Shown: in pieces, positions 1 to 64,000 of the stretch
How the letters are laid out: each line of letters starts with the position of its first letter
Numbering within the stretch: position 1 is the first letter of the stretch
Assembly: GCA_003599635.1 (NCBI GenBank)
Contig: QZIX01000009.1
Location: 66,065-130,064, forward strand
Direction: 5' to 3'
DNA from: Candidatus Parcubacteria bacterium
Lineage (GTDB): Bacteria > Patescibacteriota > Patescibacteriia > Buchananbacterales > SURF-54
DNA: 64,000 nucleotides
Notes under the pieces: generated by a model
Told to the model about the DNA's origin: nothing
The model's database searches: none
What the model saw: the letters and a program-made list of their open reading frames with translations, nothing else
Program-made: the position numbers and the translations under genes

Positions 1-7
1 AAACATA

Positions 8-919
8 ATGTCAAATAAAGTTATATTTATCCTGGGGCCGACAGCTGCAGGGAAAACCAAAATAGCCGTAAAGCTGGCTTATAAGTTTAACGGCGAGATA
101 ATTTCCGTCGATTCACGGCAGGTGTATAAAGGGATGGATATTGGAACCGGGAAGGACCTTGATGAATACAAGTACCAAGGCGCAAGATACAAGGTACAAA
201 TTCCGTATCATCTTATTGATGTTGCCAGCCCTAAATCACAATTTACAGCGGGTAAGTATCAGCGAATGGCAAATAAGGCCATCAGAGATGTTATAAATAG
301 AGGGAAGATGCCGGTAATCTGCGGCGGCAGCCCTTTTTATATTTATTCGGTTGTGGATGGGTTAGTGCTGCCGCCGAAAACTTCGGAAAGCTCAAGGAAA
401 AAATTAAATAAGCTTACTTTAAAACAGCTTTTAGTCAAACTAAAAAAACTGGACGCCAAAGCATATAATCAAATAGACAAAAAAAACCGGCGCCGGGTTC
501 AGCGGGCAGTTGAAGTGTGCCTGGAAACCGGCAAGAAGTTTTCATTTTTTGGCGAAAAGAAAAAACAAGATTATGATTTTTTATTGCTGGGAATAAATTG
601 GCCTAAGGAAGAATTGAAAAAAAGAATAACCGAAAGATTAAAAGAAAGAATTGAAAAGGAGGGGATGATACAGGAAGTTAAAAGGCTGCACAAGAGAGGC
701 GTCAGCTGGAAGAGGCTGGATGATTTTGGCCTTGAATACCGCTGGGTTTCACGATATTTACAGAGAAAAATATCTTACGATGAAATGTTTGAAAAATTGA
801 ATAACGATATCAATAATTTTTCCAAGCGCCAGATGACGTGGTTTAAAAGAGATAAGAGGATTAGGTGGGTAAAAGATTTAAAACGAGCAGAACGGTTGGT
901 TAAGAAGTTTATAGTATAA
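8..919 (+). CDS. miaA: tRNA dimethylallyltransferase (MiaA)
   Basis: N-terminal P-loop GPTAAGKT plus ISVDSRQVYKGMDIGTGK, typical of IPP transferases; length 303 aa. Confidence 0.85.
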   Translation: MSNKVIFILGPTAAGKTKIAVKLAYKFNGEIISVDSRQVYKGMDIGTGKDLDEYKYQGARYKVQIPYHLIDVASPKSQFTAGKYQRMANKAIRDVINRGKMPVICGGSPFYIYSVVDGLVLPPKTSESSRKKLNKLTLKQLLVKLKKLDAKAYNQIDKKNRRRVQRAVEVCLETGKKFSFFGEKKKQDYDFLLLGINWPKEELKKRITERLKERIEKEGMIQEVKRLHKRGVSWKRLDDFGLEYRWVSRYLQRKISYDEMFEKLNNDINNFSKRQMTWFKRDKRIRWVKDLKRAERLVKKFIV

Positions 920-923
920 TTCT

Positions 924-955
924 GTCATCCTGAACTTGATTCAGGATCTTTTATT
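924..955 (+). terminator. Hairpin ATCCTGAA-cttga-TTCAGGAT followed by a T-run; intrinsic terminator after miaA and also a copy of the GTCATCCTGA palindromic element
   Basis: Perfect 8-bp stem followed by TTTTATT, 5 nt after the miaA stop. Confidence 0.6.
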
Positions 956-1160
956 CCTCCTTTCTTAAAGGAGGTGGCGAACAGCGTGAGCCGGAGGATT
1001 TTACATATTGCACCATCGTTAATTTTAAAGTAAAATTACTTTAGTTAATCGTATAAATACATCATCATGAGTTCGTATTATATACAATATTATGGTTATT
1101 ATACGAAAACACTTCGTATAATAACGAGTTAGCTGCCATAAAAATCATTAGATAAACTGA

Positions 1161-1781
1161 ATGGAAAAACCAAGCAAGAAAATAAACAAAAAAAGAACTA
1201 TTCAAAAAAAGAAAGAATATAACTGGACTGCTATTGCGGCTGTTAGCAATTTTATAACTGCTTTTTGTACTTTTTTATTAGCAATAGCCACTGTGGTATT
1301 GGCTTGGAACACATACGAAAGTATTAGCCAGTCGAAGGCAAGCATAACATTATCTAAAGAAAGTATTCAGCAATCCGAACAACAATTTCGAAAATTAAAT
1401 AGACCCTTTGTAACTATAGATAATAAACTCCAGCCAGAAGGGTCTGATATTGGTGTAACTATAAAAAATATTGGTAATACATCAGCCGAGAATGTAATTA
1501 TTAAGGCTTATTTTACTAAAAAGGATGACTTGTCCGAGCAAACTCTTATTAATGGCCTTCCTGAGACAAATATTGGTTTGCTTTACCCAGAAGAAAACAA
1601 AATTATAGTAATTTTAAACCCAGCTCTTTTTTTGGGTAAAATGTCAAATGATCAGTTTAATATTAAGATAAGCTATAGTTATATAAATATATGTATCGAG
1701 TACTACTGGTCCTCGAACTTTACTGGAACAAATTGGAGATTGCACGAGATAGCTGAGAAAGAAACAGAATGTAAAAAATGA
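1161..1781 (+). CDS. Hypothetical membrane-anchored protein
   Basis: Lysine-rich N-terminus, then one hydrophobic helix (AIAAVSNFITAFCTFLLAIATVVLAW); no recognizable motif. Confidence 0.45.
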   Translation: MEKPSKKINKKRTIQKKKEYNWTAIAAVSNFITAFCTFLLAIATVVLAWNTYESISQSKASITLSKESIQQSEQQFRKLNRPFVTIDNKLQPEGSDIGVTIKNIGNTSAENVIIKAYFTKKDDLSEQTLINGLPETNIGLLYPEENKIIVILNPALFLGKMSNDQFNIKISYSYINICIEYYWSSNFTGTNWRLHEIAEKETECKK

Positions 1782-1844
1782 TTTTTTACAGCAGCTAACA
1801 CGGGCTAGCCAGTTCGCGCCTGCTAAATAAAAAATTTTAACATT

Positions 1845-2378
1845 ATGAAAAAACTTTTATTTACAGCAGCATTACTTTTTATAGGATTAGTTGTGTCCGG
1901 ATGCACCCTTTTAAAGGATAATAATAACGGGCAGCAAAATAAGGCTGACAGAATCGTATCCGCGCAAGATGAAATAACCCAAGCACAAGAGGCATTGATT
2001 ACCTTTTTTAAATATTTAAGCAGGCAAGACTTTGAATCGGCGTTAACACTATTTGAACCTGACGAAGAAAATTCCTGGGAATGGATTGCGAATTTTACCA
2101 TAGAAGAAGACAGGAATAATAAGGCAGAAGTTTTAAAGAATTACTGTGAAGCTGTCGGCACTTGCCTTGAAGTTAAAATTATTGAGGCAAAAAAAGAAGT
2201 TGATGATGTTTATAACCTGGTTGTCCAATTTCAAAAGCCGGACGGCGGTGTTTTTGTCCTTGGCCCCTGCTGCGGAGCAACAGAAGAAGAAATGCCCCCT
2301 CAAAATAAATTCAATTTTACGGTAAAAAAAATCAATAGCGTGTTCAAGGTTACAACAGCGCCGGTATACAGGCCGTAA
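1845..2378 (+). CDS. Putative lipoprotein
   Basis: Signal peptide plus lipobox MKKLLFTAALLFIGLVVSGC; 4 Cys in the mature part. Confidence 0.55.
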   Translation: MKKLLFTAALLFIGLVVSGCTLLKDNNNGQQNKADRIVSAQDEITQAQEALITFFKYLSRQDFESALTLFEPDEENSWEWIANFTIEEDRNNKAEVLKNYCEAVGTCLEVKIIEAKKEVDDVYNLVVQFQKPDGGVFVLGPCCGATEEEMPPQNKFNFTVKKINSVFKVTTAPVYRP

Positions 2379-2403
2379 GCTATCAAGCAAAACATCAAAT
2401 CAA

Positions 2404-2431
2404 AACAGCTCCCGATGTTGGGAGCTGTTTT
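2404..2431. terminator. Bidirectional intrinsic terminator (AACAGCTCCC-gatgtt-GGGAGCTGTT)
   Basis: Perfect 10-bp stem; TTTT on the + strand and TTTTGATTTG on the - strand. Confidence 0.55.
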
Positions 2432-2463
2432 AACTATAAGAAATCCAAAGTTAAAATTGAAAT

Positions 2464-2515
2464 GTCATTCTGAGCGTAAGAGAAGAATCAGATCCTTCAC
2501 TAGGTTCAGGATGAC
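2464..2515. repeat. GTCATYCTGAR-type palindromic element (copy)
   Basis: GTCATTCTGAGCG ... GGTTCAGGATGAC inverted termini. Confidence 0.6.
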
Positions 2516-2528
2516 AATAAAGCCGTAC

Positions 2529-2637
2529 GTCATTTCGACCGATGTTTAAGTTATTTTAAGCGGGTGGAGGAATCCCATAACATACGATATTGAGTGTTGT
2601 GAGATTCCTCGACTCCCTTCGGTCGCTCGGAATGACA
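2529..2637. repeat. Palindromic MITE-like element of about 110 bp, copy A (GTCATTTCGACCGATG ... GAGATTCCTCGACTCCCTTCGGTCGCTCGGAATGACA)
   Basis: Near-identical architecture to copy B at 4410-4510: shared termini, internal GTTTAAG, GAGATTCCTCGAC and CTCGGAATGACA. Confidence 0.65.
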
Positions 2638-2647
2638 AGAAAGTGGA

Positions 2648-3460
2648 TTACCTGTACTTGTTTATCTCATCTCTCAATTTTTTTGTTTCTTCAGCGGCTG
2701 CATCAGCAAAATTTTCATCAGATCCGGCATAGATAATTCCTCTGGCGGAATGGACAATCAAGCCTTGCTTCTTGGAATCCAAACCCACTTCCATAGCGGC
2801 TTTAACATCACCGCCCTGGGCTCCGATTCCCGGCAATAAAATCGGTATGTTACCTACAATGTCTCGGATTTCTTTTAATTCACCGGGGTAAGTGGCTCCG
2901 ACAACCAGCAACAGATTATTATTTTTATTCCACTCGTTGGCGACTTTTTCGGCGACTATTTGATAGACTTTTTTGCCATTAACAATCAAATCCTGCAAAT
3001 CTTTGGCTCCGGGGTTTGACGTGCGGCATAGAACTATCACTCCCTTATCAACCCTTTCAGTAAATGGTTCTAAAGTATCGCCGCCCATATACGGATTAAC
3101 GGTCACGGCGTCGGCTCCGATAATGTCAAAAACTTCTTTGGCGTACATTTGGGCGGTATTGCCGATGTCGTTTCTTTTAGCATCTAAAATAACAGGCATA
3201 TCAGGATAACTCTCGTGGATGTATTGGAAAGTTTCAATCAGCTCATCCATAAACCCGTAAGCGGTATAAAAGGGGATATTGGCTTTTATTGAAGAAATAT
3301 ATTCTGCTGTGGCGTCAATTATGGCTTTGTTAAATTCAAAAACAGGTTTACTTAAATTTTTTAAATGTTGAGGAATTTTTTCCAAATCAGTATCCAAACC
3401 GACGCAGACCAATGAGTTTTTTTTCTCCCAGGAGTTTTTTAATCTTTCAATGAAAGTCAT
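2648..3460 (-). CDS. pyrF: Orotidine 5'-phosphate decarboxylase, long (type 2) form
   Basis: Type-2 OMP decarboxylase N-terminus LVCVGLDTDLEKIP; 270 aa; sits in the pyr operon. Confidence 0.8.
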   Translation of the reverse strand: MTFIERLKNSWEKKNSLVCVGLDTDLEKIPQHLKNLSKPVFEFNKAIIDATAEYISSIKANIPFYTAYGFMDELIETFQYIHESYPDMPVILDAKRNDIGNTAQMYAKEVFDIIGADAVTVNPYMGGDTLEPFTERVDKGVIVLCRTSNPGAKDLQDLIVNGKKVYQIVAEKVANEWNKNNNLLLVVGATYPGELKEIRDIVGNIPILLPGIGAQGGDVKAAMEVGLDSKKQGLIVHSARGIIYAGSDENFADAAAEETKKLRDEINKYR

Positions 3461-3495
3461 AATTTAACAATTATTATTTTAAAAAGGAAAGCTTT

Positions 3496-3714
3496 TTACA
3501 TCCTCCTCTCCGATTGCGGAGATCCGCCGTCGATTTCTATAACAATTTTATGCGTAAGGCTGCAAAAATCTACAATATATTTTCCTATTCTGAATTGTCT
3601 GCGAAATTTAATGTTATTAATGTTTTTATTGCGCAGTACCTTCCATAATTTTACCTCCTGCGGTGTCATATTTTTACGTAATGCAGTTGATATATTGTTT
3701 TTTCCTAAAGCCAT
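3496..3714 (-). CDS. DUF559-family endonuclease-domain protein (very-short-patch-repair-like fold)
   Basis: LRKNMTPQEVKLWKVLRN ... FRRQFRIGKYIVDFCSLTHKIVIEIDGG matches the DUF559 signature. The upstream in-frame extension to 3822 is translated repeat sequence, so I call the start at MALGK. Confidence 0.55.
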   Translation of the reverse strand: MALGKNNISTALRKNMTPQEVKLWKVLRNKNINNIKFRRQFRIGKYIVDFCSLTHKIVIEIDGGSPQSERRM

Positions 3715-3721
3715 GTTTGTT

Positions 3722-3780
3722 GCCTCACCCCTTCGACTACGCTCAGGGCAGGCACTAACAACTCTCCGACACGGAGAGGG
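3722..3780. repeat. Repeat-family member (CCTTCGACTACGCTCAGGGCAGG plus CTCTCCG-aca-CGGAGAG palindrome)
   Basis: Shares the TTCGAC..CGCTCAGG core with the elements at 8881 and 12948. Confidence 0.45.
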
Positions 3781-3790
3781 AATTCTATCT

Positions 3791-4414
3791 TTAAAACTGA
3801 TTAGCTTTAATGAATTCATCAACTTTATTTTTAGTTGCAGAATCTATTTTCCCTTCCTCAAGTAGCGTATTAACCATATCTGACATAGTAAAAATACTGT
3901 GCAGTTTGTAACCCCTTTGTTCGATCAATTTTTTCCCGCCTTGTTCTCTGTTCAAAACCACTATCACGTCGGTAACCTTTAAACCTTCTTTTTCAATAGG
4001 TTCAGTTGTGCCAAAAACACTGGTGCCCGATGTTATCAAATCTTCAATCACCAAAACAGTTTGGCCTTTTTTGTATACTCCTTCCAGGGGTACCTGGATG
4101 CCGTGGTCTTTCATTTCCTTTCTCCTGATAATCATCGGTACATCGTGCATGGCCGAAATTACCGTTGCCAAAGGCAGGGCGGTGTAAGGTACGCCGACGA
4201 TAAGATCAAATTTTAAATCTTTTGCAATATTATAAATTTCTTCTGAAATAGCCTTCATTAAATCGGGGTAAGAAATTATTGTCCGCAATGTCAGGTAAAT
4301 TGGTGAGATAATCCCGGTTACCAGCTTGAATTCGCCGAATTTAATGGCGCCGATTTCGTTAAGTTTTAAAATGAGTTTTTTTTTGTCCATAATATTTATT
4401 CCCTTTTTTGTCAT
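3791..4414 (-). CDS. pyrE: Orotate phosphoribosyltransferase
   Basis: PRTase motif VLVIEDLITSGTS and OPRTase-like N-terminus; an alternative start is MDKKK at 4390. Confidence 0.8.
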   Translation of the reverse strand: MTKKGINIMDKKKLILKLNEIGAIKFGEFKLVTGIISPIYLTLRTIISYPDLMKAISEEIYNIAKDLKFDLIVGVPYTALPLATVISAMHDVPMIIRRKEMKDHGIQVPLEGVYKKGQTVLVIEDLITSGTSVFGTTEPIEKEGLKVTDVIVVLNREQGGKKLIEQRGYKLHSIFTMSDMVNTLLEEGKIDSATKNKVDEFIKANQF

Positions 4415-4510
4415 CCCGACCGATGCGCGAGGTTGTTTAAGGTTAGCGGAGAGATTTCATATCATAATTTATTGATTGATGCGAGATTCCTCGACAAACT
4501 CGGAATGACA
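4410..4510. repeat. Palindromic MITE-like element of about 100 bp, copy B
   Basis: GTCATCCCGACCGATG ... GAGATTCCTCGACAAACTCGGAATGACA; lies between pyrE and pyrC inside the operon. Confidence 0.65.
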
Positions 4511-5548
4511 TTAAATTATTTCCTTCCCCCTAAAATTATCGTTAATTTTATTATCTTCGTAAACCGTTACGCCGTTGACAACGGTTTTAATCGGCCAGCC
4601 TTTCAGTTTCCAGCCGGCAAATGGCGACCAGCCGCATTTGGTGTATAAATTTTCTTCTTTAACCACTTTTTCCAAATCCATATCAATTATGGTTTCGCAG
4701 CTTTTGGGAATTTTTAAATTGAATATTTTAATCGGATTTACTGACATCAAGCTTTTTAATTTTTCCATGGTTATTTTACCATTATTCACGGCATTTAGCA
4801 TCAAGGGCAGGGAAGTCTCAAGTCCGGGCACCCCCCGCGGAAAATCGGCTTTCATTTTTTCTTCCTTTGTATGCGGAGCATGGTCAGAACCGATAGTGTC
4901 AACAACTCCTTCGTCAATTGCCTGCCATAAAGCATCCAGGTCTTTTTTGGTTTTTAAGTTCGGATACATTTCAAAAAATCCGTTCTTGTTATCATCTTGC
5001 GTTAAAAACAGGTGATGCGGCGCAACTTCTGCAAAAATATTTTTGTTTTTGTGTCTTTTTATAAAATCAATTTCGTCTTTTAAAGAAATATGGCAAAGAT
5101 ACAATTTATTGCCGGCTTTTTTCTGAAGGTAAAACGCTTTTTCCACCATTTCTCCTTCAGCATGGCAGGAAACAACAGGGGAGATATCAAATATTTTTTG
5201 CAAAATTTTATCATCTTCAATCTTTAAATCGCCTGTCGAATAGTTTAAAAAAATCTTTATTGACGTTACTTTATTTTTTACTTTTTTAATCTCATCCAGA
5301 TTATCCACTGTCGCGGCGAAATGAAAACCGTAATTAATCAAAGAATCATTTTGCACTGTTTTTCTTTTTTCAACAAGTAAATCCTCGGTGGTCAAGGGTG
5401 GTCTGGTATTGGGCATGTCCAGAACAACGGCAAAGCCCCCGGCTGCGGCTGCCTTTGACCCGGTCTTCCAGTCTTCTTTATGTTCAAGCCCCGGTGTTCT
5501 AAAATGCGCGTGGGGGTCAACAAGGCAGTGAAGAGTAAAAAGTGTCAT
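4511..5548 (-). CDS. pyrC: Dihydroorotase
   Basis: Metal-binding DPHAHFRTPG near the N-terminus, DMPNT, and HAPH near the C-terminus; 345 aa. Confidence 0.8.
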   Translation of the reverse strand: MTLFTLHCLVDPHAHFRTPGLEHKEDWKTGSKAAAAGGFAVVLDMPNTRPPLTTEDLLVEKRKTVQNDSLINYGFHFAATVDNLDEIKKVKNKVTSIKIFLNYSTGDLKIEDDKILQKIFDISPVVSCHAEGEMVEKAFYLQKKAGNKLYLCHISLKDEIDFIKRHKNKNIFAEVAPHHLFLTQDDNKNGFFEMYPNLKTKKDLDALWQAIDEGVVDTIGSDHAPHTKEEKMKADFPRGVPGLETSLPLMLNAVNNGKITMEKLKSLMSVNPIKIFNLKIPKSCETIIDMDLEKVVKEENLYTKCGWSPFAGWKLKGWPIKTVVNGVTVYEDNKINDNFRGKEII

Positions 5549-5671
5549 AAGGGTCCTAATTTCTAAATTCTAATATCTAATAAAAGTGTCAAATTTTAAA
5601 CTAAGTAAAATTCAAATTTACGAATTTTGGCATTTGATTTTTATTGGAAATTAGTAATTAATAATTGGAAA

Positions 5672-8600
5672 TTATTTTTTGTATTCATCCCAGCTTTTAA
5701 TCCTTAAATCAGGAAGTTTTTTCTTATAAATCGAATCAATAAAGAGTTTTGCCAATCTGACATTGGTAATCAATGGTACATTGTAATCAATGGCCGCCCG
5801 CCTCATCAGATAACCGTCGCTGATAATTTCTTTTTTCAAACTGTTGGGTATGTTTATGACAAAATCAACCTTTCCCCCCTTTATTACATCCAAAACATCA
5901 GGCTTCTTATGGTGGCTGATTTTATGAACTAAAATAGCTTTAATGCCGTTCTCATTTAAAAAATCGTAAGTATGGTGCGTAGAATAAATGTGATATCCCA
6001 TGCTGATTAATTTCCGGCAGGCTTCGATCATTTCAATTTTATTTTCCAGTCCTCCCACGGAAATCAGAATATTTTTTCGTGGGGCCTTAAAGCCCGTGGC
6101 ATACATCGCTTTTTGCAGCGCCTCTTTTATGCCTTCGCCGAAACAGGCGACTTCTCCGGTAGAACCCATTTCCACGTAAAGCACCGGGTCAGCTCCTTTA
6201 ATGCGCGAGTAAGAAAATTGAGGAACTTTTACCGCGACATAGTCAAAATCTAATGTATTATAATTTCCCGAAATGTCATGACCAAGCATCGCTTTTGTTG
6301 CCAGCTCAATGAAATTATATTTGGTGACTTTGGATACAAAGGGGAAGCTGCGGGAAGCCCTTAAATTGCATTCAATCACTTTTACGGAATTATTTACGGC
6401 CAGAAACTGGATATTGAACGGCCCTGTAATGTTTAGCGCCTGAATAATTTTTTTGGTTATGACTTTGCATCTTCTGACAGTTTCCAGGTAGGTCCTTTGC
6501 GGCGGCAAGACTAAAGTGGCATCACCTGAATGGATGCCGGCGTTTTCTACGTGCTCGGAGATGGCATATATTTTAAGCTTGCCTTTTTGGGCGACCCCGT
6601 CGATTTCGATTTCCCGGGCGTTGGTAATGAATTTACTGATCACTACCGGATGTTCAGGCGAAACCATTGTCGCTTGTTCAAGGCAATTAACCAGACTTTC
6701 CTGATCGGGGACAATATTCATAGCGGCGCCGGAAAGGACATAAGACGGTCTGACCAGAACCGGATAGCCGACTTTTGTCGCAAAGTTCTTGGCATGTTCG
6801 ATAGAAATGAGCTCTTTCCATGCCGGCTGATTTATTTTTAATTTATCCAGAAGAGAAGAAAACTTGTGTCTGTTTTCGGCGCGGTCGATATTTTTCGGAC
6901 TGGTGCCGATTACTTTTACTTTGGCTTTATAAAGTTCCATTGCCAGGTTATTGGCAATTTGACCTCCGACGGATAAATTGATTCCTACCGGATTTTCAAA
7001 TTCATAAATATCCAGAACGCGTTCGAAAGATATTTCATCAAAATAGAGACGGTCACAAATATCATAATCGGTAGAAACCGTTTCGGGATTGTAATTTATC
7101 ATTATCGTTTTGTAACCGATTTTTTTTGCAGTAATGGTCGCGTTTACCGCACACCAGTCAAATTCCACGCTGGAACCGATTCGATACACACCGCTGCCCA
7201 GGGTTATGATTGATTTTTTTTCCGGCCCCAAATCATTTTCCGAACCGTTATAAGTCATATACAGATAATTGGTTTTTGCCGGATATTCGGCGGCCAGGGT
7301 ATCAATTTGCTTAACTACAGGCAAAATTTTATATTTTTTTCGCAAGTCCCTGATTTCAGATGTTTTATGATTTGTTATTTTTGCAATCTGCTTATCTGAA
7401 AAACCGACCTGTTTTGCTTCTAAAAGCAAATTTTTTTCAAGTTTTTCCGAATAAAGCTTTAATTCTGCATCGACAATATTTTTCAGTTTGTATAAAAACC
7501 ATTTATCTATGCCCGTGTATTTATAGATATCATTAATACGGATGCCTTTTTTTATGGCCTCGGCAACGGCAAAAATCCGCTGCTCCGTGGGATTTTTCAT
7601 TTCCTCGGACAAACCGTTGGCGAATTTAATGTTGTTTTGCACCAGGCCGTACATCCCGATATCAAGCATCCTGATGGCCTTTTGCAGGGCTTCCTCGAAT
7701 TTTCTGCCCACAGCCATAACTTCGCCGACACTTTTCATTTCCGAACCGATGGCGTGGTAAGAATTTTTAAACTTTTTTAAATCCCAGCGGGGCATCTTAA
7801 CCACAATGTAATCCAAGGCGGGTTCAAAACAGGCCTGGGTTGCCCTGGTAATGGAATTGGGGAGTTCGATTAAAGAATGGCCCAAAGCCAGTTTGGCGGC
7901 AATAAACGCTAATGGATAGCCTGTTGCTTTTGATGCCAGAGCCGAGCTTCGCGAAAGCCTGGCGTTGACTTCTATTACCCGATAATCGTCGGATTTTGTG
8001 TTTACGGCATACTGGATATTGCACTCGCCGACTATTCCCAAATGCCTGACGGTTTTTATGGCTATTTCCCGTAATTTATGATATTCGTGATTAGTCAAAG
8101 TTTGGGACGGAGCCACAACTATGCTTTCACCCGTATGGATTCCCATAGGATCGAAATTTTCCATGTTGCATACAGTCAGGCAGTTATCGTATTGGTCCCG
8201 GACAACCTCATATTCGATTTCCTTCCATTTAACTAGACATTCCTCAATTAGAATTTGAGGAACATCGGCCAGGGCTTGGCTGGCTTTTTCATTTAATTCT
8301 TTTTCATTTTTTACTATGCCCGAGTGCTTGCCGCCCAGGGCGAAGGCAGCCCTAAGCATTACCGGGTAGCCCAATTTTTTTGCGGCAATTAAAGCGTCCC
8401 GGCCAGTTTTTACGGCAAAACTTTTTGCGTATCTGACTTTGATTTCTTCCAGTTTTTGATTAAATAATTTCCGGTCTTCAGTGTCTTTTATGGTTTTTAC
8501 GGATGTTCCTAGGACTCTGACTTTATATTTTTCCAAGACTCCGGTTTTGGCCAGTTCCAAGCCGCAGTTTAGAGCAGTCTGTCCGCCAAAGGCAAGCATA

Positions 8601-8887
8601 ATGCCGTCAGGCCGCTCCTTTTTAATGATCTCGGTTACGAAGTATAAGTTAACCGGCAGAAAGTAAATTTTGTCTGCCAGGTGCTCGGAAGTCTGGATGG
8701 TGGCAATATTGGGATTTACTAAAACTACTTTAATTTTTTCTTCCTTTAAGGCTTTTATTGCCTGTGAGCCGGAATAGTCAAATTCGCCGGCTTCGCCGAT
8801 TTTCAAGGCGCCGGAACCGAGAAGGATAACCTTTTTCAATTTAATATGTTTTAGAGTCATAATTGTTTTATTTTCGCATTGTGTCAT
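5672..8887 (-). CDS. carB: Carbamoyl-phosphate synthase large subunit
   Basis: KVILLGSGALKIGEAGEFDYSGSQA; two ATP-grasp halves; 1071 aa; the likely true start is the Met at 8860. Confidence 0.95.
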   Translation of the reverse strand: MTQCENKTIMTLKHIKLKKVILLGSGALKIGEAGEFDYSGSQAIKALKEEKIKVVLVNPNIATIQTSEHLADKIYFLPVNLYFVTEIIKKERPDGIMLAFGGQTALNCGLELAKTGVLEKYKVRVLGTSVKTIKDTEDRKLFNQKLEEIKVRYAKSFAVKTGRDALIAAKKLGYPVMLRAAFALGGKHSGIVKNEKELNEKASQALADVPQILIEECLVKWKEIEYEVVRDQYDNCLTVCNMENFDPMGIHTGESIVVAPSQTLTNHEYHKLREIAIKTVRHLGIVGECNIQYAVNTKSDDYRVIEVNARLSRSSALASKATGYPLAFIAAKLALGHSLIELPNSITRATQACFEPALDYIVVKMPRWDLKKFKNSYHAIGSEMKSVGEVMAVGRKFEEALQKAIRMLDIGMYGLVQNNIKFANGLSEEMKNPTEQRIFAVAEAIKKGIRINDIYKYTGIDKWFLYKLKNIVDAELKLYSEKLEKNLLLEAKQVGFSDKQIAKITNHKTSEIRDLRKKYKILPVVKQIDTLAAEYPAKTNYLYMTYNGSENDLGPEKKSIITLGSGVYRIGSSVEFDWCAVNATITAKKIGYKTIMINYNPETVSTDYDICDRLYFDEISFERVLDIYEFENPVGINLSVGGQIANNLAMELYKAKVKVIGTSPKNIDRAENRHKFSSLLDKLKINQPAWKELISIEHAKNFATKVGYPVLVRPSYVLSGAAMNIVPDQESLVNCLEQATMVSPEHPVVISKFITNAREIEIDGVAQKGKLKIYAISEHVENAGIHSGDATLVLPPQRTYLETVRRCKVITKKIIQALNITGPFNIQFLAVNNSVKVIECNLRASRSFPFVSKVTKYNFIELATKAMLGHDISGNYNTLDFDYVAVKVPQFSYSRIKGADPVLYVEMGSTGEVACFGEGIKEALQKAMYATGFKAPRKNILISVGGLENKIEMIEACRKLISMGYHIYSTHHTYDFLNENGIKAILVHKISHHKKPDVLDVIKGGKVDFVINIPNSLKKEIISDGYLMRRAAIDYNVPLITNVRLAKLFIDSIYKKKLPDLRIKSWDEYKK

Positions 8888-8957
8888 TCTGTTTAGTGTG
8901 AGATCCTTCGACTCCCTTCGGTCGCTCAGGATGACACCTTCGGTGTCATTTTTTTAC
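8881..8957. repeat. GTCATYCTGAR-type palindromic element (GTGTCATTCTG...GAGATCCTTCGACTCCCTTCGGTCGCTCAGGATGACACCTTCGGTGTCATTTTTTT)
   Basis: Inverted termini and inner CGAC-tccc-TTCG-GTCG hairpin; its 3' hairpin plus T7 overlaps the last codons and stop of the NUDIX gene. Confidence 0.65.
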
Positions 8958-9465
8958 GCCATTGTTTATAAATTTTTAAACCTCTTTTTGCCCCCGGACT
9001 TAATTTTTTTCCAGCAAACTGCCTTACTTTATTAATGTCAACCCATTTATATGCTGAAACCTCTTTAGGATCTATTTTTATTTTACCGTCGTAAATGCAA
9101 GTATAATATTTTCTGAAATATTTATGTCTTTTGTTATTTTTACCTCCCTTTAAAATAAATTTCAACTCTTGCGGCTTTATTTTAATTCCCATTTCCTCCC
9201 TTAATTCTCTTATAGCCGCTTTCCCGTAAGTTTCTCCTGCTTCAACATGTCCTCCGATCCTTGTTTCCCACATTCCTGGTTTAGTATAAAGCCAAGGAGC
9301 TCTTTTTTGCATCAATATTTCACCTTTAGAATTTGTAACAATAGCACATGCCAAACGGTGAAATAAGTTTTTTTCCACAATTTCCTTAAAAGTCGTTTTT
9401 CCTATTACGTGATCGTTTTCATCGACTAAATCGTGATGACAATTTTTAAATTTTGGTTTTTGCAT
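8926..9465 (-). CDS. NUDIX hydrolase, possibly type-1 isopentenyl-diphosphate isomerase-like
   Basis: NUDIX box GGHVEAGETYGKAAIRELREEMG; N-terminal LVDENDHVIGK...FHRLACAIV resembles IDI type 1; the assignment to IDI is tentative. Confidence 0.65.
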   Translation of the reverse strand: MQKPKFKNCHHDLVDENDHVIGKTTFKEIVEKNLFHRLACAIVTNSKGEILMQKRAPWLYTKPGMWETRIGGHVEAGETYGKAAIRELREEMGIKIKPQELKFILKGGKNNKRHKYFRKYYTCIYDGKIKIDPKEVSAYKWVDINKVRQFAGKKLSPGAKRGLKIYKQWRKKMTPKVSS

Positions 9466-9502
9466 TTTTTGCTTTTTGTTTGTTTTCGGGCATTCTTGAC
9501 AA

Positions 9503-9531
9503 TTAATATAAAATATGTTATATATAAATAT
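9503..9531 (+). promoter_or_regulatory. Sigma-70-like promoter TTGACA-N17-TATATA
   Basis: cTTGACAattaatataaaatatgtTATATAta lies about 60 nt upstream of the 9591 ATG; RBS aaagga. Confidence 0.45.
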
Positions 9532-9590
9532 TCATAATTCGCCTGTCAGAATAGGCTGATAGCGCGGTATTATGAAGAAAGGAACCAAAA

Positions 9591-10019
9591 ATGGCTACGA
9601 CGTCTTTTCTTTCAAAAGAAATTCAAGTCAGTGGTCTGAGTTATTTTCCCGAATGCAGATGGAGGGAAGCTATAATCCATTATCTTTTCGGGATCTGGGG
9701 AAATCGGTTAAACGTAATATGTAGGCCAAAAATTCGTTTTGGCCATATCGTGCTGCAACTGAAAGACGGACAGTATAACGCCTATCGCGATTCTTGGTAT
9801 GAGAATAATTCTCCTCCAACAATCGGCCGATCGTATCAGTTAGTAGTTGACGGCACAGACAAAAATGCCGTGGAAGTTGGTTTGGCAAGTTTCGTCAAGA
9901 ATGGCAGCATAAAAATGCTTGTCATTGTCATTAAACCTGAGGCTCAGTTCTACCTTTGGAAATTGAAGAGGCGGGGAAAATATGGAGTTTCAGGCAATCA
10001 GCTTCCTAAATTAACCTAA
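9591..10019 (+). CDS. Hypothetical protein; standalone gene antisense within the pyr operon
   Basis: 142-aa ORF with its own promoter and a strong downstream terminator; no recognizable motif. Confidence 0.45.
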   Translation: MATTSFLSKEIQVSGLSYFPECRWREAIIHYLFGIWGNRLNVICRPKIRFGHIVLQLKDGQYNAYRDSWYENNSPPTIGRSYQLVVDGTDKNAVEVGLASFVKNGSIKMLVIVIKPEAQFYLWKLKRRGKYGVSGNQLPKLT

Positions 10020-10025
10020 ACTTCT

Positions 10026-10066
10026 GCCGGCGCGTGATTCGCAGGAATCATGTGCCGGTTTTTTTG
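10026..10066 (+). terminator. Intrinsic terminator (14-bp stem with two G-U pairs, loop GCAG, then U7)
   Basis: GCCGGCGCGTGATTC-gcag-GAATCATGTGCCGGTTTTTTT. Confidence 0.7.
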
Positions 10067-10076
10067 TTGTTAAAAA

Positions 10077-11204
10077 TCATTTCAACATCTTAATAAATTC
10101 GTCAAACAAAAAATCCGTATCAGTGGGCCCTGGCATGGCTTCGGGATGGAACTGAACAGACATAAACGGCTTTGTCTTATGCTTTATGCCTTCATTGGTG
10201 TTGTCATTGGCATTGTAAAACCATTCTTTCCAGCCGGCAGGCAATTTCTTGGCATTTACTGCATAACCGTGATTTTGCGAAGTAATGTAGCAGCGCCTGG
10301 TGCCAGATTCAACGCACGGCTGGTTTTGCGAGCGATGGCCGAATTTCAGTTTATAGGTGTCGCCGCCCGCAGCCAGAGCCAAAAGCTGGTTGCCGAAACA
10401 TATTCCGAATGTCGGTTTGTTTTTTGACAAATATTTTTTTATGTTATCAATAGTGATTTTGCAGGTTTTTGGATCACCAGGCCCGTTGGATATAAAGATC
10501 CCTGAAGACTTGATTTTACAGAAATCATAATCCCATGGGATTCGGACGACGGTGACGCCCCTTTTTAAAAAACTTCTGATGATATTGTTTTTAACGCCCA
10601 TATCAATCAGGGCAACGGATTTTTTTCCTGCCTTGTAAGTTACAATTTTCTTAGTGCTGACAGTTTTTGCCAGCAGTTCGTTATTGGGATTGTAAAATTC
10701 CACGTCGCCATTGCCGGCGATTATTTTGCCCAGCATTACTCCCTTAGTCCTTAATTTTTTCGTCAGCGCTCGGGTATCAATTCCCTCTATTGCCGCAATA
10801 TTATTTTTCTTAAGCCAGTTTCCTAAAGAATTTTCGGCCTGCCAATGATTGTGTTTTTTTGAATATTCGGAAACCACCAAACCCTTGATATGTATTTTTT
10901 CCGATTCAAAATATTTCCGGACCCCGCCCTCCTTTTTTATTAAAGGAATGCCGTAGTTTCCTATTAACGGATATGTCAAAACTAAAATCTGTCCCGCGTA
11001 AGACGGATCGGTAAAACTTTCGGGATAGCCGACCATGCCGGTATTAAAAACCACTTCCCCGGCTGTTGGCATTTCCGCACCGAAGGATTTGCCGCAAAAT
11101 TCAGTGCCGTCCTCAAGAATTAATTTACATATTGCAGGTCTGTCCTCAGAATTTATCATTCCTTCTTGCTTTTTTATTATTTTGTTTTGAATCATAATTG
11201 GCAT
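10077..11204 (-). CDS. carA: Carbamoyl-phosphate synthase small subunit (glutamine amidotransferase)
   Basis: LILEDGTEFCGKSFGA N-domain; class I GATase motifs GICFGNQ and HPE; the true start is probably the Met at 11159. Confidence 0.9.
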   Translation of the reverse strand: MPIMIQNKIIKKQEGMINSEDRPAICKLILEDGTEFCGKSFGAEMPTAGEVVFNTGMVGYPESFTDPSYAGQILVLTYPLIGNYGIPLIKKEGGVRKYFESEKIHIKGLVVSEYSKKHNHWQAENSLGNWLKKNNIAAIEGIDTRALTKKLRTKGVMLGKIIAGNGDVEFYNPNNELLAKTVSTKKIVTYKAGKKSVALIDMGVKNNIIRSFLKRGVTVVRIPWDYDFCKIKSSGIFISNGPGDPKTCKITIDNIKKYLSKNKPTFGICFGNQLLALAAGGDTYKLKFGHRSQNQPCVESGTRRCYITSQNHGYAVNAKKLPAGWKEWFYNANDNTNEGIKHKTKPFMSVQFHPEAMPGPTDTDFLFDEFIKMLK

Positions 11205-11216
11205 GGAATTATCGCA

Positions 11217-12017
11217 TTATAAATTTTGTTTTTTACCGCATTTATCTCTTTTATATTTGCCTAATTCACTAATTTGCAAAGCCATTTCTTTTTCAAAAAC
11301 TGGTCCTTCCTGGCATACCCGCCAGCCGGTATCATCAACGCAGCACTGTCCGCAGATGCCAATGCCGCAAGCCATGAACCTTTCCATGGATATTTGGCAG
11401 CCAATATTTTTTTCCACTGCAAAATCGAGTATTTTCTTCATCATAATTTCCGGACCGCAGGTGTAAATACAATCATATTGGTTTTTGGAGAATAATTCTT
11501 TAAGCCTGTCGGTGGCAAAGCCTTTGTACCCGCAAGAACCGTCGTCTGTTGATGTAAAAATTTTTATTCCTATATAGCCCAGGAATTTTTTTAAAGGAAT
11601 TTCTGACCTTGATCTGGCGCCGATTATGAAATCAACTTCCAGCTTTTTTTCTTTTGCCTGCTGAGCCAGAAAGGCGACCGATGGCGTGCCGCAGCCGCCG
11701 CCGACGCAAATAATCTTTTTATAGTCTTTTAGGTCATAGCCATGCCCATAAGGTCCCTGCAAACCAAGCTTTTGGCCTTTTTTTATTTTGAAAAGCTCGG
11801 ACGTAAAAGGCCCGACTTTCCTTACGGAGAGAGCAAAGCCCTCTTTAATTTTGTAAGCAATGCTGATTGGCTTGGAGTCAATTCCGGGCAGCCACAGCAT
11901 TACAAATTGGCCTGGCAAGGCGCTAAGATTGCCCTGGAAAACAAATGTTTTTATATCCGGCGTTTCCTGGATAACGTCGGTTATTTGAAAAATTTTTGGC
12001 TGTTCCAAATTATTCAT
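11217..12017 (-). CDS. pyrK: Dihydroorotate dehydrogenase electron-transfer subunit
   Basis: FAD/NAD-binding fold plus C-terminal 2Fe-2S cysteine cluster CGIGICGQCC. Confidence 0.85.
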   Translation of the reverse strand: MNNLEQPKIFQITDVIQETPDIKTFVFQGNLSALPGQFVMLWLPGIDSKPISIAYKIKEGFALSVRKVGPFTSELFKIKKGQKLGLQGPYGHGYDLKDYKKIICVGGGCGTPSVAFLAQQAKEKKLEVDFIIGARSRSEIPLKKFLGYIGIKIFTSTDDGSCGYKGFATDRLKELFSKNQYDCIYTCGPEIMMKKILDFAVEKNIGCQISMERFMACGIGICGQCCVDDTGWRVCQEGPVFEKEMALQISELGKYKRDKCGKKQNL

Positions 12018-12927
12018 GAGCCTTGCCGATTATTTCTTTTAAGTTTTTGTAGCCATGATTTTGCATAAATTCTTTAATCTCTTCTGTTATAAGACGAAAA
12101 ATTTCCTTGCCGCGGTAGTAGATGCCTGAACCGATGCCGACGGCAACGGCGCCGGCCATCATCATCTGTACGGCATCCCTGCCTGTCATAATTCCGCCGG
12201 TGCCGATAATCGGGAGTTTTGTCGCTTTGTAAATATCATAAACGCAGCGCACGGCAATCGGAAAAATGGCCGGTCCTGAAACGCCGCCTACTTTGTTGGA
12301 AAGTACGGGCTTTGCAGCTTCAATATTTATTATCATGCCCGGACCGAGAGTATTTATAGCAGTTATGCCATCTGCGCCCGCTTCTTTGCAGGCTAAGGCG
12401 ACGTTGGTTATTTCCGGAGTAATGGGGGATAGCTTTATAAATACAGGTTTAGAGGTATTTTGCTTAACAAGTTTTGTGATCCTGGCTGAATTTTGAGGAT
12501 CAAAAGAAAAAGATTTGCCGCCCGCTTTTACATTCGGACAGGAGATATTAACCTCAATTAAATCGGCCGCGGATTTATCCGCAAGTTCGGCTGCCTTACC
12601 GAAATCATCTGCGCTTTTGGCGTAAATGCTTAAAATTAATGGCGTTTTATTTTTTTCCTTGCATTCTTTGACAACTTCGATTTTTTCTTTTATGCCGGGA
12701 TTGGTTAAGCCGACGCAGTTAAGAAGACCGTGTTCAAAAGAAATAAGTTTAGGATTGGCATGTCCAGGGGTGCCGTTTAAGTCGCAAGACTTGGTAGTAA
12801 CTGCTCCGGCGCCATTTTTAACAATGTTTACCATTGAAGATGCTGTTACACCCAAAATACCCGACGCCAGTATGGTCGGGTTTTGGAGTTTGACACCGCA
12901 AAGCTTTGTTGAGATATCTATTGTCAC
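12010..12927 (-). CDS. pyrD: Dihydroorotate dehydrogenase catalytic subunit (class 1B)
   Basis: Overall class-1B DHOD architecture; in-operon position immediately 3' of pyrB and adjacent to pyrK. Confidence 0.9.
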   Translation of the reverse strand: MTIDISTKLCGVKLQNPTILASGILGVTASSMVNIVKNGAGAVTTKSCDLNGTPGHANPKLISFEHGLLNCVGLTNPGIKEKIEVVKECKEKNKTPLILSIYAKSADDFGKAAELADKSAADLIEVNISCPNVKAGGKSFSFDPQNSARITKLVKQNTSKPVFIKLSPITPEITNVALACKEAGADGITAINTLGPGMIINIEAAKPVLSNKVGGVSGPAIFPIAVRCVYDIYKATKLPIIGTGGIMTGRDAVQMMMAGAVAVGIGSGIYYRGKEIFRLITEEIKEFMQNHGYKNLKEIIGKAHE

Positions 12928-12947
12928 AGTTGGTTATTTATTCTGTA

Positions 12948-12998
12948 AATCCTTCGACCTCCTTTGGTCGCTGAAGGATGACCTAAACTGTCATTTAA
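12948..12998. repeat. GTCATYCTGAR-family palindromic element (ATCCTTCGACCTCCTTTGGTCGCTGAAGGATGACC)
   Basis: Outer ATCCTTC/GAAGGAT and inner CGACC/GGTCG inverted pairs; between pyrD and pyrB. Confidence 0.55.
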
Positions 12999-13911
12999 CA
13001 GCTCCTAAAATCAGCGCCAGCAGCGCTTCTCTGACATATAACCCGTTTTGCGCCTGCTGGAAATAATACGCATAGGGTGTTGAATCGAAATCTTCAGGCA
13101 GTTCATTAACGCGGGGCAGGGGATGAAGTATTTTCAAATTCTTTTTAACATTTTTAAAATTCTTAAGCTTCAGAATATAATCATCCTTTACTTTTTCGTA
13201 ATCGCCAATGTCGCTGAATCTTTCCTTTTGAATTCTTGTAACATAAAGTATATCAAGCTTATTTATTAAGGACGTCAAATTGCCGTGTTCCCTGAAATCA
13301 GCATTGTAATATGAAAGTTCCTTTTTAATATAAAAGGGTATGCCCAGATTTTTCGGCGAAACAAAATGCATGGTTGTTCCCAGTTTGGCTAAAGCTATGG
13401 CCAGAGAGTGTACTGTCCTGCCATATTTCAAATCACCGATAAGCCCCACATTTAATTTGTTGAAATTTTTCTGGCTTTCGGCGATCGTAAAAAGATCAGT
13501 AAGCATTTGCGTCGGGTGCTGATTAGAACCGTCACCCGCATTGATTACGGGCACGTGGGAAACTCTGCAAGCGCGTTCTGCCGCGCCCTCTTCATAATGC
13601 CGGATTACTATCAGGTCGCAGTAGGCCTGTACCATTCTGATCGTGTCTTCAAAACTTTCGCCTTTCCTTAATGATGTTGTTTCCGTATTATCAAAGCCGA
13701 TGGTCTGACCGCCTAATCTTTTAGCGGCCGCCTGAAAGGACAGCCTGGTCCTGGTTGAAGGCTCAAAAAACAAGGTGGCGATTATTTTGTTATCTAAAAG
13801 TTTAGCTTGGGTTTTCCGCTTGAATTTTTTTGCCGTTTCTATTATTTTGGCGATTTCCTCCTTTTTCAAGTCCTGGGCATAAATAATGCTTTTGTTTGAC
13901 AGGCAGGTCAT
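12991..13911 (-). CDS. pyrB: Aspartate carbamoyltransferase catalytic subunit
   Basis: Carbamoyl-phosphate site FFEPSTRTRLSF; ornithine/aspartate transcarbamylase motif HPLP (spelled out in the protein as HPLPR). Confidence 0.9.
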   Translation of the reverse strand: MTCLSNKSIIYAQDLKKEEIAKIIETAKKFKRKTQAKLLDNKIIATLFFEPSTRTRLSFQAAAKRLGGQTIGFDNTETTSLRKGESFEDTIRMVQAYCDLIVIRHYEEGAAERACRVSHVPVINAGDGSNQHPTQMLTDLFTIAESQKNFNKLNVGLIGDLKYGRTVHSLAIALAKLGTTMHFVSPKNLGIPFYIKKELSYYNADFREHGNLTSLINKLDILYVTRIQKERFSDIGDYEKVKDDYILKLKNFKNVKKNLKILHPLPRVNELPEDFDSTPYAYYFQQAQNGLYVREALLALILGAVK

Positions 13912-13920
13912 AAATTCTTC

Positions 13921-13950
13921 AAAAAAACAGCTCCTCTTCGAGGAGCTGTT
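13921..13950 (-). terminator. Intrinsic terminator or attenuator: perfect 10-bp stem ACAGCTCCTC-ttcg-GAGGAGCTGT plus U7 on the minus strand, ending 9 nt before the pyrB ATG
   Basis: Minus-strand reading CAAACAGCTCCTCGAAGAGGAGCTGTTTTTTT-gaagaattt-ATG; it also terminates gatB. Confidence 0.6.
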
Positions 13951-14051
13951 TGATTATAATATTAAAAAATTAGCTGAATAGATATCCGTAAAAAAATTGT
14001 CCTTAATTGATGTCATTTTAGTTTTCATTTTAACAGGCTATCAGTTCAAAG

Positions 14052-15605
14052 TCAATCAGCCGATTTCAATTCTTCTTCAAGCAATTCCCTGACTATTTTT
14101 GGATTGGCCTTGCCTTTAGTTTCTTTCATAACTTGCCCTATCAGATATTGTATTATAGTTACTTTACCGGCTTTGAATTGTTTGACCTGTAAAGGATTGG
14201 CATCAATAGCTTTTTTCACCGCTTCCTTTATTTTTGCCAAATCGTCAATTTGGGCGAAGTCGTTTTCTTCCATAACGTCAGAAGGATCTTTTCCCGTCTG
14301 ATACATTTCGTCGAGTATTTTCATGGCTGTCGTCTGATTAATTCTGTTGCCGTAAACAATAGTTATGAATTCGGCAAAATTTTCAGCGGAGATTTTACAG
14401 TCGGATATTTTGATATTGTCCCGGTTTAAGTAAAACAGCAGCCGGTTGGTAATCCATTTAGCGGCAAGTTTTGAAATTTTGCCTTTATTTTTTTCCCAGA
14501 TTTCTTCAGCCGTTCCTTCCATTTCCCCCGAATCCGCCAGCCAGCTTGTCAGTTCGCTTATCACGGCTTCGGTATATGACGCAAGCAGTTTGTCTTCGGT
14601 AATGATTCGTGCCTGATCAGCGGGCATTTCATATTGTTCTGAAAATCTTTTTCTTTTCTGCTGAGGGCTTTCAGGCAGTTCTCTTTTGATTTTTTCCACG
14701 TCAATTGCGGAATCGGTTTCATAGAATTTTATCGGCGGCAGGTCGGGTTCAGGAAAATACCGGTAATCCTGAGCCTCTTCCTTCGTTCTTTGCTCTTCTG
14801 TCATTCCCTTGTCTTCATCCCAGCCCCGCGTCGATTGAACCTTGGGCGGATTGCCTTCCTGCCATAATTTTGTCTGCCTGCTAATTTCATAATCAAGCGC
14901 CCGCTTTACCGCATTAAAAGAATTAATATTTTTGATTTCCGTTTTCGGATTGAGTTTCTTTGAACCGTTTTTATTGCCATCGGTTTGTGAAAGCGAAATA
15001 TTGGCATCGCAGCGTAGATGTCCTTTTTCCATATCCGCATCGGAAATGTTCAGATACCGCATTATCAGCCGCAGTTCCTGCATAAAAGTTTTTGCTTCTT
15101 CGGATGAACGCAAATCCGGTTCGGTTACTATTTCCATTAAGGGAGTGCCGGCGCGGTTGTAATCAACGTAAGTTTCACGGCCGTCCGGGGAATGAAAATT
15201 TTTGGCGGCGTCTTCTTCCAAATGCAAACGCGTGATGTTTATCCTTCTTTTACCTTTTTTTGTCCCGGCCTGATCCGATTCAATGTCTAAATAGCCCTTA
15301 ATGCCGATGGGTTTATCGTATTGTGATATTTGGTAACCTTTGGGTAAATCAGGATAAAAATAATGTTTCCGGTCGAATTTCGTAAAGGTCGGAATTTCAC
15401 AATTCAGGGCGGCCGCTGCCATAACCGACCATTTAACGGCCTGCAGATTGGCTGCCGGCAAAGTCCCGGGATGGCCGGTACAGACAGGGCAAATAGTCGT
15501 GTTGGCGGGCTTGTCTTCACCGGAATTGTCGCAGGAACAGAACATCTTTGATTCAGTTTTAAGCTGGACGTGGATTTCCAGTCCTATTATTGGCTCAAGT
15601 TTCAT
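14052..15605 (-). CDS. gatB: Asp-tRNA(Asn)/Glu-tRNA(Gln) amidotransferase subunit B
   Basis: N-terminus MKLEPIIGLEIHVQL...FCSC and the GatB/YqeY C-terminal domain. Confidence 0.9.
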   Translation of the reverse strand: MKLEPIIGLEIHVQLKTESKMFCSCDNSGEDKPANTTICPVCTGHPGTLPAANLQAVKWSVMAAAALNCEIPTFTKFDRKHYFYPDLPKGYQISQYDKPIGIKGYLDIESDQAGTKKGKRRINITRLHLEEDAAKNFHSPDGRETYVDYNRAGTPLMEIVTEPDLRSSEEAKTFMQELRLIMRYLNISDADMEKGHLRCDANISLSQTDGNKNGSKKLNPKTEIKNINSFNAVKRALDYEISRQTKLWQEGNPPKVQSTRGWDEDKGMTEEQRTKEEAQDYRYFPEPDLPPIKFYETDSAIDVEKIKRELPESPQQKRKRFSEQYEMPADQARIITEDKLLASYTEAVISELTSWLADSGEMEGTAEEIWEKNKGKISKLAAKWITNRLLFYLNRDNIKISDCKISAENFAEFITIVYGNRINQTTAMKILDEMYQTGKDPSDVMEENDFAQIDDLAKIKEAVKKAIDANPLQVKQFKAGKVTIIQYLIGQVMKETKGKANPKIVRELLEEELKSAD

Positions 15606-15849
15606 ACTAATGAAACGGTAATTTTTATTACGATTAAGTGAATGGTCACGGTTAGTATTTTATCAGATAATTATTATAAAGAAAAGTCCTTGGGCAGGGC
15701 TTAAGACTCGGATTTTACCTTACTTTTTTTCTTTTTTTCTTTTGGCAATGGTTCTTAACACCAGTGTCGCAATTTATTTAGTGAAGGGCGGCGATAAACC
15801 AAGCATCTTTTTACTAATTGTAAAGAACATATTTTCCCCCTTGGTTGAT

Positions 15850-15980
15850 TTAAAGTGCTGTAATTTTTAAGTTGGTTTTTTCTAAATGACTGGATATATT
15901 GTCCCAGATTTTTTCAGTAACTTTGTCAATTTCCTGATTGGCATCAATAATTTTCCAGCCGTATTGTTTTGCTAAAAACA
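15850..15980 (-). pseudogene. Fragment duplicating the tmk 3' end
   Basis: The minus-strand translation LFLAKQYGWKIIDANQEIDKVTEKI matches the Tmk C-terminus FLFLAKKYGWKIIDANQEIEKITEKI; about 75 bp are roughly 90% identical to 17283-17360. Confidence 0.4.
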
Positions 15981-16021
15981 GAAAAACTTTATATTATTTT
16001 ACAGCATTAATTATTTAAAGT

Positions 16022-16054
16022 AAGAAAAAGTCCCGAGGTTGGTTTCCTCGGGAC
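16022..16054 (-). terminator. Intrinsic terminator (GTCCCGAGG-ttggttt-CCTCGGGAC plus U-run on the minus strand)
   Basis: Perfect 9-bp stem directly 3' of the 304-aa gene. Confidence 0.6.
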
Positions 16055-16071
16055 GGGTTGATTTTGACTGG

Positions 16072-16986
16072 CTAAATGCGACTGGTACCTTTCCTTTTTT
16101 TCTTCTTCACGGGGGCTACAGTAATTGCGATATGCGGAGGGATTACTCCTTTGATATCATAAATTGCAATTACCAATCTTCTGGTGCTGCCATCATGGAT
16201 GCCAAGATCAGCTGCAAAAGCTTTTTTTACATGATTTTCGTCAATGCCGAACTTGGCAACATCACCCACCACGCGCATAAAATAATTTTTGCAACTTTCT
16301 CCCTGATGGCGTTCAGGGGCTCTGAGGTTCAGGATGAACTCTTTTGGAACAGCTTCTTGCAGAACTTCTACGTCCACTGTTTTAAGTTCCGCACCTAGCG
16401 CTGCCACCTTATTTTCGAGGGCTTTTATCGCACTGATATCGTCGGTCGGGTATTGAGCCTTTAATACACCCAGGGCAGCACTACCGGTAAAATTTTTTGA
16501 TGGAGAGATTATACTTGGTTTATGGTATAGCCATTTACCAAAACGCCCGCCATATTTCACAAGTAAATCGTGGATTGCTTTGGCGATTTTTATCCTTAGC
16601 TTTTTAGGCTTTATGCCTATATATTTATCGCCACCGCCTGCTTTTAGAGACGTAAACGGTTCTAATAGCTTGCACCTGGTTTTTATTACCAAGTCTCCAT
16701 ACTTATCCGTGTGGACGCTCGTTACTTTTGGACCCCTGTGGTCCTTTTCCAATTCTCTGACGGTATAGTCTTTGCCATTCCCGCCATGGACAATGACATT
16801 TTGCCAACCTCTATTTGCCGCATCCAATAGAAACTGATCAAGCCCTACCTCAATGGTTATGGAGGCTTTTCTCTCTTTAAATCGCTTCTGCCTGTCAGTA
16901 TTAACGGGCTCGGCGTCCGGGTTATTGTGGATTGGCTGTTTTCTTAACGGAACGTTTTTTTCTTTTTGTAAAGTCATCGTAGCCAT
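16072..16986 (-). CDS. Hypothetical 304-aa orphan protein with basic termini
   Basis: Strong RBS (aggagg), own terminator, GC above local background, C-terminal PVKKKKRKG tail; no motif that I can place. Confidence 0.5.
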   Translation of the reverse strand: MATMTLQKEKNVPLRKQPIHNNPDAEPVNTDRQKRFKERKASITIEVGLDQFLLDAANRGWQNVIVHGGNGKDYTVRELEKDHRGPKVTSVHTDKYGDLVIKTRCKLLEPFTSLKAGGGDKYIGIKPKKLRIKIAKAIHDLLVKYGGRFGKWLYHKPSIISPSKNFTGSAALGVLKAQYPTDDISAIKALENKVAALGAELKTVDVEVLQEAVPKEFILNLRAPERHQGESCKNYFMRVVGDVAKFGIDENHVKKAFAADLGIHDGSTRRLVIAIYDIKGVIPPHIAITVAPVKKKKRKGTSRI

Positions 16987-17241
16987 CTGTTTCCTCCTAA
17001 TCTTATTTTTCAGTTAGTTCCTGTGCATGCCAGTAATTTTTTAACGTACTGCAGAGAAAATTTCCACGGTGAAAATTCCTCATTAATACCTTAAAACTTT
17101 TATTATTTGTTTAATATTCTGACGGATTTAAATGAAATCCGCATTAAATTTTAAAGGGCAACCTTCGATAAATATCTAAATTAACTGCCTTGTGCCAGGT
17201 CCACATTTATATTTTAGTTTACTAGGACAATAAAGTATACC

Positions 17242-17850
17242 TTAATTTACACTTTTTGTCAAGAGGATGATTTGAGCGGAAATATTTTCCAAAATTTTTT
17301 CAGTAATTTTTTCAATTTCCTGATTGGCATCAATAATTTTCCAGCCGTATTTTTTAGCCAAAAATAAAAAATTTTGGCGGCATTTTATCATCAATTCGTT
17401 GTTATTTTCATGCAAATGATTTTTTTCTCGGGCTTTAATAAAAGGCTGACCGTCAAGAAGAATGGCAACATCTTCTTTAAGCAAGTCTTCATTAACTTCT
17501 TCCAACTTTTCCAGTGGGACTCCTTTGGTCATGCCCCAGGCCAAGCCGGTTCCGATATAACATTCGGCGACGATTATTTTTCCCAGACCGAGCATTTTCT
17601 TTAATTCCGGCTCAAAATCTTTTCTGTTTCTGGCGTATAATTTTTGAAGTTCAAGTTCGGAAATTTCCTGCGGTTGTCCCGAGCGCAAGATTTTATTTAG
17701 TTTCGGTCCGGTCGGTTCCAGTTCATAAATAGGATATTTAATGTAGACAGTATCACAGTTGCGATTTTTTAATCTGTCAACTAAGATTTTCGCCTGAGTT
17801 GATTTTCCTATATTGTTGGTCCCGTAAAGAATTATAAGTTTTCCCGGCAT
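17242..17850 (-). CDS. tmk: Thymidylate (dTMP) kinase
   Basis: P-loop LYGTNNIGKSTQ; about 200 aa; dNTP-metabolism neighbourhood. Confidence 0.8.
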   Translation of the reverse strand: MPGKLIILYGTNNIGKSTQAKILVDRLKNRNCDTVYIKYPIYELEPTGPKLNKILRSGQPQEISELELQKLYARNRKDFEPELKKMLGLGKIIVAECYIGTGLAWGMTKGVPLEKLEEVNEDLLKEDVAILLDGQPFIKAREKNHLHENNNELMIKCRQNFLFLAKKYGWKIIDANQEIEKITEKILENISAQIILLTKSVN

Positions 17851-17851
17851 A

Positions 17852-20200
17852 TTATTGAATAATAAATTCTTTCTGCCAGGGCGCGTATGATTTTGTTCCT
17901 ATAATTTCATAATAATTGAAAACCGGCCCTGCAATTAATACTTTTTCACCATTTGGAGTCTGATATATAGCCAGAATTAGGTTGGCACCAGAAATTTCTT
18001 CCTGCAGTTTTTTACCTTCCGGTGATGTAAAAGAAATGGCTGAAAATTTCAAAGACAAACTGCCTGGTGTCAGATTGCCTGAAAGCAAATTTAACTGTTT
18101 GTAAAATTCGTTGATGAACAGTTTTTCCTCGTCATCTAGCGGAATATTTTCCAGCTCTTTTAAGGAAATTATCAAAGACTGGCTTAAAACCTCGATATTA
18201 TTGTCTAGTCTTTCTATTATTGGATCGTTTTTAGGAATGATTTCCAGGTCGATAAATGCGTTTTTTATCATTTTGTTTTCCGCGATAAGATTATTGTAAA
18301 ATTCCGGAGCCGGCTCTAAAAATCCGTAATCGCTTTCCGTGGCTAACATTTTATTTGGATCTGTTTTTTTATTTTCAAAATTTATCGATACATCTTTCCT
18401 TAACGCCAGACGCGAGGCCAAAACCATGTTAAGATTTTTTTTCTGCCAGAGGGAATTGGACATAAATGTGGGATAACCAGAATCGTTTAAGTTAAGATAA
18501 GGATTAATATCCTTAAGCGTTGTCCAGAAAATGTTGCCATACCAGGTATATTTGTCAAAAGTTGATATTTTATTTTTAAGCTGGGCAAGAATTTCATCAT
18601 AGCCGCTGTAAAGATCGTCTTTTTCCGCTGAAATAATTTGACTTGATTCCTGTGAACCGAGCAAGGATAAAATATCGAGCGTACGCGGGAGGCAGCGCAC
18701 GGTTTTTGAATCCAGCAGGCAGGCGGTTTTGGGAAGGTTTTTATCTCCGGCATCCCCCAGGTAATCAGAAACAGCCGGAGTGATTAAATTTACAAACAGA
18801 TAATTTTCGGCGGAAAACGGCGACCGCAGAAGTTTTAGTCCTTTTTTGTGTTTTTCTTTCTGGCTGCCTTCAATTTCCATGGAGGTGTATGTTTCGAGCT
18901 TGTTTTGGACAAGATACACGTTGCGTTCGAATTCCGGATTGTCCGGCGAAAACAATTTTTCAGCGTCGAATTCTTCGCCAAAAAGACTGATTAAGGCGTC
19001 CAGATAGTGTAAATAAGTAAAATCGTATTCTAAACCTTTAAAAAAAGACAGCGTTTTGTAAATCTTCAGCCATTCGTTCCTTGATTCTTTATCGTCTCTG
19101 AAATCCTGGGCAATTAAATTTGAAGCCACAAAAAGAATGCGTTGGTCATCGGTGTCAAGAAGGCATTGAGGGCATGAATCGTCAACTGAATAAAGCGGCA
19201 GCAGGATTTCTGAATAAAGCTTGGCGGCCAACGAATAATTTTTTAATTTTTCTGACGAGGAATAGGCGCTGCTGGGGCTGAATTTGCTGTAGTCGATGGG
19301 ATATAAAAAGATAGGGGATTTGGTTATGCTGTTGTGTTTATTGATTAGGGAAATTTCATTATTAATCTGGTTTTTTAATAATTCCGGCATTTCAAAAGTA
19401 AAGTAAGAACTTTCAAGTTCGGAAAAATATTTTTTTCCCAGACCGGAAGTGACCCACTCTTCTTTAATCTGATTTTGTTTCGGCCTTAAAATTTCCAGAA
19501 CGGCGGCGAAAAAAGCTGTTTCTGTTCTGGCTGCTTCCAACATTACGTTTGACGCTATACTTTGCCCCTGTCTTTGCCGATCGAATCTCGATCTGGATCG
19601 TTCATAAAGCCGTTTGGTAACCCGCCACATCGATGAATAGAAAACGTCCTGCTCAATTTCTTTAAAAAGTATTTGCTGCTGCAATAAATTCGCGTAGGAA
19701 ATTGTATCGGCGGTTACAAAAACCGGAATTTCATTTTCATTTAGGGTTTCATAGATTTGTTCGAAGTTGTCGTTTTGCTCAAACGGATATGGAATAACCG
19801 TAAAACCGTAATTTTCCAGGTTATTTTGAATAGGGTCTAAATTTAATTTACGCGACATGTCGCGATAATTAATGACGTCAGTTTTTATGTTTAAGGGGAC
19901 CTGATATACGGCTGTACCGGGGCTAAAGTACAATTTTTCCATCTCGTAATAATCAGCAAACATTTTTCTTTCTTTGGGAACAACCTCACCATTGCCGTTG
20001 CCGGCGCCGTCGGGAAAAATACTTTTGGAAAAAGGCAGTTGTCGGCTGCTGTTTACGGTGTCATTGATATCGGCATTTACATTCTGATTTGAATCAGCCG
20101 GTGGTTTTGGTTTTAGAAAAACCAGTAATCCCGCCAAAATAAAAATTATAGTCGCTAAAGCGGATGCGGCAATTAAATAAATTTTATTTTTTGTTTCCAT
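17852..20200 (-). CDS. Hypothetical 782-aa protein with N-terminal membrane anchor
   Basis: One N-terminal TM helix and a large extracytoplasmic domain; co-oriented with and overlapping dut and tmk. Confidence 0.55.
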   Translation of the reverse strand: METKNKIYLIAASALATIIFILAGLLVFLKPKPPADSNQNVNADINDTVNSSRQLPFSKSIFPDGAGNGNGEVVPKERKMFADYYEMEKLYFSPGTAVYQVPLNIKTDVINYRDMSRKLNLDPIQNNLENYGFTVIPYPFEQNDNFEQIYETLNENEIPVFVTADTISYANLLQQQILFKEIEQDVFYSSMWRVTKRLYERSRSRFDRQRQGQSIASNVMLEAARTETAFFAAVLEILRPKQNQIKEEWVTSGLGKKYFSELESSYFTFEMPELLKNQINNEISLINKHNSITKSPIFLYPIDYSKFSPSSAYSSSEKLKNYSLAAKLYSEILLPLYSVDDSCPQCLLDTDDQRILFVASNLIAQDFRDDKESRNEWLKIYKTLSFFKGLEYDFTYLHYLDALISLFGEEFDAEKLFSPDNPEFERNVYLVQNKLETYTSMEIEGSQKEKHKKGLKLLRSPFSAENYLFVNLITPAVSDYLGDAGDKNLPKTACLLDSKTVRCLPRTLDILSLLGSQESSQIISAEKDDLYSGYDEILAQLKNKISTFDKYTWYGNIFWTTLKDINPYLNLNDSGYPTFMSNSLWQKKNLNMVLASRLALRKDVSINFENKKTDPNKMLATESDYGFLEPAPEFYNNLIAENKMIKNAFIDLEIIPKNDPIIERLDNNIEVLSQSLIISLKELENIPLDDEEKLFINEFYKQLNLLSGNLTPGSLSLKFSAISFTSPEGKKLQEEISGANLILAIYQTPNGEKVLIAGPVFNYYEIIGTKSYAPWQKEFIIQ

Positions 20201-20624
20201 ATTTTCCGGTGCTGCCGAACCTGCCTTCCTGGCGGCTGGTTTTGGAAAGGGAAGCAGAAATTTTTAATGAGGCCGATGTCACAGGCATAAGCAGCAGTTG
20301 GGCGATTTTTTGCCCTTTTTTTATATTATATGTTTTTTTGCCTAAATTTATAAGGCAGGCGTTGTATTCGCCGCGATAACCGGAATCAAACACGCCGCCA
20401 AGCGTGTGAATTTTGTTGATATTGCCAAGGCTTCCTTTATCTTTTATTAAAGCAACGTAATTTTTTGGAAATTCCAGGGCAAATCCCAGAAAAAATATTT
20501 TTGCCTGGCCTGGTTTCAAGCTGTAATTTTCAAGTGAAAATAGGTCCAGTCCCGCATCTCCGGGATGGGCATAGCAAGGAACAATGCAGTTATTCTGTAA
20601 TTTTTTTATTTTAATTTTTAACAT
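20184..20624 (-). CDS. dut: dUTP diphosphatase
   Basis: YAHPGDAGLDL and GVFDSGYRGE motifs. Confidence 0.85.
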   Translation of the reverse strand: MLKIKIKKLQNNCIVPCYAHPGDAGLDLFSLENYSLKPGQAKIFFLGFALEFPKNYVALIKDKGSLGNINKIHTLGGVFDSGYRGEYNACLINLGKKTYNIKKGQKIAQLLLMPVTSASLKISASLSKTSRQEGRFGSTGKYGNKK

Positions 20625-21178
20625 TGCTCTTTTATTTTGCCGACAATCTCATCGATATTTTTATAAAGATTATCCAGACTGCCGTTATTATCAATTTTAA
20701 ATTTGGCTTTTTGGGCGACTTCTCTGATGCTTTGCTCGGCTTCCGCCATACCGTCTTTATGGAACTGGTCGAAAGTTTTTTTAACATCGTCGGAATTTTC
20801 ATCGCGCCTGATAATTCTTTCGTAGCGGCTTTTTTCATCGGCGAAAATATGCACTAAATGGAAATTAGGCATTTTTTGCAGGTATTTTATATCCGGAAAG
20901 CGCCTGACGCCGTCAACGGCAATTACTGTTTTTGAGTCTTTGGCGACGTCTTTGGCAATTACCGACGCCAGCAAATCGTCGCCGAAAAGCTGCCGCAGCT
21001 GCAATGACAGCTTTTGCATATTGTTCCGGCTTTGTTCTATATAGAGTCTGTCTAAAATATCGCGCAGGATTGTCGAAAAACGGTAGACGCTGGCATGATA
21101 TTTTTCTTTTAAATATTTGCAGGCCGTTCCTTTGCCGGAAGCCAGTTCCCCGACAAAACCCAGGATAATTTTTTCCAT
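20618..21178 (-). CDS. P-loop nucleotide/nucleoside kinase (dNMP-kinase or CoaE-like)
   Basis: Walker A GELASGKGT; about 186 aa; embedded in the dNTP operon. Confidence 0.5.
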   Translation of the reverse strand: MEKIILGFVGELASGKGTACKYLKEKYHASVYRFSTILRDILDRLYIEQSRNNMQKLSLQLRQLFGDDLLASVIAKDVAKDSKTVIAVDGVRRFPDIKYLQKMPNFHLVHIFADEKSRYERIIRRDENSDDVKKTFDQFHKDGMAEAEQSIREVAQKAKFKIDNNGSLDNLYKNIDEIVGKIKEQC

Positions 21179-21221
21179 TTTATTTGGTGTAATTTTTTAA
21201 TAGTATATAGTATCTTTATAA

Positions 21222-21737
21222 CTATTTGATCACTTTGTATCTTAATTGAACGGTATTATCTCCTAGGTTACGTGATTCGATCAGTGCTAAATTTAAATCT
21301 AAATCTTGTCCTTCAGTAAAATTTAAGCCAGTGCCGAAAATTTTTGGCTCAATTGTAATTAAAATTTCATCTACTAAATTTTTTTTTAAAAAAGCGGCAT
21401 TAGTTCTTGCTCCTCCGGCTAATACGGCTGATTGAAATCCTCTTTTTTCCAACATCTGTAGAATTTCATTGGGCTGTCCGTTAACAAATTCCAGCTCTCC
21501 GGGTTTTTCTTCACCTTTAAATTTTTTTGGTGCTGAACTTAAGATAAAATTAAGTCTGCCTGGTAGGGCTTTACCGATAGCAAGGTAAGTTGCGCTGCCC
21601 ATTATAATAACGCCGTGCTTTTTTGTTTCTTCCAAAAAAGACTTTTTATCTGCCTTGGTGGTCCAATTGGCGTTATGCTGAGAATCCTTTGCGATAATAC
21701 CGTCAACTGTTTGTGCCATCATTAAAATTAATTTCAT
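21222..21737 (-). CDS. Dihydrofolate reductase family protein (RibD C-terminal-like fold)
   Basis: MKLILMMAQTVDGIIA start and ILITIEPKIFGTG; sits next to thyA. Confidence 0.65.
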   Translation of the reverse strand: MKLILMMAQTVDGIIAKDSQHNANWTTKADKKSFLEETKKHGVIIMGSATYLAIGKALPGRLNFILSSAPKKFKGEEKPGELEFVNGQPNEILQMLEKRGFQSAVLAGGARTNAAFLKKNLVDEILITIEPKIFGTGLNFTEGQDLDLNLALIESRNLGDNTVQLRYKVIK

Positions 21738-21739
21738 AT

Positions 21740-22612
21740 TTATACAGCGATTTCAAATTTTATTGCTGGATAGCTTTGATAATCCAGAACTTTTGTATCT
21801 TCTGCTTTCCAATTAAAAATTGAAGTAAATTTTTCCGTGGAAATTACCGGCAGAGGGTATTTTTCCGGGTCTCGTGAGAGTTGCTCTTTAGCACCATCAA
21901 TATGATTAACAAAAACATGGACATCAGCCAAAAACCCTATCAGTTTGCCCTCTTTAAGATTAGCTTCTTTGGCTAAAAGATGCAAAAGCAAAGCATAACT
22001 GGCAATATTAAACGGCAGACCTAGCATAGTGTCTACTGATCGCTGGCTCCAAAACAAATTTAGCTTGCCGTCAATTACAGTGATCTGCCATTGGTAATGG
22101 CAGGGAGGAAGTGCCATCTGCTTTATCTGCTGCGGATTCCAGGCAGACACAATCATTCTTCTATCGTTGGGATTGGTTTTTAATATTTCCAATATTGCTT
22201 TTAACTGGTCCATGCCCTTGCCGGTATAATCTGTATCGTAACTGACATAGGGCGCGTTAAAATGCCGCCACTGAAAACCATAAATTGGCCCCAGGTCTCT
22301 TTCTTTAAACATTTTTTCTTTGGTTGCAGCATCATGACCGTATGGAACTTTAACCGGACTAGCCCATTCGTCCCAAATATGATTATTGCGGTCAAGCAGC
22401 CATTGCTTGTCGGTAATTCCTTTTATAAAAAATTCTAACTCCGTTGCCACAAGGCGTAAAGGAACTTTTTTTGTAGTCAAGAGAGGAAAACCTAATGACA
22501 TATCGTGTTCAAATAATGCCCCGGCTATGGTTAAACATTCGACACCCTGGCGTGGCATTTTTTTAACACCTGTTGTTAAGACTTGGTTTACTATATTGAA
22601 ATAGGCCTTCAT
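21740..22612 (-). CDS. thyA: Thymidylate synthase
   Basis: Active-site LPPCH motif and WNPQQ. Confidence 0.9.
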   Translation of the reverse strand: MKAYFNIVNQVLTTGVKKMPRQGVECLTIAGALFEHDMSLGFPLLTTKKVPLRLVATELEFFIKGITDKQWLLDRNNHIWDEWASPVKVPYGHDAATKEKMFKERDLGPIYGFQWRHFNAPYVSYDTDYTGKGMDQLKAILEILKTNPNDRRMIVSAWNPQQIKQMALPPCHYQWQITVIDGKLNLFWSQRSVDTMLGLPFNIASYALLLHLLAKEANLKEGKLIGFLADVHVFVNHIDGAKEQLSRDPEKYPLPVISTEKFTSIFNWKAEDTKVLDYQSYPAIKFEIAV

Positions 22613-22629
22613 AAATACAGTTTATACAT

Positions 22630-23166
22630 TTAAACCTTTCCTGTCATTTTTATTTTGCCTTCATTTACTTTTTCTTGAATATCTTTAGCAAATAAGTTTT
22701 GAATTTCATGTGACCAGATAGGATTTTCTTCGTAAATTACAACTTCAATTCCTGCTTCGCGAAGATAATCAACTGACTTGTCGTTGCGATAAATTTTGCC
22801 AATAACTGCTCTTCTAATTCCGCAAGCCACTACATATTTTGCGCAGTGAATGCAAGGATTATAGAGTGAGTAAAGTGTTGAACCGGCTGTGCTGGTTGAT
22901 CCTTGGATTGCCGCTTGGAGCAAGACATTATGTTCAGCATGAATCGTACGCACACAGTGGCCGTCTTCTAGTAAGTGTCCAACATCGTCACAATGCTTTA
23001 ATCCTTTCGGTGAACCGTTATAACCTGTTGCGATTATTCTTTTATCTTTTACCAAAACCGCACCTGCATGTAAACGGTCACAGGTACTGCGAGTGGCGAC
23101 AATTTTTGCCAAAGCCATAAAATAATCATCCCAAGTAGGTCGATATTTTTTTTGATTTAAAGCCAT
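22630..23166 (-). CDS. dCMP deaminase (cytidine/deoxycytidylate deaminase zinc-binding)
   Basis: HAEHN and PCIHCAK zinc-ligand motifs. Confidence 0.85.
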   Translation of the reverse strand: MALNQKKYRPTWDDYFMALAKIVATRSTCDRLHAGAVLVKDKRIIATGYNGSPKGLKHCDDVGHLLEDGHCVRTIHAEHNVLLQAAIQGSTSTAGSTLYSLYNPCIHCAKYVVACGIRRAVIGKIYRNDKSVDYLREAGIEVVIYEENPIWSHEIQNLFAKDIQEKVNEGKIKMTGKV

Positions 23167-23421
23167 AAGTTAGTTGTAATTAGTATTTATAGCAGTAATA
23201 ATCTTAACAAAAAAAACTGTCGTAAGCAAACTAAACAAGAAAACCTATCCGCCTTTTTATTTTTGAATCCGAACCGGAAATTGTTCAAAAAATTGAGGGT
23301 TTACAGGAATTGCTCAATTACTGCGCAAAATTTCAAAGGTTGGAAAATTTTTTTATTCCTTTTTAATTATGGCCCGGCCCTCTTTTTTAAGATATGACTT
23401 TGAATTTCGGCCAATGCGTAT

Positions 23422-23469
23422 TGTTTGCAAACAGTAAACAGTATGATAATATGTACTATCATACTGTTT
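23422..23469. promoter_or_regulatory. Tandem palindromes TGTTTGCAAACA and AAACAGTATGATA-N8-TATCATACTGTTT (candidate operator)
   Basis: Perfect 13-bp inverted arms separated by 8 nt; located in the 5' region of the dcd-thyA-dut-tmk operon. Confidence 0.4.
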
Positions 23470-23503
23470 AATTAATGGGAGATTTTTGGTATCATTCGGT
23501 ATC

Positions 23504-23534
23504 AAAAAGACGACACTGACGTGTCGTCTTTTTA
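23504..23534. terminator. Bidirectional intrinsic terminator (AGACGACAC-tgac-GTGTCGTCT) flanked by an A-run and a T-run
   Basis: Lies 17 nt after the rplA stop on the minus strand. Confidence 0.6.
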
Positions 23535-23550
23535 TTAAAAATTTAAATCA

Positions 23551-24234
23551 TTATTCCACAGATATTTTTATACCCGGTCCCATAGTGGCGTTGATACTGA
23601 CATTGGCAAGGTAATTTCCCTTAATGCCCGATGGTTTGGCTTTTTTTACGGCATCATATAGCGCTTTGAAATTTTCTTCCAATTTTTGGTTTTCAAACGA
23701 GGTTTTGCCGAATATCTGATGTATGTTTCCCGTATCGTCATTTTTAAAATTTACTTTTCCGCCTTTAAGCTGCGCGACGGCTTTTTTAATGTCCTTGGCG
23801 ACAGTTTCGTTTTTCGGAGAAGGCATTAAGCCTTTGGGCCCTAAAATTTTGGCGATAACAGCCAGGTCTTTCATCAATTCCGGTTCTGCCACGGCGACTT
23901 CAAATTCTATTTTTTGCGTGGTTTTGATTTTATCAATCAGCTCTTTCCCGCCGACCAAGTCAGCTCCCGCTTCCTTGGCTGCGGCTTCGGATTTGGAAGT
24001 TACAAAAGCCGCCACTTTTTTAGTTTTACCGGTACCGTGGGGCAGAATAACGCCTCCTCGGACCTGCTGTTCGCCTTTTGACGCATCAATGTTCAGACGA
24101 AAATGTGCTTCCAGGGAAGAATCAAATTTTGTCCTGGCGGTTTTTTTGGCCAATAGGATCGCTTCGGAAAGTTTGTAGACCTTATCGGGGTCAACCAATT
24201 TTTTTAATTCAATGTATCTTTTTGATCTGGGCAT
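23551..24234 (-). CDS. rplA: 50S ribosomal protein L1
   Basis: L1 family sequence; 227 aa. Confidence 0.9.
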   Translation of the reverse strand: MPRSKRYIELKKLVDPDKVYKLSEAILLAKKTARTKFDSSLEAHFRLNIDASKGEQQVRGGVILPHGTGKTKKVAAFVTSKSEAAAKEAGADLVGGKELIDKIKTTQKIEFEVAVAEPELMKDLAVIAKILGPKGLMPSPKNETVAKDIKKAVAQLKGGKVNFKNDDTGNIHQIFGKTSFENQKLEENFKALYDAVKKAKPSGIKGNYLANVSINATMGPGIKISVE

Positions 24235-24333
24235 AAAAAAATTCTTTGCGTGGTTCTAGCGCCCCCTGACTAAAGGAACTCCCACAAAAAGTTTATTATT
24301 AAACGTCAACTGTCATTAAACAGTCAACTTTTT

Positions 24334-24759
24334 TTATTCAGTAACCTCTAATCCCATCTGCCTGGCCGTACCTTCTATTATCTTACAGGCGGCATCAATG
24401 TCTTTGGCATTCAGGTCGGGCATTTTTTTCTCGGCTATCTCTTTAATCTGGGCTTTGGTAACCTTGCCGACTTTTTCAGTCAGCGGCTTACCCGAACCCT
24501 TCTGGATTTTAGCGGCTTTTTTCAAAAGTTCCGCTGCGGGCGGAGTTTTTAAAATGAAACTATAAGTTCTGTCTTCAAAAACAGTTATTTCGGCCGGGAT
24601 AATGTCGCCCATCATCTGTTTGGTTTTTTCATTGAATTTGGAACAAAATTCGGCAATGTTTAAGCCGTGTTGTCCCAAAGCCGGACCGACCGGGGGAGCC
24701 GGCGTGGCCTGTCCTGCCGGAAGCTGCAGTTTGATTATTGTTTTTATCTTTTTAGCCAT
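24334..24759 (-). CDS. rplK: 50S ribosomal protein L11
   Basis: [29 protein letters not shown]. Confidence 0.9.
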
Positions 24760-24873
24760 AAGTGTTTTAAGCCTAAATTCTAATTTCTAAATTCTAGATT
24801 ATTTTAGTACTTTTGGGGATTTTGTCAATTACCATCAGCTTTTTTCATAAGCCGTCTGCCGTTAAATCTAATT

Positions 24874-25419
24874 TTAAATCTTTTTCACCTGCAAAAAGTC
24901 AAGTTCAACCGGCGTTTCACGGCCGAACATGGACACCAATACCTTTATTTTGCCTCTGGCGTCGTCAACGTGCGATACTTTGCCTTCGTAACCTTTAAAC
25001 GGTCCGTCAATGATTCTTACCGGCGCGCCTACGGAAACATCAATGGTGTATTTCGGCTCCTCAACTCCCATCCTTTTTTGCAGATTTTTGATTTCTTCTT
25101 CGGAAATGGGGGTAGGCGTGGTGGCCGTGCCGATAAACCCGGTTACATTGGGAGTGTTGCGGACGACATACCAGGAACTGTCATCAACCACCATTTCAAC
25201 AAGTACATAACCCGGAAAAATTTTTTCGGTCACTATTTTTCGTTTACCGTTTTTAATCTTTATCTTTTTTTCAGTGGGAATTAAAACGTTGAATATTTTT
25301 TCTTCCATATCCATTGATTCAATTCTTTGCTCCAGATTTTTTTTGACATTTTCTTCGTAGCCGGAGTATGTGTGAATAACGTACCAGCGCCTGCCTCTTT
25401 GAACAACTTGTTTTGGCAT
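24874..25419 (-). CDS. nusG: Transcription termination/antitermination factor NusG
   Basis: NGN domain WYVIHT plus C-terminal KOW domain. Confidence 0.9.
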   Translation of the reverse strand: MPKQVVQRGRRWYVIHTYSGYEENVKKNLEQRIESMDMEEKIFNVLIPTEKKIKIKNGKRKIVTEKIFPGYVLVEMVVDDSSWYVVRNTPNVTGFIGTATTPTPISEEEIKNLQKRMGVEEPKYTIDVSVGAPVRIIDGPFKGYEGKVSHVDDARGKIKVLVSMFGRETPVELDFLQVKKI

Positions 25420-25446
25420 ATGTTTAGGTGATTATTTGCGTCAGTT

Positions 25447-25641
25447 TTATATGTTTAAAATTTGTTCAAAACCTAACGTTAAAATGTAATCGACTAGCCC
25501 CAAAAATAAAGCCACGCCTAAACTGATACCGATGACAAGCAGCGTATGATTCAAAGTTTCCTTTTTGCTCGGCCAGATGACTTTTTTCAATTCAGTGCGT
25601 GATTGTTTGATGTAAGTGGAAATTTTATTGATAATACTCAT
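25447..25641 (-). CDS. secE: Preprotein translocase subunit SecE
   Basis: 64 aa with a single C-terminal TM helix; conserved secE-nusG-rplK-rplA order. Confidence 0.75.
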   Translation of the reverse strand: MSIINKISTYIKQSRTELKKVIWPSKKETLNHTLLVIGISLGVALFLGLVDYILTLGFEQILNI

Positions 25642-25816
25642 ATTTTCTTAAATTTAGTAATTTTTGAATCTTAAAAAGCCCCGAAGGGACTTTTGATTTA
25701 TAGTTTTATTATAGAAAAGACAGTTTATTTTGTCAAGGGCTTGACGTCCGTTTATTTTTAATTATAGAGTGGGGGTAATGGTTTTTTGAATTTTGGGGGA
25801 CCAAGGAGGTAAGAGT

Positions 25817-25975
25817 ATGGCAGCAGAAAAAAAAAGTGTTCCGGCATCGAAGAATCCTGAAACCGGTAAGAATCCTGTTTCAAACCAAAGTCTGAGGATG
25901 CCGAAGCAATCAATGCAACCGCAACCGCGCAAATTGCGGACGACTATTTTCGGACCTCCCAATAACATGGGTTAA
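25817..25975 (+). CDS. Small hypothetical protein (52 aa)
   Basis: aaggagg RBS 7 nt before the ATG and a terminator immediately 3'; Pro/Lys-rich. Confidence 0.3.
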   Translation: MAAEKKSVPASKNPETGKNPVSNQSLRMPKQSMQPQPRKLRTTIFGPPNNMG

Positions 25976-25994
25976 TCAACTCGGACAACTCGGA

Positions 25995-26026
25995 CTCGGA
26001 AATTTCATTTTTCCGAGTCCTTTTTT
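25995..26026 (+). terminator. Intrinsic terminator (CTCGGAAA-tttcatt-TTTCCGAG plus TCCTTTTTT)
   Basis: Perfect 8-bp stem followed by a T-run. Confidence 0.55.
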
Positions 26027-26087
26027 AACTATACTTCTGGATTTCGGAACAGAAAATGTAATTTTTATTATAGTTTATTCTTCTCGA

Positions 26088-26116
26088 TTTGACAAAATTT
26101 AGCAAAAGTGATATTA
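26088..26116 (+). promoter_or_regulatory. Sigma-70-like promoter TTGACA-N17-TATTAT
   Basis: TTGACAaaatttagcaaaagtgaTATTAT lies about 100 nt upstream of the 26215 gene. Confidence 0.45.
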
Positions 26117-26214
26117 TCATTTAAAATATTTAGAACTTTACTAATTTAATCCAAAAAGAAAGGAGGGATGCAATATTTGCGGTTGGTACGGAAAGTAAGA
26201 AAGGAGAAAAGAGT

Positions 26215-26667
26215 ATGAAGAGTACCACAATAATGTTGTTCTTGGCCATGGCCATATCGGCGATAGCGATAGCTTTTTTCCCGAACATCGCCGTGGCGCA
26301 CCACGCGTTGGTGTCACAATTGGCAATGTCTGCAGAAGATTCACCGGCCGCCGAAAGTTCATATTTATGTGAAGAACTCGAAAGCGAAGGGAAGCCCATC
26401 GTGGTGGCCGAATGTTCCGGCGATTACCCCCTTCTTTTTCGCCAGTCGGCGTCCATCGTTCAGGGATTGATTGACCGGACCGATATGAGACCCATCGATA
26501 TGATGAAGAGCGAATGCGTTCGACTAGGCGGCCAGGTTCCCGAACCTTATTTATGGATAGTGCACATCACCAAGGCCGGGCAGGCGGCAGAAGACGCAGA
26601 GACGCAAAGAAAGTGCACCGGTGCTTCCGGAATTCACGCGGCCGGGGATCAGCTGATCCTCGGATAA
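26215..26667 (+). CDS. Secreted hypothetical protein with 4 Cys; GC-rich and probably horizontally acquired
   Basis: Signal peptide MKSTTIMLFLAMAISAIAIAFFPNIAVA, RBS aaaggag, own promoter and terminator; by eye GC is roughly 50%, versus roughly 37% for neighbouring genes. Confidence 0.5.
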   Translation: MKSTTIMLFLAMAISAIAIAFFPNIAVAHHALVSQLAMSAEDSPAAESSYLCEELESEGKPIVVAECSGDYPLLFRQSASIVQGLIDRTDMRPIDMMKSECVRLGGQVPEPYLWIVHITKAGQAAEDAETQRKCTGASGIHAAGDQLILG

Positions 26668-26700
26668 ACCGGCGCCACCGAAAAGTAGGCATGAATCATT

Positions 26701-26765
26701 CCCCCAGAGTTAAGCTACTTCCAAAAGGAAGAGCAAAACTGTAATCTGGGGGTTTTTGCTTTTTA
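26701..26765 (+). terminator. Intrinsic terminator (CCCCCAGA...TCTGGGGG long-loop hairpin plus T-run)
   Basis: 8-bp GC-rich stem followed by TTTTTGCTTTTT. Confidence 0.5.
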
Positions 26766-26815
26766 AGATTTTTTAATGGCTTCAAGAATTTTTTTCTTGT
26801 TTTGAAATGGCAATA

Positions 26816-27178
26816 TCAATCGAGCTGAAAACGAAATCCAAGTATGCCGAATCTGATCAAAGCCAGAATCAGCAGGGTATATATTATGGAAGTAATTAAA
26901 ATTTTAACCATTTCTTTTTTTGTTTTTTTCTTGTCCGCTCCAACTAGCATGTCTTTAGCGCCTAAATGCATCAGCAAAAAACCCAAAACATTGGTCAGCC
27001 AATAAGAAATTATTATCATCGGAGTAAAAAGTTTTTCCGAAATCAGGCTGAAAAGCCAGCCGAAAAAAAAGGCAATCGGCAGATTGATAAAGGCGTCATT
27101 CCACCACGACAGTGGAGATAAAAAAAAGCCGATCGTAAAAAGAATCCCGCCTTTTATTTTTTTTCCGGCATTAGCCAT
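26816..27178 (-). CDS. Hypothetical small integral membrane protein
   Basis: 120 aa with three predicted TM helices. Confidence 0.45.
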   Translation of the reverse strand: MANAGKKIKGGILFTIGFFLSPLSWWNDAFINLPIAFFFGWLFSLISEKLFTPMIIISYWLTNVLGFLLMHLGAKDMLVGADKKKTKKEMVKILITSIIYTLLILALIRFGILGFRFQLD

Positions 27179-27316
27179 AATTTTATTATAGCATAATTAG
27201 CATTAGCCAGCCGTGATTTTAGAACCCGGGAAGTGGGTATTTAGTTGATTAAAAAACCGGCCGATAAAGCCGGTTAATTTAATAATTGAATATTTGTTGT
27301 CAATACGTAAATTATA

Positions 27317-29383
<2,067 letters not shown>

Positions 29384-29558
29384 TTAAAATTTTTCACTAT
29401 TTTTAGCTAATTTTATATAAAAAATTGCAATTTATTCTAGTTTATAATGCCTTTATATAATAGCACATTTGAACAAGGATTTCAACTTTATTTCTTTTTG
29501 AGTCATTTTAAAAATTAAGTCTGATATGTTATGCTAAAGAATAATAAATATTTTACTT

Positions 29559-30422
29559 ATGTTAAAACAATCTGAAGGCAGTCAGCTGTCCGGATGGCAG
29601 TTAAAATTGGGCTACTGGTATGTAAGCAATAAGCTTAGGATTAAAAAAATTTTTATTATTTTATTGATTGTCCTGGATGTTTTGTTGCTTGGAATTTCTG
29701 CTATTTATGCGGTCGTTCTTCTATTGATTCAGGCAGAGCCGCACAGCTTGATGTTAAAAGAATTAAACAAAGATCTGGTAAATTACAATTTTTTTCATGA
29801 AAAAAACAAGCTGCAAAATATTGAACAGCTGGCTCTTGAGGTGATTCGTTCTTCCAACGGCAAATATGACCTGGCGGCGGTAATAAGAAATCCGAATAAA
29901 GAATGGCAGATAGAAAATTTTCATTACCAGTTTGTTTCCGGAGCTGATGTCATTTCCGAAGGCAACAGTTTTATATTGCCCGGACAAGAAAAATATATTG
30001 CCGCTTTTGGCGTGGAGAAAAAATTTTCCCCGGGCGATTTGATGATAAGCGTATCCGATATAAACTGGCGTCGCATTGATGATTTTCAGAAAATTTCGTC
30101 AGAAAAAATGAAATTCGAATTTAATGATATAAATTTTTTACCTGCCGGCAAATTAAGCTCCAGCGGCAGATATAACGTGAGTCAGAGCCGTTTTCAAGTC
30201 AAAAATAATTCCGCCTATAATTTTTGGCTGGTGGGATTTTATGTCGTCCTTTATTCCGGCAGCAATATATCAGGCATAAGTTTTTTGAATTTAGAAGATT
30301 TTTCTTCATTGGAAACAAAGTCAGCTTCAGTAAACTGGGATTATCCCTTGCCGACCATAACCAAAACCGAAATCGTGCCGGAAATAAATATTTTAGACCA
30401 GTCGGTTTTCCGGAAAAACTAA
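29559..30422 (+). CDS. Hypothetical membrane-anchored protein upstream of the ABC exporter
   Basis: One N-terminal TM helix plus an extracytoplasmic domain of about 230 aa; co-oriented with the exporter genes. Confidence 0.45.
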   Translation: MLKQSEGSQLSGWQLKLGYWYVSNKLRIKKIFIILLIVLDVLLLGISAIYAVVLLLIQAEPHSLMLKELNKDLVNYNFFHEKNKLQNIEQLALEVIRSSNGKYDLAAVIRNPNKEWQIENFHYQFVSGADVISEGNSFILPGQEKYIAAFGVEKKFSPGDLMISVSDINWRRIDDFQKISSEKMKFEFNDINFLPAGKLSSSGRYNVSQSRFQVKNNSAYNFWLVGFYVVLYSGSNISGISFLNLEDFSSLETKSASVNWDYPLPTITKTEIVPEINILDQSVFRKN

Positions 30423-30471
30423 TAATTTAAAATTTAACTGGCAGCGTTATTTTTTTATTACACAAACACTT

Positions 30472-31188
30472 ATGGAATTGATAAAAGTAGTCGATTTAAA
30501 AAAACAATACGGAGAAGCCATAGTGACGCCGGTACTTTTCGGGCTTAATTTTAAAATTAACGCCGGAGAATTTGTGGCTATTATGGGTCCGTCCGGTTCG
30601 GGTAAATCGACTTTGATGCACATTCTTGGCTTTCTTGACACGGCAACTTCGGGAAAATACCTTTTTGCTGGCGAAAATGTTTCTGAATTTGATGATGACA
30701 AACTTGCCCGTAACCGCAATCAGAAAGTCGGTTTTGTTTTTCAGGCTTTTAATCTACTTCCCAGGACAACGGTTTTTGAAAACGTAAAACTGCCGCTGGT
30801 TTATTCGGATATTGCCGGTGAAAAAGAAAAAAAAGAAAAAACAGACACTGCCATTAAATCAGTTAATCTTGAGCACAGGTCCGATTATAGGACCAGCCAG
30901 CTTTCGGGCGGTGAAAAACAGCGGGTGGCCATAGCCAGGGCCTTGGTAAATGACCCGGCAGTAATTTTTGCCGATGAACCGACTGGTAATTTGGACAGTA
31001 AATCCGGATCGCAAATTATGGAGATTCTGGAAAAATTGAATAATAACGGCAAAACCATAATTTTAGTAACTCACGAACATGATACGGCCAGGCATGCCAA
31101 AAGGATAATCCATTTAAAAGACGGAAGAATAATTTCCGATGAAATGGTCGCCGACCGGAAAAAAGCGTCCGACGGGCTTTTTAAATAA
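30472..31188 (+). CDS. ABC transporter ATP-binding protein (MacB/LolD family)
   Basis: Walker [10 protein letters not shown], signature LSGGEKQR, Walker [12 protein letters not shown]. Confidence 0.9.
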
Positions 31189-31236
31189 GCTGTCAGGATA
31201 CCAAGAAATGAACGGGCGGAATTTATTATACAAGCA

Positions 31237-32478
31237 ATGACCCTTTACTATACTATAAAAGATTCGCTGGAAAATTTAAGAACAAATAAGATCCGCACCT
31301 TTCTTACTCTTTTAGGAATGGTGATCGGCATTTCTTCGGTTATCATTATTATGTCGGTGGGCGCCGGAGCGCAGAGTCTGATTTTAAATCAGATAAAGGG
31401 GGTCGGTTCGAATCTGATAGCCGTGTTTCCTGGAGCTTCGGATGAAAACGGTCCGCCGGCAGCGGTTATGGGAATAACTGTTACAACGCTTAAATACGAG
31501 GATTCGCTGGCTTTAATGGAAAAATCAAATGTTACTCATATAATCGATGCCGCGGCATATGTCCGGGGAACGGCAACTATTTCCTGGCAGAACAGAAACA
31601 CCGATACTTCCTTTAACGGAACGACTTATAATTACAATTCTGTTGAAGACGCCGAAGTGGAGCTAGGAAGATTTTTTTCATTTGACGAGGAAAAATCACT
31701 GGCCAGAGTCGTGGTCCTGGGCAGCCAGGTCGCCGATGATCTTTTTTTGGGAGCCGATCCTTTAGGCGAGAATGTAAAAATTAAAAAAGAAATGTTCAAG
31801 GTTATCGGAGTAATGAAAAAAAGGGGTGTGGTAAGCTTTCAAAATCAGGATGATCAGGTTTTTATTCCGCTGACAACCGCCCAGAAGATACTCCTGGGAA
31901 TAAACCACGTATCGTTTATAAGAGCCAAGATAGACGACGAAAAAAACATCGAACAGACAAAGGAAGAAATTGCCCTGACATTAAGGGAACGGCATAACAT
32001 TTCCGATCCTTCACAGGACGATTTTTCCGTGCGCAGCGCCAATCAGGCAATGGATGTTTTAAAAACCGTGACTTCGGCATTAAGCTATTTTTTGGCGGCA
32101 ATAGCCGCTTTGTCATTAATTGTTGGCGGTGTGGGGATTATGAATATTATGCTGGTGGCGGTAAATGAAAGAATCAAGGAAATCGGATTGCGAAAAGCAA
32201 TCGGTGCGCGACCCAAAAATATAATGATGCAATTCCTTACGGAAACAGTGGTTATTTCTTTAAGCGGCGGTATTGCAGGAGTAATAGTGGGAGCATTGGT
32301 ATCCTTTGCCATTGCCTTTACTGCCAAAATTTTAAATTACGACTGGGATCTGATAATAAGCGTATTTTCGCTGATTCTGGCAACGGGATTTTCCGTTTTG
32401 GTCGGATTGGTCTTCGGCATTTATCCGTCATTCAGGGCGGCGAAAATGGATCCTATTGAAGCTTTAAGATATGAATGA
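31237..32478 (+). CDS. ABC transporter permease, FtsX/MacB family (paralog 1)
   Basis: N-terminal TM helix, MacB-type periplasmic domain, C-terminal 3-TM FtsX domain. Confidence 0.85.
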   Translation: MTLYYTIKDSLENLRTNKIRTFLTLLGMVIGISSVIIIMSVGAGAQSLILNQIKGVGSNLIAVFPGASDENGPPAAVMGITVTTLKYEDSLALMEKSNVTHIIDAAAYVRGTATISWQNRNTDTSFNGTTYNYNSVEDAEVELGRFFSFDEEKSLARVVVLGSQVADDLFLGADPLGENVKIKKEMFKVIGVMKKRGVVSFQNQDDQVFIPLTTAQKILLGINHVSFIRAKIDDEKNIEQTKEEIALTLRERHNISDPSQDDFSVRSANQAMDVLKTVTSALSYFLAAIAALSLIVGGVGIMNIMLVAVNERIKEIGLRKAIGARPKNIMMQFLTETVVISLSGGIAGVIVGALVSFAIAFTAKILNYDWDLIISVFSLILATGFSVLVGLVFGIYPSFRAAKMDPIEALRYE

Positions 32479-32481
32479 AAA

Positions 32482-32520
32482 AGCACTCCCGCGGTGGAGA
32501 GTGCTGGTTTATTTGTTTTG
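32482..32520 (+). terminator. Intrinsic terminator (AGCACTC-ccgcggtg-GAGAGTGCT plus T-rich tail)
   Basis: Stem followed by GGTTTATTTGTTTTG directly after the stop. Confidence 0.5.
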
Positions 32521-33012
32521 ACTCATTTTTTTATTAAGTCATACCAACCGCAAATAATCAGGTAAATTGCGGTCGGAAGTCCAAAGCATAATAATATTGT
32601 TAATTTCAACATTAATACATTGTCCATGTCCATATTCCTTTCTTTGCCTGAATTGTGGCTTATTATAAAGAGCGGTGGTTTTAGTGGAAATTATTTAATA
32701 TATAGCATATTTTGAGAAAAAAGTCAATACCACCCCAGCTGAATTCAATGAGTAAGTGCAAAACCCTTGGTAAAATAAGGGTATGTGAAAAAAAAGACGC
32801 AAGTGGCAAAGAATTATTTTTCGTTGATGCGTTTAAGTCCCTTGCGGTTGTTTTTCTGGCCCTGCGAACAATGCACAATAAGCCCAAGAATCCGAAAGTT
32901 GTTACGGTGATTTTGTAAGTAAAGCTGATAAGGTAGTAAAATAAAGTTCATTTCTTTTTTTCTTCTTAACACTGTAAAAACGGTTACATCATAATGCAAT
33001 AAATTATCGATC

Positions 33013-34263
33013 ATGTCGGGTTTCAATATTTTAAAAATTTCTTTGGACGCGCTTAAAAAAAACAAGATAAGGAGTTTTTTGACGATTTTTGGCATTGTCA
33101 TCGGAATTTCCGCCGTAATAATCGTAATGTCTGCCGGTAAAGGGCTTGAGGGACTGGTGCTGTCCGAGCTTGAAGCATTTGGCACGGATTTTATTGAAAT
33201 CGAGGTAAAAGTCCCGAACACCAAGCACACTTCATCGGAAAACGCTGTCGGAATGGTTCAGGGAATCACTGTAACTACGCTTAAATTCGAAGATGCCGAG
33301 GCAATTGAAAAACTACCCAATGTCATATCCAGTTATTCCGCCATTTTAGGTCAGGAAATCGTTTCTTTTGAGGGGGAAAACAAACAAGGAATGCTTTTCG
33401 GATCTTCCGCGTCATTTATTGACCTGGATCCCAGCGAAGTGGGCGAAGGCAGATTTTTCAGTCAAGACGAAGAAAGCAATTTGTCCCAGGTTGCCGTTTT
33501 GGGCTCGGCCATAAAAGGCGATCTTTTCGGTCCCGGTGACGCGGTCGGAAAATCAGTCAAAATCGGAAAATTGAAATTTGAAGTAATCGGTGTAATGGAA
33601 GAGCAGGGAGGCGGGGCTTTTTTCGACCGAGATAATTTAGTTTTTCTTCCGTTGAGCACTTTGCAGAAAAAAATTATGGGCGTTGACTATGTTTCATTCA
33701 TTTTGGCTAAGGTAGAGGACAATTCGATGGCCAAAGCCACTGCTGATGAAATAACTATGCTGTTACGGGATCGCCATAATATTTCCGGAAATGACAAAGA
33801 CAAAGACGATTTTGCGGTCATTACTATGCAGGAAGCATTGGATATGCTGGATACTGTTTTTGGCGCCATTACTCTTTTGCTTATAGCTTTAGCGGGAATT
33901 TCGCTTATCGTGGGCGGAGTCGGCATTATGAACATAATGTACGTGTCCGTCGCGGAGAGGACTTATGAAATCGGTTTAAGAAAATCAGTGGGAGCGTCAA
34001 AACAAGATATTTTGTTGCAGTTTTTGTTTGAAGCCGTTGCCGTAACTTTTGCCGGCGCCGTACTGGGAATTTTAATCGGTATTCTATTCTCATTTTTGAT
34101 CTATGTCGGCGCGACAAGCCAGGGCTTGAATTGGCGTTTTATAATTACACCGTTGTCTGTTGTCTTGGCCTGCGGGTTTTCCGTAGCTCTGGGGCTTATT
34201 TTCGGCCTGTGGCCGGCCAAAAGAGCTTCTGAACTTGATCCGGTGGAAGCTTTAAGAAGATAA
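33013..34263 (+). CDS. ABC transporter permease, FtsX/MacB family (paralog 2)
   Basis: Same architecture as 31237-32478; shared motifs such as GITVTTLK, LIVGGVGIMNIM and DPVEALR. Confidence 0.85.
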   Translation: MSGFNILKISLDALKKNKIRSFLTIFGIVIGISAVIIVMSAGKGLEGLVLSELEAFGTDFIEIEVKVPNTKHTSSENAVGMVQGITVTTLKFEDAEAIEKLPNVISSYSAILGQEIVSFEGENKQGMLFGSSASFIDLDPSEVGEGRFFSQDEESNLSQVAVLGSAIKGDLFGPGDAVGKSVKIGKLKFEVIGVMEEQGGGAFFDRDNLVFLPLSTLQKKIMGVDYVSFILAKVEDNSMAKATADEITMLLRDRHNISGNDKDKDDFAVITMQEALDMLDTVFGAITLLLIALAGISLIVGGVGIMNIMYVSVAERTYEIGLRKSVGASKQDILLQFLFEAVAVTFAGAVLGILIGILFSFLIYVGATSQGLNWRFIITPLSVVLACGFSVALGLIFGLWPAKRASELDPVEALRR

Positions 34264-34363
34264 TGGCAATACTTTCCCCGCCGTTCCTGCCAAAAGTAAA
34301 ATTTTTTTCATTTAACTTATGGAGTCACAAAAAAAGGGTGCGTGGCTCCCTAGCTGTTTTTAG

Positions 34364-34858
34364 CTATTCGAGGAAGTCTTCTTCTTCCTCATCTCCGTCT
34401 GCCGGTTGTAAATTGTTGTCTTGGCCGGCGACTTCCAGGACTTGTTTTTCGCAAAAAATGGGGCAGTTCATTCGAACCGCCAGAGCAATGGCATCGCTTG
34501 GCCGGCAGTCGATCTTGATGACAAGGTCATCGTTGCCGTTTGTTTCTTGCCGGAGTATCAGGTAGCCGTAAAAGGTTCCGCCTTCCAGCTTGTAAATCCG
34601 CACTGATTGCAGGCTGGTATGAAAACCTTTCAAAATAAGAACAATAAGGTCATGGGTCATCGGGCGCGGCATTTCGACTTTTTCCAAGCCATTGGCAATG
34701 GCAAAAGCTTCTGCATTCCCGGCCAGGATCGGCAAAATTCTGTCTTCATAGCTCAGAATAACAATCGGCCTTCCCAGTACATCATATATCCTCCGCCCAA
34801 CTTCATTTCCAGTAACGCCATTATCGTTCCTCCTTGTTATATTTTGGACGTGGCACAA
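34364..34858 (-). CDS. Bifunctional nuclease family protein (DUF151/BFN domain)
   Basis: LPILAGNAEAFAIA ... PRPMTHDL ... DCRPSDAIALAVRMNCPIF matches the BFN signature. The ORF-track start is TTG and the nearby RBS-ATG is out of frame, so the start is uncertain. Confidence 0.65.
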   Translation of the reverse strand: MCHVQNITRRNDNGVTGNEVGRRIYDVLGRPIVILSYEDRILPILAGNAEAFAIANGLEKVEMPRPMTHDLIVLILKGFHTSLQSVRIYKLEGGTFYGYLILRQETNGNDDLVIKIDCRPSDAIALAVRMNCPIFCEKQVLEVAGQDNNLQPADGDEEEEDFLE

Positions 34859-35010
34859 CAGAATTTCTGTAATCTTATAACTTTGTATTTTTTGTCAACT
34901 TGTAATGTCGGTTATTATGTTAAAAGGAACAGATATTTCCGGTGGCAATGGTGTGCCACTCTCGGCCGGGCTTTAAAACAGCCGGTTTTTTATGATTATC
35001 AGGTATACTC

Positions 35011-35039
35011 TTGACAAGCCCACTTTTAATTAATACAAT
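35011..35039 (+). promoter_or_regulatory. Sigma-A-type promoter TTGACA-N17-TACAAT for hrcA-grpE
   Basis: TTGACAagcccacttttaattaaTACAAT lies immediately upstream of the CIRCE element. Confidence 0.55.
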
Positions 35040-35043
35040 AGAA

Positions 35044-35070
35044 TTAGCACTCATACGTTTTGAGTGCTAA
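35044..35070 (+). promoter_or_regulatory. CIRCE operator (HrcA binding site)
   Basis: Perfect TTAGCACTC-N9-GAGTGCTAA; 20 nt upstream of hrcA. Confidence 0.9.
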
Positions 35071-35090
35071 CCAAAAAATAATCATTATTT

Positions 35091-35768
35091 ATGGAGAAAA
35101 GGCAGGAACAGCTTTTAGAATCAATAATTTTGCATCATATAGAAACAGCCGAGCCGGTCGGATCAAAATCTGTTGCCGGCAGCAGATTTTTTAATTTGTC
35201 TCCGGCGACAATACGAAATGAAATGGCAGTTCTTGAAAACGACGGCTATATTTTCCAGCCGCATACATCAGCCGGAAGGATTCCGACCGAAAAGGGTTAC
35301 CAGTATTACATTAAACATCTGCTTTCGGGAAAAGAACTGGATAAAAAATCAAAAAGCGGTTTGCTGACGGCGCAAAAAAACGGAAAGAAGGATTTGGCAA
35401 AAAAACTGGCGGAATTTTCACGGCTGGCGGTTTTTTTGGGATTTTCCGACAGCAATTTTTTTTATACCGGGCTGGCAAATCTTTTTTCCCAGCCGGAATT
35501 TTCCCAGCGGGAAAGAGTTTACAATATTTCCGAAGTTGTTGATCATCTAGATGAAGCGATCAATAAAATTTTTAACGACATAAACAGCGAACCCGAAATT
35601 TTTCTGGGAAAAAACAATCCTTTCGGCAGCTTTTGCGGCACCATCTGCGTTAAATACAGATCCAAAAATGAAAACGGCATTTTGGGACTTTTGGGGCCGG
35701 TGAGGATGAATTATAAAAAAAACCTGGCCCTGATCAAATATTCGTCAGAATTAATGGAAAGTTTATAA
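35091..35768 (+). CDS. hrcA: Heat-inducible transcription repressor HrcA (short form)
   Basis: Winged-helix N-terminus LLESIILHHIETAEPVGSKSVA...SPATIRNEMAVLE; located between the CIRCE element and grpE. Confidence 0.8.
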   Translation: MEKRQEQLLESIILHHIETAEPVGSKSVAGSRFFNLSPATIRNEMAVLENDGYIFQPHTSAGRIPTEKGYQYYIKHLLSGKELDKKSKSGLLTAQKNGKKDLAKKLAEFSRLAVFLGFSDSNFFYTGLANLFSQPEFSQRERVYNISEVVDHLDEAINKIFNDINSEPEIFLGKNNPFGSFCGTICVKYRSKNENGILGLLGPVRMNYKKNLALIKYSSELMESL

Positions 35769-35788
35769 GTCCGAATTATACTTTTAAT

Positions 35789-36295
35789 ATGACTGAACCA
35801 AAACCCGAAGAAAAAAAAGAAAAAAATGAATTCAAAGACGATACTTTAAGGCAGCTTGAAGAATGCCGGAAAAAGTCGGAAGAATATCTGAACGGCTGGA
35901 AACGCGCCAAGGCGGATTACATCAATTACAAAAAGGAAAAGGAAAAAGAATTTATCGATTTGGTAAAATTCGCCAACGCCGGTTTGATTTTGGAACTTTT
36001 GCCGATTCTTAACAATTTTAAGGAAGCCAGGAAACATCTGCCTAAAGAGCTGGAAAATTCGGAATGGGTAAAGGGAGTGTTTAGCATTAAAAGGCAGCTT
36101 AAGGATATGCTGAAAAATCTGGGTATTGAAGAGATCAGGACAGTCGGTGAAAAATTCGATCCGGCCATGCATGAAGCCGTGGCTGAGGAAGTGAAAGAAG
36201 GCATTCCGGCCGGTCAGATAATAGAAGAAGTAAAACCGGGCTACAAATTGCATGAAAAAGTGATTCAGGCAGCGAAAGTGAAAGTGGCGAAATAG
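35789..36295 (+). CDS. grpE: Nucleotide exchange factor GrpE
   Basis: Acidic coiled-coil N-terminus and GrpE C-terminal beta domain; classic hrcA-grpE order. Confidence 0.85.
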   Translation: MTEPKPEEKKEKNEFKDDTLRQLEECRKKSEEYLNGWKRAKADYINYKKEKEKEFIDLVKFANAGLILELLPILNNFKEARKHLPKELENSEWVKGVFSIKRQLKDMLKNLGIEEIRTVGEKFDPAMHEAVAEEVKEGIPAGQIIEEVKPGYKLHEKVIQAAKVKVAK

Positions 36296-36527
36296 CCCAC
36301 GGCTTAGAGTTAATGGCTAATGGTGTAAGATTAAATTAAGAGACGGAGAGATTTGTTGAAAATTTGGAAATTAACATTTAAAATTTTGTTTGGCATTTTC
36401 CGCCAGAGGCGGATCTGCCTTTGGCTGATGATTTTGGAATTTTAAAATTTTAATAAATAAAATATTAATAAAATTGTCAGGGTAAACCAAAAAATACCAA
36501 CTGGCAATTTTTAAGGAGAATAAACTT

Positions 36528-36968
36528 ATGGCAATTATAAAATGGACACCTTTTTTAGGCGGCGAACCATTTGAGGACATGGGCAAATGGCTCGAAACTT
36601 TCGAAAAATCAGCCGGCCAGGGATTTACGCCGGCAGTCGATGTTTATCAGGACAAGGACAATGTTTATGTTCAAACGCCTTTGGCGGGAGTAAATCCGGA
36701 AGATGTTGACGTTTCGATTGAAAATGACGTTTTGACGGTTAAAGGCGAAAGTAAAAAGGAATCAGAAGTCGATGAAAAAAATTATTATAGAAAAGAAATC
36801 CGGCAGGGCAGTTTTTACCGTTCGGTTGCTTTGCCTGCTCACGTTATCGGTGAAAAGGCACAGGCCGAATCCCATGAAGGCATGCTAAAAATCGTTGTCC
36901 CCAAAGCGCCGGAAGCCAAAACCAAAACAATCAAAGTTAAGGTTAAAGGAAAAAAGTCAAAAAGATAA
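36528..36968 (+). CDS. Hsp20/alpha-crystallin family small heat-shock protein
   Basis: Alpha-crystallin domain PAVDVYQDKDNVYVQTPLAGVNPEDVDVSIENDVLTVKGE. Confidence 0.85.
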   Translation: MAIIKWTPFLGGEPFEDMGKWLETFEKSAGQGFTPAVDVYQDKDNVYVQTPLAGVNPEDVDVSIENDVLTVKGESKKESEVDEKNYYRKEIRQGSFYRSVALPAHVIGEKAQAESHEGMLKIVVPKAPEAKTKTIKVKVKGKKSKR

Positions 36969-37005
36969 CTGTTTTTTACAATTTAAAATTGTCTTAAAAG
37001 AAGGC

Positions 37006-37278
37006 CTACTTGAGCAGTAGGCCGATGAAATGCCGAATGATATTGAATGACCACTTTCCATTTTCATGGTCGTAGAAAAGCGGTTTTTTTCTGGTGATTT
37101 GACTCAGTATAAAACAAAAAGTGTAGAGTCCCTCCAAAATAAGACCAAAGAAAATGAGTAAAAACTTATGGCAGTAAAGACCACCAACGATAAGAGCGAA
37201 AGGTAAGAATGAAAAAAAGACATATTCTTTGATGCTTAGACTGTTGAACACCGTAATGTTCTGATCTTTTTCAGTCAT
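37006..37278 (-). CDS. Hypothetical small membrane protein (90 aa)
   Basis: Two TM helices; a terminator hairpin overlaps its stop codon. Confidence 0.35.
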   Translation of the reverse strand: MTEKDQNITVFNSLSIKEYVFFSFLPFALIVGGLYCHKFLLIFFGLILEGLYTFCFILSQITRKKPLFYDHENGKWSFNIIRHFIGLLLK

Positions 37279-37304
37279 TTTTCACTCCTTTGATTAATGT
37301 ACAA

Positions 37305-37439
37305 TCAATTGTCGTTTGATGGAATTTCGTTTTGTTCTTTCAAATGTTCGGGGCATTTTTGGCAGCCATCTTTTTCATAAGCTCGGGTGCAGTTGCCGCA
37401 TGCTTGTTGATTTATAGCTTCTTGTTCGGGGTCATACAT
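37305..37439 (-). CDS. Small zinc-ribbon protein (44 aa; C-x2-C-x9-C-x2-C)
   Basis: MYDPEQEAINQQACGNCTRAYEKDGCQKCPEHLKEQNEIPSNDN; this ORF is below the cutoff of the supplied track; weak RBS aaagga. Confidence 0.35.
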   Translation of the reverse strand: MYDPEQEAINQQACGNCTRAYEKDGCQKCPEHLKEQNEIPSNDN

Positions 37440-37593
37440 ATTTTTTTCCTTTCTTTGAAATATCTATAACAGAATGTATGAATCGGTCAAGGGGATAAGT
37501 AAGAGAGTTCTGGATTTGCTTCAAAATTTTAATCAGTTGATGGTGGTTAAAAGCTACGCGATTATGACGATAATGCGATCGGTAATATAATAA

Positions 37594-37682
37594 AAAAGCC
37601 CGCCAGTTGGCTTTAATAATAAAATAATTTGCCAAAAGGCGGGTCGTTACGAAAGCCCTTATGCGTGCGGGAAAGAACAGTG
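37594..37682 (-). ncRNA. Candidate small RNA of about 90 nt, bounded by a consensus promoter and an intrinsic terminator
   Basis: Minus-strand TTGACT-N17-TATAAT at 37689-37717; terminator CCCGCCTTTTGGC...GCCAACTGGCGGG plus CTTTTTT at 37594-37643; no ORF inside; GC-rich island in AT-rich DNA. Confidence 0.35.
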
Positions 37683-37688
37683 TGAAGG

Positions 37689-37717
37689 ATTATATCCCGG
37701 CCCGAAGGGCAAGTCAA
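37689..37717 (-). promoter_or_regulatory. Consensus sigma-70 promoter (TTGACT-17-TATAAT) on the minus strand
   Basis: Exact -35/-10 hexamers with a 17-nt spacer. Confidence 0.5.
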
Positions 37718-37742
37718 AAAAATCAAAAAATTAGGCAATTTT

Positions 37743-37771
37743 AAAAAAAATCCGCTTGAAAACAGCGGATT
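37743..37771 (-). terminator. Intrinsic terminator (AATCCGCT-tgaaaac-AGCGGATT plus U8 on the minus strand)
   Basis: Stem followed on the minus strand by TTTTTTTT; lies 3' of the 37786-37950 ORF. Confidence 0.55.
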
Positions 37772-37785
37772 GGTGAAATTTTTTG

Positions 37786-37950
37786 TCACTTGTTGAATTT
37801 ATCAAGGTTATGGCAGATGAACCAGCAGCAGATTAAGAGGACAGCAAAAACTATTCTCCAGGCAAACGACAGTTTTTCGATGCCACTACTATTGATATTA
37901 AAAACTATCGTTGGCAGAACAAAAACAAAAACAATTACGGCTTTTAACAT
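37786..37950 (-). CDS. Hypothetical small membrane protein
   Basis: MLKAVIVFVFVLPTIV... hydrophobic; a terminator immediately follows. Confidence 0.3.
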   Translation of the reverse strand: MLKAVIVFVFVLPTIVFNINSSGIEKLSFAWRIVFAVLLICCWFICHNLDKFNK

Positions 37951-38241
37951 ATTTTTTCCCCCTAAAGAAATAGACTGAAAAAAAGAACATTTCAAACAGT
38001 TAATCAAATTCCGCGAAAGATGTCAAGATAAGTCTGAAATTGCCGCAAGATAAAGAAAGTTTTTTTATGATATTAAAAAAAAGAAAGGTTGAAAAAGAAA
38101 CCCGGAAAAAAAGTTAGCGCTTTTGAAGTTGTGAACTTTAAAATAAAAAAATGCCCCTCTCTGCGGCAGCTTATCCACCAGAAGCAATATTTTACCTCTG
38201 TTTAAATAATGGCAAGGCCCAGAGAGGGGAAAAACAAGATA

Positions 38242-38433
38242 CTATTTAAAGGTTCGATAAAGTATAACTGCGCTCCAAATGGCAAAAATTATGCCTGCGC
38301 TGCTAAATCCCAGGGTTGCCGCAAAATGACTGATATTTATTGAAGACATTACAACCCATGATAACCCAAACAAAAACATAATCTGCCAGAAGAGAAATGG
38401 TAATTTTCGCACTATCACTGACCCCCCCTTCAA
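38242..38433 (-). CDS. Hypothetical small membrane protein (63 aa)
   Basis: Two TM helices; the long-loop hairpin CCCCTCTCTG...CAGAGAGGGG plus T-run at 38145-38232 follows on the minus strand. Confidence 0.35.
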   Translation of the reverse strand: MKGGSVIVRKLPFLFWQIMFLFGLSWVVMSSINISHFAATLGFSSAGIIFAIWSAVILYRTFK

Positions 38434-38582
38434 TTTATTAGAATATTTAATATTAGCAAATTTTTAAAAAAAGTCAAGATGAAATTAAATAATTCCGGTT
38501 TAGAGTTTTTTCCTGTTAATCTGAATGAAAGCTATAAGATTTTTACCTTGATGCTGTTTAAAATAAAAATCGCCGTAAAAAA

Positions 38583-38819
38583 CTAATTTTTACGGCGAAA
38601 TGTCTTGGACAATGAATCCTTTATTTTCCAGAACACAAAAGCTCCAAGAGACACAATAGACATGAAAGGAACTGCGAAATATTCTGCTGTTTCCCGAGTT
38701 GAAAATCGCGTCATGGCAAAGGCCAAAGCTATGATGAATGCCAGAAGCAGACAGAAGACAAATGCTTCAGCCAGTTTCCATAAACAGAATCTTTCCGACA
38801 TGTTCTTTACTTTATCCAT
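38583..38819 (-). CDS. Hypothetical small membrane protein (78 aa)
   Basis: Two TM helices; a perfect 11-bp hairpin (CGCCGTAAAAA/TTTTTACGGCG) plus T-run at 38560-38597 overlaps the stop. Confidence 0.35.
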   Translation of the reverse strand: MDKVKNMSERFCLWKLAEAFVFCLLLAFIIALAFAMTRFSTRETAEYFAVPFMSIVSLGAFVFWKIKDSLSKTFRRKN

Positions 38820-38874
38820 ACTAACCCTCCTTCTGTTATAAATATGTTAACTATTTGTTTAAGATAAGTCAAAA

Positions 38875-39297
38875 ATGAAATTAAATAACCCGGCAGACTT
38901 AATCGTTACTAACAATAAAAAGCAGATACTTTTGGTTAAAAGAGCAAAAACGCAGAAAGAATTTCCCGACTGTTGGTCTTTTCCCGGCGGCGGTTGTGAA
39001 ACGGGAGAAACGGCGGAAGAAGCAATCAAAAGGGAGATAAAAGAGGAACTGAATTGTAAAATAAAGAAATTGCAATATTTTAAATCATATTATTATAAGG
39101 GAAAAGGTTATCATTCGCGGGTGCTGTATTTTTACGGTACAATCTCAGGTAAAATAAAGTTGCAGGAAAAAGAATTGTCAGATTTTAAATGGTTTGAATT
39201 AAATAATGATTTATTGAAGTTGAAGCTGGCATATGAGCAAGAAGAAGTTGTGAAAGATTTTATGAAAGCAGTAAGTGATAAGTTGGTAAGCAGCTAA
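38875..39297 (+). CDS. NUDIX hydrolase (MutT-like)
   Basis: NUDIX box GGGCETGETAEEAIKREIKEELN. Confidence 0.75.
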   Translation: MKLNNPADLIVTNNKKQILLVKRAKTQKEFPDCWSFPGGGCETGETAEEAIKREIKEELNCKIKKLQYFKSYYYKGKGYHSRVLYFYGTISGKIKLQEKELSDFKWFELNNDLLKLKLAYEQEEVVKDFMKAVSDKLVSS

Positions 39298-39316
39298 GTA
39301 TCCAAGTTTAATTACT

Positions 39317-39396
39317 GTCATTCCGAACTGGTTTCGGAATCTCAAATAGAGATCCTGAATCATCCTTCGGCAGGCTCAGGACAAGGTTCAGGATGA
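39317..39396. repeat. GTCATYCTGAR-family nested palindromic element (GTCATTCCGAActggtTTCGGAATC ... GATCCTGAA...TTCAGGATGAC)
   Basis: Two perfect 8-bp inverted pairs; forms the 5' flank of the 39447-40773 cassette. Confidence 0.6.
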
Positions 39397-39446
39397 CAAT
39401 TAGAGTTGATATAGTATAGAGCGATATAAAGTAAAAAGTTAAAAAT

Positions 39447-40073
39447 ATGAATAATAATATAGAATCAAGACCAGATGTAGTAGAGGGCAAAAAAGAAGGA
39501 AAAGTTATAATTGAAATAGGGCCTGGTTTGGCCCCATCCTTTATACTTTCTGATAAATTGGACCGCGAAATAGATGATGGTGCAAGCTACGTTGCCATTG
39601 ATTGCAACCTTGAAGAATTAAAGGGGATGGAGGATATTGGATTAAGAGAAAGAGGGGCGGCTGTGGCAGGTGATTTAAACAAATTACCTTTAAAAGACAA
39701 AACTGCCAATGAAATTTGGGCTTTGAATGTTTTAAGTGGTTTTAAGAATATCCCGGAAAAAATGCCTGACGGTACATCAGTAACAACATTAGGATTTAGT
39801 AAAATTTTCAAAGAATTAGCAAGAGTCATTAAAGATGATGGTAGGATAATAATAGGAGAAATATATACCCCCGTTAAAGGTGCAAAGGAAGTAGATTTGT
39901 CCAAATATGGTTTTGATAAACAAGTTTTTACTGGCAACGAATTAAAGGAGTTTTTGAAAGAAAATGATATAAGCGAAGAGATACTTAGCGAACATAGTGA
40001 GTGTGAAAGGTGGGGCGAACCATTTTTTATGGTTTTAACAAAGAATAAAGCAGAAGAATCGGAAAAAGTTTAA
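39447..40073 (+). CDS. Class I SAM-dependent methyltransferase-like protein
   Basis: Motif I VIIEIGPGLAP and post-I acidic YVAIDCN; 208 aa; no DPPY/NPPY motif, so probably not a DNA methyltransferase. Confidence 0.45.
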   Translation: MNNNIESRPDVVEGKKEGKVIIEIGPGLAPSFILSDKLDREIDDGASYVAIDCNLEELKGMEDIGLRERGAAVAGDLNKLPLKDKTANEIWALNVLSGFKNIPEKMPDGTSVTTLGFSKIFKELARVIKDDGRIIIGEIYTPVKGAKEVDLSKYGFDKQVFTGNELKEFLKENDISEEILSEHSECERWGEPFFMVLTKNKAEESEKV

Positions 40074-40077
40074 AAAT

Positions 40078-40773
40078 ATGAAGAAGAAAAATAATTATCA
40101 AGAGTACAATGTATTAATAGAGTATGGAAATCAGTTTTATAAAATATGTAAGATTATAATTAAGAGAAATGAAGGTGACATAATTTATATACCATCACAG
40201 AGAAAAGTCATGTCAAAGGGTAATATTATCCGAGACAAGACTTTTAATATTTCTACTTTAGATAGAAAAATCGACCATATTACCTTTCACAAAAGCGGAA
40301 CTGCACATGTGGTGTTTTCAGATAGTGATGTCGAAGTCTTAGAATATGGATTTGCTGACCTAGGAAACGTTGCTAACAAAGAGAGGTTAGAAATAAGCAA
40401 AACAGGTTATCAAACACTCATTATTGATACTTTTATAGAATCAATAAGTTTACCAAAAACTAAAGTCATTATAAACGATATAATTTTTTACGTTCCAAAG
40501 ATGACGCCATTTCAATTTCAATTGCGCTTAGTTTCTGGACGTTTGGTTGTTTCCACTTTGTATCCCGAGGTTTTACAAACAAAACATAAGTTAATTATCA
40601 AAAATGGTCATGAGTGCACAAACTTTGTGGGTAAGGAAGATATGGATTTAGGTTGGGAATCAAATAATCAAGATAAGTTGCTACATAATATTTTATATAC
40701 ATATATTGGAAATGATTTATTACAGGGAAGGAGAATCGTTATACCAAGCTCTGACCAAATGACAAACGAATAA
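40078..40773 (+). CDS. Hypothetical protein (231 aa)
   Basis: Follows the methyltransferase-like gene by 4 nt; no recognizable motif. Confidence 0.45.
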   Translation: MKKKNNYQEYNVLIEYGNQFYKICKIIIKRNEGDIIYIPSQRKVMSKGNIIRDKTFNISTLDRKIDHITFHKSGTAHVVFSDSDVEVLEYGFADLGNVANKERLEISKTGYQTLIIDTFIESISLPKTKVIINDIIFYVPKMTPFQFQLRLVSGRLVVSTLYPEVLQTKHKLIIKNGHECTNFVGKEDMDLGWESNNQDKLLHNILYTYIGNDLLQGRRIVIPSSDQMTNE

Positions 40774-40803
40774 TAAATAGTTAAAATAATTAATGATAAA
40801 AAG

Positions 40804-40887
40804 GTGTCATCCTGAGAGAAGCGAAGGATCCCGAGATTCTTCGTCACTTCGTTCCTCAGAATGACATATGAGATCCTAAATCCAGTT
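40804..40887. repeat. GTCATYCTGAR-family palindromic element (GTGTCATCCTGAGAGAAGCGAAGGATC ... CTCAGAATGACAT ... GTTCAGGACGAC)
   Basis: 11-bp inverted termini with one mismatch; forms the 3' flank of the cassette, upstream of dnaK. Confidence 0.6.
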
Positions 40888-41036
40888 CAGGACGACAAAA
40901 AAGTTTGGAATTTAGGTTTTGGAATTTGTTTAGAAATTAGGATTTAGGATTTGGAAATTTCATGCATAGAATTAACAATAAAAAATTTAATATAATCAAA
41001 CTAATAATCAATTAAACAATTAACTAAAAAAATATT

Positions 41037-42977
41037 ATGGCAAAGATTTTAGGCATTGACCTGGGAACTACCAATTCCTGCATGGCAATAATCGAAGGGG
41101 GAGAACCAAAAGTTTTGGAAAATAAGGAAGGCGCGCGGACCACGCCGTCGGTTGTGGCGATTTCAAAAACCGGCGAGCGCTTAGTCGGCATGCTGGCCAA
41201 ACGGCAGGCCGTAACCAATCACGAAAATACCATTTATTCCGTTAAGCGGCTTATCGGCCGAAGATGGGAAGATGACGAAGTTCAGCGCGACGTCAAGCTG
41301 ATGCCTTATAAAATCGTAAAATCAGGCGACGGCGTTAAAGTTCAGATGTCGGGCAAAGAATACACGCCGCAGGAAGTTTCCGCTATGATTTTGCAGAAAT
41401 TAAAAAATGACGCCGAAGAAAAATTGGGAGAAAAAATTACCGAAGCGGTAATTACCGTGCCGGCATATTTTGACGATTCGCAAAGGCAGGCCACCAAAGA
41501 CGCCGGTGAAATTGCGGGTTTAAAAGTGCGGCGGATTATAAATGAACCCACAGCCGCGGCTTTAGCTTACGGCTTTGAAAAGAAAAAAGGCCAGCAGATT
41601 GCGGTCTACGACCTGGGCGGCGGCACTTTTGACATTTCAATATTGGATGTGTCATCCGACACAGTCGAAGTAAAATCAACTAACGGCGACACGCACCTGG
41701 GCGGCGATGATTTCGATCAGGTAATAATCCAATGGATAATAGACGAGTTTAAAAAAGATCAGGGAATTGATTTGTCAAAAGACACCCTGGCTTTGCAAAG
41801 AATAAAAGAGGCGGCGGAAAAAGCCAAAATCGAACTTTCGACGGCAATGGAAACCGAAGTCAATCAGCCGTTTATAACATCCGATGCATCGGGGCCGAAA
41901 CATTTAACGCTGAAATTGTCACGCGCCAAATTGGAAAGTTTAGTCGGCGATTTGATTGAAAAAACCAAAGGACCTGTTATGGCGGCTTTAAAAGACGCTA
42001 ACTTATCGGCTAAAGATATTGAAGAGGTGATTATGGTCGGCGGCATGACCAGGATGCCCTTGGTGCAAAAAACAGTGGAAGAAATTTTCGGCAAAAAACC
42101 GCATTTGGGAGTAAATCCAGACGAAGTTGTGGCGGTCGGCGCGGCAGTTCAGGCCGGAGTTTTGCAGGGTGATGTCAAGGATGTTTTACTTCTGGATGTA
42201 ACGCCGTTGACTTTGGGCATTGAAACACTGGGTTCGGTTATGACACCATTAATTGACAGAAATACGACTATTCCGACGTCTAAATCGCAGGTGTTTTCAA
42301 CAGCTGCCGACAACCAGCCGTCAGTTGAAATTCATGTGCTGCAGGGCGAAAGGCCGATGGCGCCGGACAATAAAACTTTGGGCAGATTTATTTTAGACGG
42401 TATACCGCCGGCGCCGCGCGGCCTGCCCCAAATAGAGGTTACCTTTGACATCGACGCTAATGGCATTTTAAACGTTTCGGCCAAAGACAAGGGCACCGGC
42501 AAAGAGCAGAAAATCACCATAACCGCTTCATCGGGTCTGTCCAAAGAGGAAGTTGAAAAAATGAAAAAGGAAGCTGACCTGCATGCCGAAGAAGACAAAA
42601 AGAAAAAGGAATTGATTGAAACCAAAAATATGGCTGACACCCTTGTTTATACTACGGAAAAAGCTCTGCGCGATGCCGGCGATAAAGTCCCGTCAGACGT
42701 TAAAAAGCAGATAGAAGAAAAAGTGGAAGCCCTGAAAAAAGTCAAAGACAAAGATGATGCGCAGGCAATAAAAACCGCAGCCGATGATTTAAGCCGGACT
42801 GCCCAAAAACTCGGCGAAGCAATGTATAAACAGCAGGGCCCTTCCCAAGACCCGGGCAAGGGACAAGATCAGGGCCAGCCTGCAGGCGACCAGCCGAAAG
42901 ATAATAAAGGCCCGGTTGAAGGCGAATATGAAGAAGTGGACAAGGATAAAAAGGATAAAGATGATAAAAAAAAGTGA
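41037..42977 (+). CDS. dnaK: Molecular chaperone DnaK (Hsp70)
   Basis: [19 protein letters not shown] and the full Hsp70 architecture; 646 aa. Confidence 0.95.
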
Positions 42978-43140
42978 TAAGGTACAAGTGATAAGGTACA
43001 AATAGAAAGTAAAAGACGGCGCCGATAAATATTAAAAATTGTTATGTATAAACAAAATTTGCAAAATCGGTGCCTGAGATTAGCGGTTAGGTATCATTTA
43101 ATTAACCAATCACGACAGTTAGGTGAGAGTTTTTTGGAAA

Positions 43141-43168
43141 AAGAAAAAAGGCGAGGTTGTTGCTCGCC
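43141..43168 (-). terminator. Intrinsic terminator (GGCGAG-caacaac-CTCGCC plus U-run on the minus strand)
   Basis: Lies 19 nt 3' of the 43187-43480 ORF. Confidence 0.5.
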
Positions 43169-43186
43169 AAACGTTATTGTGTATTC

Positions 43187-43480
43187 TTAATGGGTAGGAT
43201 TTCTTGATATCAGCAAAGTCCATTGATTCGTCCACTCCTTTTTTACAGAAGACCAGAAATCTACGTTCTTTGTTTTTCTCCTAAATGGGTATAGTATTGT
43301 TGCTATCAATATTTCAGTGGCAAAAAAGGGCAAAAATGTGATCATTGCGATAATGGAGCAGATATACCTCCAGCCATGAAAACCCGAATATTCTGAAAGA
43401 TAAAGCGAGGTGATAGTGCTGGCTACAATAAAAACAACAGTTAGCAGAAAGAGAAAAAAAACTCTTACCATAATATCCAT
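43187..43480 (-). CDS. Hypothetical small membrane protein (97 aa)
   Basis: Three TM helices and its own terminator. Confidence 0.4.
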   Translation of the reverse strand: MDIMVRVFFLFLLTVVFIVASTITSLYLSEYSGFHGWRYICSIIAMITFLPFFATEILIATILYPFRRKTKNVDFWSSVKKEWTNQWTLLISRNPTH

Positions 43481-43567
43481 AATTCGTAACCTCCTAATTG
43501 TCCAAGAACGATTAATTTGATATGATGTTATTTTATAGAGAATTGTTCGATTGTCAAGAAAAATTTT

Positions 43568-44665
43568 ATGTCAAAAGATTACTACAACATATTAGGTATC
43601 GGCAAAAACGCTTCGCCGGATGAAATAAAAAAAGCCTACAGGAAACTGGCGCATCAGTATCATCCCGACAAGCAGGGGGGCGATGAGCAGAAGTTCAAGG
43701 AAATCAATGAGGCCTATCAGGTTTTGGGCAATCCTGAAAAACGCCAGCAATATGATCAATACGGCCAGACTTTTGAACAGGCCAAGCGCCAGGGCGGTTT
43801 TTCCGGTTTTGAAGGTTTCAGGGATTTTTCAGATTTCGCCTCTGCGTTTCGCGGCAACGGCTCGGCGCAGGATTTTGATTTCGGCGGTTTCGGCGATATT
43901 TTCGGCGATTTGTTCGGGTTTCAGCGCGGCACCGGCGGACGAAAAAGAGGGGGAGATTTGCAGACTTCCATTAACATAACTTTTAAAGAAGCGGTTTTCG
44001 GCGCCGAAAAAATCATTAACATAACCAAGGACAATGTCTGCACCAGGTGCAGCGGCACCGGGGCCGAACCGGGAAGCAAAGTCGTGACCTGCCCGACCTG
44101 CCACGGCCGAGGCAATGTTGTTCGCAGCGTGGCTTTTGGTATCCAGATGTCTTCTGTTTGTCCGACCTGCGGAGGAGCCGGCAAAAAAGCGGAAAAGAAT
44201 TGTTCCAAATGCCGCGGCAGGGGAGTTGTTCGTGAAACGTCCGAACTTAAAATAAAAGTTCCTGCCGGCATAGATGACGGCCAGTCCATAAAATTATCCG
44301 GACAGGGTCAGGCAGGTTCATCGGGCGGACGCGCCGGTGATTTATATGTTGTCGTCAATGTGGCAAAAGACGCTGAATTTGAACGCGAGGGTTTTGATAT
44401 TTTAAGCCGGCGGGAAATTTCCGTTTCACAGGCGGCTTTGGGAGACAAGATTCTTGTTGATACCCTGGATGGCCGGATAAAATTAAAAATTCCCGCCGGG
44501 ACACAATCCGGCAAAGTTTTTGTGTTACGCGGGCTGGGAATACCGCACCTTCACGGCCGCGGCCGGGGAAATCATTTAGTTGAGATAAACGTGAAAACCC
44601 CAACTAATTTATCACGCCGGCAAAAGGAACTCCTTGAAGAACTGCGAAAGGAAGACGGCCGGTAA
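43568..44665 (+). CDS. dnaJ: Molecular chaperone DnaJ
   Basis: J domain with HPD (YHPDK), G/F-rich linker, four CxxCxGxG zinc-finger repeats. Confidence 0.9.
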   Translation: MSKDYYNILGIGKNASPDEIKKAYRKLAHQYHPDKQGGDEQKFKEINEAYQVLGNPEKRQQYDQYGQTFEQAKRQGGFSGFEGFRDFSDFASAFRGNGSAQDFDFGGFGDIFGDLFGFQRGTGGRKRGGDLQTSINITFKEAVFGAEKIINITKDNVCTRCSGTGAEPGSKVVTCPTCHGRGNVVRSVAFGIQMSSVCPTCGGAGKKAEKNCSKCRGRGVVRETSELKIKVPAGIDDGQSIKLSGQGQAGSSGGRAGDLYVVVNVAKDAEFEREGFDILSRREISVSQAALGDKILVDTLDGRIKLKIPAGTQSGKVFVLRGLGIPHLHGRGRGNHLVEINVKTPTNLSRRQKELLEELRKEDGR

Positions 44666-44881
44666 TAATTATTACAATCAGTTTTTGAAGATTTAAATAT
44701 TTGATGAGCAGAATTTTGTTAAAATATTAAGATTAAATCCGAAGATTGCAACACAACTCATAGTTATGTATTAAAATTGCTTAAAATTTGGCTAAAAAAA
44801 AGAGGTTTTTGCCTCATTTTTTTAATGGTATAATTATATTTACAGATTCCTTTTAATTGACAGCGGTGTTACTATAATTAT

Positions 44882-45466
44882 ATGGCGACTCCCGAACAAT
44901 TTATTTCAATATTTTCGCAAGAAATTGCTAAACTGGCAACGACGACCGCGCCAAAAGCCGCCCAGACAGCAATTGCCGATTCTTTTTCAAATTGGGACTG
45001 GTCTATTCCCACCTGGGATCTGATTATTTTGGTAATTTTTTTTCTGACCGTATTTTTTTACAGTTTCGCCCTGGGCCGGGACAGAATTTTGGGCATATTA
45101 ATTTCCACCTACATTGCCCTGGCAGTCAGCTATTCAATGCCTTTTACGGATGAATTGCAGAAGGCAATTGATCAAACCGGTTTTCTTGCTTTTAAAATTT
45201 CAGCCTTTGTAATAGTTTTTTTCCTGATGTTTTTTTTGTTATTTAGAAGCCGTCTGATCCAAAGCGTAAGCGTCTTTTCCGGAAATTCATTGCAGATAAT
45301 TTTTTTTAGTTTTCTCCTTGTCGGTCTTTTGACCAGCATAATTTTATCTTTTCTTCCGCAGCAGGCTTTGGACAACCTTACTTTTTTCACTAATTATATT
45401 TTTTTATCCGACATAGCCAGATTTTTATGGATAATTCTGCCCGTTATGGCACTGGCATTTTTTTAA
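44882..45466 (+). CDS. Hypothetical polytopic membrane protein; first gene of the surface-modification operon
   Basis: Four or five TM helices; its stop lies 4 nt before the next ATG. Confidence 0.45.
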   Translation: MATPEQFISIFSQEIAKLATTTAPKAAQTAIADSFSNWDWSIPTWDLIILVIFFLTVFFYSFALGRDRILGILISTYIALAVSYSMPFTDELQKAIDQTGFLAFKISAFVIVFFLMFFLLFRSRLIQSVSVFSGNSLQIIFFSFLLVGLLTSIILSFLPQQALDNLTFFTNYIFLSDIARFLWIILPVMALAFF

Positions 45467-45469
45467 TTT

Positions 45470-47050
45470 ATGGCTAAAGATTTGAATATTAAAATTATAC
45501 AATTTTTTGTTTTGGCCGTTGTTTTAATCGGTGTATTCATTACAGTTTACAGTCCGCATTTATACTACGACTATTATTATCCCTTGCACTATGATGAGTG
45601 GCTGAATATAAGCGAAGCTAAAAAGATAAATAATGACGGTTTTTTTGAATCTGTTTTTTACCCTTACTTTAAACAAAAGATAGTCAGGATGAATCTGGTT
45701 TACGGTTTCGATATTTTTCTTGCCGTCTTAGAGTCAATATCCGGAAATCTGATTCCGGTTTATCAGTATCTTCCGGCGGCAACCGCGGTTTTAAACGCAA
45801 TAATTTTGTTTTGGCTGGCAAAAACAATTTCCAAAAGTTTTATCTTTTCGCTTACGGTCGTTATTTTTTTCGCTTTACTGCCAAGCAATATCAATATACT
45901 GGGAAACTGGTTTTTTTTACCGTCGACATTTTCATATTTTTTTGTTTCAGCCATCATTCTGTTTTTCAGCCGTTATTTGGCGGAAGAGGACGGAAAATAC
46001 TTTTTTTTGGCTGTAGTTTTTTTAACCGTTCTGTTCCTGGTTTACCCTCTTAATGCCGTTTTTCTGCTGCCTGTTCTGTACATTGCCTATATTTTGGCGG
46101 GAAAAAAATCACCGGCAAAACAGTTTAAATTATTTTCGTTGTTCGTTATTTCCCTTGTGCCTTTTTTATTATTATTTTTTGCCCTCGCCTTTAAAGTGGG
46201 CCTTCCGCATGAACAGCAGAGCGGGAATTTATTTTTAATTTTTAAAAATGCCATAGTCTACAACAGCCGTTCGCAGGGACTTTTGCTTAATGATTTATAT
46301 TTTATGCCGCCTTTTTTTTATTATGTGCTTATGGTTTTTTCCTCTGTCGCCATAGTGAAAAATTACAAAAACAAGATGTTTTATGTCTTGAATTTATTAT
46401 TTTTCTGGTCATTGGGCAACTTGCTGCTTTTCAAGATGTTTAATTTCACTCTTCTGTCATCCTATCACCGAATATTGTATCTGAGCTTTATAGTTTTTTG
46501 TCTGCTGGCGCCGTTGGGAATAAAAAATACGGTCGAACTGCCTGGCAAAATGAAAAAAAATATTTTTGCCGGAAAAATTTTGAAATTCATGGCTGCCGCG
46601 GCGTTTATATTTTACATTGTATCAAGCATGGGAAAAAATTTTTTTCCCTCCGATAACTTAAAGCCGGTTAAGTTGATTGATGCTAAAAATTCGGCCATGC
46701 TTGAATTTATTAAAGAAAATTATTCCAAAAGAGTGGTGCTTGCGCCTCAGCTTTTGTCCGTCGTCATTTATCCCCTGACCGCGAATTTCGCGGCTTCATT
46801 GGCCAATGTTCCGTTTTTTTCTCTTGAAAAAAGAGGGGATTACTTTTTCTCGGCAGAAAAGAGGATGTTTAATGATATAAACAACTATGATCCTTTTTCC
46901 GCTTTTCTGATGCAAAGCGACGAGTCAAGAAAAAAAATTTTGGAATTGTATGATTTTGATTTGGTCTATTCGCCCGGCAGAATTGATTCGCAGCTTCTGA
47001 ATCCAATATTTGCTCAAGACGGCCAGTTTGTTTACGAAGTAAAAAAATAA
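45470..47050 (+). CDS. GT-C-fold polytopic glycosyltransferase-like membrane protein (ArnT/PMT/GT39-like)
   Basis: More than 10 TM helices, an acidic HYDEW motif in the first extracytoplasmic loop, and a large C-terminal soluble domain. Confidence 0.5.
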   Translation: MAKDLNIKIIQFFVLAVVLIGVFITVYSPHLYYDYYYPLHYDEWLNISEAKKINNDGFFESVFYPYFKQKIVRMNLVYGFDIFLAVLESISGNLIPVYQYLPAATAVLNAIILFWLAKTISKSFIFSLTVVIFFALLPSNINILGNWFFLPSTFSYFFVSAIILFFSRYLAEEDGKYFFLAVVFLTVLFLVYPLNAVFLLPVLYIAYILAGKKSPAKQFKLFSLFVISLVPFLLLFFALAFKVGLPHEQQSGNLFLIFKNAIVYNSRSQGLLLNDLYFMPPFFYYVLMVFSSVAIVKNYKNKMFYVLNLLFFWSLGNLLLFKMFNFTLLSSYHRILYLSFIVFCLLAPLGIKNTVELPGKMKKNIFAGKILKFMAAAAFIFYIVSSMGKNFFPSDNLKPVKLIDAKNSAMLEFIKENYSKRVVLAPQLLSVVIYPLTANFAASLANVPFFSLEKRGDYFFSAEKRMFNDINNYDPFSAFLMQSDESRKKILELYDFDLVYSPGRIDSQLLNPIFAQDGQFVYEVKK

Positions 47051-47053
47051 TTT

Positions 47054-48250
47054 ATGCATTTACTTATAGTAACCCCTTATTTATATCCCCAGGGCAGCGG
47101 AGTCGGAAGGATATCATATTCTTTGGCCAGGGAACTAAGTAAAATCGGCCATCAAATTACTGTTTTTAGCACCGGGAAAAATTCAGACGTTGAAGAAAAC
47201 GGCATCCGCATCATAAAAAAGAAACCTTTTTTTCACTTCAGCAACACTCCTGTACGTCTGCGTTTGTTTTTCGACCTTGTTTTTTTGATTAAAAAAGGCA
47301 GATATGATTTTATTCTGGCTTTCACGCCAGTTCCTTATTATATGGACATGGCGTCATTGGCAGCCAGAATTTTATCCGTGCCGTTTTACGTTTCTTATAA
47401 TACCTATAGCTTTAAAAGAGAGCGGACGCTGCTTGATTTTATTACCTGGCTGTATTCCGCAATCGTTGAAAGATTTTCCTTGGGCTATGCCAGAAAGATT
47501 TTTATAAACAGTAAGAGGTTAAAACAGGCAGATATTCTACCGCAGTATAAAAATAAACTCGCTTACATAACTCCCGGAGTTGATCGCAGTCAGTTTCAGC
47601 CGACAAGCAGCCGTTCCGGTTCAGCCGGTTATATGTTATATGTTGGTCCTTTAAACAAAGGACAACGCTGGAAAGGGATAGATTATTTGATTTCCGCCAT
47701 GGTTAAAATAAAAAAAGAATATCCTGAAATAAAATTAAAAATTGCCGGTGGCGGCAATCTGCGGGCTTATTATCATAAAATTGTCAGGGCAGGCAAATTG
47801 GATGGCAATATAGAATTTGTCGGATTTTTGCAAAATGAAGATCTGGTAAAAATTTATCAGAATTGTCGTTTTCTGGTTTTGCCGTCTTACGGGAAAGCCG
47901 AACTTGTACCGACCGCCATTATTGAAGCTTTTGCCTGCGGTAAAACAGTAGTTTCAACATTTTCCGCCGGTATACCTTTTTTAGTGACAGATGGAACAGA
48001 CGGAAAATTAATTGAGCCAAAAAACATTGACCAATTGGCGAAAGCGATGGCAGAATTATGGATAAATGACAATTATCGCCGGAAACTTGAAGAGGGGGCG
48101 ATAAAAAAAACAAAGGAATTTTCCTGGACTAAAATGGCCGAAGATCTTCTGGCGCAGGTAAAACATAATATAACAACAGCCGAATTAAAACAATGTCAAT
48201 TGAAACAAAATTGCAAAAAATCCGATTTTTGGCAAACGCAAGAATTTTAG
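47054..48250 (+). CDS. Glycosyltransferase family 4 (GT-B fold)
   Basis: E-X7-E region AIIEAFACGKTVVSTFSAGIPFLVTDGTDGKLIEP. Confidence 0.8.
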   Translation: MHLLIVTPYLYPQGSGVGRISYSLARELSKIGHQITVFSTGKNSDVEENGIRIIKKKPFFHFSNTPVRLRLFFDLVFLIKKGRYDFILAFTPVPYYMDMASLAARILSVPFYVSYNTYSFKRERTLLDFITWLYSAIVERFSLGYARKIFINSKRLKQADILPQYKNKLAYITPGVDRSQFQPTSSRSGSAGYMLYVGPLNKGQRWKGIDYLISAMVKIKKEYPEIKLKIAGGGNLRAYYHKIVRAGKLDGNIEFVGFLQNEDLVKIYQNCRFLVLPSYGKAELVPTAIIEAFACGKTVVSTFSAGIPFLVTDGTDGKLIEPKNIDQLAKAMAELWINDNYRRKLEEGAIKKTKEFSWTKMAEDLLAQVKHNITTAELKQCQLKQNCKKSDFWQTQEF

Positions 48251-49236
48251 AATTCTTTAAGGCGGAGGAAAATAAATTAACCGCCGGATTAAACGCTGAG
48301 ATCAGAAATATAATGTCACAGCTGGAAAGGTTTTGTCTTGGCGGGAAAAAAATAAGAATAGCACTTGCTTATTTTTCCTATCTGGCCTGCGGGGGCAAAT
48401 CCAAAAAAAAGTTTTTCAGAACCGCGGTTTCTTTGGAATTATTTCATAATTTTTTTCTGATTCACGATGATATTATCGATAAAGATAATTACAGGAGAAA
48501 TAAACTGACTTTTCATAAATACTTCGGTGAAAAAAGAGGCGATTTGCACTATGGTCTGTCCCTGGCAATTATTGGTGCGGACCTGTTGAATTTTTTTGCT
48601 TACAAAAACTTAGATAATTCCAGATATCCGGAAAAGGTTAAAAATAATATCAGAAAACTTTTTTCTGTTTTTCTTTCCAGAGTTTGTTTAGGAGAATTTT
48701 TGGATATATATTTTGCTAAGGTTAAAAAGGTTAGCGCTAAAGAGCTGCTTTTCGGATACGACTGCAAGACGGGCGGCTATACTACGACTTTGCCTGTCGT
48801 TTTCGGCGCCCATTTGGCCGGGGCCAGTTACAGACAGATTAAGGAATTAACGGAATTTTCCGGACCTTTGGGGCAGGTTTTTCAGATAAAGGATGATATT
48901 CTGGACGTTTTCGGAAACAAAAGCAAATTCGGCAAGGATCCGGGTTCAGACCTTTTGAACGGAAAAAAAACAATTTTGCTGGATTTTGTAATGAAAAATG
49001 CCGATTGCCGGGAGAAAAAATATCTGAATTCTCTGGCAAATAAACGGAAGTTGTTATTTAAAGATATTTTTAAAATAAGAAAAATAATAAGAAAAAGCGG
49101 CGCCATAACCTATTTTGATAAATACACCGAAAATTTGGTCTTTAAAGCGAAAGCCAAAATCAACAAAAAAAATTTCAACCGTAACGTTTGTGATTTACTG
49201 GCTTTGGCAGATTATTTTTTAATAAGAAGTTCCTGA
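48193..49236 (+). CDS. Polyprenyl diphosphate synthase (trans-isoprenyl, short-chain type)
   Basis: First DDxxD motif LIHDDIID with aromatic residues at -4/-5, second motif FQIKDDILD. Confidence 0.75.
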   Translation: MSIETKLQKIRFLANARILEFFKAEENKLTAGLNAEIRNIMSQLERFCLGGKKIRIALAYFSYLACGGKSKKKFFRTAVSLELFHNFFLIHDDIIDKDNYRRNKLTFHKYFGEKRGDLHYGLSLAIIGADLLNFFAYKNLDNSRYPEKVKNNIRKLFSVFLSRVCLGEFLDIYFAKVKKVSAKELLFGYDCKTGGYTTTLPVVFGAHLAGASYRQIKELTEFSGPLGQVFQIKDDILDVFGNKSKFGKDPGSDLLNGKKTILLDFVMKNADCREKKYLNSLANKRKLLFKDIFKIRKIIRKSGAITYFDKYTENLVFKAKAKINKKNFNRNVCDLLALADYFLIRSS

Positions 49237-49237
49237 T

Positions 49238-50071
49238 ATGATAAGCGCAATAATTCCTTGCTTTAATTGTATCCGTTCCCTGGACAAGACAATTGCATCC
49301 CTTATGAAGGCAAATGTTAAGTTAGAAATTTTTATTATTGACGATGGATCCTCTGACGCTTCGGCTGATTTTGCCAGAAAAAAATATCCCGGCATAAAAC
49401 TTCTGATCAACGAAAAAAACAGAGGACGCGCATTTTCGCGCAACAGGGGAATGGCGGCTGCAGGAAATAATGTTATGTTATTTATCGATTCTGATGTCTG
49501 GCCGGGTAATGGTTGCCTGGAACAATTATATGAAAATATATCCGATAATGATATCGTTTATCCGAAACTGGCTTACGAGGATGGAGCCGTTAAACATCCC
49601 AAAGATGACAATAGCAGTTATCCTTATGATGCCGGCTGTTTTATGATAAAAATGCCGGACGGAAAAGACGTTAAATTTGATGAGAATTTTAAATATCTTG
49701 AAGACCAGGATTTTTTCATCAGATGTCATTTAAATAATTTTAAGGCAAAATATGTCAGGTCGGCCGTGGCTTTTCACTCTAACAGACAAACGACAAGCAG
49801 CGGCAGTGAAAAATTTTATCAGGAAATGTGCGATATTGTATATGGTATGAATAAATACCGCGGGAAAAAAATAAAACCGGTCCACAATTTCAGCCGAGTC
49901 AATCTGGTTAAAGGTCTGGTTGCAGCTATTTTCAATTATAACTATTTTTTTTACGGCCCCAGCGCTTCGGTATTAAAAAAAATCAGCCGGCTTTTTTTAA
50001 AACACAAAAAATTTGAAATTAGCAATTTCAAGATGTTGAGGCTGTATTTTAAGGCTTTGAAAAATTTATGA
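49238..50071 (+). CDS. Glycosyltransferase family 2 (polyprenyl-phosphate sugar synthase-like)
   Basis: IIPCFNCIRSLDKTIASL ... FIIDDGSSD ... DSD motifs of GT-A fold. Confidence 0.8.
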   Translation: MISAIIPCFNCIRSLDKTIASLMKANVKLEIFIIDDGSSDASADFARKKYPGIKLLINEKNRGRAFSRNRGMAAAGNNVMLFIDSDVWPGNGCLEQLYENISDNDIVYPKLAYEDGAVKHPKDDNSSYPYDAGCFMIKMPDGKDVKFDENFKYLEDQDFFIRCHLNNFKAKYVRSAVAFHSNRQTTSSGSEKFYQEMCDIVYGMNKYRGKKIKPVHNFSRVNLVKGLVAAIFNYNYFFYGPSASVLKKISRLFLKHKKFEISNFKMLRLYFKALKNL

Positions 50072-50841
50072 TAAAAATACTGGATTTTGCAAAATTGATA
50101 CGTTTTAACGAATGGCTGGACAAATTATGGCTGTTAATCATCTCTTTGGTTGTTTTGCTTATGGCCACCGGAAAAAATTTTTATTTTGAAGCTGTGGCTC
50201 AGGCTGCCTATCTTTTTTTTCTTCTGGCTTTCGGATTTTTGCTCAATTCAGTCTTTGAAAAGGATATTGACCTTGCCGTCGGCAAGAACCGGCATCTTGA
50301 TCTTTTTACGCCCGGACAGATAAAATTATTTATCCTTTCATTTTTACTGATCGTTTCGCTTTTGCCTTTGTTTTTTAATAACGGCTTGGCGCAGTTATAT
50401 AATTTAATGATGATAATTCTGGCTGTTTTTTATTCGATGCCGCCCCTTTATTTTAAAAACAAACCGGTTTTAGGCATTTTGGTTCCATCATTTCTGCAGG
50501 GGCCTTCAACACTGCTGTTTTTAAGCGTTAGTGACATAAATACTGTTTATCTGGGTCTTATTGGGGCAATAGTTCTGGCCGTTAACATCTATATGCAATT
50601 GATTCATCAGGTGAGAGACTTTGAAAACGACAAAAAAATGAATCTGAAAACTTTCGCCGTTTTTTTTGGTTCTGAAACGACCTATTTTATGATAAGATTG
50701 TTTATAATCATAGTGGTTTTTTTATTGCTGGCGATTTTTTTCCTGTTTGATGATTTTTTCTTTTCATTATTTGCCGTCCTGATCTACCTGATTTTTCTGA
50801 TCCCGTCTTTGGCCAGTCATTTTCAGCTTAAAAAATTATGA
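50068..50841 (+). CDS. UbiA-family prenyltransferase
   Basis: Seven or eight TM helices; Asp-rich motifs NSVFEKDIDLA (cf. NDxxDxxxD) and VRDFEND. Confidence 0.55.
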   Translation: MIKILDFAKLIRFNEWLDKLWLLIISLVVLLMATGKNFYFEAVAQAAYLFFLLAFGFLLNSVFEKDIDLAVGKNRHLDLFTPGQIKLFILSFLLIVSLLPLFFNNGLAQLYNLMMIILAVFYSMPPLYFKNKPVLGILVPSFLQGPSTLLFLSVSDINTVYLGLIGAIVLAVNIYMQLIHQVRDFENDKKMNLKTFAVFFGSETTYFMIRLFIIIVVFLLLAIFFLFDDFFFSLFAVLIYLIFLIPSLASHFQLKKL

Positions 50842-51866
50842 TCGTTAATTTTTTAAAAAATTTATTTGGCATAATTCACTATAACAACAAAATAGATTTT
50901 TTTATTTACAAAAAATTGCGTTCATATTTGCCGAAAAATCAATATCCCAGGCCGCCCAAATCTATAGCCATCGACCCTTGTTCGGTCTGCAATTTAAGTT
51001 GCCCTGCCTGCGTCGCCTGCAAATCCACTCCCGGCTTTGTTTCGGCTAAGCTGAGTTTTGACAAATTTAAATTAATGCTTGACAAAATGCCTTTCGCCAG
51101 GAAGTTGTTGTTGTGCAATTGGGGAGAGCCTTTTTTAAATGATGATATTTTTAAAATGATAAGGTATGCCAAGACAAAAAAATTGTATGTTTCTTTATAC
51201 AGCAATCTTAATATTAAAAAGAACGACTGTTTTTATACTGAGCTTGCGTTGTCGGGACTTGATGATCTTTTAATTTCCATTGACGGTATCACCCAGGAAA
51301 ATTATGAAAAATTCAGGGCCGGCGGGAATTTGTCGTTGGTTTTTGAAAATATAAAAAAAATAAATGCCGCCAAGGAAAAAAAATCATCCAGTCTGCCGAA
51401 ACTTTACTGGCATTTAACCATCAACAAATATAATGAAAAAGAAATTACTCAAGCCGCGGCCAAGGCCGAAGAACTGAAAATGCAGTTTATGCCCAACTAC
51501 ATTATTTTGTATCATCGGGTAATACCGATAGATGAATCTGAAATGGCCGAAAAAAACAGCTACTGGCTGCCGGCAAAAAATAAAAATTATTATCATTGGC
51601 AGAAAAACAAACCTTACCGGCTGGATTATCCCTGCCAGAATCTTTTTTTAACAGTTTTTTTTGATCCTGAAGGCAACTGCTTTCCCTGCCGTTATCTTTC
51701 CGATGTCAAAGATTCATTCGGCAATATTTTAAGAGAGGATTTTTTTGACATCTGGTACGGAAAAAAATTTCTTTCTGCCCGAAGTCTGTTTTTGAAGAAT
51801 AAAACATTGCCCGTCAATAAAGCTGCTACTATTTGTGACAGCTGCGTCATGCATAAAAAATATTGA
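50838..51866 (+). CDS. Radical SAM protein with C-terminal SPASM/twitch-like Cys cluster
   Basis: CNLSCPAC (Cx3Cx2C) near the N-terminus; C-terminal CQNLF...GNCFPCRYL...ICDSCVMH. Confidence 0.7.
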   Translation: MIVNFLKNLFGIIHYNNKIDFFIYKKLRSYLPKNQYPRPPKSIAIDPCSVCNLSCPACVACKSTPGFVSAKLSFDKFKLMLDKMPFARKLLLCNWGEPFLNDDIFKMIRYAKTKKLYVSLYSNLNIKKNDCFYTELALSGLDDLLISIDGITQENYEKFRAGGNLSLVFENIKKINAAKEKKSSSLPKLYWHLTINKYNEKEITQAAAKAEELKMQFMPNYIILYHRVIPIDESEMAEKNSYWLPAKNKNYYHWQKNKPYRLDYPCQNLFLTVFFDPEGNCFPCRYLSDVKDSFGNILREDFFDIWYGKKFLSARSLFLKNKTLPVNKAATICDSCVMHKKY

Positions 51867-51882
51867 ATTAATATATGGCATA

Positions 51883-53166
51883 ATGAATAAAAACAGCAGA
51901 AAATACAGGATTCTTCTGATAAATCCTTATCAGGACATGCGCAGCTGGATTATGTACAAGGAAAGGAATTTACTTTCCCTTTCTTTTACTACCAGAACGA
52001 TAAAAGCGATTACGCCGGATGATTTTGAAGTTAAGCTAATAGATCAATGTGTTGAAGATATTGATTTTGACGCAGATGTGGATTTAGTCGGCGTGACATC
52101 ACTGACACACAACTCTTATCGCGCTTATAAAGTTGCCGAAGAGTTTAAAAAAAGAAACAAGCCCGTGGTTATGGGGGGTTATCATGCGACTTTCCTTCCA
52201 GAGGAGGCGAAAAAATGCGTAGACAGCGTTGTTATTGGTGAAGCGGAAAATGTCTGGCCGGAACTGTTGAATGATTTTAAAAACGGCAAGTTAAAGGCTT
52301 TTTATAAAAGTAACCTGCCTGCGGAATTGCAGGGCCTGCCTATCGCTGCAAAAGAAAAATATTACGGGAGTAAATACGGGAGTTTTAGCATGCCTTATCC
52401 TATGCATGCTTCCAGGGGCTGCACCAACGGCTGTTCTTATTGTTCGATTAACCGCTTTTACAACCGTACAATAAGGTATCGCCCGATCATTGAAATAATT
52501 GATGAGATAAAAAAAACAGGGTATAAATTCATTGCTTTTATGGATGATAATTTAATTCTTGACGCCAAATATGCCAAAGAATTTTTTGCCGCTTTAAAGC
52601 CGTTGAATATAAAATGGACAATGCAAACTTCAATTCTGATTGCCGAGCATGAGGAGCTTTTAAAACTGGCTGCGGAAAGCGGGTGTTTCTGCTTTTACAT
52701 AGGAGTTGAAAGTATCAACCAGCTTAGCCTTGATTCAGTAGACAAAAAAATTAACCGGGCAGAAAAATTCCTCGCCGCTTTTAAAAAAATAAAAGAATAC
52801 GAAATTAGCATTGTACTTTTGATAATCTTCGGCTTTGACGGTGATACTAAAAGCGTTTTTAATCAGACTCTGGATTTTTTAAAGGAAGCCGGAGTTTTAA
52901 ATGCCGAATTCAGCATGCTGGTGCCTTTTCCCGGGACTTTGTTGTATAAAAAATTAAAAAAAGAAAATCGTATATTAAGTTATGACTGGAAAAATTACAA
53001 TCCCGGCTGGCATTGCGTCTTTCAGCCAAAAAATATGGAGCCGCATGAATTAGAAGCGGGTTTTAAAAAAGTTTTGATTAAATATAATACTCCCTTTTGG
53101 GTTTTAAAAAGGTTAATTGCCGGCGGTAAAAAAATTTTTTTAACAATGCCCGGATACTATTTATAA
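51883..53166 (+). CDS. B12-binding-domain radical SAM protein
   Basis: N-terminal Rossmann-like B12-binding region (RILLINPY...VVMGGYHATF) and rSAM motif CTNGCSYC; an alternative start at 51835 overlaps the preceding gene. Confidence 0.75.
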   Translation: MNKNSRKYRILLINPYQDMRSWIMYKERNLLSLSFTTRTIKAITPDDFEVKLIDQCVEDIDFDADVDLVGVTSLTHNSYRAYKVAEEFKKRNKPVVMGGYHATFLPEEAKKCVDSVVIGEAENVWPELLNDFKNGKLKAFYKSNLPAELQGLPIAAKEKYYGSKYGSFSMPYPMHASRGCTNGCSYCSINRFYNRTIRYRPIIEIIDEIKKTGYKFIAFMDDNLILDAKYAKEFFAALKPLNIKWTMQTSILIAEHEELLKLAAESGCFCFYIGVESINQLSLDSVDKKINRAEKFLAAFKKIKEYEISIVLLIIFGFDGDTKSVFNQTLDFLKEAGVLNAEFSMLVPFPGTLLYKKLKKENRILSYDWKNYNPGWHCVFQPKNMEPHELEAGFKKVLIKYNTPFWVLKRLIAGGKKIFLTMPGYYL

Positions 53167-53420
53167 ATATTCGGTATGTAAATTATTTTACTGTGCCCGT
53201 AATTGTTGTCTGTTATAACATCAGAGAAAAACTTAAGAATGTTTTTAGTAAAATCGTCATTTTCTATCAAAAAATTCAGGAATTCAGGAATAATTAAAAA
53301 AGTTATCCACATCCTAAGCAGATCTCAATTTTTTTCTTTTATATTTGATATAACTGGCAATTTATGTCATACTTAATGTGCAAAATGGTAACTGTGATTG
53401 AATAAAAAAGTCTAAAAACT

Positions 53421-56400
53421 TTGATGTTTTATAGTGAGCAAGACACAATGAAAATAAGGAAAACAAAAAGAAAATTTAAAAAAAGAGATTTTTTGATTTT
53501 AAGATCTGAAAAAAACCAAAGAAGAGAGCTAAACGACTTTTCGGGAAAAGAAAAGAACATAGACCATTTTTACACTAGAAATTCCCGCTTTACTTCCCCT
53601 TTGCCTCCGGCTAAATACGGATTCGGCCCTCTTTTAAGAAAATTGGAAAAGAAATTGATATTAAACCCTTACAGCGCGGTATTTTATTTTTTGTTAATTT
53701 TTGTACTGGTTCAGGGAACTTTCCCTGTTTTTTCTTTTCAATTCAAAAACAAGGTCTGGCAGACAGCTGCAGACTGGCAGGAATGGCAGGTTGATAATTT
53801 GTCAATTACTGAAAATGGTAATTTGGTTCTGGCTCAGTATGTTGAAGATGAGCCAGATATCGAAGTTTTATCTGAAAATAATGATATTGCCGGAGATATT
53901 CAAATTGAAGACGGTCAGATTTTTCCCTCGGGTGATGAATCCTTAGAAGATGATGAAACAGGCAGTATGGGAGAGCAAATTAGCGAGGATGAAGATAGCG
54001 CCGGTGATGATTTAGATGATGATCCAGGAGCCGAAACGGAAGATATTCTGTCCGATTTACAGCAGGAATCGCCGGACGAACAGAGTCCAGACGAAGAATC
54101 GCCGGACGAACAGGCTCCGGACGAGGAAATTACTCAAGACGAAGAAACCGCTCCGGACGAGGAAACTGTTCCTGATGAGGAATCTGATATACAAAACGGC
54201 CAGACCGATTATATTTTGGGCGAGTCTTCCGGCGACGGACTGACCGAGACCGAAAATGACGATATACAAAATAATCCGCTGCCTGATGATTTGGCAAACC
54301 AACCGGATGAAGCAGCTGATGATAATTCAGAGGAGATTCAGGATTTATCGCAAATAATGGATGATTTATCAGTGGAAAAAAATGATACGCCAGAAGATGA
54401 TTCTGAATCCGAAAACTCCGCCGGAGATATTTCAGAAATTATCGAAGACGGAGTAGGTGGCCCTGAAATTTCTCTGGACTACGACGATGAAATTTTAGTG
54501 GAGCCGCCCAAACAACCGGCGCAATTATATCAGATTCAGGGTTCGGCTCAAATCTATTACGAACCGGAGCAGGGAATAAATCAGGTCTGGAAAGATTATA
54601 AGGCAAAAATAAAAGGTTCAGACGAAGAAAACCGGGTGGATTTTACCTTTTCTGCCGACAATGTTTTTTACACCCAGGATATGTCGCAACTGCCCGTCAG
54701 TCCGGGAATTTACATCAGGGCGAATTTTTTTGGCACCGGCCAAAAAACACCTTTATTAGGTTCGTTTAAAATTTTTTATCGGGATGAAAATTCAGACGAA
54801 GCACCCGCTGAAGAAAATCTTAATTTAACCGGCCAGGAAAAAAAGAAGTTTGACCGTTTCAGTTCAAAAAAATTAAATAATGTCCAGCTGTCGCCGGAAA
54901 AAAAGCAGCAAAGAAAGGCAAAACTGACTAATAAAAAAGTCGCTCCGGAAGAAGTAATTGAAAAACGAAACCTGTTTTCCCGTTCTTTTGCCGTCAAGCA
55001 GGGCAGCAGAAAGTTCAATAAAGGAAAGGTAAAAACCAAGCTGAATGATTCCAGTTTCAGAACGGAAATTTTCCGCTACCCGGTTAATTATCAGGATGAA
55101 GAAGGCGCCTGGCAGATAATTGAAAACGATTTTGAACAAATTGACCTAAAAGATTTGGACGGAAAACTAGATTCTGGGCAGGAACAAGATTCTGATTCCC
55201 AGACAGATTCAAATTCAGAAAGCAGCCAGAATAATGACAATGATTCCGAAACGGCAAACGAAAGTGAAGAAAATGCCGAGTCGGAAGCGGATTTTATTTT
55301 TGCCACGCTTGACAACAACTGGCAGACCTTTTTTCCCAATCTTGCCTCACAACCTCACCGCATACAGTATCAGGACAGGATAATCGAATACAGGATAGTC
55401 GGCGCTGATCAAAATTCCGTCGCCCGGGTTGAAAGCAATAAAATAACTTATCCGGAAGTTTTTGAAAATGTTGACTTTGTTTATACAATCGACAATGAAA
55501 GAGTCAAGGAAGATATCATAGTCAAATCTCCTGTAGAGCTGGATATTTCATATCAGATGAATGTTGCCAACGTTTATTTTGTCAGGGCAGAAGACGGCAG
55601 CATAAATTTTTACGACCAAACCACCGATGATAAGATATTTTCTCTGCAAAAGCCGTATGTTACCGATTTTATCGGCCAGAAAGCTGACCTGGATTTAGAA
55701 GTGGAAAAGGCGGGAGAAAACAGCTACCTGATAAGGTTGTTAAATACGACCGGCGTTGAACTTGATGACCCCCGAATTGTCTATCCGATAATTATCGACC
55801 CGACAACAACGATTTATGCTGCCGGAACCAATATTTATGTTGACGGTGACGTTTGGACAAATGGTACCGGATCTTATACGTATTTTGATGTCACATTAGC
55901 CGCTGCCAGATCGGGATTTTATGGAACTAATCAGTACCGTTCTTTTTTTGATTTTGATACATCGGGAATTGACGATGACGTTACGATTACTGATGTTGTT
56001 TTAAAAGTCTATGTCGCTGCAACGGCCGGAGGCACACTATCTGTCAATGCCATGGCTCAACAGGTAGGTTTCACTTCGTCAACTCCAGTAGTAGTTTATA
56101 CTGATGCCGGTGACGGCACAGTCTATTACACCGGCACACCCACAGCGTCGGCTTATAATAATCTGGACCTGGGAACCACGGCTGATTCTGACCTGCAAAC
56201 CAACCTTGCCAGTAATTGGTTTGGAGTCGGCGCAACAACGACTACCGGTTTGACCAGTATAAACACCAGCGGTATGGCCAGCAATAAGCCCTATCTTGAC
56301 GTTGCCTGGACTTATACTGATTGCGTTGATTTAACTATCGGCGAAGACACATCTTTGGCAGAAGATTTAACCTGTACCGGCACTATAACCGTAAACAACG

Positions 56401-59400
56401 GCGCCACTCTGACCGTTTCCGGCGCCAGAACCATAACTGCTAATGCCTTAACGCTTGACAACGGCGACATAACTAACAGCGGCTCAGGCGAACAGTCAAC
56501 TACAACCCTGGCAATCACCAGTGCCATTACCTTGTCCAATAGTTCTGATATAACCTCCAATTTAAATGTTACGGCGGCAACTCTGACTTTAAATTCAGGC
56601 ACGACAATTTCAGCCAATTCCAAGGGTTACCCTTCCAATACTGGGCCCGGAACCAGGGGTACTGGCGCGGGCGGCGGTTACGGCGGCAAGGGCGGAGCCA
56701 CGGGATCAGCTACCGCAGGCAGCATGTGGGGAAAATCCTCTGATCCGGAAAATTTAGGTTCAGGCGGCGGCCTGGGATCGGCAGGTCTTCTCGGTGGAGT
56801 CGGAGGCGGTTTGATTATTATGGATATTTCGGGAACTTTTACTTTATCGGGAACTGTTTCCGCCAATGGTGGTAATGGCGCAACTTTCGGCAGTGCAACC
56901 GGCGGCGGCGGCGGTTCTGGCGGCGGCATAAATATTACAGCCGGCACCTTGGAAGGCGATGGAACAATTACCGCCAACGGCGGCAATGGCGGAGCCAGCA
57001 CAAATTTTGCCGGCAGCGGCGGCGGCGGCGGCAGAATTTTTGTAAATTATGACACTTCAACTTTTAGTAATGAAACCGGCGCCACGACAAACGGCGGGAC
57101 AGGCGGCGGCGGCGGCGGTACTAACGGCAGCACGGGCGAAGACGGCACAATCGGCTTTTTTGATGCAACTAGTAACGACATTAACATTTACGAGGGCTGG
57201 CAGTGGCAGGAAGGCGAGGACCTTGATTTCAGGAATGTCACAATCGCCAACGCGCCAAAAATAAGGACTACATCGACAGCCGATATTACTTTGACCGGTA
57301 ATCTGACAGTTTCCACTTCCACCTGGGAAATTTATTCCGGCCTTTATCCCGAAATTAAAGCCGATAATTTAAGAATAAATAACAGCGACATAACCAATAA
57401 CGGCACGGGTGAAAAATCCACAACCACTTTAAATATTACCAATGATATTACTATTTCCACTAATTCCACCACCACTTCCAATTTGGATATTACCGCCGCT
57501 TCCATGACCATTGAAGACACGGTACATCTTATTGCTGATGGTCTGGGTTACAATTCCGAAGCAGGATTAGGTGCCGGCACATCAGGTAGCGGCGGCGGTT
57601 ATGGCGCAGCTGGCGGCGCATCTGGTGACGGTGACGCCGGAGGCACTACTTACGGAGAAGCAGCTACCCCGACATTTTTGGGTTCCGGTGGCAGTAATGG
57701 CACTGTTTTAGGCGGTTACGGAGGCGGAGGCGGCGGCATGATTTATATTAAGGTGACTGGTAGTTTTATTCATAACGGAACAATTAGCAGCAAAGGCAAT
57801 GATGGCACAGCTTCAACAGCCGATGGCGGAGGAGGCGGTTCGGGAGGCACAGTCTTTATAAAAACCGGCGATACAATGTTGGGAGCCGGCAATATTTTTG
57901 CCAGAGGCGGTTCGGGAGGAAGCAGCAGCGGCGCCCAGGGCGGAGGCGGCGGAGGCGGCGGGCGCATTGCCACCCGTCAGTGTACTAACAGTTTTACCGG
58001 CACCAAATCCGCAACCGGCGGGGCGGGCGGCAGTCCTTCGGGCGTAGCCGGTTCAGATGCCGATGTCAACAATAACGATACTTTCTGTCCGCCCTCAAGC
58101 AATTTTAATTCTGCCTCGCAAAAATCAGACGGTTCCGGGGATGCTGATTTGTCTTTTACGGTTGATGATCAGGACGATTCTAACGTCAAAATGAAAATTG
58201 AATATACTTCAGACGCCAATTGTGAAACCGGCTGGTCAGACCCTACTTTAGTCGGTCCTGTAAGCGTCGCTTACGGCTCTGCGCCGGATTTGGACAATGG
58301 CAACGCCTATCAGGTAGGAACTGTAACCGGCGTATCAACAAGTTCGGGCGTCAATGATCCGGTGCAGTTTGACTGGGATTCTGATACAGATTTGCCGGCC
58401 GGCAATGTCACATATTGCCTGCGCGTTACCGGAAATGACGGCACTGACGACCAGATAAGACCGAGTACCATAACCTTAACCGTCGACAACGTAAATCCGA
58501 CTGTTAGCAGTCTGGCAATATCCACTCCGGCAGCGGCCGATTACAACGACGGCGTTGATGACTGGTATGACCAGGGACAATACGCCCAGATGGCGTTTAC
58601 TTCAACGCCGGCTGATACGAATTTGTCATCCTGCGACTGGACCTGGAACCACAGCGACGGCACAAGCTATGACTATTCGGACACCAACGTTGAAATCGGC
58701 ACGGACGGCGATATTACCACCGCCAATATGTCTGACGGCGTCATTGACCTTTCCGATGACACCGACGGCACGGTCACTTTAACCGTTACCTGTTCGGACA
58801 GTTACGGCAATTCCGGCAACAGTAATATCTCCTTCAAGTTTGACAATACTTCAGCTTCCGGGCTTGCCGACCTTGCTGTTAATGCCATTGACGATACCAC
58901 TGCTACCCTGGGCTGGACAGCTGCGTCCAGTGTCAGCAATTTCGATCATTATGAAATCTGGTACGGCACCAATGAAACCGATGTTGCCAACAGAAACGGC
59001 ACGGCCGCCGAATGGGACAATGACGATGACGGTAATTTAACCACTATTTCCACGACTTCCACGACCATAACCGGACTGACCACAGGACAAACTTATTACT
59101 TTAAAATCTGGGCCGCTGATGAGGCTAGTTTAAATAATGAGGCAACTGCCACGGGAACTTCCGGATATACGTCAAGCAATACTGCTCCCACAGGCGTTTT
59201 TACCGTCAGCTCCTTGCCAACACAAAAAACAGACGGCTCGGGCTATGTTGACATTTCCATAACAGTTGATGATGCCGATGACAATGATACCATGGCCAAA
59301 ATTGAATATGACACTGACGGCACCTGCGACGGCCCCTGGCTTGACCCGACTATTTTAGGTTTGGCAACAGCCACTTATTCTGATTCAGGCGGCGTGCCTG

Positions 59401-62400
59401 ATGTAAATAATGCTAATGACTATCAGATAGGCACCACAGCCAGTACAAGAATAATCACATCATCCGGAGCCAATACTGTTACGTTTGACTGGGATTCAAA
59501 AACTGACCAGGCATCTGCTGACGGCACTTACTGTTTACGGCTGACAGTTAACGACGATACCGCAGATCAGGCAGTACCCGCAACTCAAACAGTTACAGTT
59601 GACAATGTCAATCCAACTGTCAGCAGCCTTGCTATATCCACTCCCGCTGCTGCGGATTATAACGACGGCGCTGATGACTGGTATGACCAGGGCGACTATG
59701 CCCAGATGGCTTTTTCTTCAACGCCGGCTGACACCAATCTTTCTTCCTGCGATTGGACATGGAACCACAGTGACGGTGCCAGTTACGATTACTCGGATAC
59801 CAACTTTGAAATCGGGACAGACGGCGATATTTCTGCGGCTAATATGGTTTCCGGCGGCATAGATTTGTCGGATGACGCTGACGGCACGGTAACTTTGACT
59901 GTGACTTGCGCTGACGCTTATGGCAATTCCGGCAATACCAATATTTCCTTTAAGTTTGACAATACGGCGCCGACAGGTTTAGCCGGGCTGGCAGCCGCAG
60001 CCGACGGCGACACTGCTGTTGACTTGACCTGGACTGCTGCGGCGGAAAGTAACTTTGGCCATTATGAAATCTGGTATGGCACAAATCAAAGCGACGTTAA
60101 CGGCAGGTCGGGAACAGCAACGGAGTGGGATAATTCCGACGATGCCGCATTGGCAACTGCGGCCACTGTTACGACAAATATTTCCGGCCTTAATAATTCC
60201 TCAACCTATTATTTTAAAATATGGGCTGTTGATGATTTAGTAAATGAAGCCACTTTGGATTCAATAAGTTTTGCCTTTTCGGTTTGCGGCGATGGCGTGG
60301 CTGAAGGATCTGAACAATGCGATGCCAGCGACCTTAACAGCCAAAGTTGTGAGACTCTGGGGCAGGGATTTATAGGAGGCACCTTAGCCTGTTCGGGTTC
60401 GTGCACCTATGATACTACTGGTTGTACCAGTTCACAGGGGTGTACTACCTGCGGTAACGACGACAACGATGATGACACTGCTTTTGTCATAAGCAGCGTG
60501 GAGGTAGGGCAAATAACTGGCAGCTCGGCCCAAATTTCGTGGCTGACGAATATAGACTCTGATTCTTATGTTTACTACGGTTTGACGCCGGCTTATGAAT
60601 TAGGTTTTTATTATATAAACGAGCTGACGCAAAATCATTCAGTAACACTTGGCGATTTACAGCCAACTACGACATATTACTACAAAGTTTATTCAGTGGC
60701 CGGGAGCGATTCTGACGAATCAAACGGATCTGTTTTTGCCACTGCCCAATGTTCAGCAGGTGAACATTTAATCTGCGGCCAGACCGAAGTCGGCTTATGC
60801 ACATTCGGCTGGCGTGACTGCGTGAGCGGTTACTGGGGGGAATGCAGCGCTGTTTTACCCGCTGCTGAAATCTGCGGCAGCGGAGAGGATGAAGATTGCG
60901 ACGGTTTTATTGATCTGGATGACAGCGATTGTGCTTGCATTTCAGGCACAATTGAAACTTGCGGTGAAACTGATATCGGCTTGTGCGAATTCGGGCAAAG
61001 AACCTGCCAGGACGGCCAGTGGGGGGAATGCAGCGCTGTTTTACCCGCTGCTGAAATCTGCGGCAACGGAGAGGATGAAGATTGCGACGGCCTTTCTGAC
61101 GAAGGCTGCCCTGTCTGTGTACCCGGTAGCTTGCAGGAGTGTGGGTTAACGGATGTTGGCGAATGCGCCATGGGCATAAGGTATTGCGGTGAAGATGGTA
61201 TCTGGGGTCTTGATTGCGTTAACGCTGTTTACCCTGTTCCTGAAGTCTGCGATGATTTTAAAGATAATGATTGTGACGGTTTTATAGATATTGAAGATGA
61301 TGAATGCGAGGTTTGCAGTCCTGGCAGTATAACTGAATGTGGAACTGATATTGGCATCTGTAGGCAAGGCGAAAGGACCTGCCAGGAAAACGGTGTTTGG
61401 GGTGTTTGTTACGGTGCCATTTATCCTGCTGAAGAAGTCTGTAATGATGAGATGGATAATGATTGCGACGGGGACACGGATGAAAATTGCTGCCAGCCGG
61501 TCTGGCAGTGTTATGACTGGTCGGAATGTAAAGACAATCGGCAGGTCAGGATCTGTATTGACATAAATAGCTGTGGAGTTTCCGAAGGCATGCCGGAAAC
61601 AATCAGAGACTGCGATGTTTGCACCCCCAACTGGACCTGCGGCTGGTCCGGCGAATGCATCGGCGGTGTGGAAGATTTGGTTTGCGTTGATTTAAACGAA
61701 TGCAATAAGCAGGAAGAAGCGCCTGTGGACCACCGTGCCTGCAGCGTCTGCGGCGACGGCACCTGCGAATTGGAAGAAACTTACGATAATTGCAACATAG
61801 ACTGTCCCCAGCAGGAATGTAAAATTTCCTGCCCAAACTCGTGCTACACTGTTGATGCCGGAGAATGTACCTGCATAGTCCAAAGTGCCTGCTGCGGTAA
61901 TCTGGTGTGCGAAGAAAACGAAAATTATAATACCTGCCCGGATGACTGCACTGTAAAGCAAAAAGAGTGCGGCGATGGCATTGACAATGATAATGACGGA
62001 AGGATTGATTTTCCCGAAGATGAGGGGTGTTCAGATGACAAGGATGGCAGCGAGGCCAGCTTTAAAGAGATGATTTTAAATGCCGGTGATAAATCCAAAG
62101 ATTTAATTGGTTTTTCCGGCGCTATTTTAAACGCTGCTAAAAATGCCTTAAAGCCTGTTCAAAATTTTACAGATAATCCTGAAGTGGAAAAAGTGTCAGA
62201 ACGAGTGGTTGCACCCGCGGCCGTGGCCTTGGGCAGCGCTGCTGCCATGTCAGCTGTGAATTTCACCAGCGTATTGGCTTATCTCCAGTATGTCATAACC
62301 CAGCCCTTTTATCTGTTTGCCAGAAGGCGCCGCAAAAAATGGGGGGTGGTTTATAATTCAGTAACAAAAAAACCTGTTGATTTGGCGATTGTCCGCCTTT

Positions 62401-63140
62401 ACGACAGAACCAGCAACCGTTTGATACGGTCAAGGGTAACTGACAAAGAAGGACGGTATAATTTTCTTATTCCGCCCGGTTATTATTACCTGACAATTAC
62501 CAAACCCGATCATATTTATCCTTCAGCCGTTTTAAGGCAAAAAAAACAGGATATGCAGTATCTTGATATTTATCACGGCGAAGTAATAGATGTTATAGAC
62601 AAGGATGTTTTGATAACGGCAAATGTGCCGATTGACCCGGTCAGCGCCGTTGAAACTCCCAAAGAAGTCATCCGCAAAAGAAGGATTAAGAAATTACAGT
62701 CCGGTCTGGCATTCGGGTCAGTACCTTTGTCATTGATTCCGCTGATGATAATTCCGTCGTCGACAACACTGACTCTGTTCGGAGTTCAATCAGCCCTTTT
62801 CTTACTTTTCAGGAAACTGGCTGTAGCCGCCAAACCCAAGGGCTGGGGGATTGTCTATGATCTACATTCAAAATCTCCCCTGAAAAACGCGGTTATGAGA
62901 ATTTTTGACAAAAAGTACAACAAGCTTTTAGAAACGCAGGTGACAGACAACCGCGGCCGTTACAGTTTTTTGACCACAGGCGAAGATTATTATATAGTGG
63001 CCGAAAAAGACGGGTATAATAAATTCCAAACCGATATTCCGGCAATAAAAGAAACCGGTCAGGGAAAAATTCAGGAGTCAGAAAAAGTTGTCAGTCTTGA
63101 TATCGGGCTGGAAAAACAGCCGGGTCAGGATGTTTCTTAG
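53421..63140 (+). CDS. Giant multidomain cell-surface protein (3,239 aa)
   Basis: Continuous ORF; N-terminal TM anchor, acidic SPDE/PDEE repeat linker, two Gly-rich beta-helix-like modules, two ~370-aa tandem repeats ending in an FN3-like YYFKIWA motif (Ig-like/FN3 fold inferred), a Myxococcus-type Cys-rich repeat, four MopE-like CDG...D.DC repeats, Cys-rich modules, two C-terminal TM segments each followed by a CarboxypepD_reg/transthyretin-like domain. Confidence 0.85.
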   Translation: MMFYSEQDTMKIRKTKRKFKKRDFLILRSEKNQRRELNDFSGKEKNIDHFYTRNSRFTSPLPPAKYGFGPLLRKLEKKLILNPYSAVFYFLLIFVLVQGTFPVFSFQFKNKVWQTAADWQEWQVDNLSITENGNLVLAQYVEDEPDIEVLSENNDIAGDIQIEDGQIFPSGDESLEDDETGSMGEQISEDEDSAGDDLDDDPGAETEDILSDLQQESPDEQSPDEESPDEQAPDEEITQDEETAPDEETVPDEESDIQNGQTDYILGESSGDGLTETENDDIQNNPLPDDLANQPDEAADDNSEEIQDLSQIMDDLSVEKNDTPEDDSESENSAGDISEIIEDGVGGPEISLDYDDEILVEPPKQPAQLYQIQGSAQIYYEPEQGINQVWKDYKAKIKGSDEENRVDFTFSADNVFYTQDMSQLPVSPGIYIRANFFGTGQKTPLLGSFKIFYRDENSDEAPAEENLNLTGQEKKKFDRFSSKKLNNVQLSPEKKQQRKAKLTNKKVAPEEVIEKRNLFSRSFAVKQGSRKFNKGKVKTKLNDSSFRTEIFRYPVNYQDEEGAWQIIENDFEQIDLKDLDGKLDSGQEQDSDSQTDSNSESSQNNDNDSETANESEENAESEADFIFATLDNNWQTFFPNLASQPHRIQYQDRIIEYRIVGADQNSVARVESNKITYPEVFENVDFVYTIDNERVKEDIIVKSPVELDISYQMNVANVYFVRAEDGSINFYDQTTDDKIFSLQKPYVTDFIGQKADLDLEVEKAGENSYLIRLLNTTGVELDDPRIVYPIIIDPTTTIYAAGTNIYVDGDVWTNGTGSYTYFDVTLAAARSGFYGTNQYRSFFDFDTSGIDDDVTITDVVLKVYVAATAGGTLSVNAMAQQVGFTSSTPVVVYTDAGDGTVYYTGTPTASAYNNLDLGTTADSDLQTNLASNWFGVGATTTTGLTSINTSGMASNKPYLDVAWTYTDCVDLTIGEDTSLAEDLTCTGTITVNNGATLTVSGARTITANALTLDNGDITNSGSGEQSTTTLAITSAITLSNSSDITSNLNVTAATLTLNSGTTISANSKGYPSNTGPGTRGTGAGGGYGGKGGATGSATAGSMWGKSSDPENLGSGGGLGSAGLLGGVGGGLIIMDISGTFTLSGTVSANGGNGATFGSATGGGGGSGGGINITAGTLEGDGTITANGGNGGASTNFAGSGGGGGRIFVNYDTSTFSNETGATTNGGTGGGGGGTNGSTGEDGTIGFFDATSNDINIYEGWQWQEGEDLDFRNVTIANAPKIRTTSTADITLTGNLTVSTSTWEIYSGLYPEIKADNLRINNSDITNNGTGEKSTTTLNITNDITISTNSTTTSNLDITAASMTIEDTVHLIADGLGYNSEAGLGAGTSGSGGGYGAAGGASGDGDAGGTTYGEAATPTFLGSGGSNGTVLGGYGGGGGGMIYIKVTGSFIHNGTISSKGNDGTASTADGGGGGSGGTVFIKTGDTMLGAGNIFARGGSGGSSSGAQGGGGGGGGRIATRQCTNSFTGTKSATGGAGGSPSGVAGSDADVNNNDTFCPPSSNFNSASQKSDGSGDADLSFTVDDQDDSNVKMKIEYTSDANCETGWSDPTLVGPVSVAYGSAPDLDNGNAYQVGTVTGVSTSSGVNDPVQFDWDSDTDLPAGNVTYCLRVTGNDGTDDQIRPSTITLTVDNVNPTVSSLAISTPAAADYNDGVDDWYDQGQYAQMAFTSTPADTNLSSCDWTWNHSDGTSYDYSDTNVEIGTDGDITTANMSDGVIDLSDDTDGTVTLTVTCSDSYGNSGNSNISFKFDNTSASGLADLAVNAIDDTTATLGWTAASSVSNFDHYEIWYGTNETDVANRNGTAAEWDNDDDGNLTTISTTSTTITGLTTGQTYYFKIWAADEASLNNEATATGTSGYTSSNTAPTGVFTVSSLPTQKTDGSGYVDISITVDDADDNDTMAKIEYDTDGTCDGPWLDPTILGLATATYSDSGGVPDVNNANDYQIGTTASTRIITSSGANTVTFDWDSKTDQASADGTYCLRLTVNDDTADQAVPATQTVTVDNVNPTVSSLAISTPAAADYNDGADDWYDQGDYAQMAFSSTPADTNLSSCDWTWNHSDGASYDYSDTNFEIGTDGDISAANMVSGGIDLSDDADGTVTLTVTCADAYGNSGNTNISFKFDNTAPTGLAGLAAAADGDTAVDLTWTAAAESNFGHYEIWYGTNQSDVNGRSGTATEWDNSDDAALATAATVTTNISGLNNSSTYYFKIWAVDDLVNEATLDSISFAFSVCGDGVAEGSEQCDASDLNSQSCETLGQGFIGGTLACSGSCTYDTTGCTSSQGCTTCGNDDNDDDTAFVISSVEVGQITGSSAQISWLTNIDSDSYVYYGLTPAYELGFYYINELTQNHSVTLGDLQPTTTYYYKVYSVAGSDSDESNGSVFATAQCSAGEHLICGQTEVGLCTFGWRDCVSGYWGECSAVLPAAEICGSGEDEDCDGFIDLDDSDCACISGTIETCGETDIGLCEFGQRTCQDGQWGECSAVLPAAEICGNGEDEDCDGLSDEGCPVCVPGSLQECGLTDVGECAMGIRYCGEDGIWGLDCVNAVYPVPEVCDDFKDNDCDGFIDIEDDECEVCSPGSITECGTDIGICRQGERTCQENGVWGVCYGAIYPAEEVCNDEMDNDCDGDTDENCCQPVWQCYDWSECKDNRQVRICIDINSCGVSEGMPETIRDCDVCTPNWTCGWSGECIGGVEDLVCVDLNECNKQEEAPVDHRACSVCGDGTCELEETYDNCNIDCPQQECKISCPNSCYTVDAGECTCIVQSACCGNLVCEENENYNTCPDDCTVKQKECGDGIDNDNDGRIDFPEDEGCSDDKDGSEASFKEMILNAGDKSKDLIGFSGAILNAAKNALKPVQNFTDNPEVEKVSERVVAPAAVALGSAAAMSAVNFTSVLAYLQYVITQPFYLFARRRRKKWGVVYNSVTKKPVDLAIVRLYDRTSNRLIRSRVTDKEGRYNFLIPPGYYYLTITKPDHIYPSAVLRQKKQDMQYLDIYHGEVIDVIDKDVLITANVPIDPVSAVETPKEVIRKRRIKKLQSGLAFGSVPLSLIPLMIIPSSTTLTLFGVQSALFLLFRKLAVAAKPKGWGIVYDLHSKSPLKNAVMRIFDKKYNKLLETQVTDNRGRYSFLTTGEDYYIVAEKDGYNKFQTDIPAIKETGQGKIQESEKVVSLDIGLEKQPGQDVS
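54060..54190 (+). repeat. Tandem acidic coding repeats (ESPDEQSPDEESPDEQAPDEE...)
   Basis: GAATCGCCGGACGAACAG-like units repeated head to tail. Confidence 0.6.
58090..60250 (+). repeat. Two tandem coding repeats of about 1.1 kb inside the giant gene (each ends in an FN3-like motif)
   Basis: 58486-58720 and 59596-59830 are about 85% identical; the protein segments NVNPTVSSLAISTPAAADYNDG...YYFKIWA are duplicated. Confidence 0.8.
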
Positions 63141-63163
63141 TGGAAATTGGTCCGTTATTTTTG

Positions 63164-63234
63164 CGGCCCGTTCGTCTAGTGGCAGGACGCATGGTTCTCA
63201 TCCATGCAACGGGAGTTCGATTCTCCCACGGGCT
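63164..63234 (+). tRNA. tRNA-Glu (anticodon CUC)
   Basis: Cloverleaf by hand: acceptor GGCCCGT/ACGGGCT, D-arm GTCT-AGTGGCA-GGAC, anticodon stem CATGG/CCATG with loop TTCTCAT, T-arm GGGAG-TTCGATT-CTCCC; TTCGTCTAG.GGC.AGGAC is typical of tRNA-Glu; no encoded CCA. Confidence 0.8.
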
Positions 63235-63453
63235 AACTACTGACGCACGGCTATTCCGACTCGCTTCGGGAAAATTATAATTTAAAATAAAAACGGTCAT
63301 ATATATTAAGAGTTAACATAAAAATAATAAATCTATGTTAACTTGACAAAAATCGAAAAATTTGGCAAATATAAATTATCGGTTCTTTTACAAAAAACTC
63401 CACAAGGGTAATTTTCCATGATATAAAGATTTGGGGAAAGGAAGGTAGATAAT

Positions 63454-64000
63454 ATGGGTCTCAAAATCCTTATCGTCTATTTTTATGTGATGATCAGTAT
63501 GCTTGCGTTTTACTGCGCTTTCATTTACTTTGGAAGCAACAGGCAAAAAAAAATGGAAAAGGTAATACTGTACTTTTTTCCATTGCTTCCCATTTTCTTT
63601 TTGTTTCTCATTAGCTGGCGTTGGTCAATGATGACGTTGCAAGTCCCGGCATTAACTGATATTTACCATTGCTATCGCGGGATAGCCGATCCTGTTAGTA
63701 CGCCGTATCGTGACGTTTGGCAGGTTGAATCACCTACTTTTTTTGCCCTGATGCGAGCCATACTTTTTTTTACCGGCGATAGTCTGGAATCCTATGCCAG
63801 GGTAATTAAGTTTGGCAATTGGATGAGTTTATCTGTGTTTAGCATCTGCCTGGTTATATATTTAAGAAAAATCAGGCCCAATGGTTTTGCCCAGTGGCTA
63901 AATTTAACATTTGAGTTGATGTTTTACGGCCTCTGCGGATTGATGCTGTTTGCACGAAATTACCAGTGCGGTAATTTCAATTGTTTGACCATGGGTTTTG
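63454..64000 (+). CDS. Hypothetical polytopic membrane protein (5' part; continues past the window)
   Basis: RBS ggaaaggaagg; consecutive TM helices. Confidence 0.45.
   Translation, partial: MGLKILIVYFYVMISMLAFYCAFIYFGSNRQKKMEKVILYFFPLLPIFFLFLISWRWSMMTLQVPALTDIYHCYRGIADPVSTPYRDVWQVESPTFFALMRAILFFTGDSLESYARVIKFGNWMSLSVFSICLVIYLRKIRPNGFAQWLNLTFELMFYGLCGLMLFARNYQCGNFNCLTMGF

Follow-up and report, generated by a model that had tools for sequence, protein, structure and literature searches.

In aminoglycoside and deoxysugar pathways, radical SAM (rSAM) enzymes of the SPASM/twitch and B12-domain classes both act on carbohydrate carbons, in clusters that also encode glycosyltransferases. Members are the twitch dehydrogenase BtrN, DesII, BlsE, the dehydratase AprD4 with its B12-like N-domain, and the cobalamin-dependent C-methylases GenK and GenD1; AprD4-type enzymes, despite that domain, do not bind cobalamin. 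Polyprenyl-phosphate sugar donor systems in which a UbiA-family enzyme operates with a GT-C transferase are the mycobacterial DPPR synthase Rv3806c with the Emb/Aft arabinosyltransferases, and Pseudomonas pilin arabinosylation by TfpW; to our knowledge, DPPR synthase is the one UbiA-family enzyme that serves glycan pathways. B12-rSAMs and SPASM-type rSAMs are also established lipid modifiers, and the closest precedent joining isoprenoid, glycosyltransferase and rSAM is found in the hopanoid side-chain pathway, HpnI (GT2)-HpnK-HpnJ (B12-type rSAM), and in the archaeal calditol synthase Cds, where an rSAM remodels a sugar already placed on an isoprenoid lipid by a glycosyltransferase (PMC13459092). 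HpnJ and Cds act alone. The archaeal tetraether enzymes Tes/GDGT-MAS, an rSAM with auxiliary clusters, and GrsA/GrsB, B12-rSAM ring synthases, represent the same two broad rSAM classes near isoprenoid genes; Tes has ~500 aa in four domains, with three [4Fe-4S] clusters and a rubredoxin-like iron.

The window, i.e., the whole stretch of 64,000 nt that was analysed, belongs to a tiny-genome Parcubacteria (CPR) bacterium and contains a rare operon of the cell-envelope sugar and lipid-carrier type. ORF calling placed eight genes on the + strand at 44882-53166: two membrane proteins without a family, a GT4, a short-chain prenyl-diphosphate synthase, a GT2, a UbiA-family enzyme and, at the 3' end, a SPASM rSAM followed by a B12 rSAM. 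Distances from -58 to +16 nt separate the GT4, GT2, UbiA and rSAM genes. GT2 and UbiA share an ATGA, as do UbiA and SPASM; the latter overlap, of 4 nt, couples UbiA translationally to the rSAM pair. A terminator-like hairpin (44802-44815) lies between dnaJ and the first operon gene. An earlier note on this DNA had described a SPASM-type and a B12-binding rSAM that overlap or abut UbiA, three genes downstream of the polyprenyl synthase, and we found both genes and their arrangement as described. Its phrase "embedded among isoprenoid genes" is overstated, since only two of the eight genes, those of UbiA and the prenyl synthase, are isoprenoid-related; two others encode glycosyltransferases and two encode unassigned membrane proteins. 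The two oxygen-sensitive rSAMs, taken as a functional pair of tailoring enzymes, most likely act on a sugar of the cell surface and not on a membrane lipid or a peptide; that their target is the sugar moiety of an envelope glycoconjugate linked to an isoprenoid we consider about an even call.

The first gene (44882-45466, + strand) encodes a polytopic membrane protein of 194 aa with ~5 TM segments by hydropathy and no Pfam or NCBIfam match; as tblastn found no match to it in the syntenic loci L001 and L003, it is probably an accessory or lineage-specific gene. The second (45470-47050, + strand) encodes an orphan membrane protein of 526 aa, with ~10-11 TM segments and a C-terminal non-membrane domain of ~140 aa (hydropathy). 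The first loop after TM1 carries an invariant YPLHYDEW motif (HYDEW at nt 45587-45601), which is kept in the L001 and L003 orthologues (37-39% identity). This layout resembles that of a GT-C glycosyltransferase, an assignment that is putative. The Pfam PMT_2 match was sub-threshold (E=0.0055, 17.4 bits vs a cutoff of 26.1, profile positions 15-155 of 160), the two orthologues had no Pfam match, a PDB profile search was empty, hhalign against E. coli ArnT was negative, the protein recovered only itself among 5.8 billion clusters, and AF2 prediction from its sequence alone gave no usable model (pLDDT 42.8); the GT-C assignment passed none of the sequence and structure tests that we tried.

The GT4-family glycosyltransferase (GT-B fold; 47054-48250, + strand; Pfam Glycos_transf_1 5.2e-32, Glyco_transf_4 7.3e-16) has orthologues of 49-51% identity in L001 and L003, and the soluble GT2-family glycosyltransferase (49238-50071, + strand; Glycos_transf_2 2.6e-24), in which hydropathy detected no TM segment, has orthologues of 48-51% in the same two loci. 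Between them lies a short-chain trans-prenyl diphosphate synthase (48193-49236, + strand; polyprenyl_synt 1.4e-49) with two DDxxD motifs and Phe at -4 and -5 ahead of the first; its best NCBIfam matches are short-chain synthases, all under cutoff, and its product is predicted to be FPP or GGPP. The next gene (50068-50841, + strand; Pfam UbiA E=2.1e-16) encodes an orphan UbiA-superfamily membrane transferase. Its first Asp-rich motif departs from the usual form (NSVFEKDID, nt 50245-50271). The YSxxPxxxK motif and the second Asp-rich motif (DFEND, nt 50617-50631) are both intact, and N60, D68, D184 and D188 are invariant across its clade. No NCBIfam cutoff was reached (best 51.7 vs 205 bits), AfUbiA (4TQ3, 1.3e-7) and DGGGP synthase (6M31, 6.8e-6) are its sole, weak PDB sequence matches, only 2 representatives among 1.84 billion have E<1e-30, and distant relatives carry a fused CrtC, GT28_C or FG-GAP domain. 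The operon resembles the DPPR and TfpW systems in combining a UbiA-family membrane enzyme with a large polytopic protein that has a conserved acidic motif in its first external loop, next to a surface polymer or protein. It differs from them in that NCBIfam and PDB sequence comparison gave UbiA no specific similarity to DPPR synthase, DprE1/E2 epimerase genes are absent, the 526-aa protein is GT-C-like by layout only, and rSAMs are no part of the known systems. The missing DPPR similarity and the negative GT-C tests speak against a glycan product, as does the operon's content, in which Pfam and NCBIfam recognised no nucleotide-sugar synthesis gene, priming phosphoglycosyltransferase or flippase; UbiA and the prenyl synthase would fit a prenylated lipid equally well.

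The SPASM gene (50838-51866, + strand; Pfam Radical_SAM E=3.4e-6, SPASM E=7.4e-7) encodes 342 aa with an intact CX3CX2C motif (CNLSCPAC, residues 51-58, nt 50988-51011). In a 41-sequence family alignment C51, C55 and C58 are nearly invariant; in the C-terminal Cys domain (nt 51633-51845) C266, C284, C333 and C336 are invariant, with a fifth Cys at 285 in most members. Judged by this alignment, the domain is of a reduced SPASM/twitch auxiliary-cluster type with 4-5 Cys, not a full 7-Cys SPASM. The AlphaFold model built on the alignment (pLDDT 86.6) has the SPASM/twitch rSAM fold. Foldseek matched it to sugar-, peptide- and lipid-acting SPASM enzymes alike (TM-scores 0.5-0.6), led by the RiPP maturases SuiB, CteB and SkfB and with sugar-acting BlsE, BtrN and DesII among the top matches; these matches do not discriminate between substrates, which is a point against the glycan reading.

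The last gene (51883-53166, + strand; Pfam B12-binding E=8.5e-13, Radical_SAM E=8.3e-20) encodes a class B type rSAM with a B12-like domain at ~nt 52000-52266 and an rSAM core at 52411-52881, in which the CX3CX2C motif (CTNGCSYC, nt 52420-52443) is intact. The ORF finder gave an alternative GTG start at 51835, overlapping the SPASM gene by 32 nt; the ATG at 51883, 16 nt past the SPASM stop, is likelier because its 427-aa product is identical to the public record. The best PDB sequence match is the aminoglycoside sugar dehydratase AprD4 (4.4e-11); together with the BlsE, BtrN and DesII fold matches of the SPASM partner, it is a structural precedent in favour of the sugar reading. Neither enzyme is an orthologue of these (AprD4 NCBIfam 52.5 bits vs a cutoff of 500; 13-19% identity between the SPASM enzyme and its structural matches), and the aminoglycoside enzymes serve soluble secondary metabolites of actinomycetes, whereas the present operon belongs to the envelope of a CPR bacterium, is membrane-linked and includes UbiA and a polytopic membrane protein. 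HpnJ is likewise among the top NCBIfam matches, but at 79 bits vs a cutoff of 577.6 the B12 enzyme is not an HpnJ orthologue; unlike the hopanoid pathway, the operon lacks squalene-hopene cyclase, HpnH and HpnK, and it pairs a SPASM with a B12 enzyme. No curated NCBIfam cutoff for cofactor, RiPP or lipid rSAM families (MoaA, PqqE, Tes, HpnJ, HpnR, BchE and others) was reached by either rSAM.

Only three lineages of Patescibacteria have the complete cassette; they are represented by the window, L003, and L001/L002/L008. Its core (526-aa membrane protein, GT4, GT2, UbiA and SPASM) has 36-60% protein identity in the latter two, and the order UbiA-SPASM-B12 is kept between genomes with only 36-53% protein identity; in L003 the SPASM gene again follows UbiA. 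In L001 the cassette lies downstream of dnaK-dnaJ, as in the window, and a B12-rSAM and then a giant protein also stand behind the core. The prenyl synthase is present in two of the three cassettes (L003 orthologue 48% identity); a second B12-rSAM occupies its position in L001, so it is dispensable for the cassette. The two rSAMs act together as one unit in evolution: in L001 the decayed C-terminus of a second SPASM enzyme immediately precedes an additional B12-rSAM, and there are signs that their genes were tandemly duplicated together.

Among the 137 immediate neighbours of SPASM homologues, from 75 loci in genomes of many phyla, we counted 19 GT2, 8 GT1/GT4, 3 GT9, 3 Wzx flippases, 8 SAM methyltransferases and 25 further rSAMs; neither UbiA nor prenyl synthase ranks among the 25 commonest neighbour families. 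Across 79 non-cassette loci of the family, a UbiA homologue was found in none and a prenyl synthase in 2; in 19 of them a B12-type rSAM lies no more than 10 kb away from the SPASM homologue. The nearest non-cassette relatives (32-37% identity) sit in polysaccharide clusters with Wzx, DegT, GT2, GT4, GT9 and methyltransferases, which often hold another B12-rSAM, and the closest are flanked by a Wzx flippase and a DegT sugar aminotransferase. Glycan clusters with relatives of 35-37% identity include Wzx-SPASM-SPASM-rSAM-B12 rSAM-DegT-GT2, shared by L006 and the cultured Geomobilimonas luticola (L016), AsnB-x-SPASM-GT4-GT2 from a Moraniibacteriota genome, and B12 rSAM-GT2-SPASM-rSAM from a Woesearchaeota genome. 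We regard the SPASM rSAM as a member of an uncharacterised, widespread, glycan-associated rSAM family, of which the cassette is a rare CPR-specific variant. With 20-30% identity to them, the B12 enzyme of the window is no orthologue of the B12 partners found in glycan clusters, and its 40-45% relatives stand in housekeeping, ketoacyl-synthase or AMP-ligase contexts; both observations weigh against the glycan reading.

The pair might instead, in line with the analogies that the earlier note leans to, methylate, cyclise or cross-link isoprenoid chains as GrsA/B, Gmm, HpnP/R or Tes/Mss do. A prenylated lipid, e.g., a DGGGP-like ether lipid or another prenylated acceptor, would then come from the prenyl synthase and UbiA, and GT2 and GT4 would turn it into a glycolipid by attaching a glycosyl head group. 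Such a role is conceivable because UbiA, the prenyl synthase and the contexts of some B12-rSAM relatives point to lipids: UbiA is coupled to the SPASM gene and has only AfUbiA and DGGGP synthase as PDB matches, the prenyl synthase is in most cassettes, with another near the homologous trio of Woesearchaeota L042, a ketoacyl synthase or AMP-ligase is the neighbour of some B12-enzyme relatives with 41-44% identity, and both rSAM classes modify lipids (PMC13459092). The best PDB sequence match of the SPASM enzyme is indeed GDGT-MAS/Tes (7TOL, 2.3e-7). This match, however, is confined to the generic rSAM core, as is that to the Tes NCBIfam model (34.9 bits vs 450), and the enzyme, with its single reduced Cys domain, lacks the rubredoxin-like and N-terminal cluster domains of Tes. 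The analogies to Tes and to HpnP/R drawn in the earlier note are therefore not supported as family membership; the HpnR (53.7 vs 650 bits), HpnJ and ladderane-B12 scores are 5-12 times under their cutoffs. Moreover, no GGGP synthase, G1P dehydrogenase, squalene or hopene genes were seen in the operon or among the window ORFs scanned (the note's statement that squalene-hopene cyclase is absent agrees with our scan of the large ORFs), further archaeal-lipid genes are likewise missing, a B12-rSAM replaces the prenyl synthase in L001, and the SPASM family keeps company with glycan genes rather than with UbiA. We judge a Tes- or Grs-like role on the isoprenoid tail weaker than sugar tailoring, and unlikely.

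Maturation of a RiPP or of the giant surface protein encoded downstream, in the manner of anSME/sactisynthases (SPASM) and PoyC/Mmp10 (B12-rSAM), appears highly improbable. RiPP maturases head the fold matches, ApyD, WgkB and StsB give weak NCBIfam matches, and the giant gene keeps its place beside the cassette in both the window and L001; yet sugar- and lipid-acting enzymes match the fold equally well, all RiPP family scores are far under cutoff, and no RRE or PqqD-type domain was detected in the SPASM enzyme, whose ~45 residues ahead of the rSAM core leave no room for an RRE. The spacer at 53167-53420, in which the earlier note saw no obvious precursor, indeed holds only unconserved AT-rich ORFs of 34-57 aa; neither it nor the other flanking spacer has a small ORF conserved across the syntenic loci, and the operon genes are packed too closely to leave space for one. 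The family's neighbours are glycosyltransferases, not peptidases or ABC exporters, and a conserved element ahead of the giant gene appears to belong to that gene alone. The note's preference for a lipid or glycan over a peptide is supported, and the family's association with glycan clusters narrows it towards glycan. A housekeeping or cofactor role, e.g., metallo-cofactor or tetrapyrrole maturation with incidental operon linkage in a compact genome, finds some backing in the best NCBIfam matches of the SPASM enzyme, a tungsten-cofactor maturase model and the AhbD/NirJ families, and in the many 40-45% relatives of the B12 enzyme that lie among amino-acid biosynthesis or ribosomal genes. The scores are nevertheless well under curated cutoffs (98 vs 380 bits for the tungsten model), and orthology to cofactor rSAMs, a check proposed in the note, was not found (MoaA 30.7 vs 284 bits, PqqE 28.1 vs 381, BchE 83 vs 481, BioB no match). 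No tungsten or heme enzyme lies nearby, the conserved gene order and the signs of joint duplication oppose incidental linkage, and the cassette is far too rare for housekeeping, which leaves this role barely credible.

The sugar-tailoring reading has its established support in the gene content, catalytic motifs, packing, three-lineage cassette and glycan association of the SPASM family; from these we infer a substrate, reaction types, a role for UbiA and a GT-C nature of the 526-aa protein. The prenyl-diphosphate synthase and UbiA would supply or charge an isoprenoid carrier or anchor, and GT2 and GT4 would add sugars from nucleotide sugars. The B12 rSAM and the compact SPASM/twitch rSAM would modify unactivated sugar positions under anoxic conditions, and the 10-11-TM protein would polymerise the product or transfer it outside the membrane, where the adjacent giant surface protein may be the acceptor. 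Going by known enzymes, the B12 rSAM could catalyse cobalamin-mediated C-methylation or another C-C reaction, as GenK/GenD1 do, or alternatively a ring contraction like that proposed for HpnJ; the SPASM enzyme could abstract an H atom and so bring about oxidation, epimerisation, deoxygenation or decarboxylation, with BtrN, DesII, AprD4 or BlsE as models.

The giant surface protein (3239 aa; 53421-63140, + strand) combines, by Pfam, sequence and TM prediction, an N-terminal signal-anchor TM, an acidic low-complexity region, Gly-rich repeats, fn3, Cys-rich MopE-like repeats, DUF7948 and C-terminal TM segments. In the spacer ahead of it, blastn revealed a conserved 27-nt element (53359-53385, + strand; 25/27 with positions 14480-14506 of the equivalent L001 spacer), which overlaps a promoter-like site (53345-53373) from a promoter-like scan; this suggests a conserved promoter or 5' leader dedicated to the giant gene. 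Its N-terminal 1000 aa share 37% identity with a 3858-aa protein that follows the cassette in L001, and since this position beside the cassette is conserved, the giant protein is a candidate acceptor, or simply a neighbour.

The two radical SAM (rSAM) genes close a tightly packed run of eight plus-strand genes (44882-53166), encoding, in order, a 194-aa membrane protein, a 526-aa polytopic membrane protein, a GT4 glycosyltransferase, a polyprenyl synthase, a GT2 glycosyltransferase, a UbiA-family protein (50068-50841), a radical SAM/SPASM protein (50838-51866; the SPASM enzyme) and a radical SAM protein with a B12-binding domain (51883-53166; the B12 enzyme). Pfam backs all of these assignments except those of the two membrane proteins, the first of which has no Pfam assignment and the second none above cutoff. 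The pairing of the two rSAM genes, proposed in the earlier note, proved real: both lie in the packed plus-strand run, both carry the expected Pfam domains and both contain the CX3CX2C motif. The description of the pair as embedded among isoprenoid genes holds for two of the eight operon genes but not for the operon as a whole, as two others are glycosyltransferases. The UbiA and SPASM genes overlap by ATGA. For the B12 gene, the ORF finder gave GTG 51835 as the first in-frame start; the start is most likely ATG 51883, 16 nt past the SPASM stop, because the resulting 427-aa protein is identical to a public Candidatus Parcubacteria record. Promoter and terminator scans of the window gave counts no higher than chance, and an Rfam scan matched a tRNA alone.

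The SPASM enzyme carries the rSAM motif CNLSCPAC (residues 51-58, nt 50988-51011), which fits CX3CX2C, and matches PF04055 (E=3.4e-6) as well as the Pfam SPASM model, whose cutoff it passes (7.4e-7). Its AlphaFold (AF2) model (pLDDT 86.6) contains an rSAM core that matched many rSAM structures with a fold-search probability of 1.00. With this motif and the rSAM core of the predicted structure, the enzyme is assignable to the radical SAM superfamily, whose hallmark is a CX3CX2C motif for the SAM-binding [4Fe-4S] cluster in a partial TIM-barrel core. Proteins of the SPASM/twitch type possess a Cys-rich C-terminal extension that holds one (twitch) or two (SPASM, seven Cys) auxiliary [4Fe-4S] clusters. 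In the family alignment, four C-terminal Cys are invariant (C266, C284, C333 and C336) and a fifth is present in most homologues; this number suffices for one auxiliary cluster, and full two-cluster SPASM status is doubtful. Fold matches with TM-scores of 0.5-0.6 included SuiB, BlsE, CteB, SkfB, BtrN, DesII, GDGT-MAS, anSME, PqqE and viperin, which cover peptide, sugar, lipid and cofactor enzymes alike, so that the search confirmed the fold but did not discriminate between substrate classes.

The B12 enzyme contains the motif CTNGCSYC (residues 180-187, nt 52420-52443), again fitting CX3CX2C, and matches PF02310 (8.5e-13, residues 56-144) and PF04055 (8.3e-20, residues 193-349; domain numbering from the GTG start). 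On motif and Pfam match, this enzyme too is assignable to the radical SAM superfamily. The order of its domains is that of class B (cobalamin-dependent) rSAMs, in which an N-terminal Rossmann-like B12-binding domain precedes the rSAM core, but cobalamin binding cannot be inferred from it. AprD4 has a B12-binding-type domain and is not known to use B12, and AprD4 was also the best PDB sequence match (4.4e-11, partial coverage). Nitrospirota and Thermodesulfobacteriota host a large family to which the closest relatives of the B12 enzyme (40-45% identity) belong. These relatives lie among genes as varied as those for arginine/lysine biosynthesis, ribosomal proteins, an AMP-ligase and a ketoacyl synthase; two of these contexts hint at lipids, and the contexts as a whole were too heterogeneous for transfer of function. 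Many of the relatives (examples are P0004, P0005, P0009, P0059 and P0117, and loci L093-L097) carry a C-terminal DUF4070 domain, sometimes with a fused STAS (anti-sigma antagonist-like) domain.

A scan with one genome per species yielded 80 loci with SPASM-family relatives at 27-53% identity, hosted by CPR, DPANN, Bathyarchaeota, Nitrospirota, Omnitrophota, Planctomycetota, Bacteroidota and others. Immediately flanking genes, 137 in all from 75 of the 80 loci, were scanned with Pfam and comprised 25 Radical_SAM proteins, 19 GT2, 8 GT1/GT4, 8 SAM-dependent methyltransferases, 3 GT9, 3 Wzx-type flippases and 3 B12-binding proteins. Glycosyltransferases make up ~1-2% of typical genomes, whereas they account for ~22% of these neighbours, a strong enrichment. 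UbiA and prenyl synthase were absent from the 25 most frequent neighbour families. The closest relatives outside the cassette, as we call the operon and its syntenic counterparts, share 35-37% identity and have the most explicit contexts. Locus L006 and Geomobilimonas luticola (L016) have in common the order Wzx, SPASM, SPASM-domain protein, rSAM, B12-rSAM, DegT sugar aminotransferase and GT2. A Moraniibacteriota (CPR) locus has the order AsnB, one further gene, SPASM, GT4 and GT2. In a Woesearchaeota locus the order is B12-rSAM, GT2, SPASM and rSAM, and a prenyl synthase gene is found 3 kb upstream. Of 79 non-cassette loci, 19 have a B12-type rSAM no more than 10 kb from the SPASM homologue; these B12-type rSAMs are only 20-30% identical to the B12 enzyme of the window.

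The Wzx-to-GT2 sub-cluster spans ~7611-17080 in L016 (JCM 17780, NZ_JAHCVK010000005.1), which derives from a cultured Geobacter relative, and ~4077-13804 in L006, a metagenomic contig. It is apparently uncharacterised, and its four rSAM-type genes stand in a row among polysaccharide genes.

Members of the UbiA superfamily are 7-9 TM proteins with the Asp-rich motifs NDxxDxxxD and DxxxD. The product of 50068-50841 matched PF01040 with 60.4 bits (cutoff 34.2), and its clade shows a variant first motif, NSxx(E/D)xxxD, together with DxxxD, with N60, D68, D184 and D188 invariant; on these motifs, the protein is assigned to the superfamily. It could not be placed among the named subfamilies (DGGGPS, DPPR synthase, MenA, UbiA), the best NCBIfam score being 51.7 bits against a cutoff of 205. 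Remote relatives bear fused domains, including CrtC-type carotenoid hydratase lipocalin domains (P0251, P0274), GT28 C-terminal (GT28_C), FG-GAP/ASPIC and methyltransferase-TPR modules. These fusions were too mixed to indicate a subfamily and mark the clade as functionally heterogeneous. The wider UbiA alignment contained no conserved stretch usable for scanning. In the prenyl synthase, the first of two DDxxD motifs is preceded by Phe-Phe (positions -5 and -4), and short-chain synthases were the best matches. FPP or GGPP is therefore the probable product, and the protein may be no more than the housekeeping enzyme of the genome.

The 526-aa protein is predicted to cross the membrane ~10-11 times and to end in a soluble domain; the first loop past TM1 contains an invariant YPLHYDEW (HYDEW). 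This layout recalls GT-C transferases, enzymes of the GT-C fold that possess 8-13 TM helices, carry an acidic catalytic motif in their first extracytoplasmic loop and draw on polyprenyl-P-sugar donors. The sole sequence support for this likeness was a match to PMT_2 (E=0.0055) under the cutoff. The orthologues had no Pfam match, a PDB profile search found none, hhalign against E. coli ArnT gave a probability of 0.14%, and a single-sequence AF2 model reached only pLDDT 42.8, so that none of these tests supported a GT-C assignment. A homologue search of 5.8 billion clusters returned only the protein itself, and an HMM search of the 1434 ORFs of all fetched loci returned only the three orthologues.

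In homologue searches and look-ups of contigs, the gene order of the cassette turned up in only two lineages besides that of the window. The first is a single Patescibacteria population (L001, L002 and L008; proteins 36-53% identical to those of the window), and the second is represented by a 9-kb contig (L003; 39-60%). In L001, dnaK-dnaJ are followed by the large membrane protein, GT4, a variable slot, GT2, UbiA, SPASM, B12-rSAM and the giant surface protein gene, while L003 runs from the membrane protein to SPASM, where the contig ends. The slot between GT4 and GT2 holds the prenyl synthase or another gene; in L001 it holds a second B12-rSAM, so the prenyl synthase is not obligatory for the cassette. 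A third B12-rSAM of L001 is preceded by a decayed SPASM C-terminus (11506-11652), a pseudogene remnant 46% identical over 50 aa to residues 292-341 of the SPASM enzyme. Its sequence and position indicate a former tandem duplication, with the SPASM and B12 genes duplicating as a unit. Among 1.84 billion cluster representatives, the UbiA protein had two with E<1e-30, and a metagenome scan for UbiA-trio cassettes recovered an already known contig alone. A DUF1616 gene (99-100 aa, ~3 TM) lies between the large membrane protein and GT4 on the minus strand of L001 (4466-4765) and L003 (3813-4115), the two copies being 54% identical to each other; it is absent from the window, where the membrane protein and GT4 genes abut (47050/47054).

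We propose as the best-supported model, with about an even chance of being right, that the operon encodes an envelope glycoconjugate pathway in which an isoprenoid would serve as carrier or anchor and the SPASM and B12 enzymes would modify the sugar part under anoxic conditions. The chemistry has precedents in the SPASM/twitch-type and related rSAMs BtrN, DesII, AprD4 and BlsE, and in GenK/GenD1 for cobalamin-dependent C-methylation of sugars. In HpnI/HpnK/HpnJ and calditol synthase, an rSAM remodels a sugar that is already on an isoprenoid lipid (PMC13459092).

In the main rival, the isoprenoid chain itself would be modified, as Tes, Grs, Gmm or HpnP/R do. It draws on the coupling to UbiA, on the prenyl synthase in the operon and on the fact that some relatives of the B12 enzyme have lipid-like contexts. 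We consider it unlikely, since the membership tests for Tes and the hopanoid rSAMs failed, the operon has no other lipid genes and the SPASM family occurs in glycan neighbourhoods. Neither enzyme reached the cutoff of any curated NCBIfam rSAM family, and the same held for the additional B12-rSAMs in L001 and for the rSAMs in L006. For the SPASM enzyme, the scores (bits/cutoff) were 98/380 for the tungsten-cofactor maturase, 55.3/500 for AhbD, 43.6/515 for NirJ, 34.9/450 for Tes (NF045702, residues 48-176 only), 28.1/381 for PqqE and 20.8/225 for HpnH. Those of the B12 enzyme were 84/251 for TIGR04013, 83.3/481 for BchE, 82/750 for ApyD, 79/577.6 for HpnJ, 73/360 for ladderane-B12, 53.7/650 for HpnR and 52.5/500 for AprD4. 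As these scores are low and nearly equal, both enzymes lack a specific affiliation. Tes is a ~500-aa protein of four domains that binds [4Fe-4S] clusters at both its N- and C-terminal ends and has a rubredoxin-like iron site (PMC13459092), whereas the 342-aa SPASM enzyme is without the extra N-terminal and rubredoxin-like metal domains; PDB 7TOL (GDGT-MAS/Tes) matched only the core (residues 45-175, E=2.3e-7), and identity with Tes/GDGT-MAS was rejected. The other PDB sequence matches were likewise weak and partial (AprD4; AfUbiA and DGGGPS for the UbiA protein). GrsA/GrsB are defined by orthology to Saci_1585/Saci_0240 (B12-rSAM, radicalSAM.org megacluster 2-1) together with archaeal GDGT lipid genes. 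The class B architecture that they share with the B12 enzyme is a generic feature, no Grs-named family occurred among the best 25 of 28 NCBIfam matches, and Pfam found no archaeal lipid genes in the operon. At equivalog level, the B12 enzyme was rejected as an HpnR or HpnJ and the SPASM enzyme as an HpnH. HpnP was absent among the NCBIfam matches listed, and no cyclase-like ORF was found among the large window ORFs scanned, in line with the earlier note, which saw no squalene-hopene cyclase.

Maturation of a peptide or protein, for which there is little support, appears very unlikely. No PqqD/RRE domain was matched in Pfam, and the ~45 residues preceding the rSAM core of the SPASM enzyme, modelled with low confidence, are too few to accommodate a RiPP recognition element. 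The small ORFs of both spacers are not conserved in L001 or L003, in agreement with the claim that the 53167-53420 spacer contains no obvious precursor ORF, and a search of the spacers and the upstream region found no peptide-level conservation; the enzyme was thus not identified as a RiPP maturase. A cofactor role apart from the neighbouring genes, also with little support, is extremely unlikely. Orthology to cofactor rSAMs such as MoaA or BioB, which by the earlier note would have refuted its reading, was not found, with MoaA at 30.7 bits against 284 and BioB outside the best 25 matches listed for either protein, and PqqE, BchE and AhbD/NirJ likewise gave no equivalog-level score.

A bolder version, which we regard as distinctly unlikely in either of its two forms taken jointly, is that a small Parcubacteria clade builds its own unprecedented isoprenoid-anchored envelope molecule. 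This might be a glycolipid prenylated by UbiA, on whose isoprenoid chains the rSAM pair would carry out methylation, cyclisation or cross-linking, so that a bacterium would have an oxygen-independent counterpart to the Tes/Grs chemistry of archaea. Alternatively, UbiA might make a polyprenyl-phosphate sugar donor, epimerised or C-methylated by the rSAMs in place of DprE1/E2-type chemistry and passed by a new GT-C-like transferase to the giant surface protein. Either form would be at odds with the general view that membrane-lipid synthesis is beyond CPR bacteria.

Our literature search, which also reached papers on archaeal tetraether rSAMs, found none on the cassette or on a SPASM and B12 rSAM pair in envelope polysaccharide clusters, and a 2026 review of lipid-modifying rSAMs contained no UbiA- or polyprenyl-linked case. 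The system is of a known kind, namely rSAM tailoring in glycoconjugate/isoprenoid clusters; it has two orphan membrane components and a very narrow distribution. The chemistry of the pair may be new and uncultured anaerobes carry the family widely, although no new reaction or principle is demonstrated here. If the glycoconjugate proposal is true, a widespread, uncharacterised family of SPASM-type rSAMs, often with a B12-domain rSAM partner, tailors the cell-surface glycans of anaerobes across CPR, DPANN, Bathyarchaeota, Omnitrophota, Nitrospirota, Planctomycetota and Bacteroidota. As far as we are aware, radical chemistry has barely been explored for structural polysaccharides, in contrast to antibiotics, and such tailoring could account for unusual C-methylated, deoxy or carbocyclic sugars of uncultured lineages. 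The orphan UbiA and the orphan polytopic membrane protein, beside a giant surface protein, offer a handle on envelope building in ultra-small host-attached bacteria, and the Geomobilimonas luticola cluster, with its cultured host, opens the family to experiment.

The giant genes of the window and L001 are homologous (37% identity over the first 1000 aa). Upstream of both lies a 27-nt element (window 53359-53385, L001 14480-14506) that is identical at 25 of 27 positions, within an AT-rich and otherwise unalignable spacer of genomes whose proteins are only 36-53% identical. The element overlaps a promoter-like TTGATA-17-CATACT (53345-53373), in a scan whose overall counts were at chance level. 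It may serve as a promoter, as an operator or as part of a 5' leader, and together with the promoter-like site it indicates that the giant gene may form a separate transcription unit. The giant ORF (53421-63140, 3239 aa) reaches a GC content of 52%, compared with 35-43% in the rest of the window, and comprises an acidic low-complexity region, long Gly-rich repeats, duplicated ~350-aa blocks and Cys-rich MopE-like repeats, with two prealbumin-like modules at the C-terminus that have TM segments on either side. It is followed by tRNA-Glu(CTC) at 63165-63235. Elsewhere in the window, two adjacent ORFs of 208 and 231 aa (39447-40773), between the grpE region and dnaK, had no Pfam match at E<=1e-5, and a 782-aa minus-strand ORF (17852-20200) encodes a DUF3160 protein.

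Follow-up and report, generated by a model that had tools for sequence, protein, structure and literature searches.

A giant, modular surface protein from an uncultured Parcubacteria bacterium and its conserved C-terminal membrane cassette

A stretch of 64,000 nucleotides from a Candidatus Parcubacteria contig (hereafter, the window) contains a real and intact gene encoding a modular cell-surface protein of this uncultured CPR bacterium. The best explanation, to which we give a probability of about 60%, is that of a giant exported, adhesin-like surface protein composed of a head, a stalk and a C-terminal cassette anchored in the cytoplasmic membrane; its adhesive function is one that we infer from the types of fold present. 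Since each of its folds and its head-stalk-anchor logic are familiar, the protein itself comes as no surprise, and its parts are mostly adhesin-type units already known. It shows in good detail how a giant modular surface protein of Patescibacteria is put together, and it brings out two widespread building blocks, the C-terminal membrane cassette and a Gly-rich beta-solenoid. Members of the CPR/Patescibacteria are believed to rely on contact with other cells. To our knowledge, almost nothing is known of their surface proteins and of the way these are anchored, apart from type IV pili.

The gene consists of a single unbroken open reading frame (53421-63140, + strand; all features below lie on this strand) of 3,239 codons counted from a TTG, which in DNA of approximately 40% GC is far beyond chance expectation. 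A frameshift breaking the frame, regarded as fatal in the earlier note on this DNA, occurs nowhere in these 9.7 kb. The probable start is the ATG at 53448, yielding a 3,230-aa protein of 344 kDa predicted mass and pI 4.05, in agreement with a 3,230-aa NCBI record annotated as "hypothetical protein" in a Candidatus Parcubacteria MAG. Exact-sequence look-ups with proteins of the window gave no recorded match. Amino acid positions of modules are given in the numbering of the open reading frame, counted from the TTG at 53421. Neighbouring genes in the window are envelope-biosynthesis genes, and no pilus, secretion or organelle genes were found near the gene. Promoter and terminator scans returned nothing exceeding shuffled expectation.

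Two full-length orthologues, L001 and L007, were obtained by scanning metagenomes with a profile of the big modules described below, an earlier metagenome scan having given no matches. Among species-representative genomes, two scans yielded no full-length orthologue and one distant Firmicute match. As a whole, the N-terminal two-thirds of the protein are common only to the two orthologues. The third closest to the membrane, which holds FN3, the MopE repeats, the Cys-rich modules and the cassette, is common to many other Patescibacteria proteins. Across the three orthologues the cassette is the best conserved part, at 62-76% identity versus 30-55% elsewhere.

At the entry to the cassette stands a CGDGIDNDNDGRIDFPEDEGC motif (aa 2850-2870) followed by a predicted amphipathic helix (together aa 2850-2919, 61968-62177); this motif, of the form C.DG.DND.DG..D.P.D..C, had been overlooked previously. 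Next come a helix pair A/B and the sequence RRRRKKW (aa 2920-2974, 62178-62342). Helix A is moderately hydrophobic, and helix B is amphipathic and bears a conserved YLQ.LFTQP motif. Sandwich 1 (aa 2975-3073, 62343-62639), 64-76% identical to the orthologues, is followed by a basic stretch, a hydrophobic helix pair C/D and a second basic stretch (aa 3074-3142, 62640-62846), then by sandwich 2 (aa 3143-3239, 62847-63137). Both sandwiches are of the transthyretin-like/CarboxypepD_reg type (PF13620, 50.1 bits for a cutoff of 32.3, two stretches). The AlphaFold2 (AF2) model of the cassette has a pLDDT of 82.9, rising above 90 in the sandwiches, and Foldseek matched it to transthyretin-like, CnaB, SdrD-B and SpaA domains, among them the transthyretin-like domain of carboxypeptidase D (TMt 0.81). 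Two transmembrane (TM) helices, each followed by a sandwich, had been proposed for this region: the two sandwiches were recovered, but in the AF2 model each is preceded by a helix pair and not by a single TM helix. No LPXTG-type motif (LP.T[GASN], NP.T[GN] or [SP]P.TG) occurs anywhere in the protein, which leaves the cassette as the only candidate C-terminal anchor.

This cassette is a conserved, undescribed membrane-anchoring unit. Its approximately 340 aa were found, always at the C-terminus, in 2,809 protein clusters at E<=1e-30, whose sources, where named, are almost all Patescibacteria; close matches numbered 83. The full unit of the family is made up of an NP.V..AP helix, a YLQ.LFTQP helix, RRKRK.WGVVY, sandwich 1, a hydrophobic helix pair, PK.WGIVYD and sandwich 2. 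The window protein matches the family profile with 468 bits (E 3e-135) over residues 2879-3227 of 3230. No curated model for the cassette came out of Pfam or NCBIfam scans, and no paper on it in Patescibacteria was found in the literature searched. Once defined, the cassette would be an easy sequence marker with which to catalogue the surface proteome of Patescibacteria genomes.

The usual member of the family is a protein of about 1,100 aa consisting of a signal peptide, FN3 domains and the cassette. A clear signal peptide or TM segment was found at the beginning of 99 of 134 members, and 14 cassette-family proteins have a type IV pilin-like N-terminal helix. The family match extends to the C-terminal end of the cassette in 213 of the 217 proteins examined, and about 170 of those 213 finish no more than 30 aa beyond it. 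About 40 of the 213 members with a complete cassette end carry a disordered, Pro/Glu/Lys-rich tail with a conserved ending, ...IFG or ...KFG. Extra copies of the transthyretin/CnaB-type sandwich are present in the ectodomains of family members. Patescibacteria proteins annotated as "carboxypeptidase regulatory-like domain-containing", for example from Buchananbacteria, Uhrbacteria and Falkowbacteria MAGs, have cassettes 35-51% identical to that of the window protein over 85-98% of its length, and often carry FN3, MopE and Cys-rich modules and a C.DG.DND.DG motif just upstream. Unlike the window protein, usual members have simple FN3 ectodomains, and none has its N-terminal 2,280 aa. Signal-less "stand-alone" cassette proteins were considered as a clue to topology and rejected, because at least two of them (P0019 and P0018) seem to be the C-terminal pieces of longer genes that have been split.

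How the cassette sits in the membrane is suggested by its charges. Across the family, the stretch ahead of helix A carries a net charge of -1 and the one behind helix B +5; around the second pair the values are about +3 ahead of helix C and +3.7 behind helix D. The mean KD of helix B is 0.94. We favour an arrangement in which helix A would pass from outside to inside, the amphipathic helix B would lie on the inner face of the cytoplasmic membrane, helices C/D would form an in-out-in hairpin, and both sandwiches would be cytoplasmic. The anchor would be made of two units, in each of which a helix pair is joined to a transthyretin-like sandwich. All 80 Cys residues of the window protein are found inside aa 968-2870, and this distribution, together with the charge pattern, fits a large ectodomain between membrane-embedded ends.

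Some observations go against this topology. AF2 draws A/B and C/D alike, as helix pairs, and the cassette looks internally duplicated; should A/B really cross the membrane twice, as a hairpin, both sandwiches would come to lie outside the cell. Sandwiches of the transthyretin/CnaB type are, moreover, extracellular as a rule, and family members carry additional ones in their ectodomains. The tails behind the cassette, which are disordered and contain neither Cys nor TM segments, suit either side of the membrane; being rich in Pro, Glu and Lys, they could equally span a cell wall.

If the sandwiches and tails are cytoplasmic, a more speculative role can be considered, which we regard as a tentative possibility. 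The cassette may be not just a passive anchor but a transmembrane coupling device, abundant in Patescibacteria, tying diverse surface proteins to a conserved cytoplasmic partner. The ...IFG/...KFG tail ends would then be a putative cytoplasmic docking peptide, and the linked surface proteins would include the window giant as well as the pilin-headed ones. Such a device, if true, would resemble integrin-type receptors, which join ectodomains to intracellular machinery. Settling the cassette topology would tell whether Patescibacteria couple surface proteins to cytoplasmic partners.

At the other end of the protein, a basic tail (aa 10-76, 53448-53648; 20 K+R versus 7 D+E), predicted to be cytoplasmic, leads to a strongly hydrophobic segment (aa 77-109, 53649-53747; KD 2.2). 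The net charge is +13 ahead of this segment and -8 in the stretch behind it. Both orthologues have tails of like character and share an FY.R.S.(F/H)T motif in them, and the hydrophobic segment with its juxtamembrane stretch is 46-57% identical to theirs. The segment terminates in FPVFS, directly before an F, and the orthologues keep FP(V/A)(F/L)S, which could be a signal peptidase site. Tail and segment would steer export, the segment being either a signal-anchor that keeps the N-terminus in the membrane or a signal peptide that is cut off. A TM anchor near residue 90 had been announced: a strong hydrophobic segment is indeed there, but anchoring and cleavage both fit. No class III signal of the type IV pilin-like kind (G-F-T-L-x-E) is present in the first 110 aa.

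The segment is followed by a low-complexity linker (aa 110-345, 53748-54455) containing 36% D+E and 1% K+R, which opens with a conserved KVWQ..DWQEWQ..NL motif and would serve as an acidic disordered tether of approximately 240 aa. The tandem acidic repeat formerly ascribed to the whole linker, of about 250 aa, is limited to a PDE[EQ] core at aa ~217-250 (54066-54182), although the entire linker is acidic.

It had been proposed that membrane segments at both ends make this a doubly anchored loop protein (TM-out-TM) that belongs to an episymbiont's dedicated attachment organelle. The hydrophobic segment and basic tail, with the shared FY.R.S.(F/H)T motif, are kept in all three orthologues, the 14 family proteins with a pilin-like N-terminal helix indicate that membrane segments at both ends recur, and the folds are adhesin-like. 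Nevertheless we consider this reading unlikely. A conserved signal-peptidase-like site stands directly behind the hydrophobic segment, ordinary signal peptides prevail in the family, and that this MAG lives as an episymbiont is an assumption. The organelle itself finds no support, and the neighbourhood lacks organelle, pilus and secretion genes. As to TM-out-TM, an ectodomain between membrane-embedded ends fits, but it is one option only, given the possible cleavage and the complex C-terminal region.

In the reading that we prefer, that of an exported adhesin-like protein, the part most likely to bind a ligand would be the head. It would comprise a lineage-specific domain, a pair of DUF7948-like and DNRLRE-like domains, and two Gly-rich beta-solenoids. 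The first domain (aa 346-470, 54456-54830) is conserved, common only to the two orthologues, without Pfam match and of unassigned fold. A charged linker (aa 471-620, 54831-55280), at first basic and further on acidic, separates it from the DUF7948-like domain (aa 621-800, 55281-55820), which scores 23.7 bits for a cutoff of 27; the corresponding region in the L007 orthologue reaches 31.3 bits, over the 27-bit gathering cutoff of DUF7948 (PF25778). The DNRLRE-like domain (aa 801-966, 55821-56318) matches positions 12-163 of the 164 of NF033679 with 24.5 bits (E 2e-5), under the cutoff of 34, hence "DNRLRE-like". These approximately 620 aa (aa 346-966) had been overlooked in the earlier note.

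The same pair, a DUF7948-like domain and then one or more DNRLRE-type domains, is found near the N-terminus of an RHS/YD (WapA-like) protein of Croceifilum oryzae DSM 46876 (1,988 aa), to which the DUF7948-like region of the window protein is 24% identical. In the head of the window protein, this pair would have its counterpart at the N-terminal end of RHS/WapA-type surface proteins of Gram-positive bacteria. The window protein differs from these in that RHS/YD repeats and a toxin tip are absent, identity is just 24%, and its DNRLRE match falls under the cutoff.

Two homologous Gly-rich modules (module 1, aa 967-1265, 56319-57215; module 2, aa 1266-1550, 57216-58070) complete the head. They contain 24-25% Gly and are 43-46% identical to each other. 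AF2 gave a confident, all-beta, repetitive model (pLDDT 84.8, pTM 0.82 for module 1) with a strand period of approximately 36-38 aa, its coils of about 37 aa having long, ordered Gly-rich arcs. The pair of Gly-rich beta-helical modules described earlier is therefore retained as a pair of beta-solenoids, except that they are about 290 aa long and not 250. Foldseek returned weak matches only (best E 0.35, TM <= 0.24), all of them beta-helical: adhesins, tailspikes and lyases. The fold class, an elongated beta-solenoid, is that of beta-helical adhesins and passengers (FHA/TpsA, EtpA, tapirins, Candida Awp1, autotransporter passengers), but no Foldseek match to these is significant.

The Gly-solenoid is widespread in many phyla, without a Pfam family and without a solved relative: its 290 homologues are nearly all devoid of Pfam annotation, and a PDB sequence search with its profile gave no relative. 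The sole curated model that detects it is AgmC_N (NF047640), which matches module 2, weakly, and 11 of 30 diverse homologues. With 26.4-26.7 bits, far under the 275-bit cutoff, the window protein is a distant domain relative of Myxococcus AgmC and no AgmC equivalog; no paper on AgmC was found in the literature searched. The DUF7948-like, DNRLRE-like and AgmC_N matches of the window protein, all under curated cutoffs, speak against the best explanation. Several metagenome giants (L015 of 6,436 aa, L032 of 5,785 aa, L058, L023, L072/L074, L056, L022 and others) carry two to three copies of the Gly-solenoid. They resemble the window protein in joining it to FN3 domains and to repeated units related to subdomain a of the big modules, but have neither the cassette nor the middle subdomain b nor the DUF7948/DNRLRE head. 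As the contigs that carry them reach 1.2 Mb, most of these giants are probably not CPR.

The stalk would start with two big modules (module 1, aa 1551-1916, 58071-59168; module 2, aa 1917-2287, 59169-60281), organised alike into two subdomains of about 125 aa, then an FN3 domain. The subdomains, with two Cys each, are probably beta-sandwiches. A PDB sequence search with the big module had titin FN3 as its sole match. In the whole protein, Pfam fn3 (PF00041) reached 51.3 bits for a cutoff of 25, in three stretches, and Pur_ac_phosph_N (PF16656) 45 bits for a cutoff of 30; scanned per module, the FN3 domains gave 29.9, 26.3 and 34.8 bits. The two modules of about 370 aa ending in FN3 that had been read from the sequence are thus borne out, fn3 closing each of them.

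They are followed by an 8-Cys repeat with a CGDG..E.CD start (aa 2288-2345, 60282-60455). Its assignment as a Myxococcus-type Cys-rich repeat finds only faint backing: the likeness to DUF4215 (PF13948) amounts to 13.6 bits for a cutoff of 27 (E 0.085) over the first half only, and the repeat has no NCBIfam match. A third FN3, of Pur_ac_phosph_N type (aa 2346-2443, 60456-60749; 34.8 bits for a cutoff of 30), had been overlooked; it is common to many cassette-family proteins. Then come four repeats of 59-66 aa with 8 Cys each (aa 2444-2690, 60750-61490), whose second halves are MopE-type acidic motifs. PF11617 (Cu-binding_MopE) gave 50.6 bits for a cutoff of 27, in four stretches, when the segment was scanned alone, and just 19.7 bits in the whole-protein scan. 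The count of four MopE-like repeats, proposed from their motif, was in this way confirmed at the sequence level. With D-rich loops between paired Cys, these disulfide-rich repeats probably bind divalent cations. The further Cys-rich modules that had been noticed are present at aa 2691-2849 (61491-61967). They include two 43-aa C.P.W.C..WS.C units, two CGDG/CGN..CE....C..DC units and one other; they have no Pfam family and also occur in some cassette-family proteins. The stalk would accordingly be formed of two (sandwich-sandwich-FN3) modules, the 8-Cys repeat, the third FN3, the four MopE-type repeats and the Cys-rich modules.

Taken as a mosaic, exported and membrane-associated protein with adhesin-type folds, the initial picture is supported by domain calls, AF2 and Foldseek. 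Its logic is that of Gram-positive modular adhesins (MSCRAMM/SdrD, SpaA-type pilins, giant adhesins such as Embp), in which an export signal and a distal region for binding are combined with a stalk of repeated beta-sandwiches and a C-terminal anchor, and its sandwiches match SdrD-B, CnaB and SpaA folds. In contrast to these adhesins, it has no LPXTG sortase signal and its anchor is the helix-pair-plus-sandwich cassette; also, its head contains a Gly-rich solenoid and its stalk is disulfide-rich.

Alternatively, the protein could be a structural component of the envelope, an S-layer-like or wall-spanning scaffold, with the cassette as a CPR envelope tether and both sandwiches outside, in the wall zone. 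In favour of it are the very large size of the family, its conservation and its repetitive FN3 ectodomains. The sandwiches are also similar to the CnaB/SdrD-B domains that form stalks in Gram-positive wall proteins, and the tails rich in Pro, Glu and Lys recall linkers that span a wall or periplasm. Envelope-biosynthesis genes adjoin the gene here and also the family member P0071. We find this alternative even less probable than the attachment organelle. It would place about +12 net charge per protein on the outer face, contrary to the positive-inside rule; the full-length form is rare (two orthologues, none in species-representative genomes), which is unlike a core component of the envelope, and heads with beta-solenoids and DNRLRE domains typically belong to proteins that bind.

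An assembly artefact, whereby repeats in a metagenome assembly gave a chimeric or collapsed reading frame, is very improbable: the source is a MAG, the sequence has internal repeats, and the L001 orthologue is interrupted by two frame slips within its MopE repeats, but here the frame is uninterrupted, the repeats have diverged, the collinear architecture recurs in L001 and in an independent, intact open reading frame of 3,860 aa (L007), and the GC3 of the gene is within the range of neighbouring genes.

The internal repeats were mapped by self-BLAST of 200-aa pieces, and the DNA coordinates formerly given for the duplications, 56300-58000 and 58090-60250, proved right. Big modules 1 and 2 are 55-75% identical in amino acids and 71-73% in nucleotides, with at most 88% over 96 nt. 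With such divergence, the repeats are old, and neither assembly collapse nor recent recombination is retained for them. Of the suggestion that they are hotspots of length variation, what stands is that copy number differs between orthologues: Gly-rich and big modules number 2 and 2 in the window protein, 3 and 1 in L001, and 2 and 3 in L007. They are not present-day recombination hotspots. Finally, a foreign origin of the GC-rich middle of the gene was ruled out, because its GC rise sits in GC2, reflecting amino-acid composition, with GC3 as in the neighbours.

The giant ORF at 53421-63140 on the + strand runs without interruption for 3,239 codons from a TTG. In-frame ATGs are present at 53424 and 53448, and a start at 53448 gives 3,230 aa, which is the NCBI hypothetical protein C4569_01860 from a Candidatus Parcubacteria MAG. 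The product (344 kDa, pI 4.05) is thus a protein previously deposited without annotation, and most of its folds are of familiar kinds. Assembly collapse at the internal repeats was ruled out, because the repeat copies of this gene have only 71-73% DNA identity (maximum 88% over 96 nt). A chimeric assembly is disfavoured, since the same collinear architecture is conserved in independent assemblies. A foreign origin of the GC-rich mid-gene was also rejected: the rise in GC stems from second codon positions, that is, from amino-acid composition.

Counting residues from the TTG, a basic tail (aa 10-76, net charge +13) is followed by a strongly hydrophobic segment (aa 77-109, KD 2.2) and by an acidic linker (aa 110-345; 36% D+E, 1% K+R) with a conserved KVWQ..DWQEWQ motif at its start. 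The linker had been described as about 250 aa of tandem acidic repeats; it is indeed acidic, but the tandem PDE[EQ] pattern is confined to aa ~217-250. A conserved domain without family match (aa 346-470) and a charged linker (aa 471-620) precede a DUF7948-like domain (aa 621-800; 23.7 bits versus a cutoff of 27, the L007 orthologue reaching 31.3 bits) and a DNRLRE-like domain (aa 801-966), for which the whole model is covered at 24.5 bits versus 34. Then come two Gly-rich modules (aa 967-1265 and 1266-1550, 43-46% identical, 24-25% Gly) and two big modules (aa 1551-1916 and 1917-2287, 55-75% identical), each of the latter made of two subdomains of about 125 aa with 2 Cys each, then an FN3 domain with Pfam support. 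The repeat at aa 2288-2345, earlier called Myxococcus-type, does have 8 Cys, but its likeness to the Myxococcus repeat is faint (DUF4215, E 0.085). A third FN3 domain, overlooked earlier, occupies aa 2346-2443 (34.8 bits versus 30). The four MopE-like repeats were confirmed as four 8-Cys repeats (aa 2444-2690), the second half of each being a MopE-type motif (50.6 bits versus 27, in four stretches). Five additional Cys-rich units (aa 2691-2849), a CGDGIDNDNDGRIDFPEDEGC motif (aa 2850-2870) and the C-terminal cassette (aa 2871-3239) complete the protein. All 80 Cys lie within aa 968-2870.

A Gly-module profile of five copies matched 290 proteins from very diverse phyla, archaea included, nearly all without Pfam annotation. 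In 30 diverse homologues a Pfam scan found no family, and the NCBIfam AgmC N-terminal domain matched weakly in 11. A sequence search of the PDB returned no related entry. The AF2 model, built from a 30-sequence alignment, was confident (pLDDT 84.8, pTM 0.82) and all-beta, with a strand period of about 37 residues and ordered Gly-rich arcs between. Foldseek gave no significant PDB match; the weak ones were all beta-helices (Awp1, tapirins, FHA/EtpA, autotransporter passengers, bactofilin, tailspikes, pectate lyases). Because the model is all-beta and every weak match is a beta-helix, the fold class guessed in the earlier note was correct. This uncurated solenoid is one of the two more interesting by-products of the analysis.

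The whole architecture is common to only two other proteins, on loci L001 (protein P0002) and L007. The L007 orthologue is an intact ORF of 3,860 aa. P0002 is collinear with the giant protein, its gene call being interrupted by two frame slips within the MopE repeats; past the slips, the sequence continues into Cys-rich modules and cassette. Either the repeats were misassembled here, or this gene is a genuine pseudogene. The gene call itself (L001:7700-10120; JGI 3300033153, Ga0366824_1036152) ends after one MopE repeat. The window gene has two Gly and two big modules, L001 has three and one, and L007 has two and three, so copy number changed repeatedly in evolution. Among the three orthologues, identity was 62-76% in the cassette, 45-55% in solenoids, big modules and DUF7948-like domain, and 30-40% in the N-terminal conserved domain; the N-tail was not alignable, and the acidic linker was 25% identical to L007 only, with no match in L001.

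The term "mosaic" proved accurate, because parts of the protein recur separately. With other cassette proteins, the common part is limited to the membrane-proximal third, and the N-terminus of a Croceifilum oryzae RHS/YD protein shows the order DUF7948 then DNRLRE. Many giant ORFs that have no cassette, on metagenome contigs of up to 1.2 Mb, also combine the Gly-solenoid (2-6 copies) with repeated (sandwich + FN3) units, a giant-protein design that seems to recur in different phyla. Such ORFs lie on L015 (6,436 aa, the longest), L032 (5,785 aa) and L058 (4,975 aa), and also on L023, L051, L072/L074, L056/L057, L022, L021, L019 and L076.

The best-supported reading is an adhesin-like surface protein with tether, head, stalk and anchor; adhesion, ligand, cation binding and topology are what we infer. 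The acidic linker would be the tether. The head would comprise the two solenoids together with three domains: the one without family match, the DUF7948-like one and the DNRLRE-like one. The sandwich/FN3 modules and Cys-rich repeats, stabilised by disulfides and cations, would make the stalk, and the membrane cassette the anchor. The organising logic is that of Gram-positive modular adhesins, but the LPXTG signal is absent and the anchor is a different one, widespread in Patescibacteria. An "attachment organelle of an episymbiont", as proposed earlier, exceeds the evidence: the window annotation has no pilus or secretion genes close to the giant gene.

The cassette is the main new result, and the other of the two by-products. 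Its AF2 model (48 sequences, pLDDT 82.9) contains twice a unit of helix pair plus beta-sandwich: helices at aa 2920-2945 (A) and 2948-2968 (B), then sandwich 1, and helices at aa 3080-3110 (C) and 3114-3134 (D), then sandwich 2. By Foldseek the sandwiches match transthyretin-like, CarboxypepD, CnaB, SdrD-B and SpaA folds, and the complete unit has no counterpart among solved structures. No Pfam or NCBIfam model covers the cassette, and no paper on it was found in the literature library searched. The ~340-aa cassette has 83 close relatives (35-51% identity), those with a named source being almost all Patescibacteria, and when 1.84 billion representatives were scanned in full with HMMER, 2,809 clusters reached E<=1e-30. 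Family proteins measure 334-3,595 aa, typically about 1,100, and their usual architecture is signal peptide, FN3 domains, cassette; a clear N-terminal signal peptide or TM was seen in 99/134. Genes that seem to encode the cassette alone look like end pieces of larger, fragmented genes. The match reached the C-terminal end of the cassette in 213 of 217 proteins examined, about 170 of which end within 30 aa past it. The other ~40 bear tails of 80-250 aa after sandwich 2 (P0210, P0221, P0256, P0287, P0009, P0231, P0239, P0240, P0289 and others), disordered, free of Cys and TM, rich in Pro/Glu/Lys, with recurring PWELQ.LQK and GVGRESLEEL motifs. Their conserved extreme C-terminus, ...(S/N)IFG or ...KFG, looks like a candidate docking peptide.

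A type IV pilin-type class III signal (GFTLxE, PF07963) heads 14 of the 83 close relatives (P0032, P0037, P0044, P0045, P0048, P0051, P0052, P0056, P0058, P0059, P0062, P0063, P0070, P0071), each of ~520-580 aa with the cassette at the end. This combination seems incompatible with pilus fibre assembly. The gene of P0071 (L002:8001-9674) adjoins PAP2, YceG/MltG and DUF2207 genes, and no pilus machinery.

Family net charges are about -1 before helix A, +5.0 after helix B, about +3 before and into helix C and +3.7 after helix D. Helix B has weak hydrophobicity (mean KD 0.94) and a conserved polar motif, YLQ.LFTQP. The arrangement most consistent with the positive-inside rule is one in which helix A would span the membrane, B would rest on its inner face, C and D would form an in-out-in hairpin, and both sandwiches would be cytoplasmic. 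Four passes with both sandwiches external would agree with the AF2 model, where the two helix pairs are alike, and with the usually extracellular location of transthyretin/CnaB-type domains, but each protein would then have about +12 charges on the outer side of the membrane. The post-cassette tails are compatible with either side.

At the N-terminus, the tail is strongly positive and the stretch past the first hydrophobic segment negative, which argues for N-in, body-out. FP(V/A)(F/L)S closes this segment in all three orthologues and is a plausible candidate signal-peptidase site, so the segment may be cleaved and the TM-out-TM topology first proposed is one of two options. The basic region 5' of the hydrophobic segment (window 53649-53747; N-termini of P0002 and the L007 ORF) is unusually long, 55-76 aa, with a FY.R.S.(F/H)T motif common to the three proteins. 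By analogy with other giant secreted proteins, the two together may be an extended signal peptide.

The surrounding DNA is ordinary chromosome, with pyrimidine biosynthesis, thyA, gyrB, gatB, MacB-type ABC transporters and an hrcA-grpE-hsp20 ... dnaK-dnaJ cluster; a tRNA-Glu lies downstream of the giant gene. Immediately 5', GT4/GT1, polyprenyl synthetase, GT2 and UbiA prenyltransferase genes (47054-50841) precede two radical SAM genes (50838-53166), one of SPASM and one of B12-binding type. The radical SAM pair is also upstream of the L007 orthologue (L007:3-2160, 51-53% identity). Together these genes possibly form a lipid or envelope-glycan cluster. Between dnaJ and the glycosyltransferases lie two neighbouring ORFs (44882-47050; 194 and 526 aa) for which Pfam gave no match at E<=1e-3. 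The near-complete pyrimidine de novo set at 2648-13911 and 21740-22612 (carA, carB, aspartate/ornithine carbamoyltransferase, amidohydrolase, dihydroorotate dehydrogenase B pair, OMP decarboxylase, thymidylate synthase) is noteworthy, because nucleotide biosynthesis is reportedly absent from many CPR genomes. A DUF3160 protein of 781 aa (272 bits) is encoded at 17852-20200 on the - strand.
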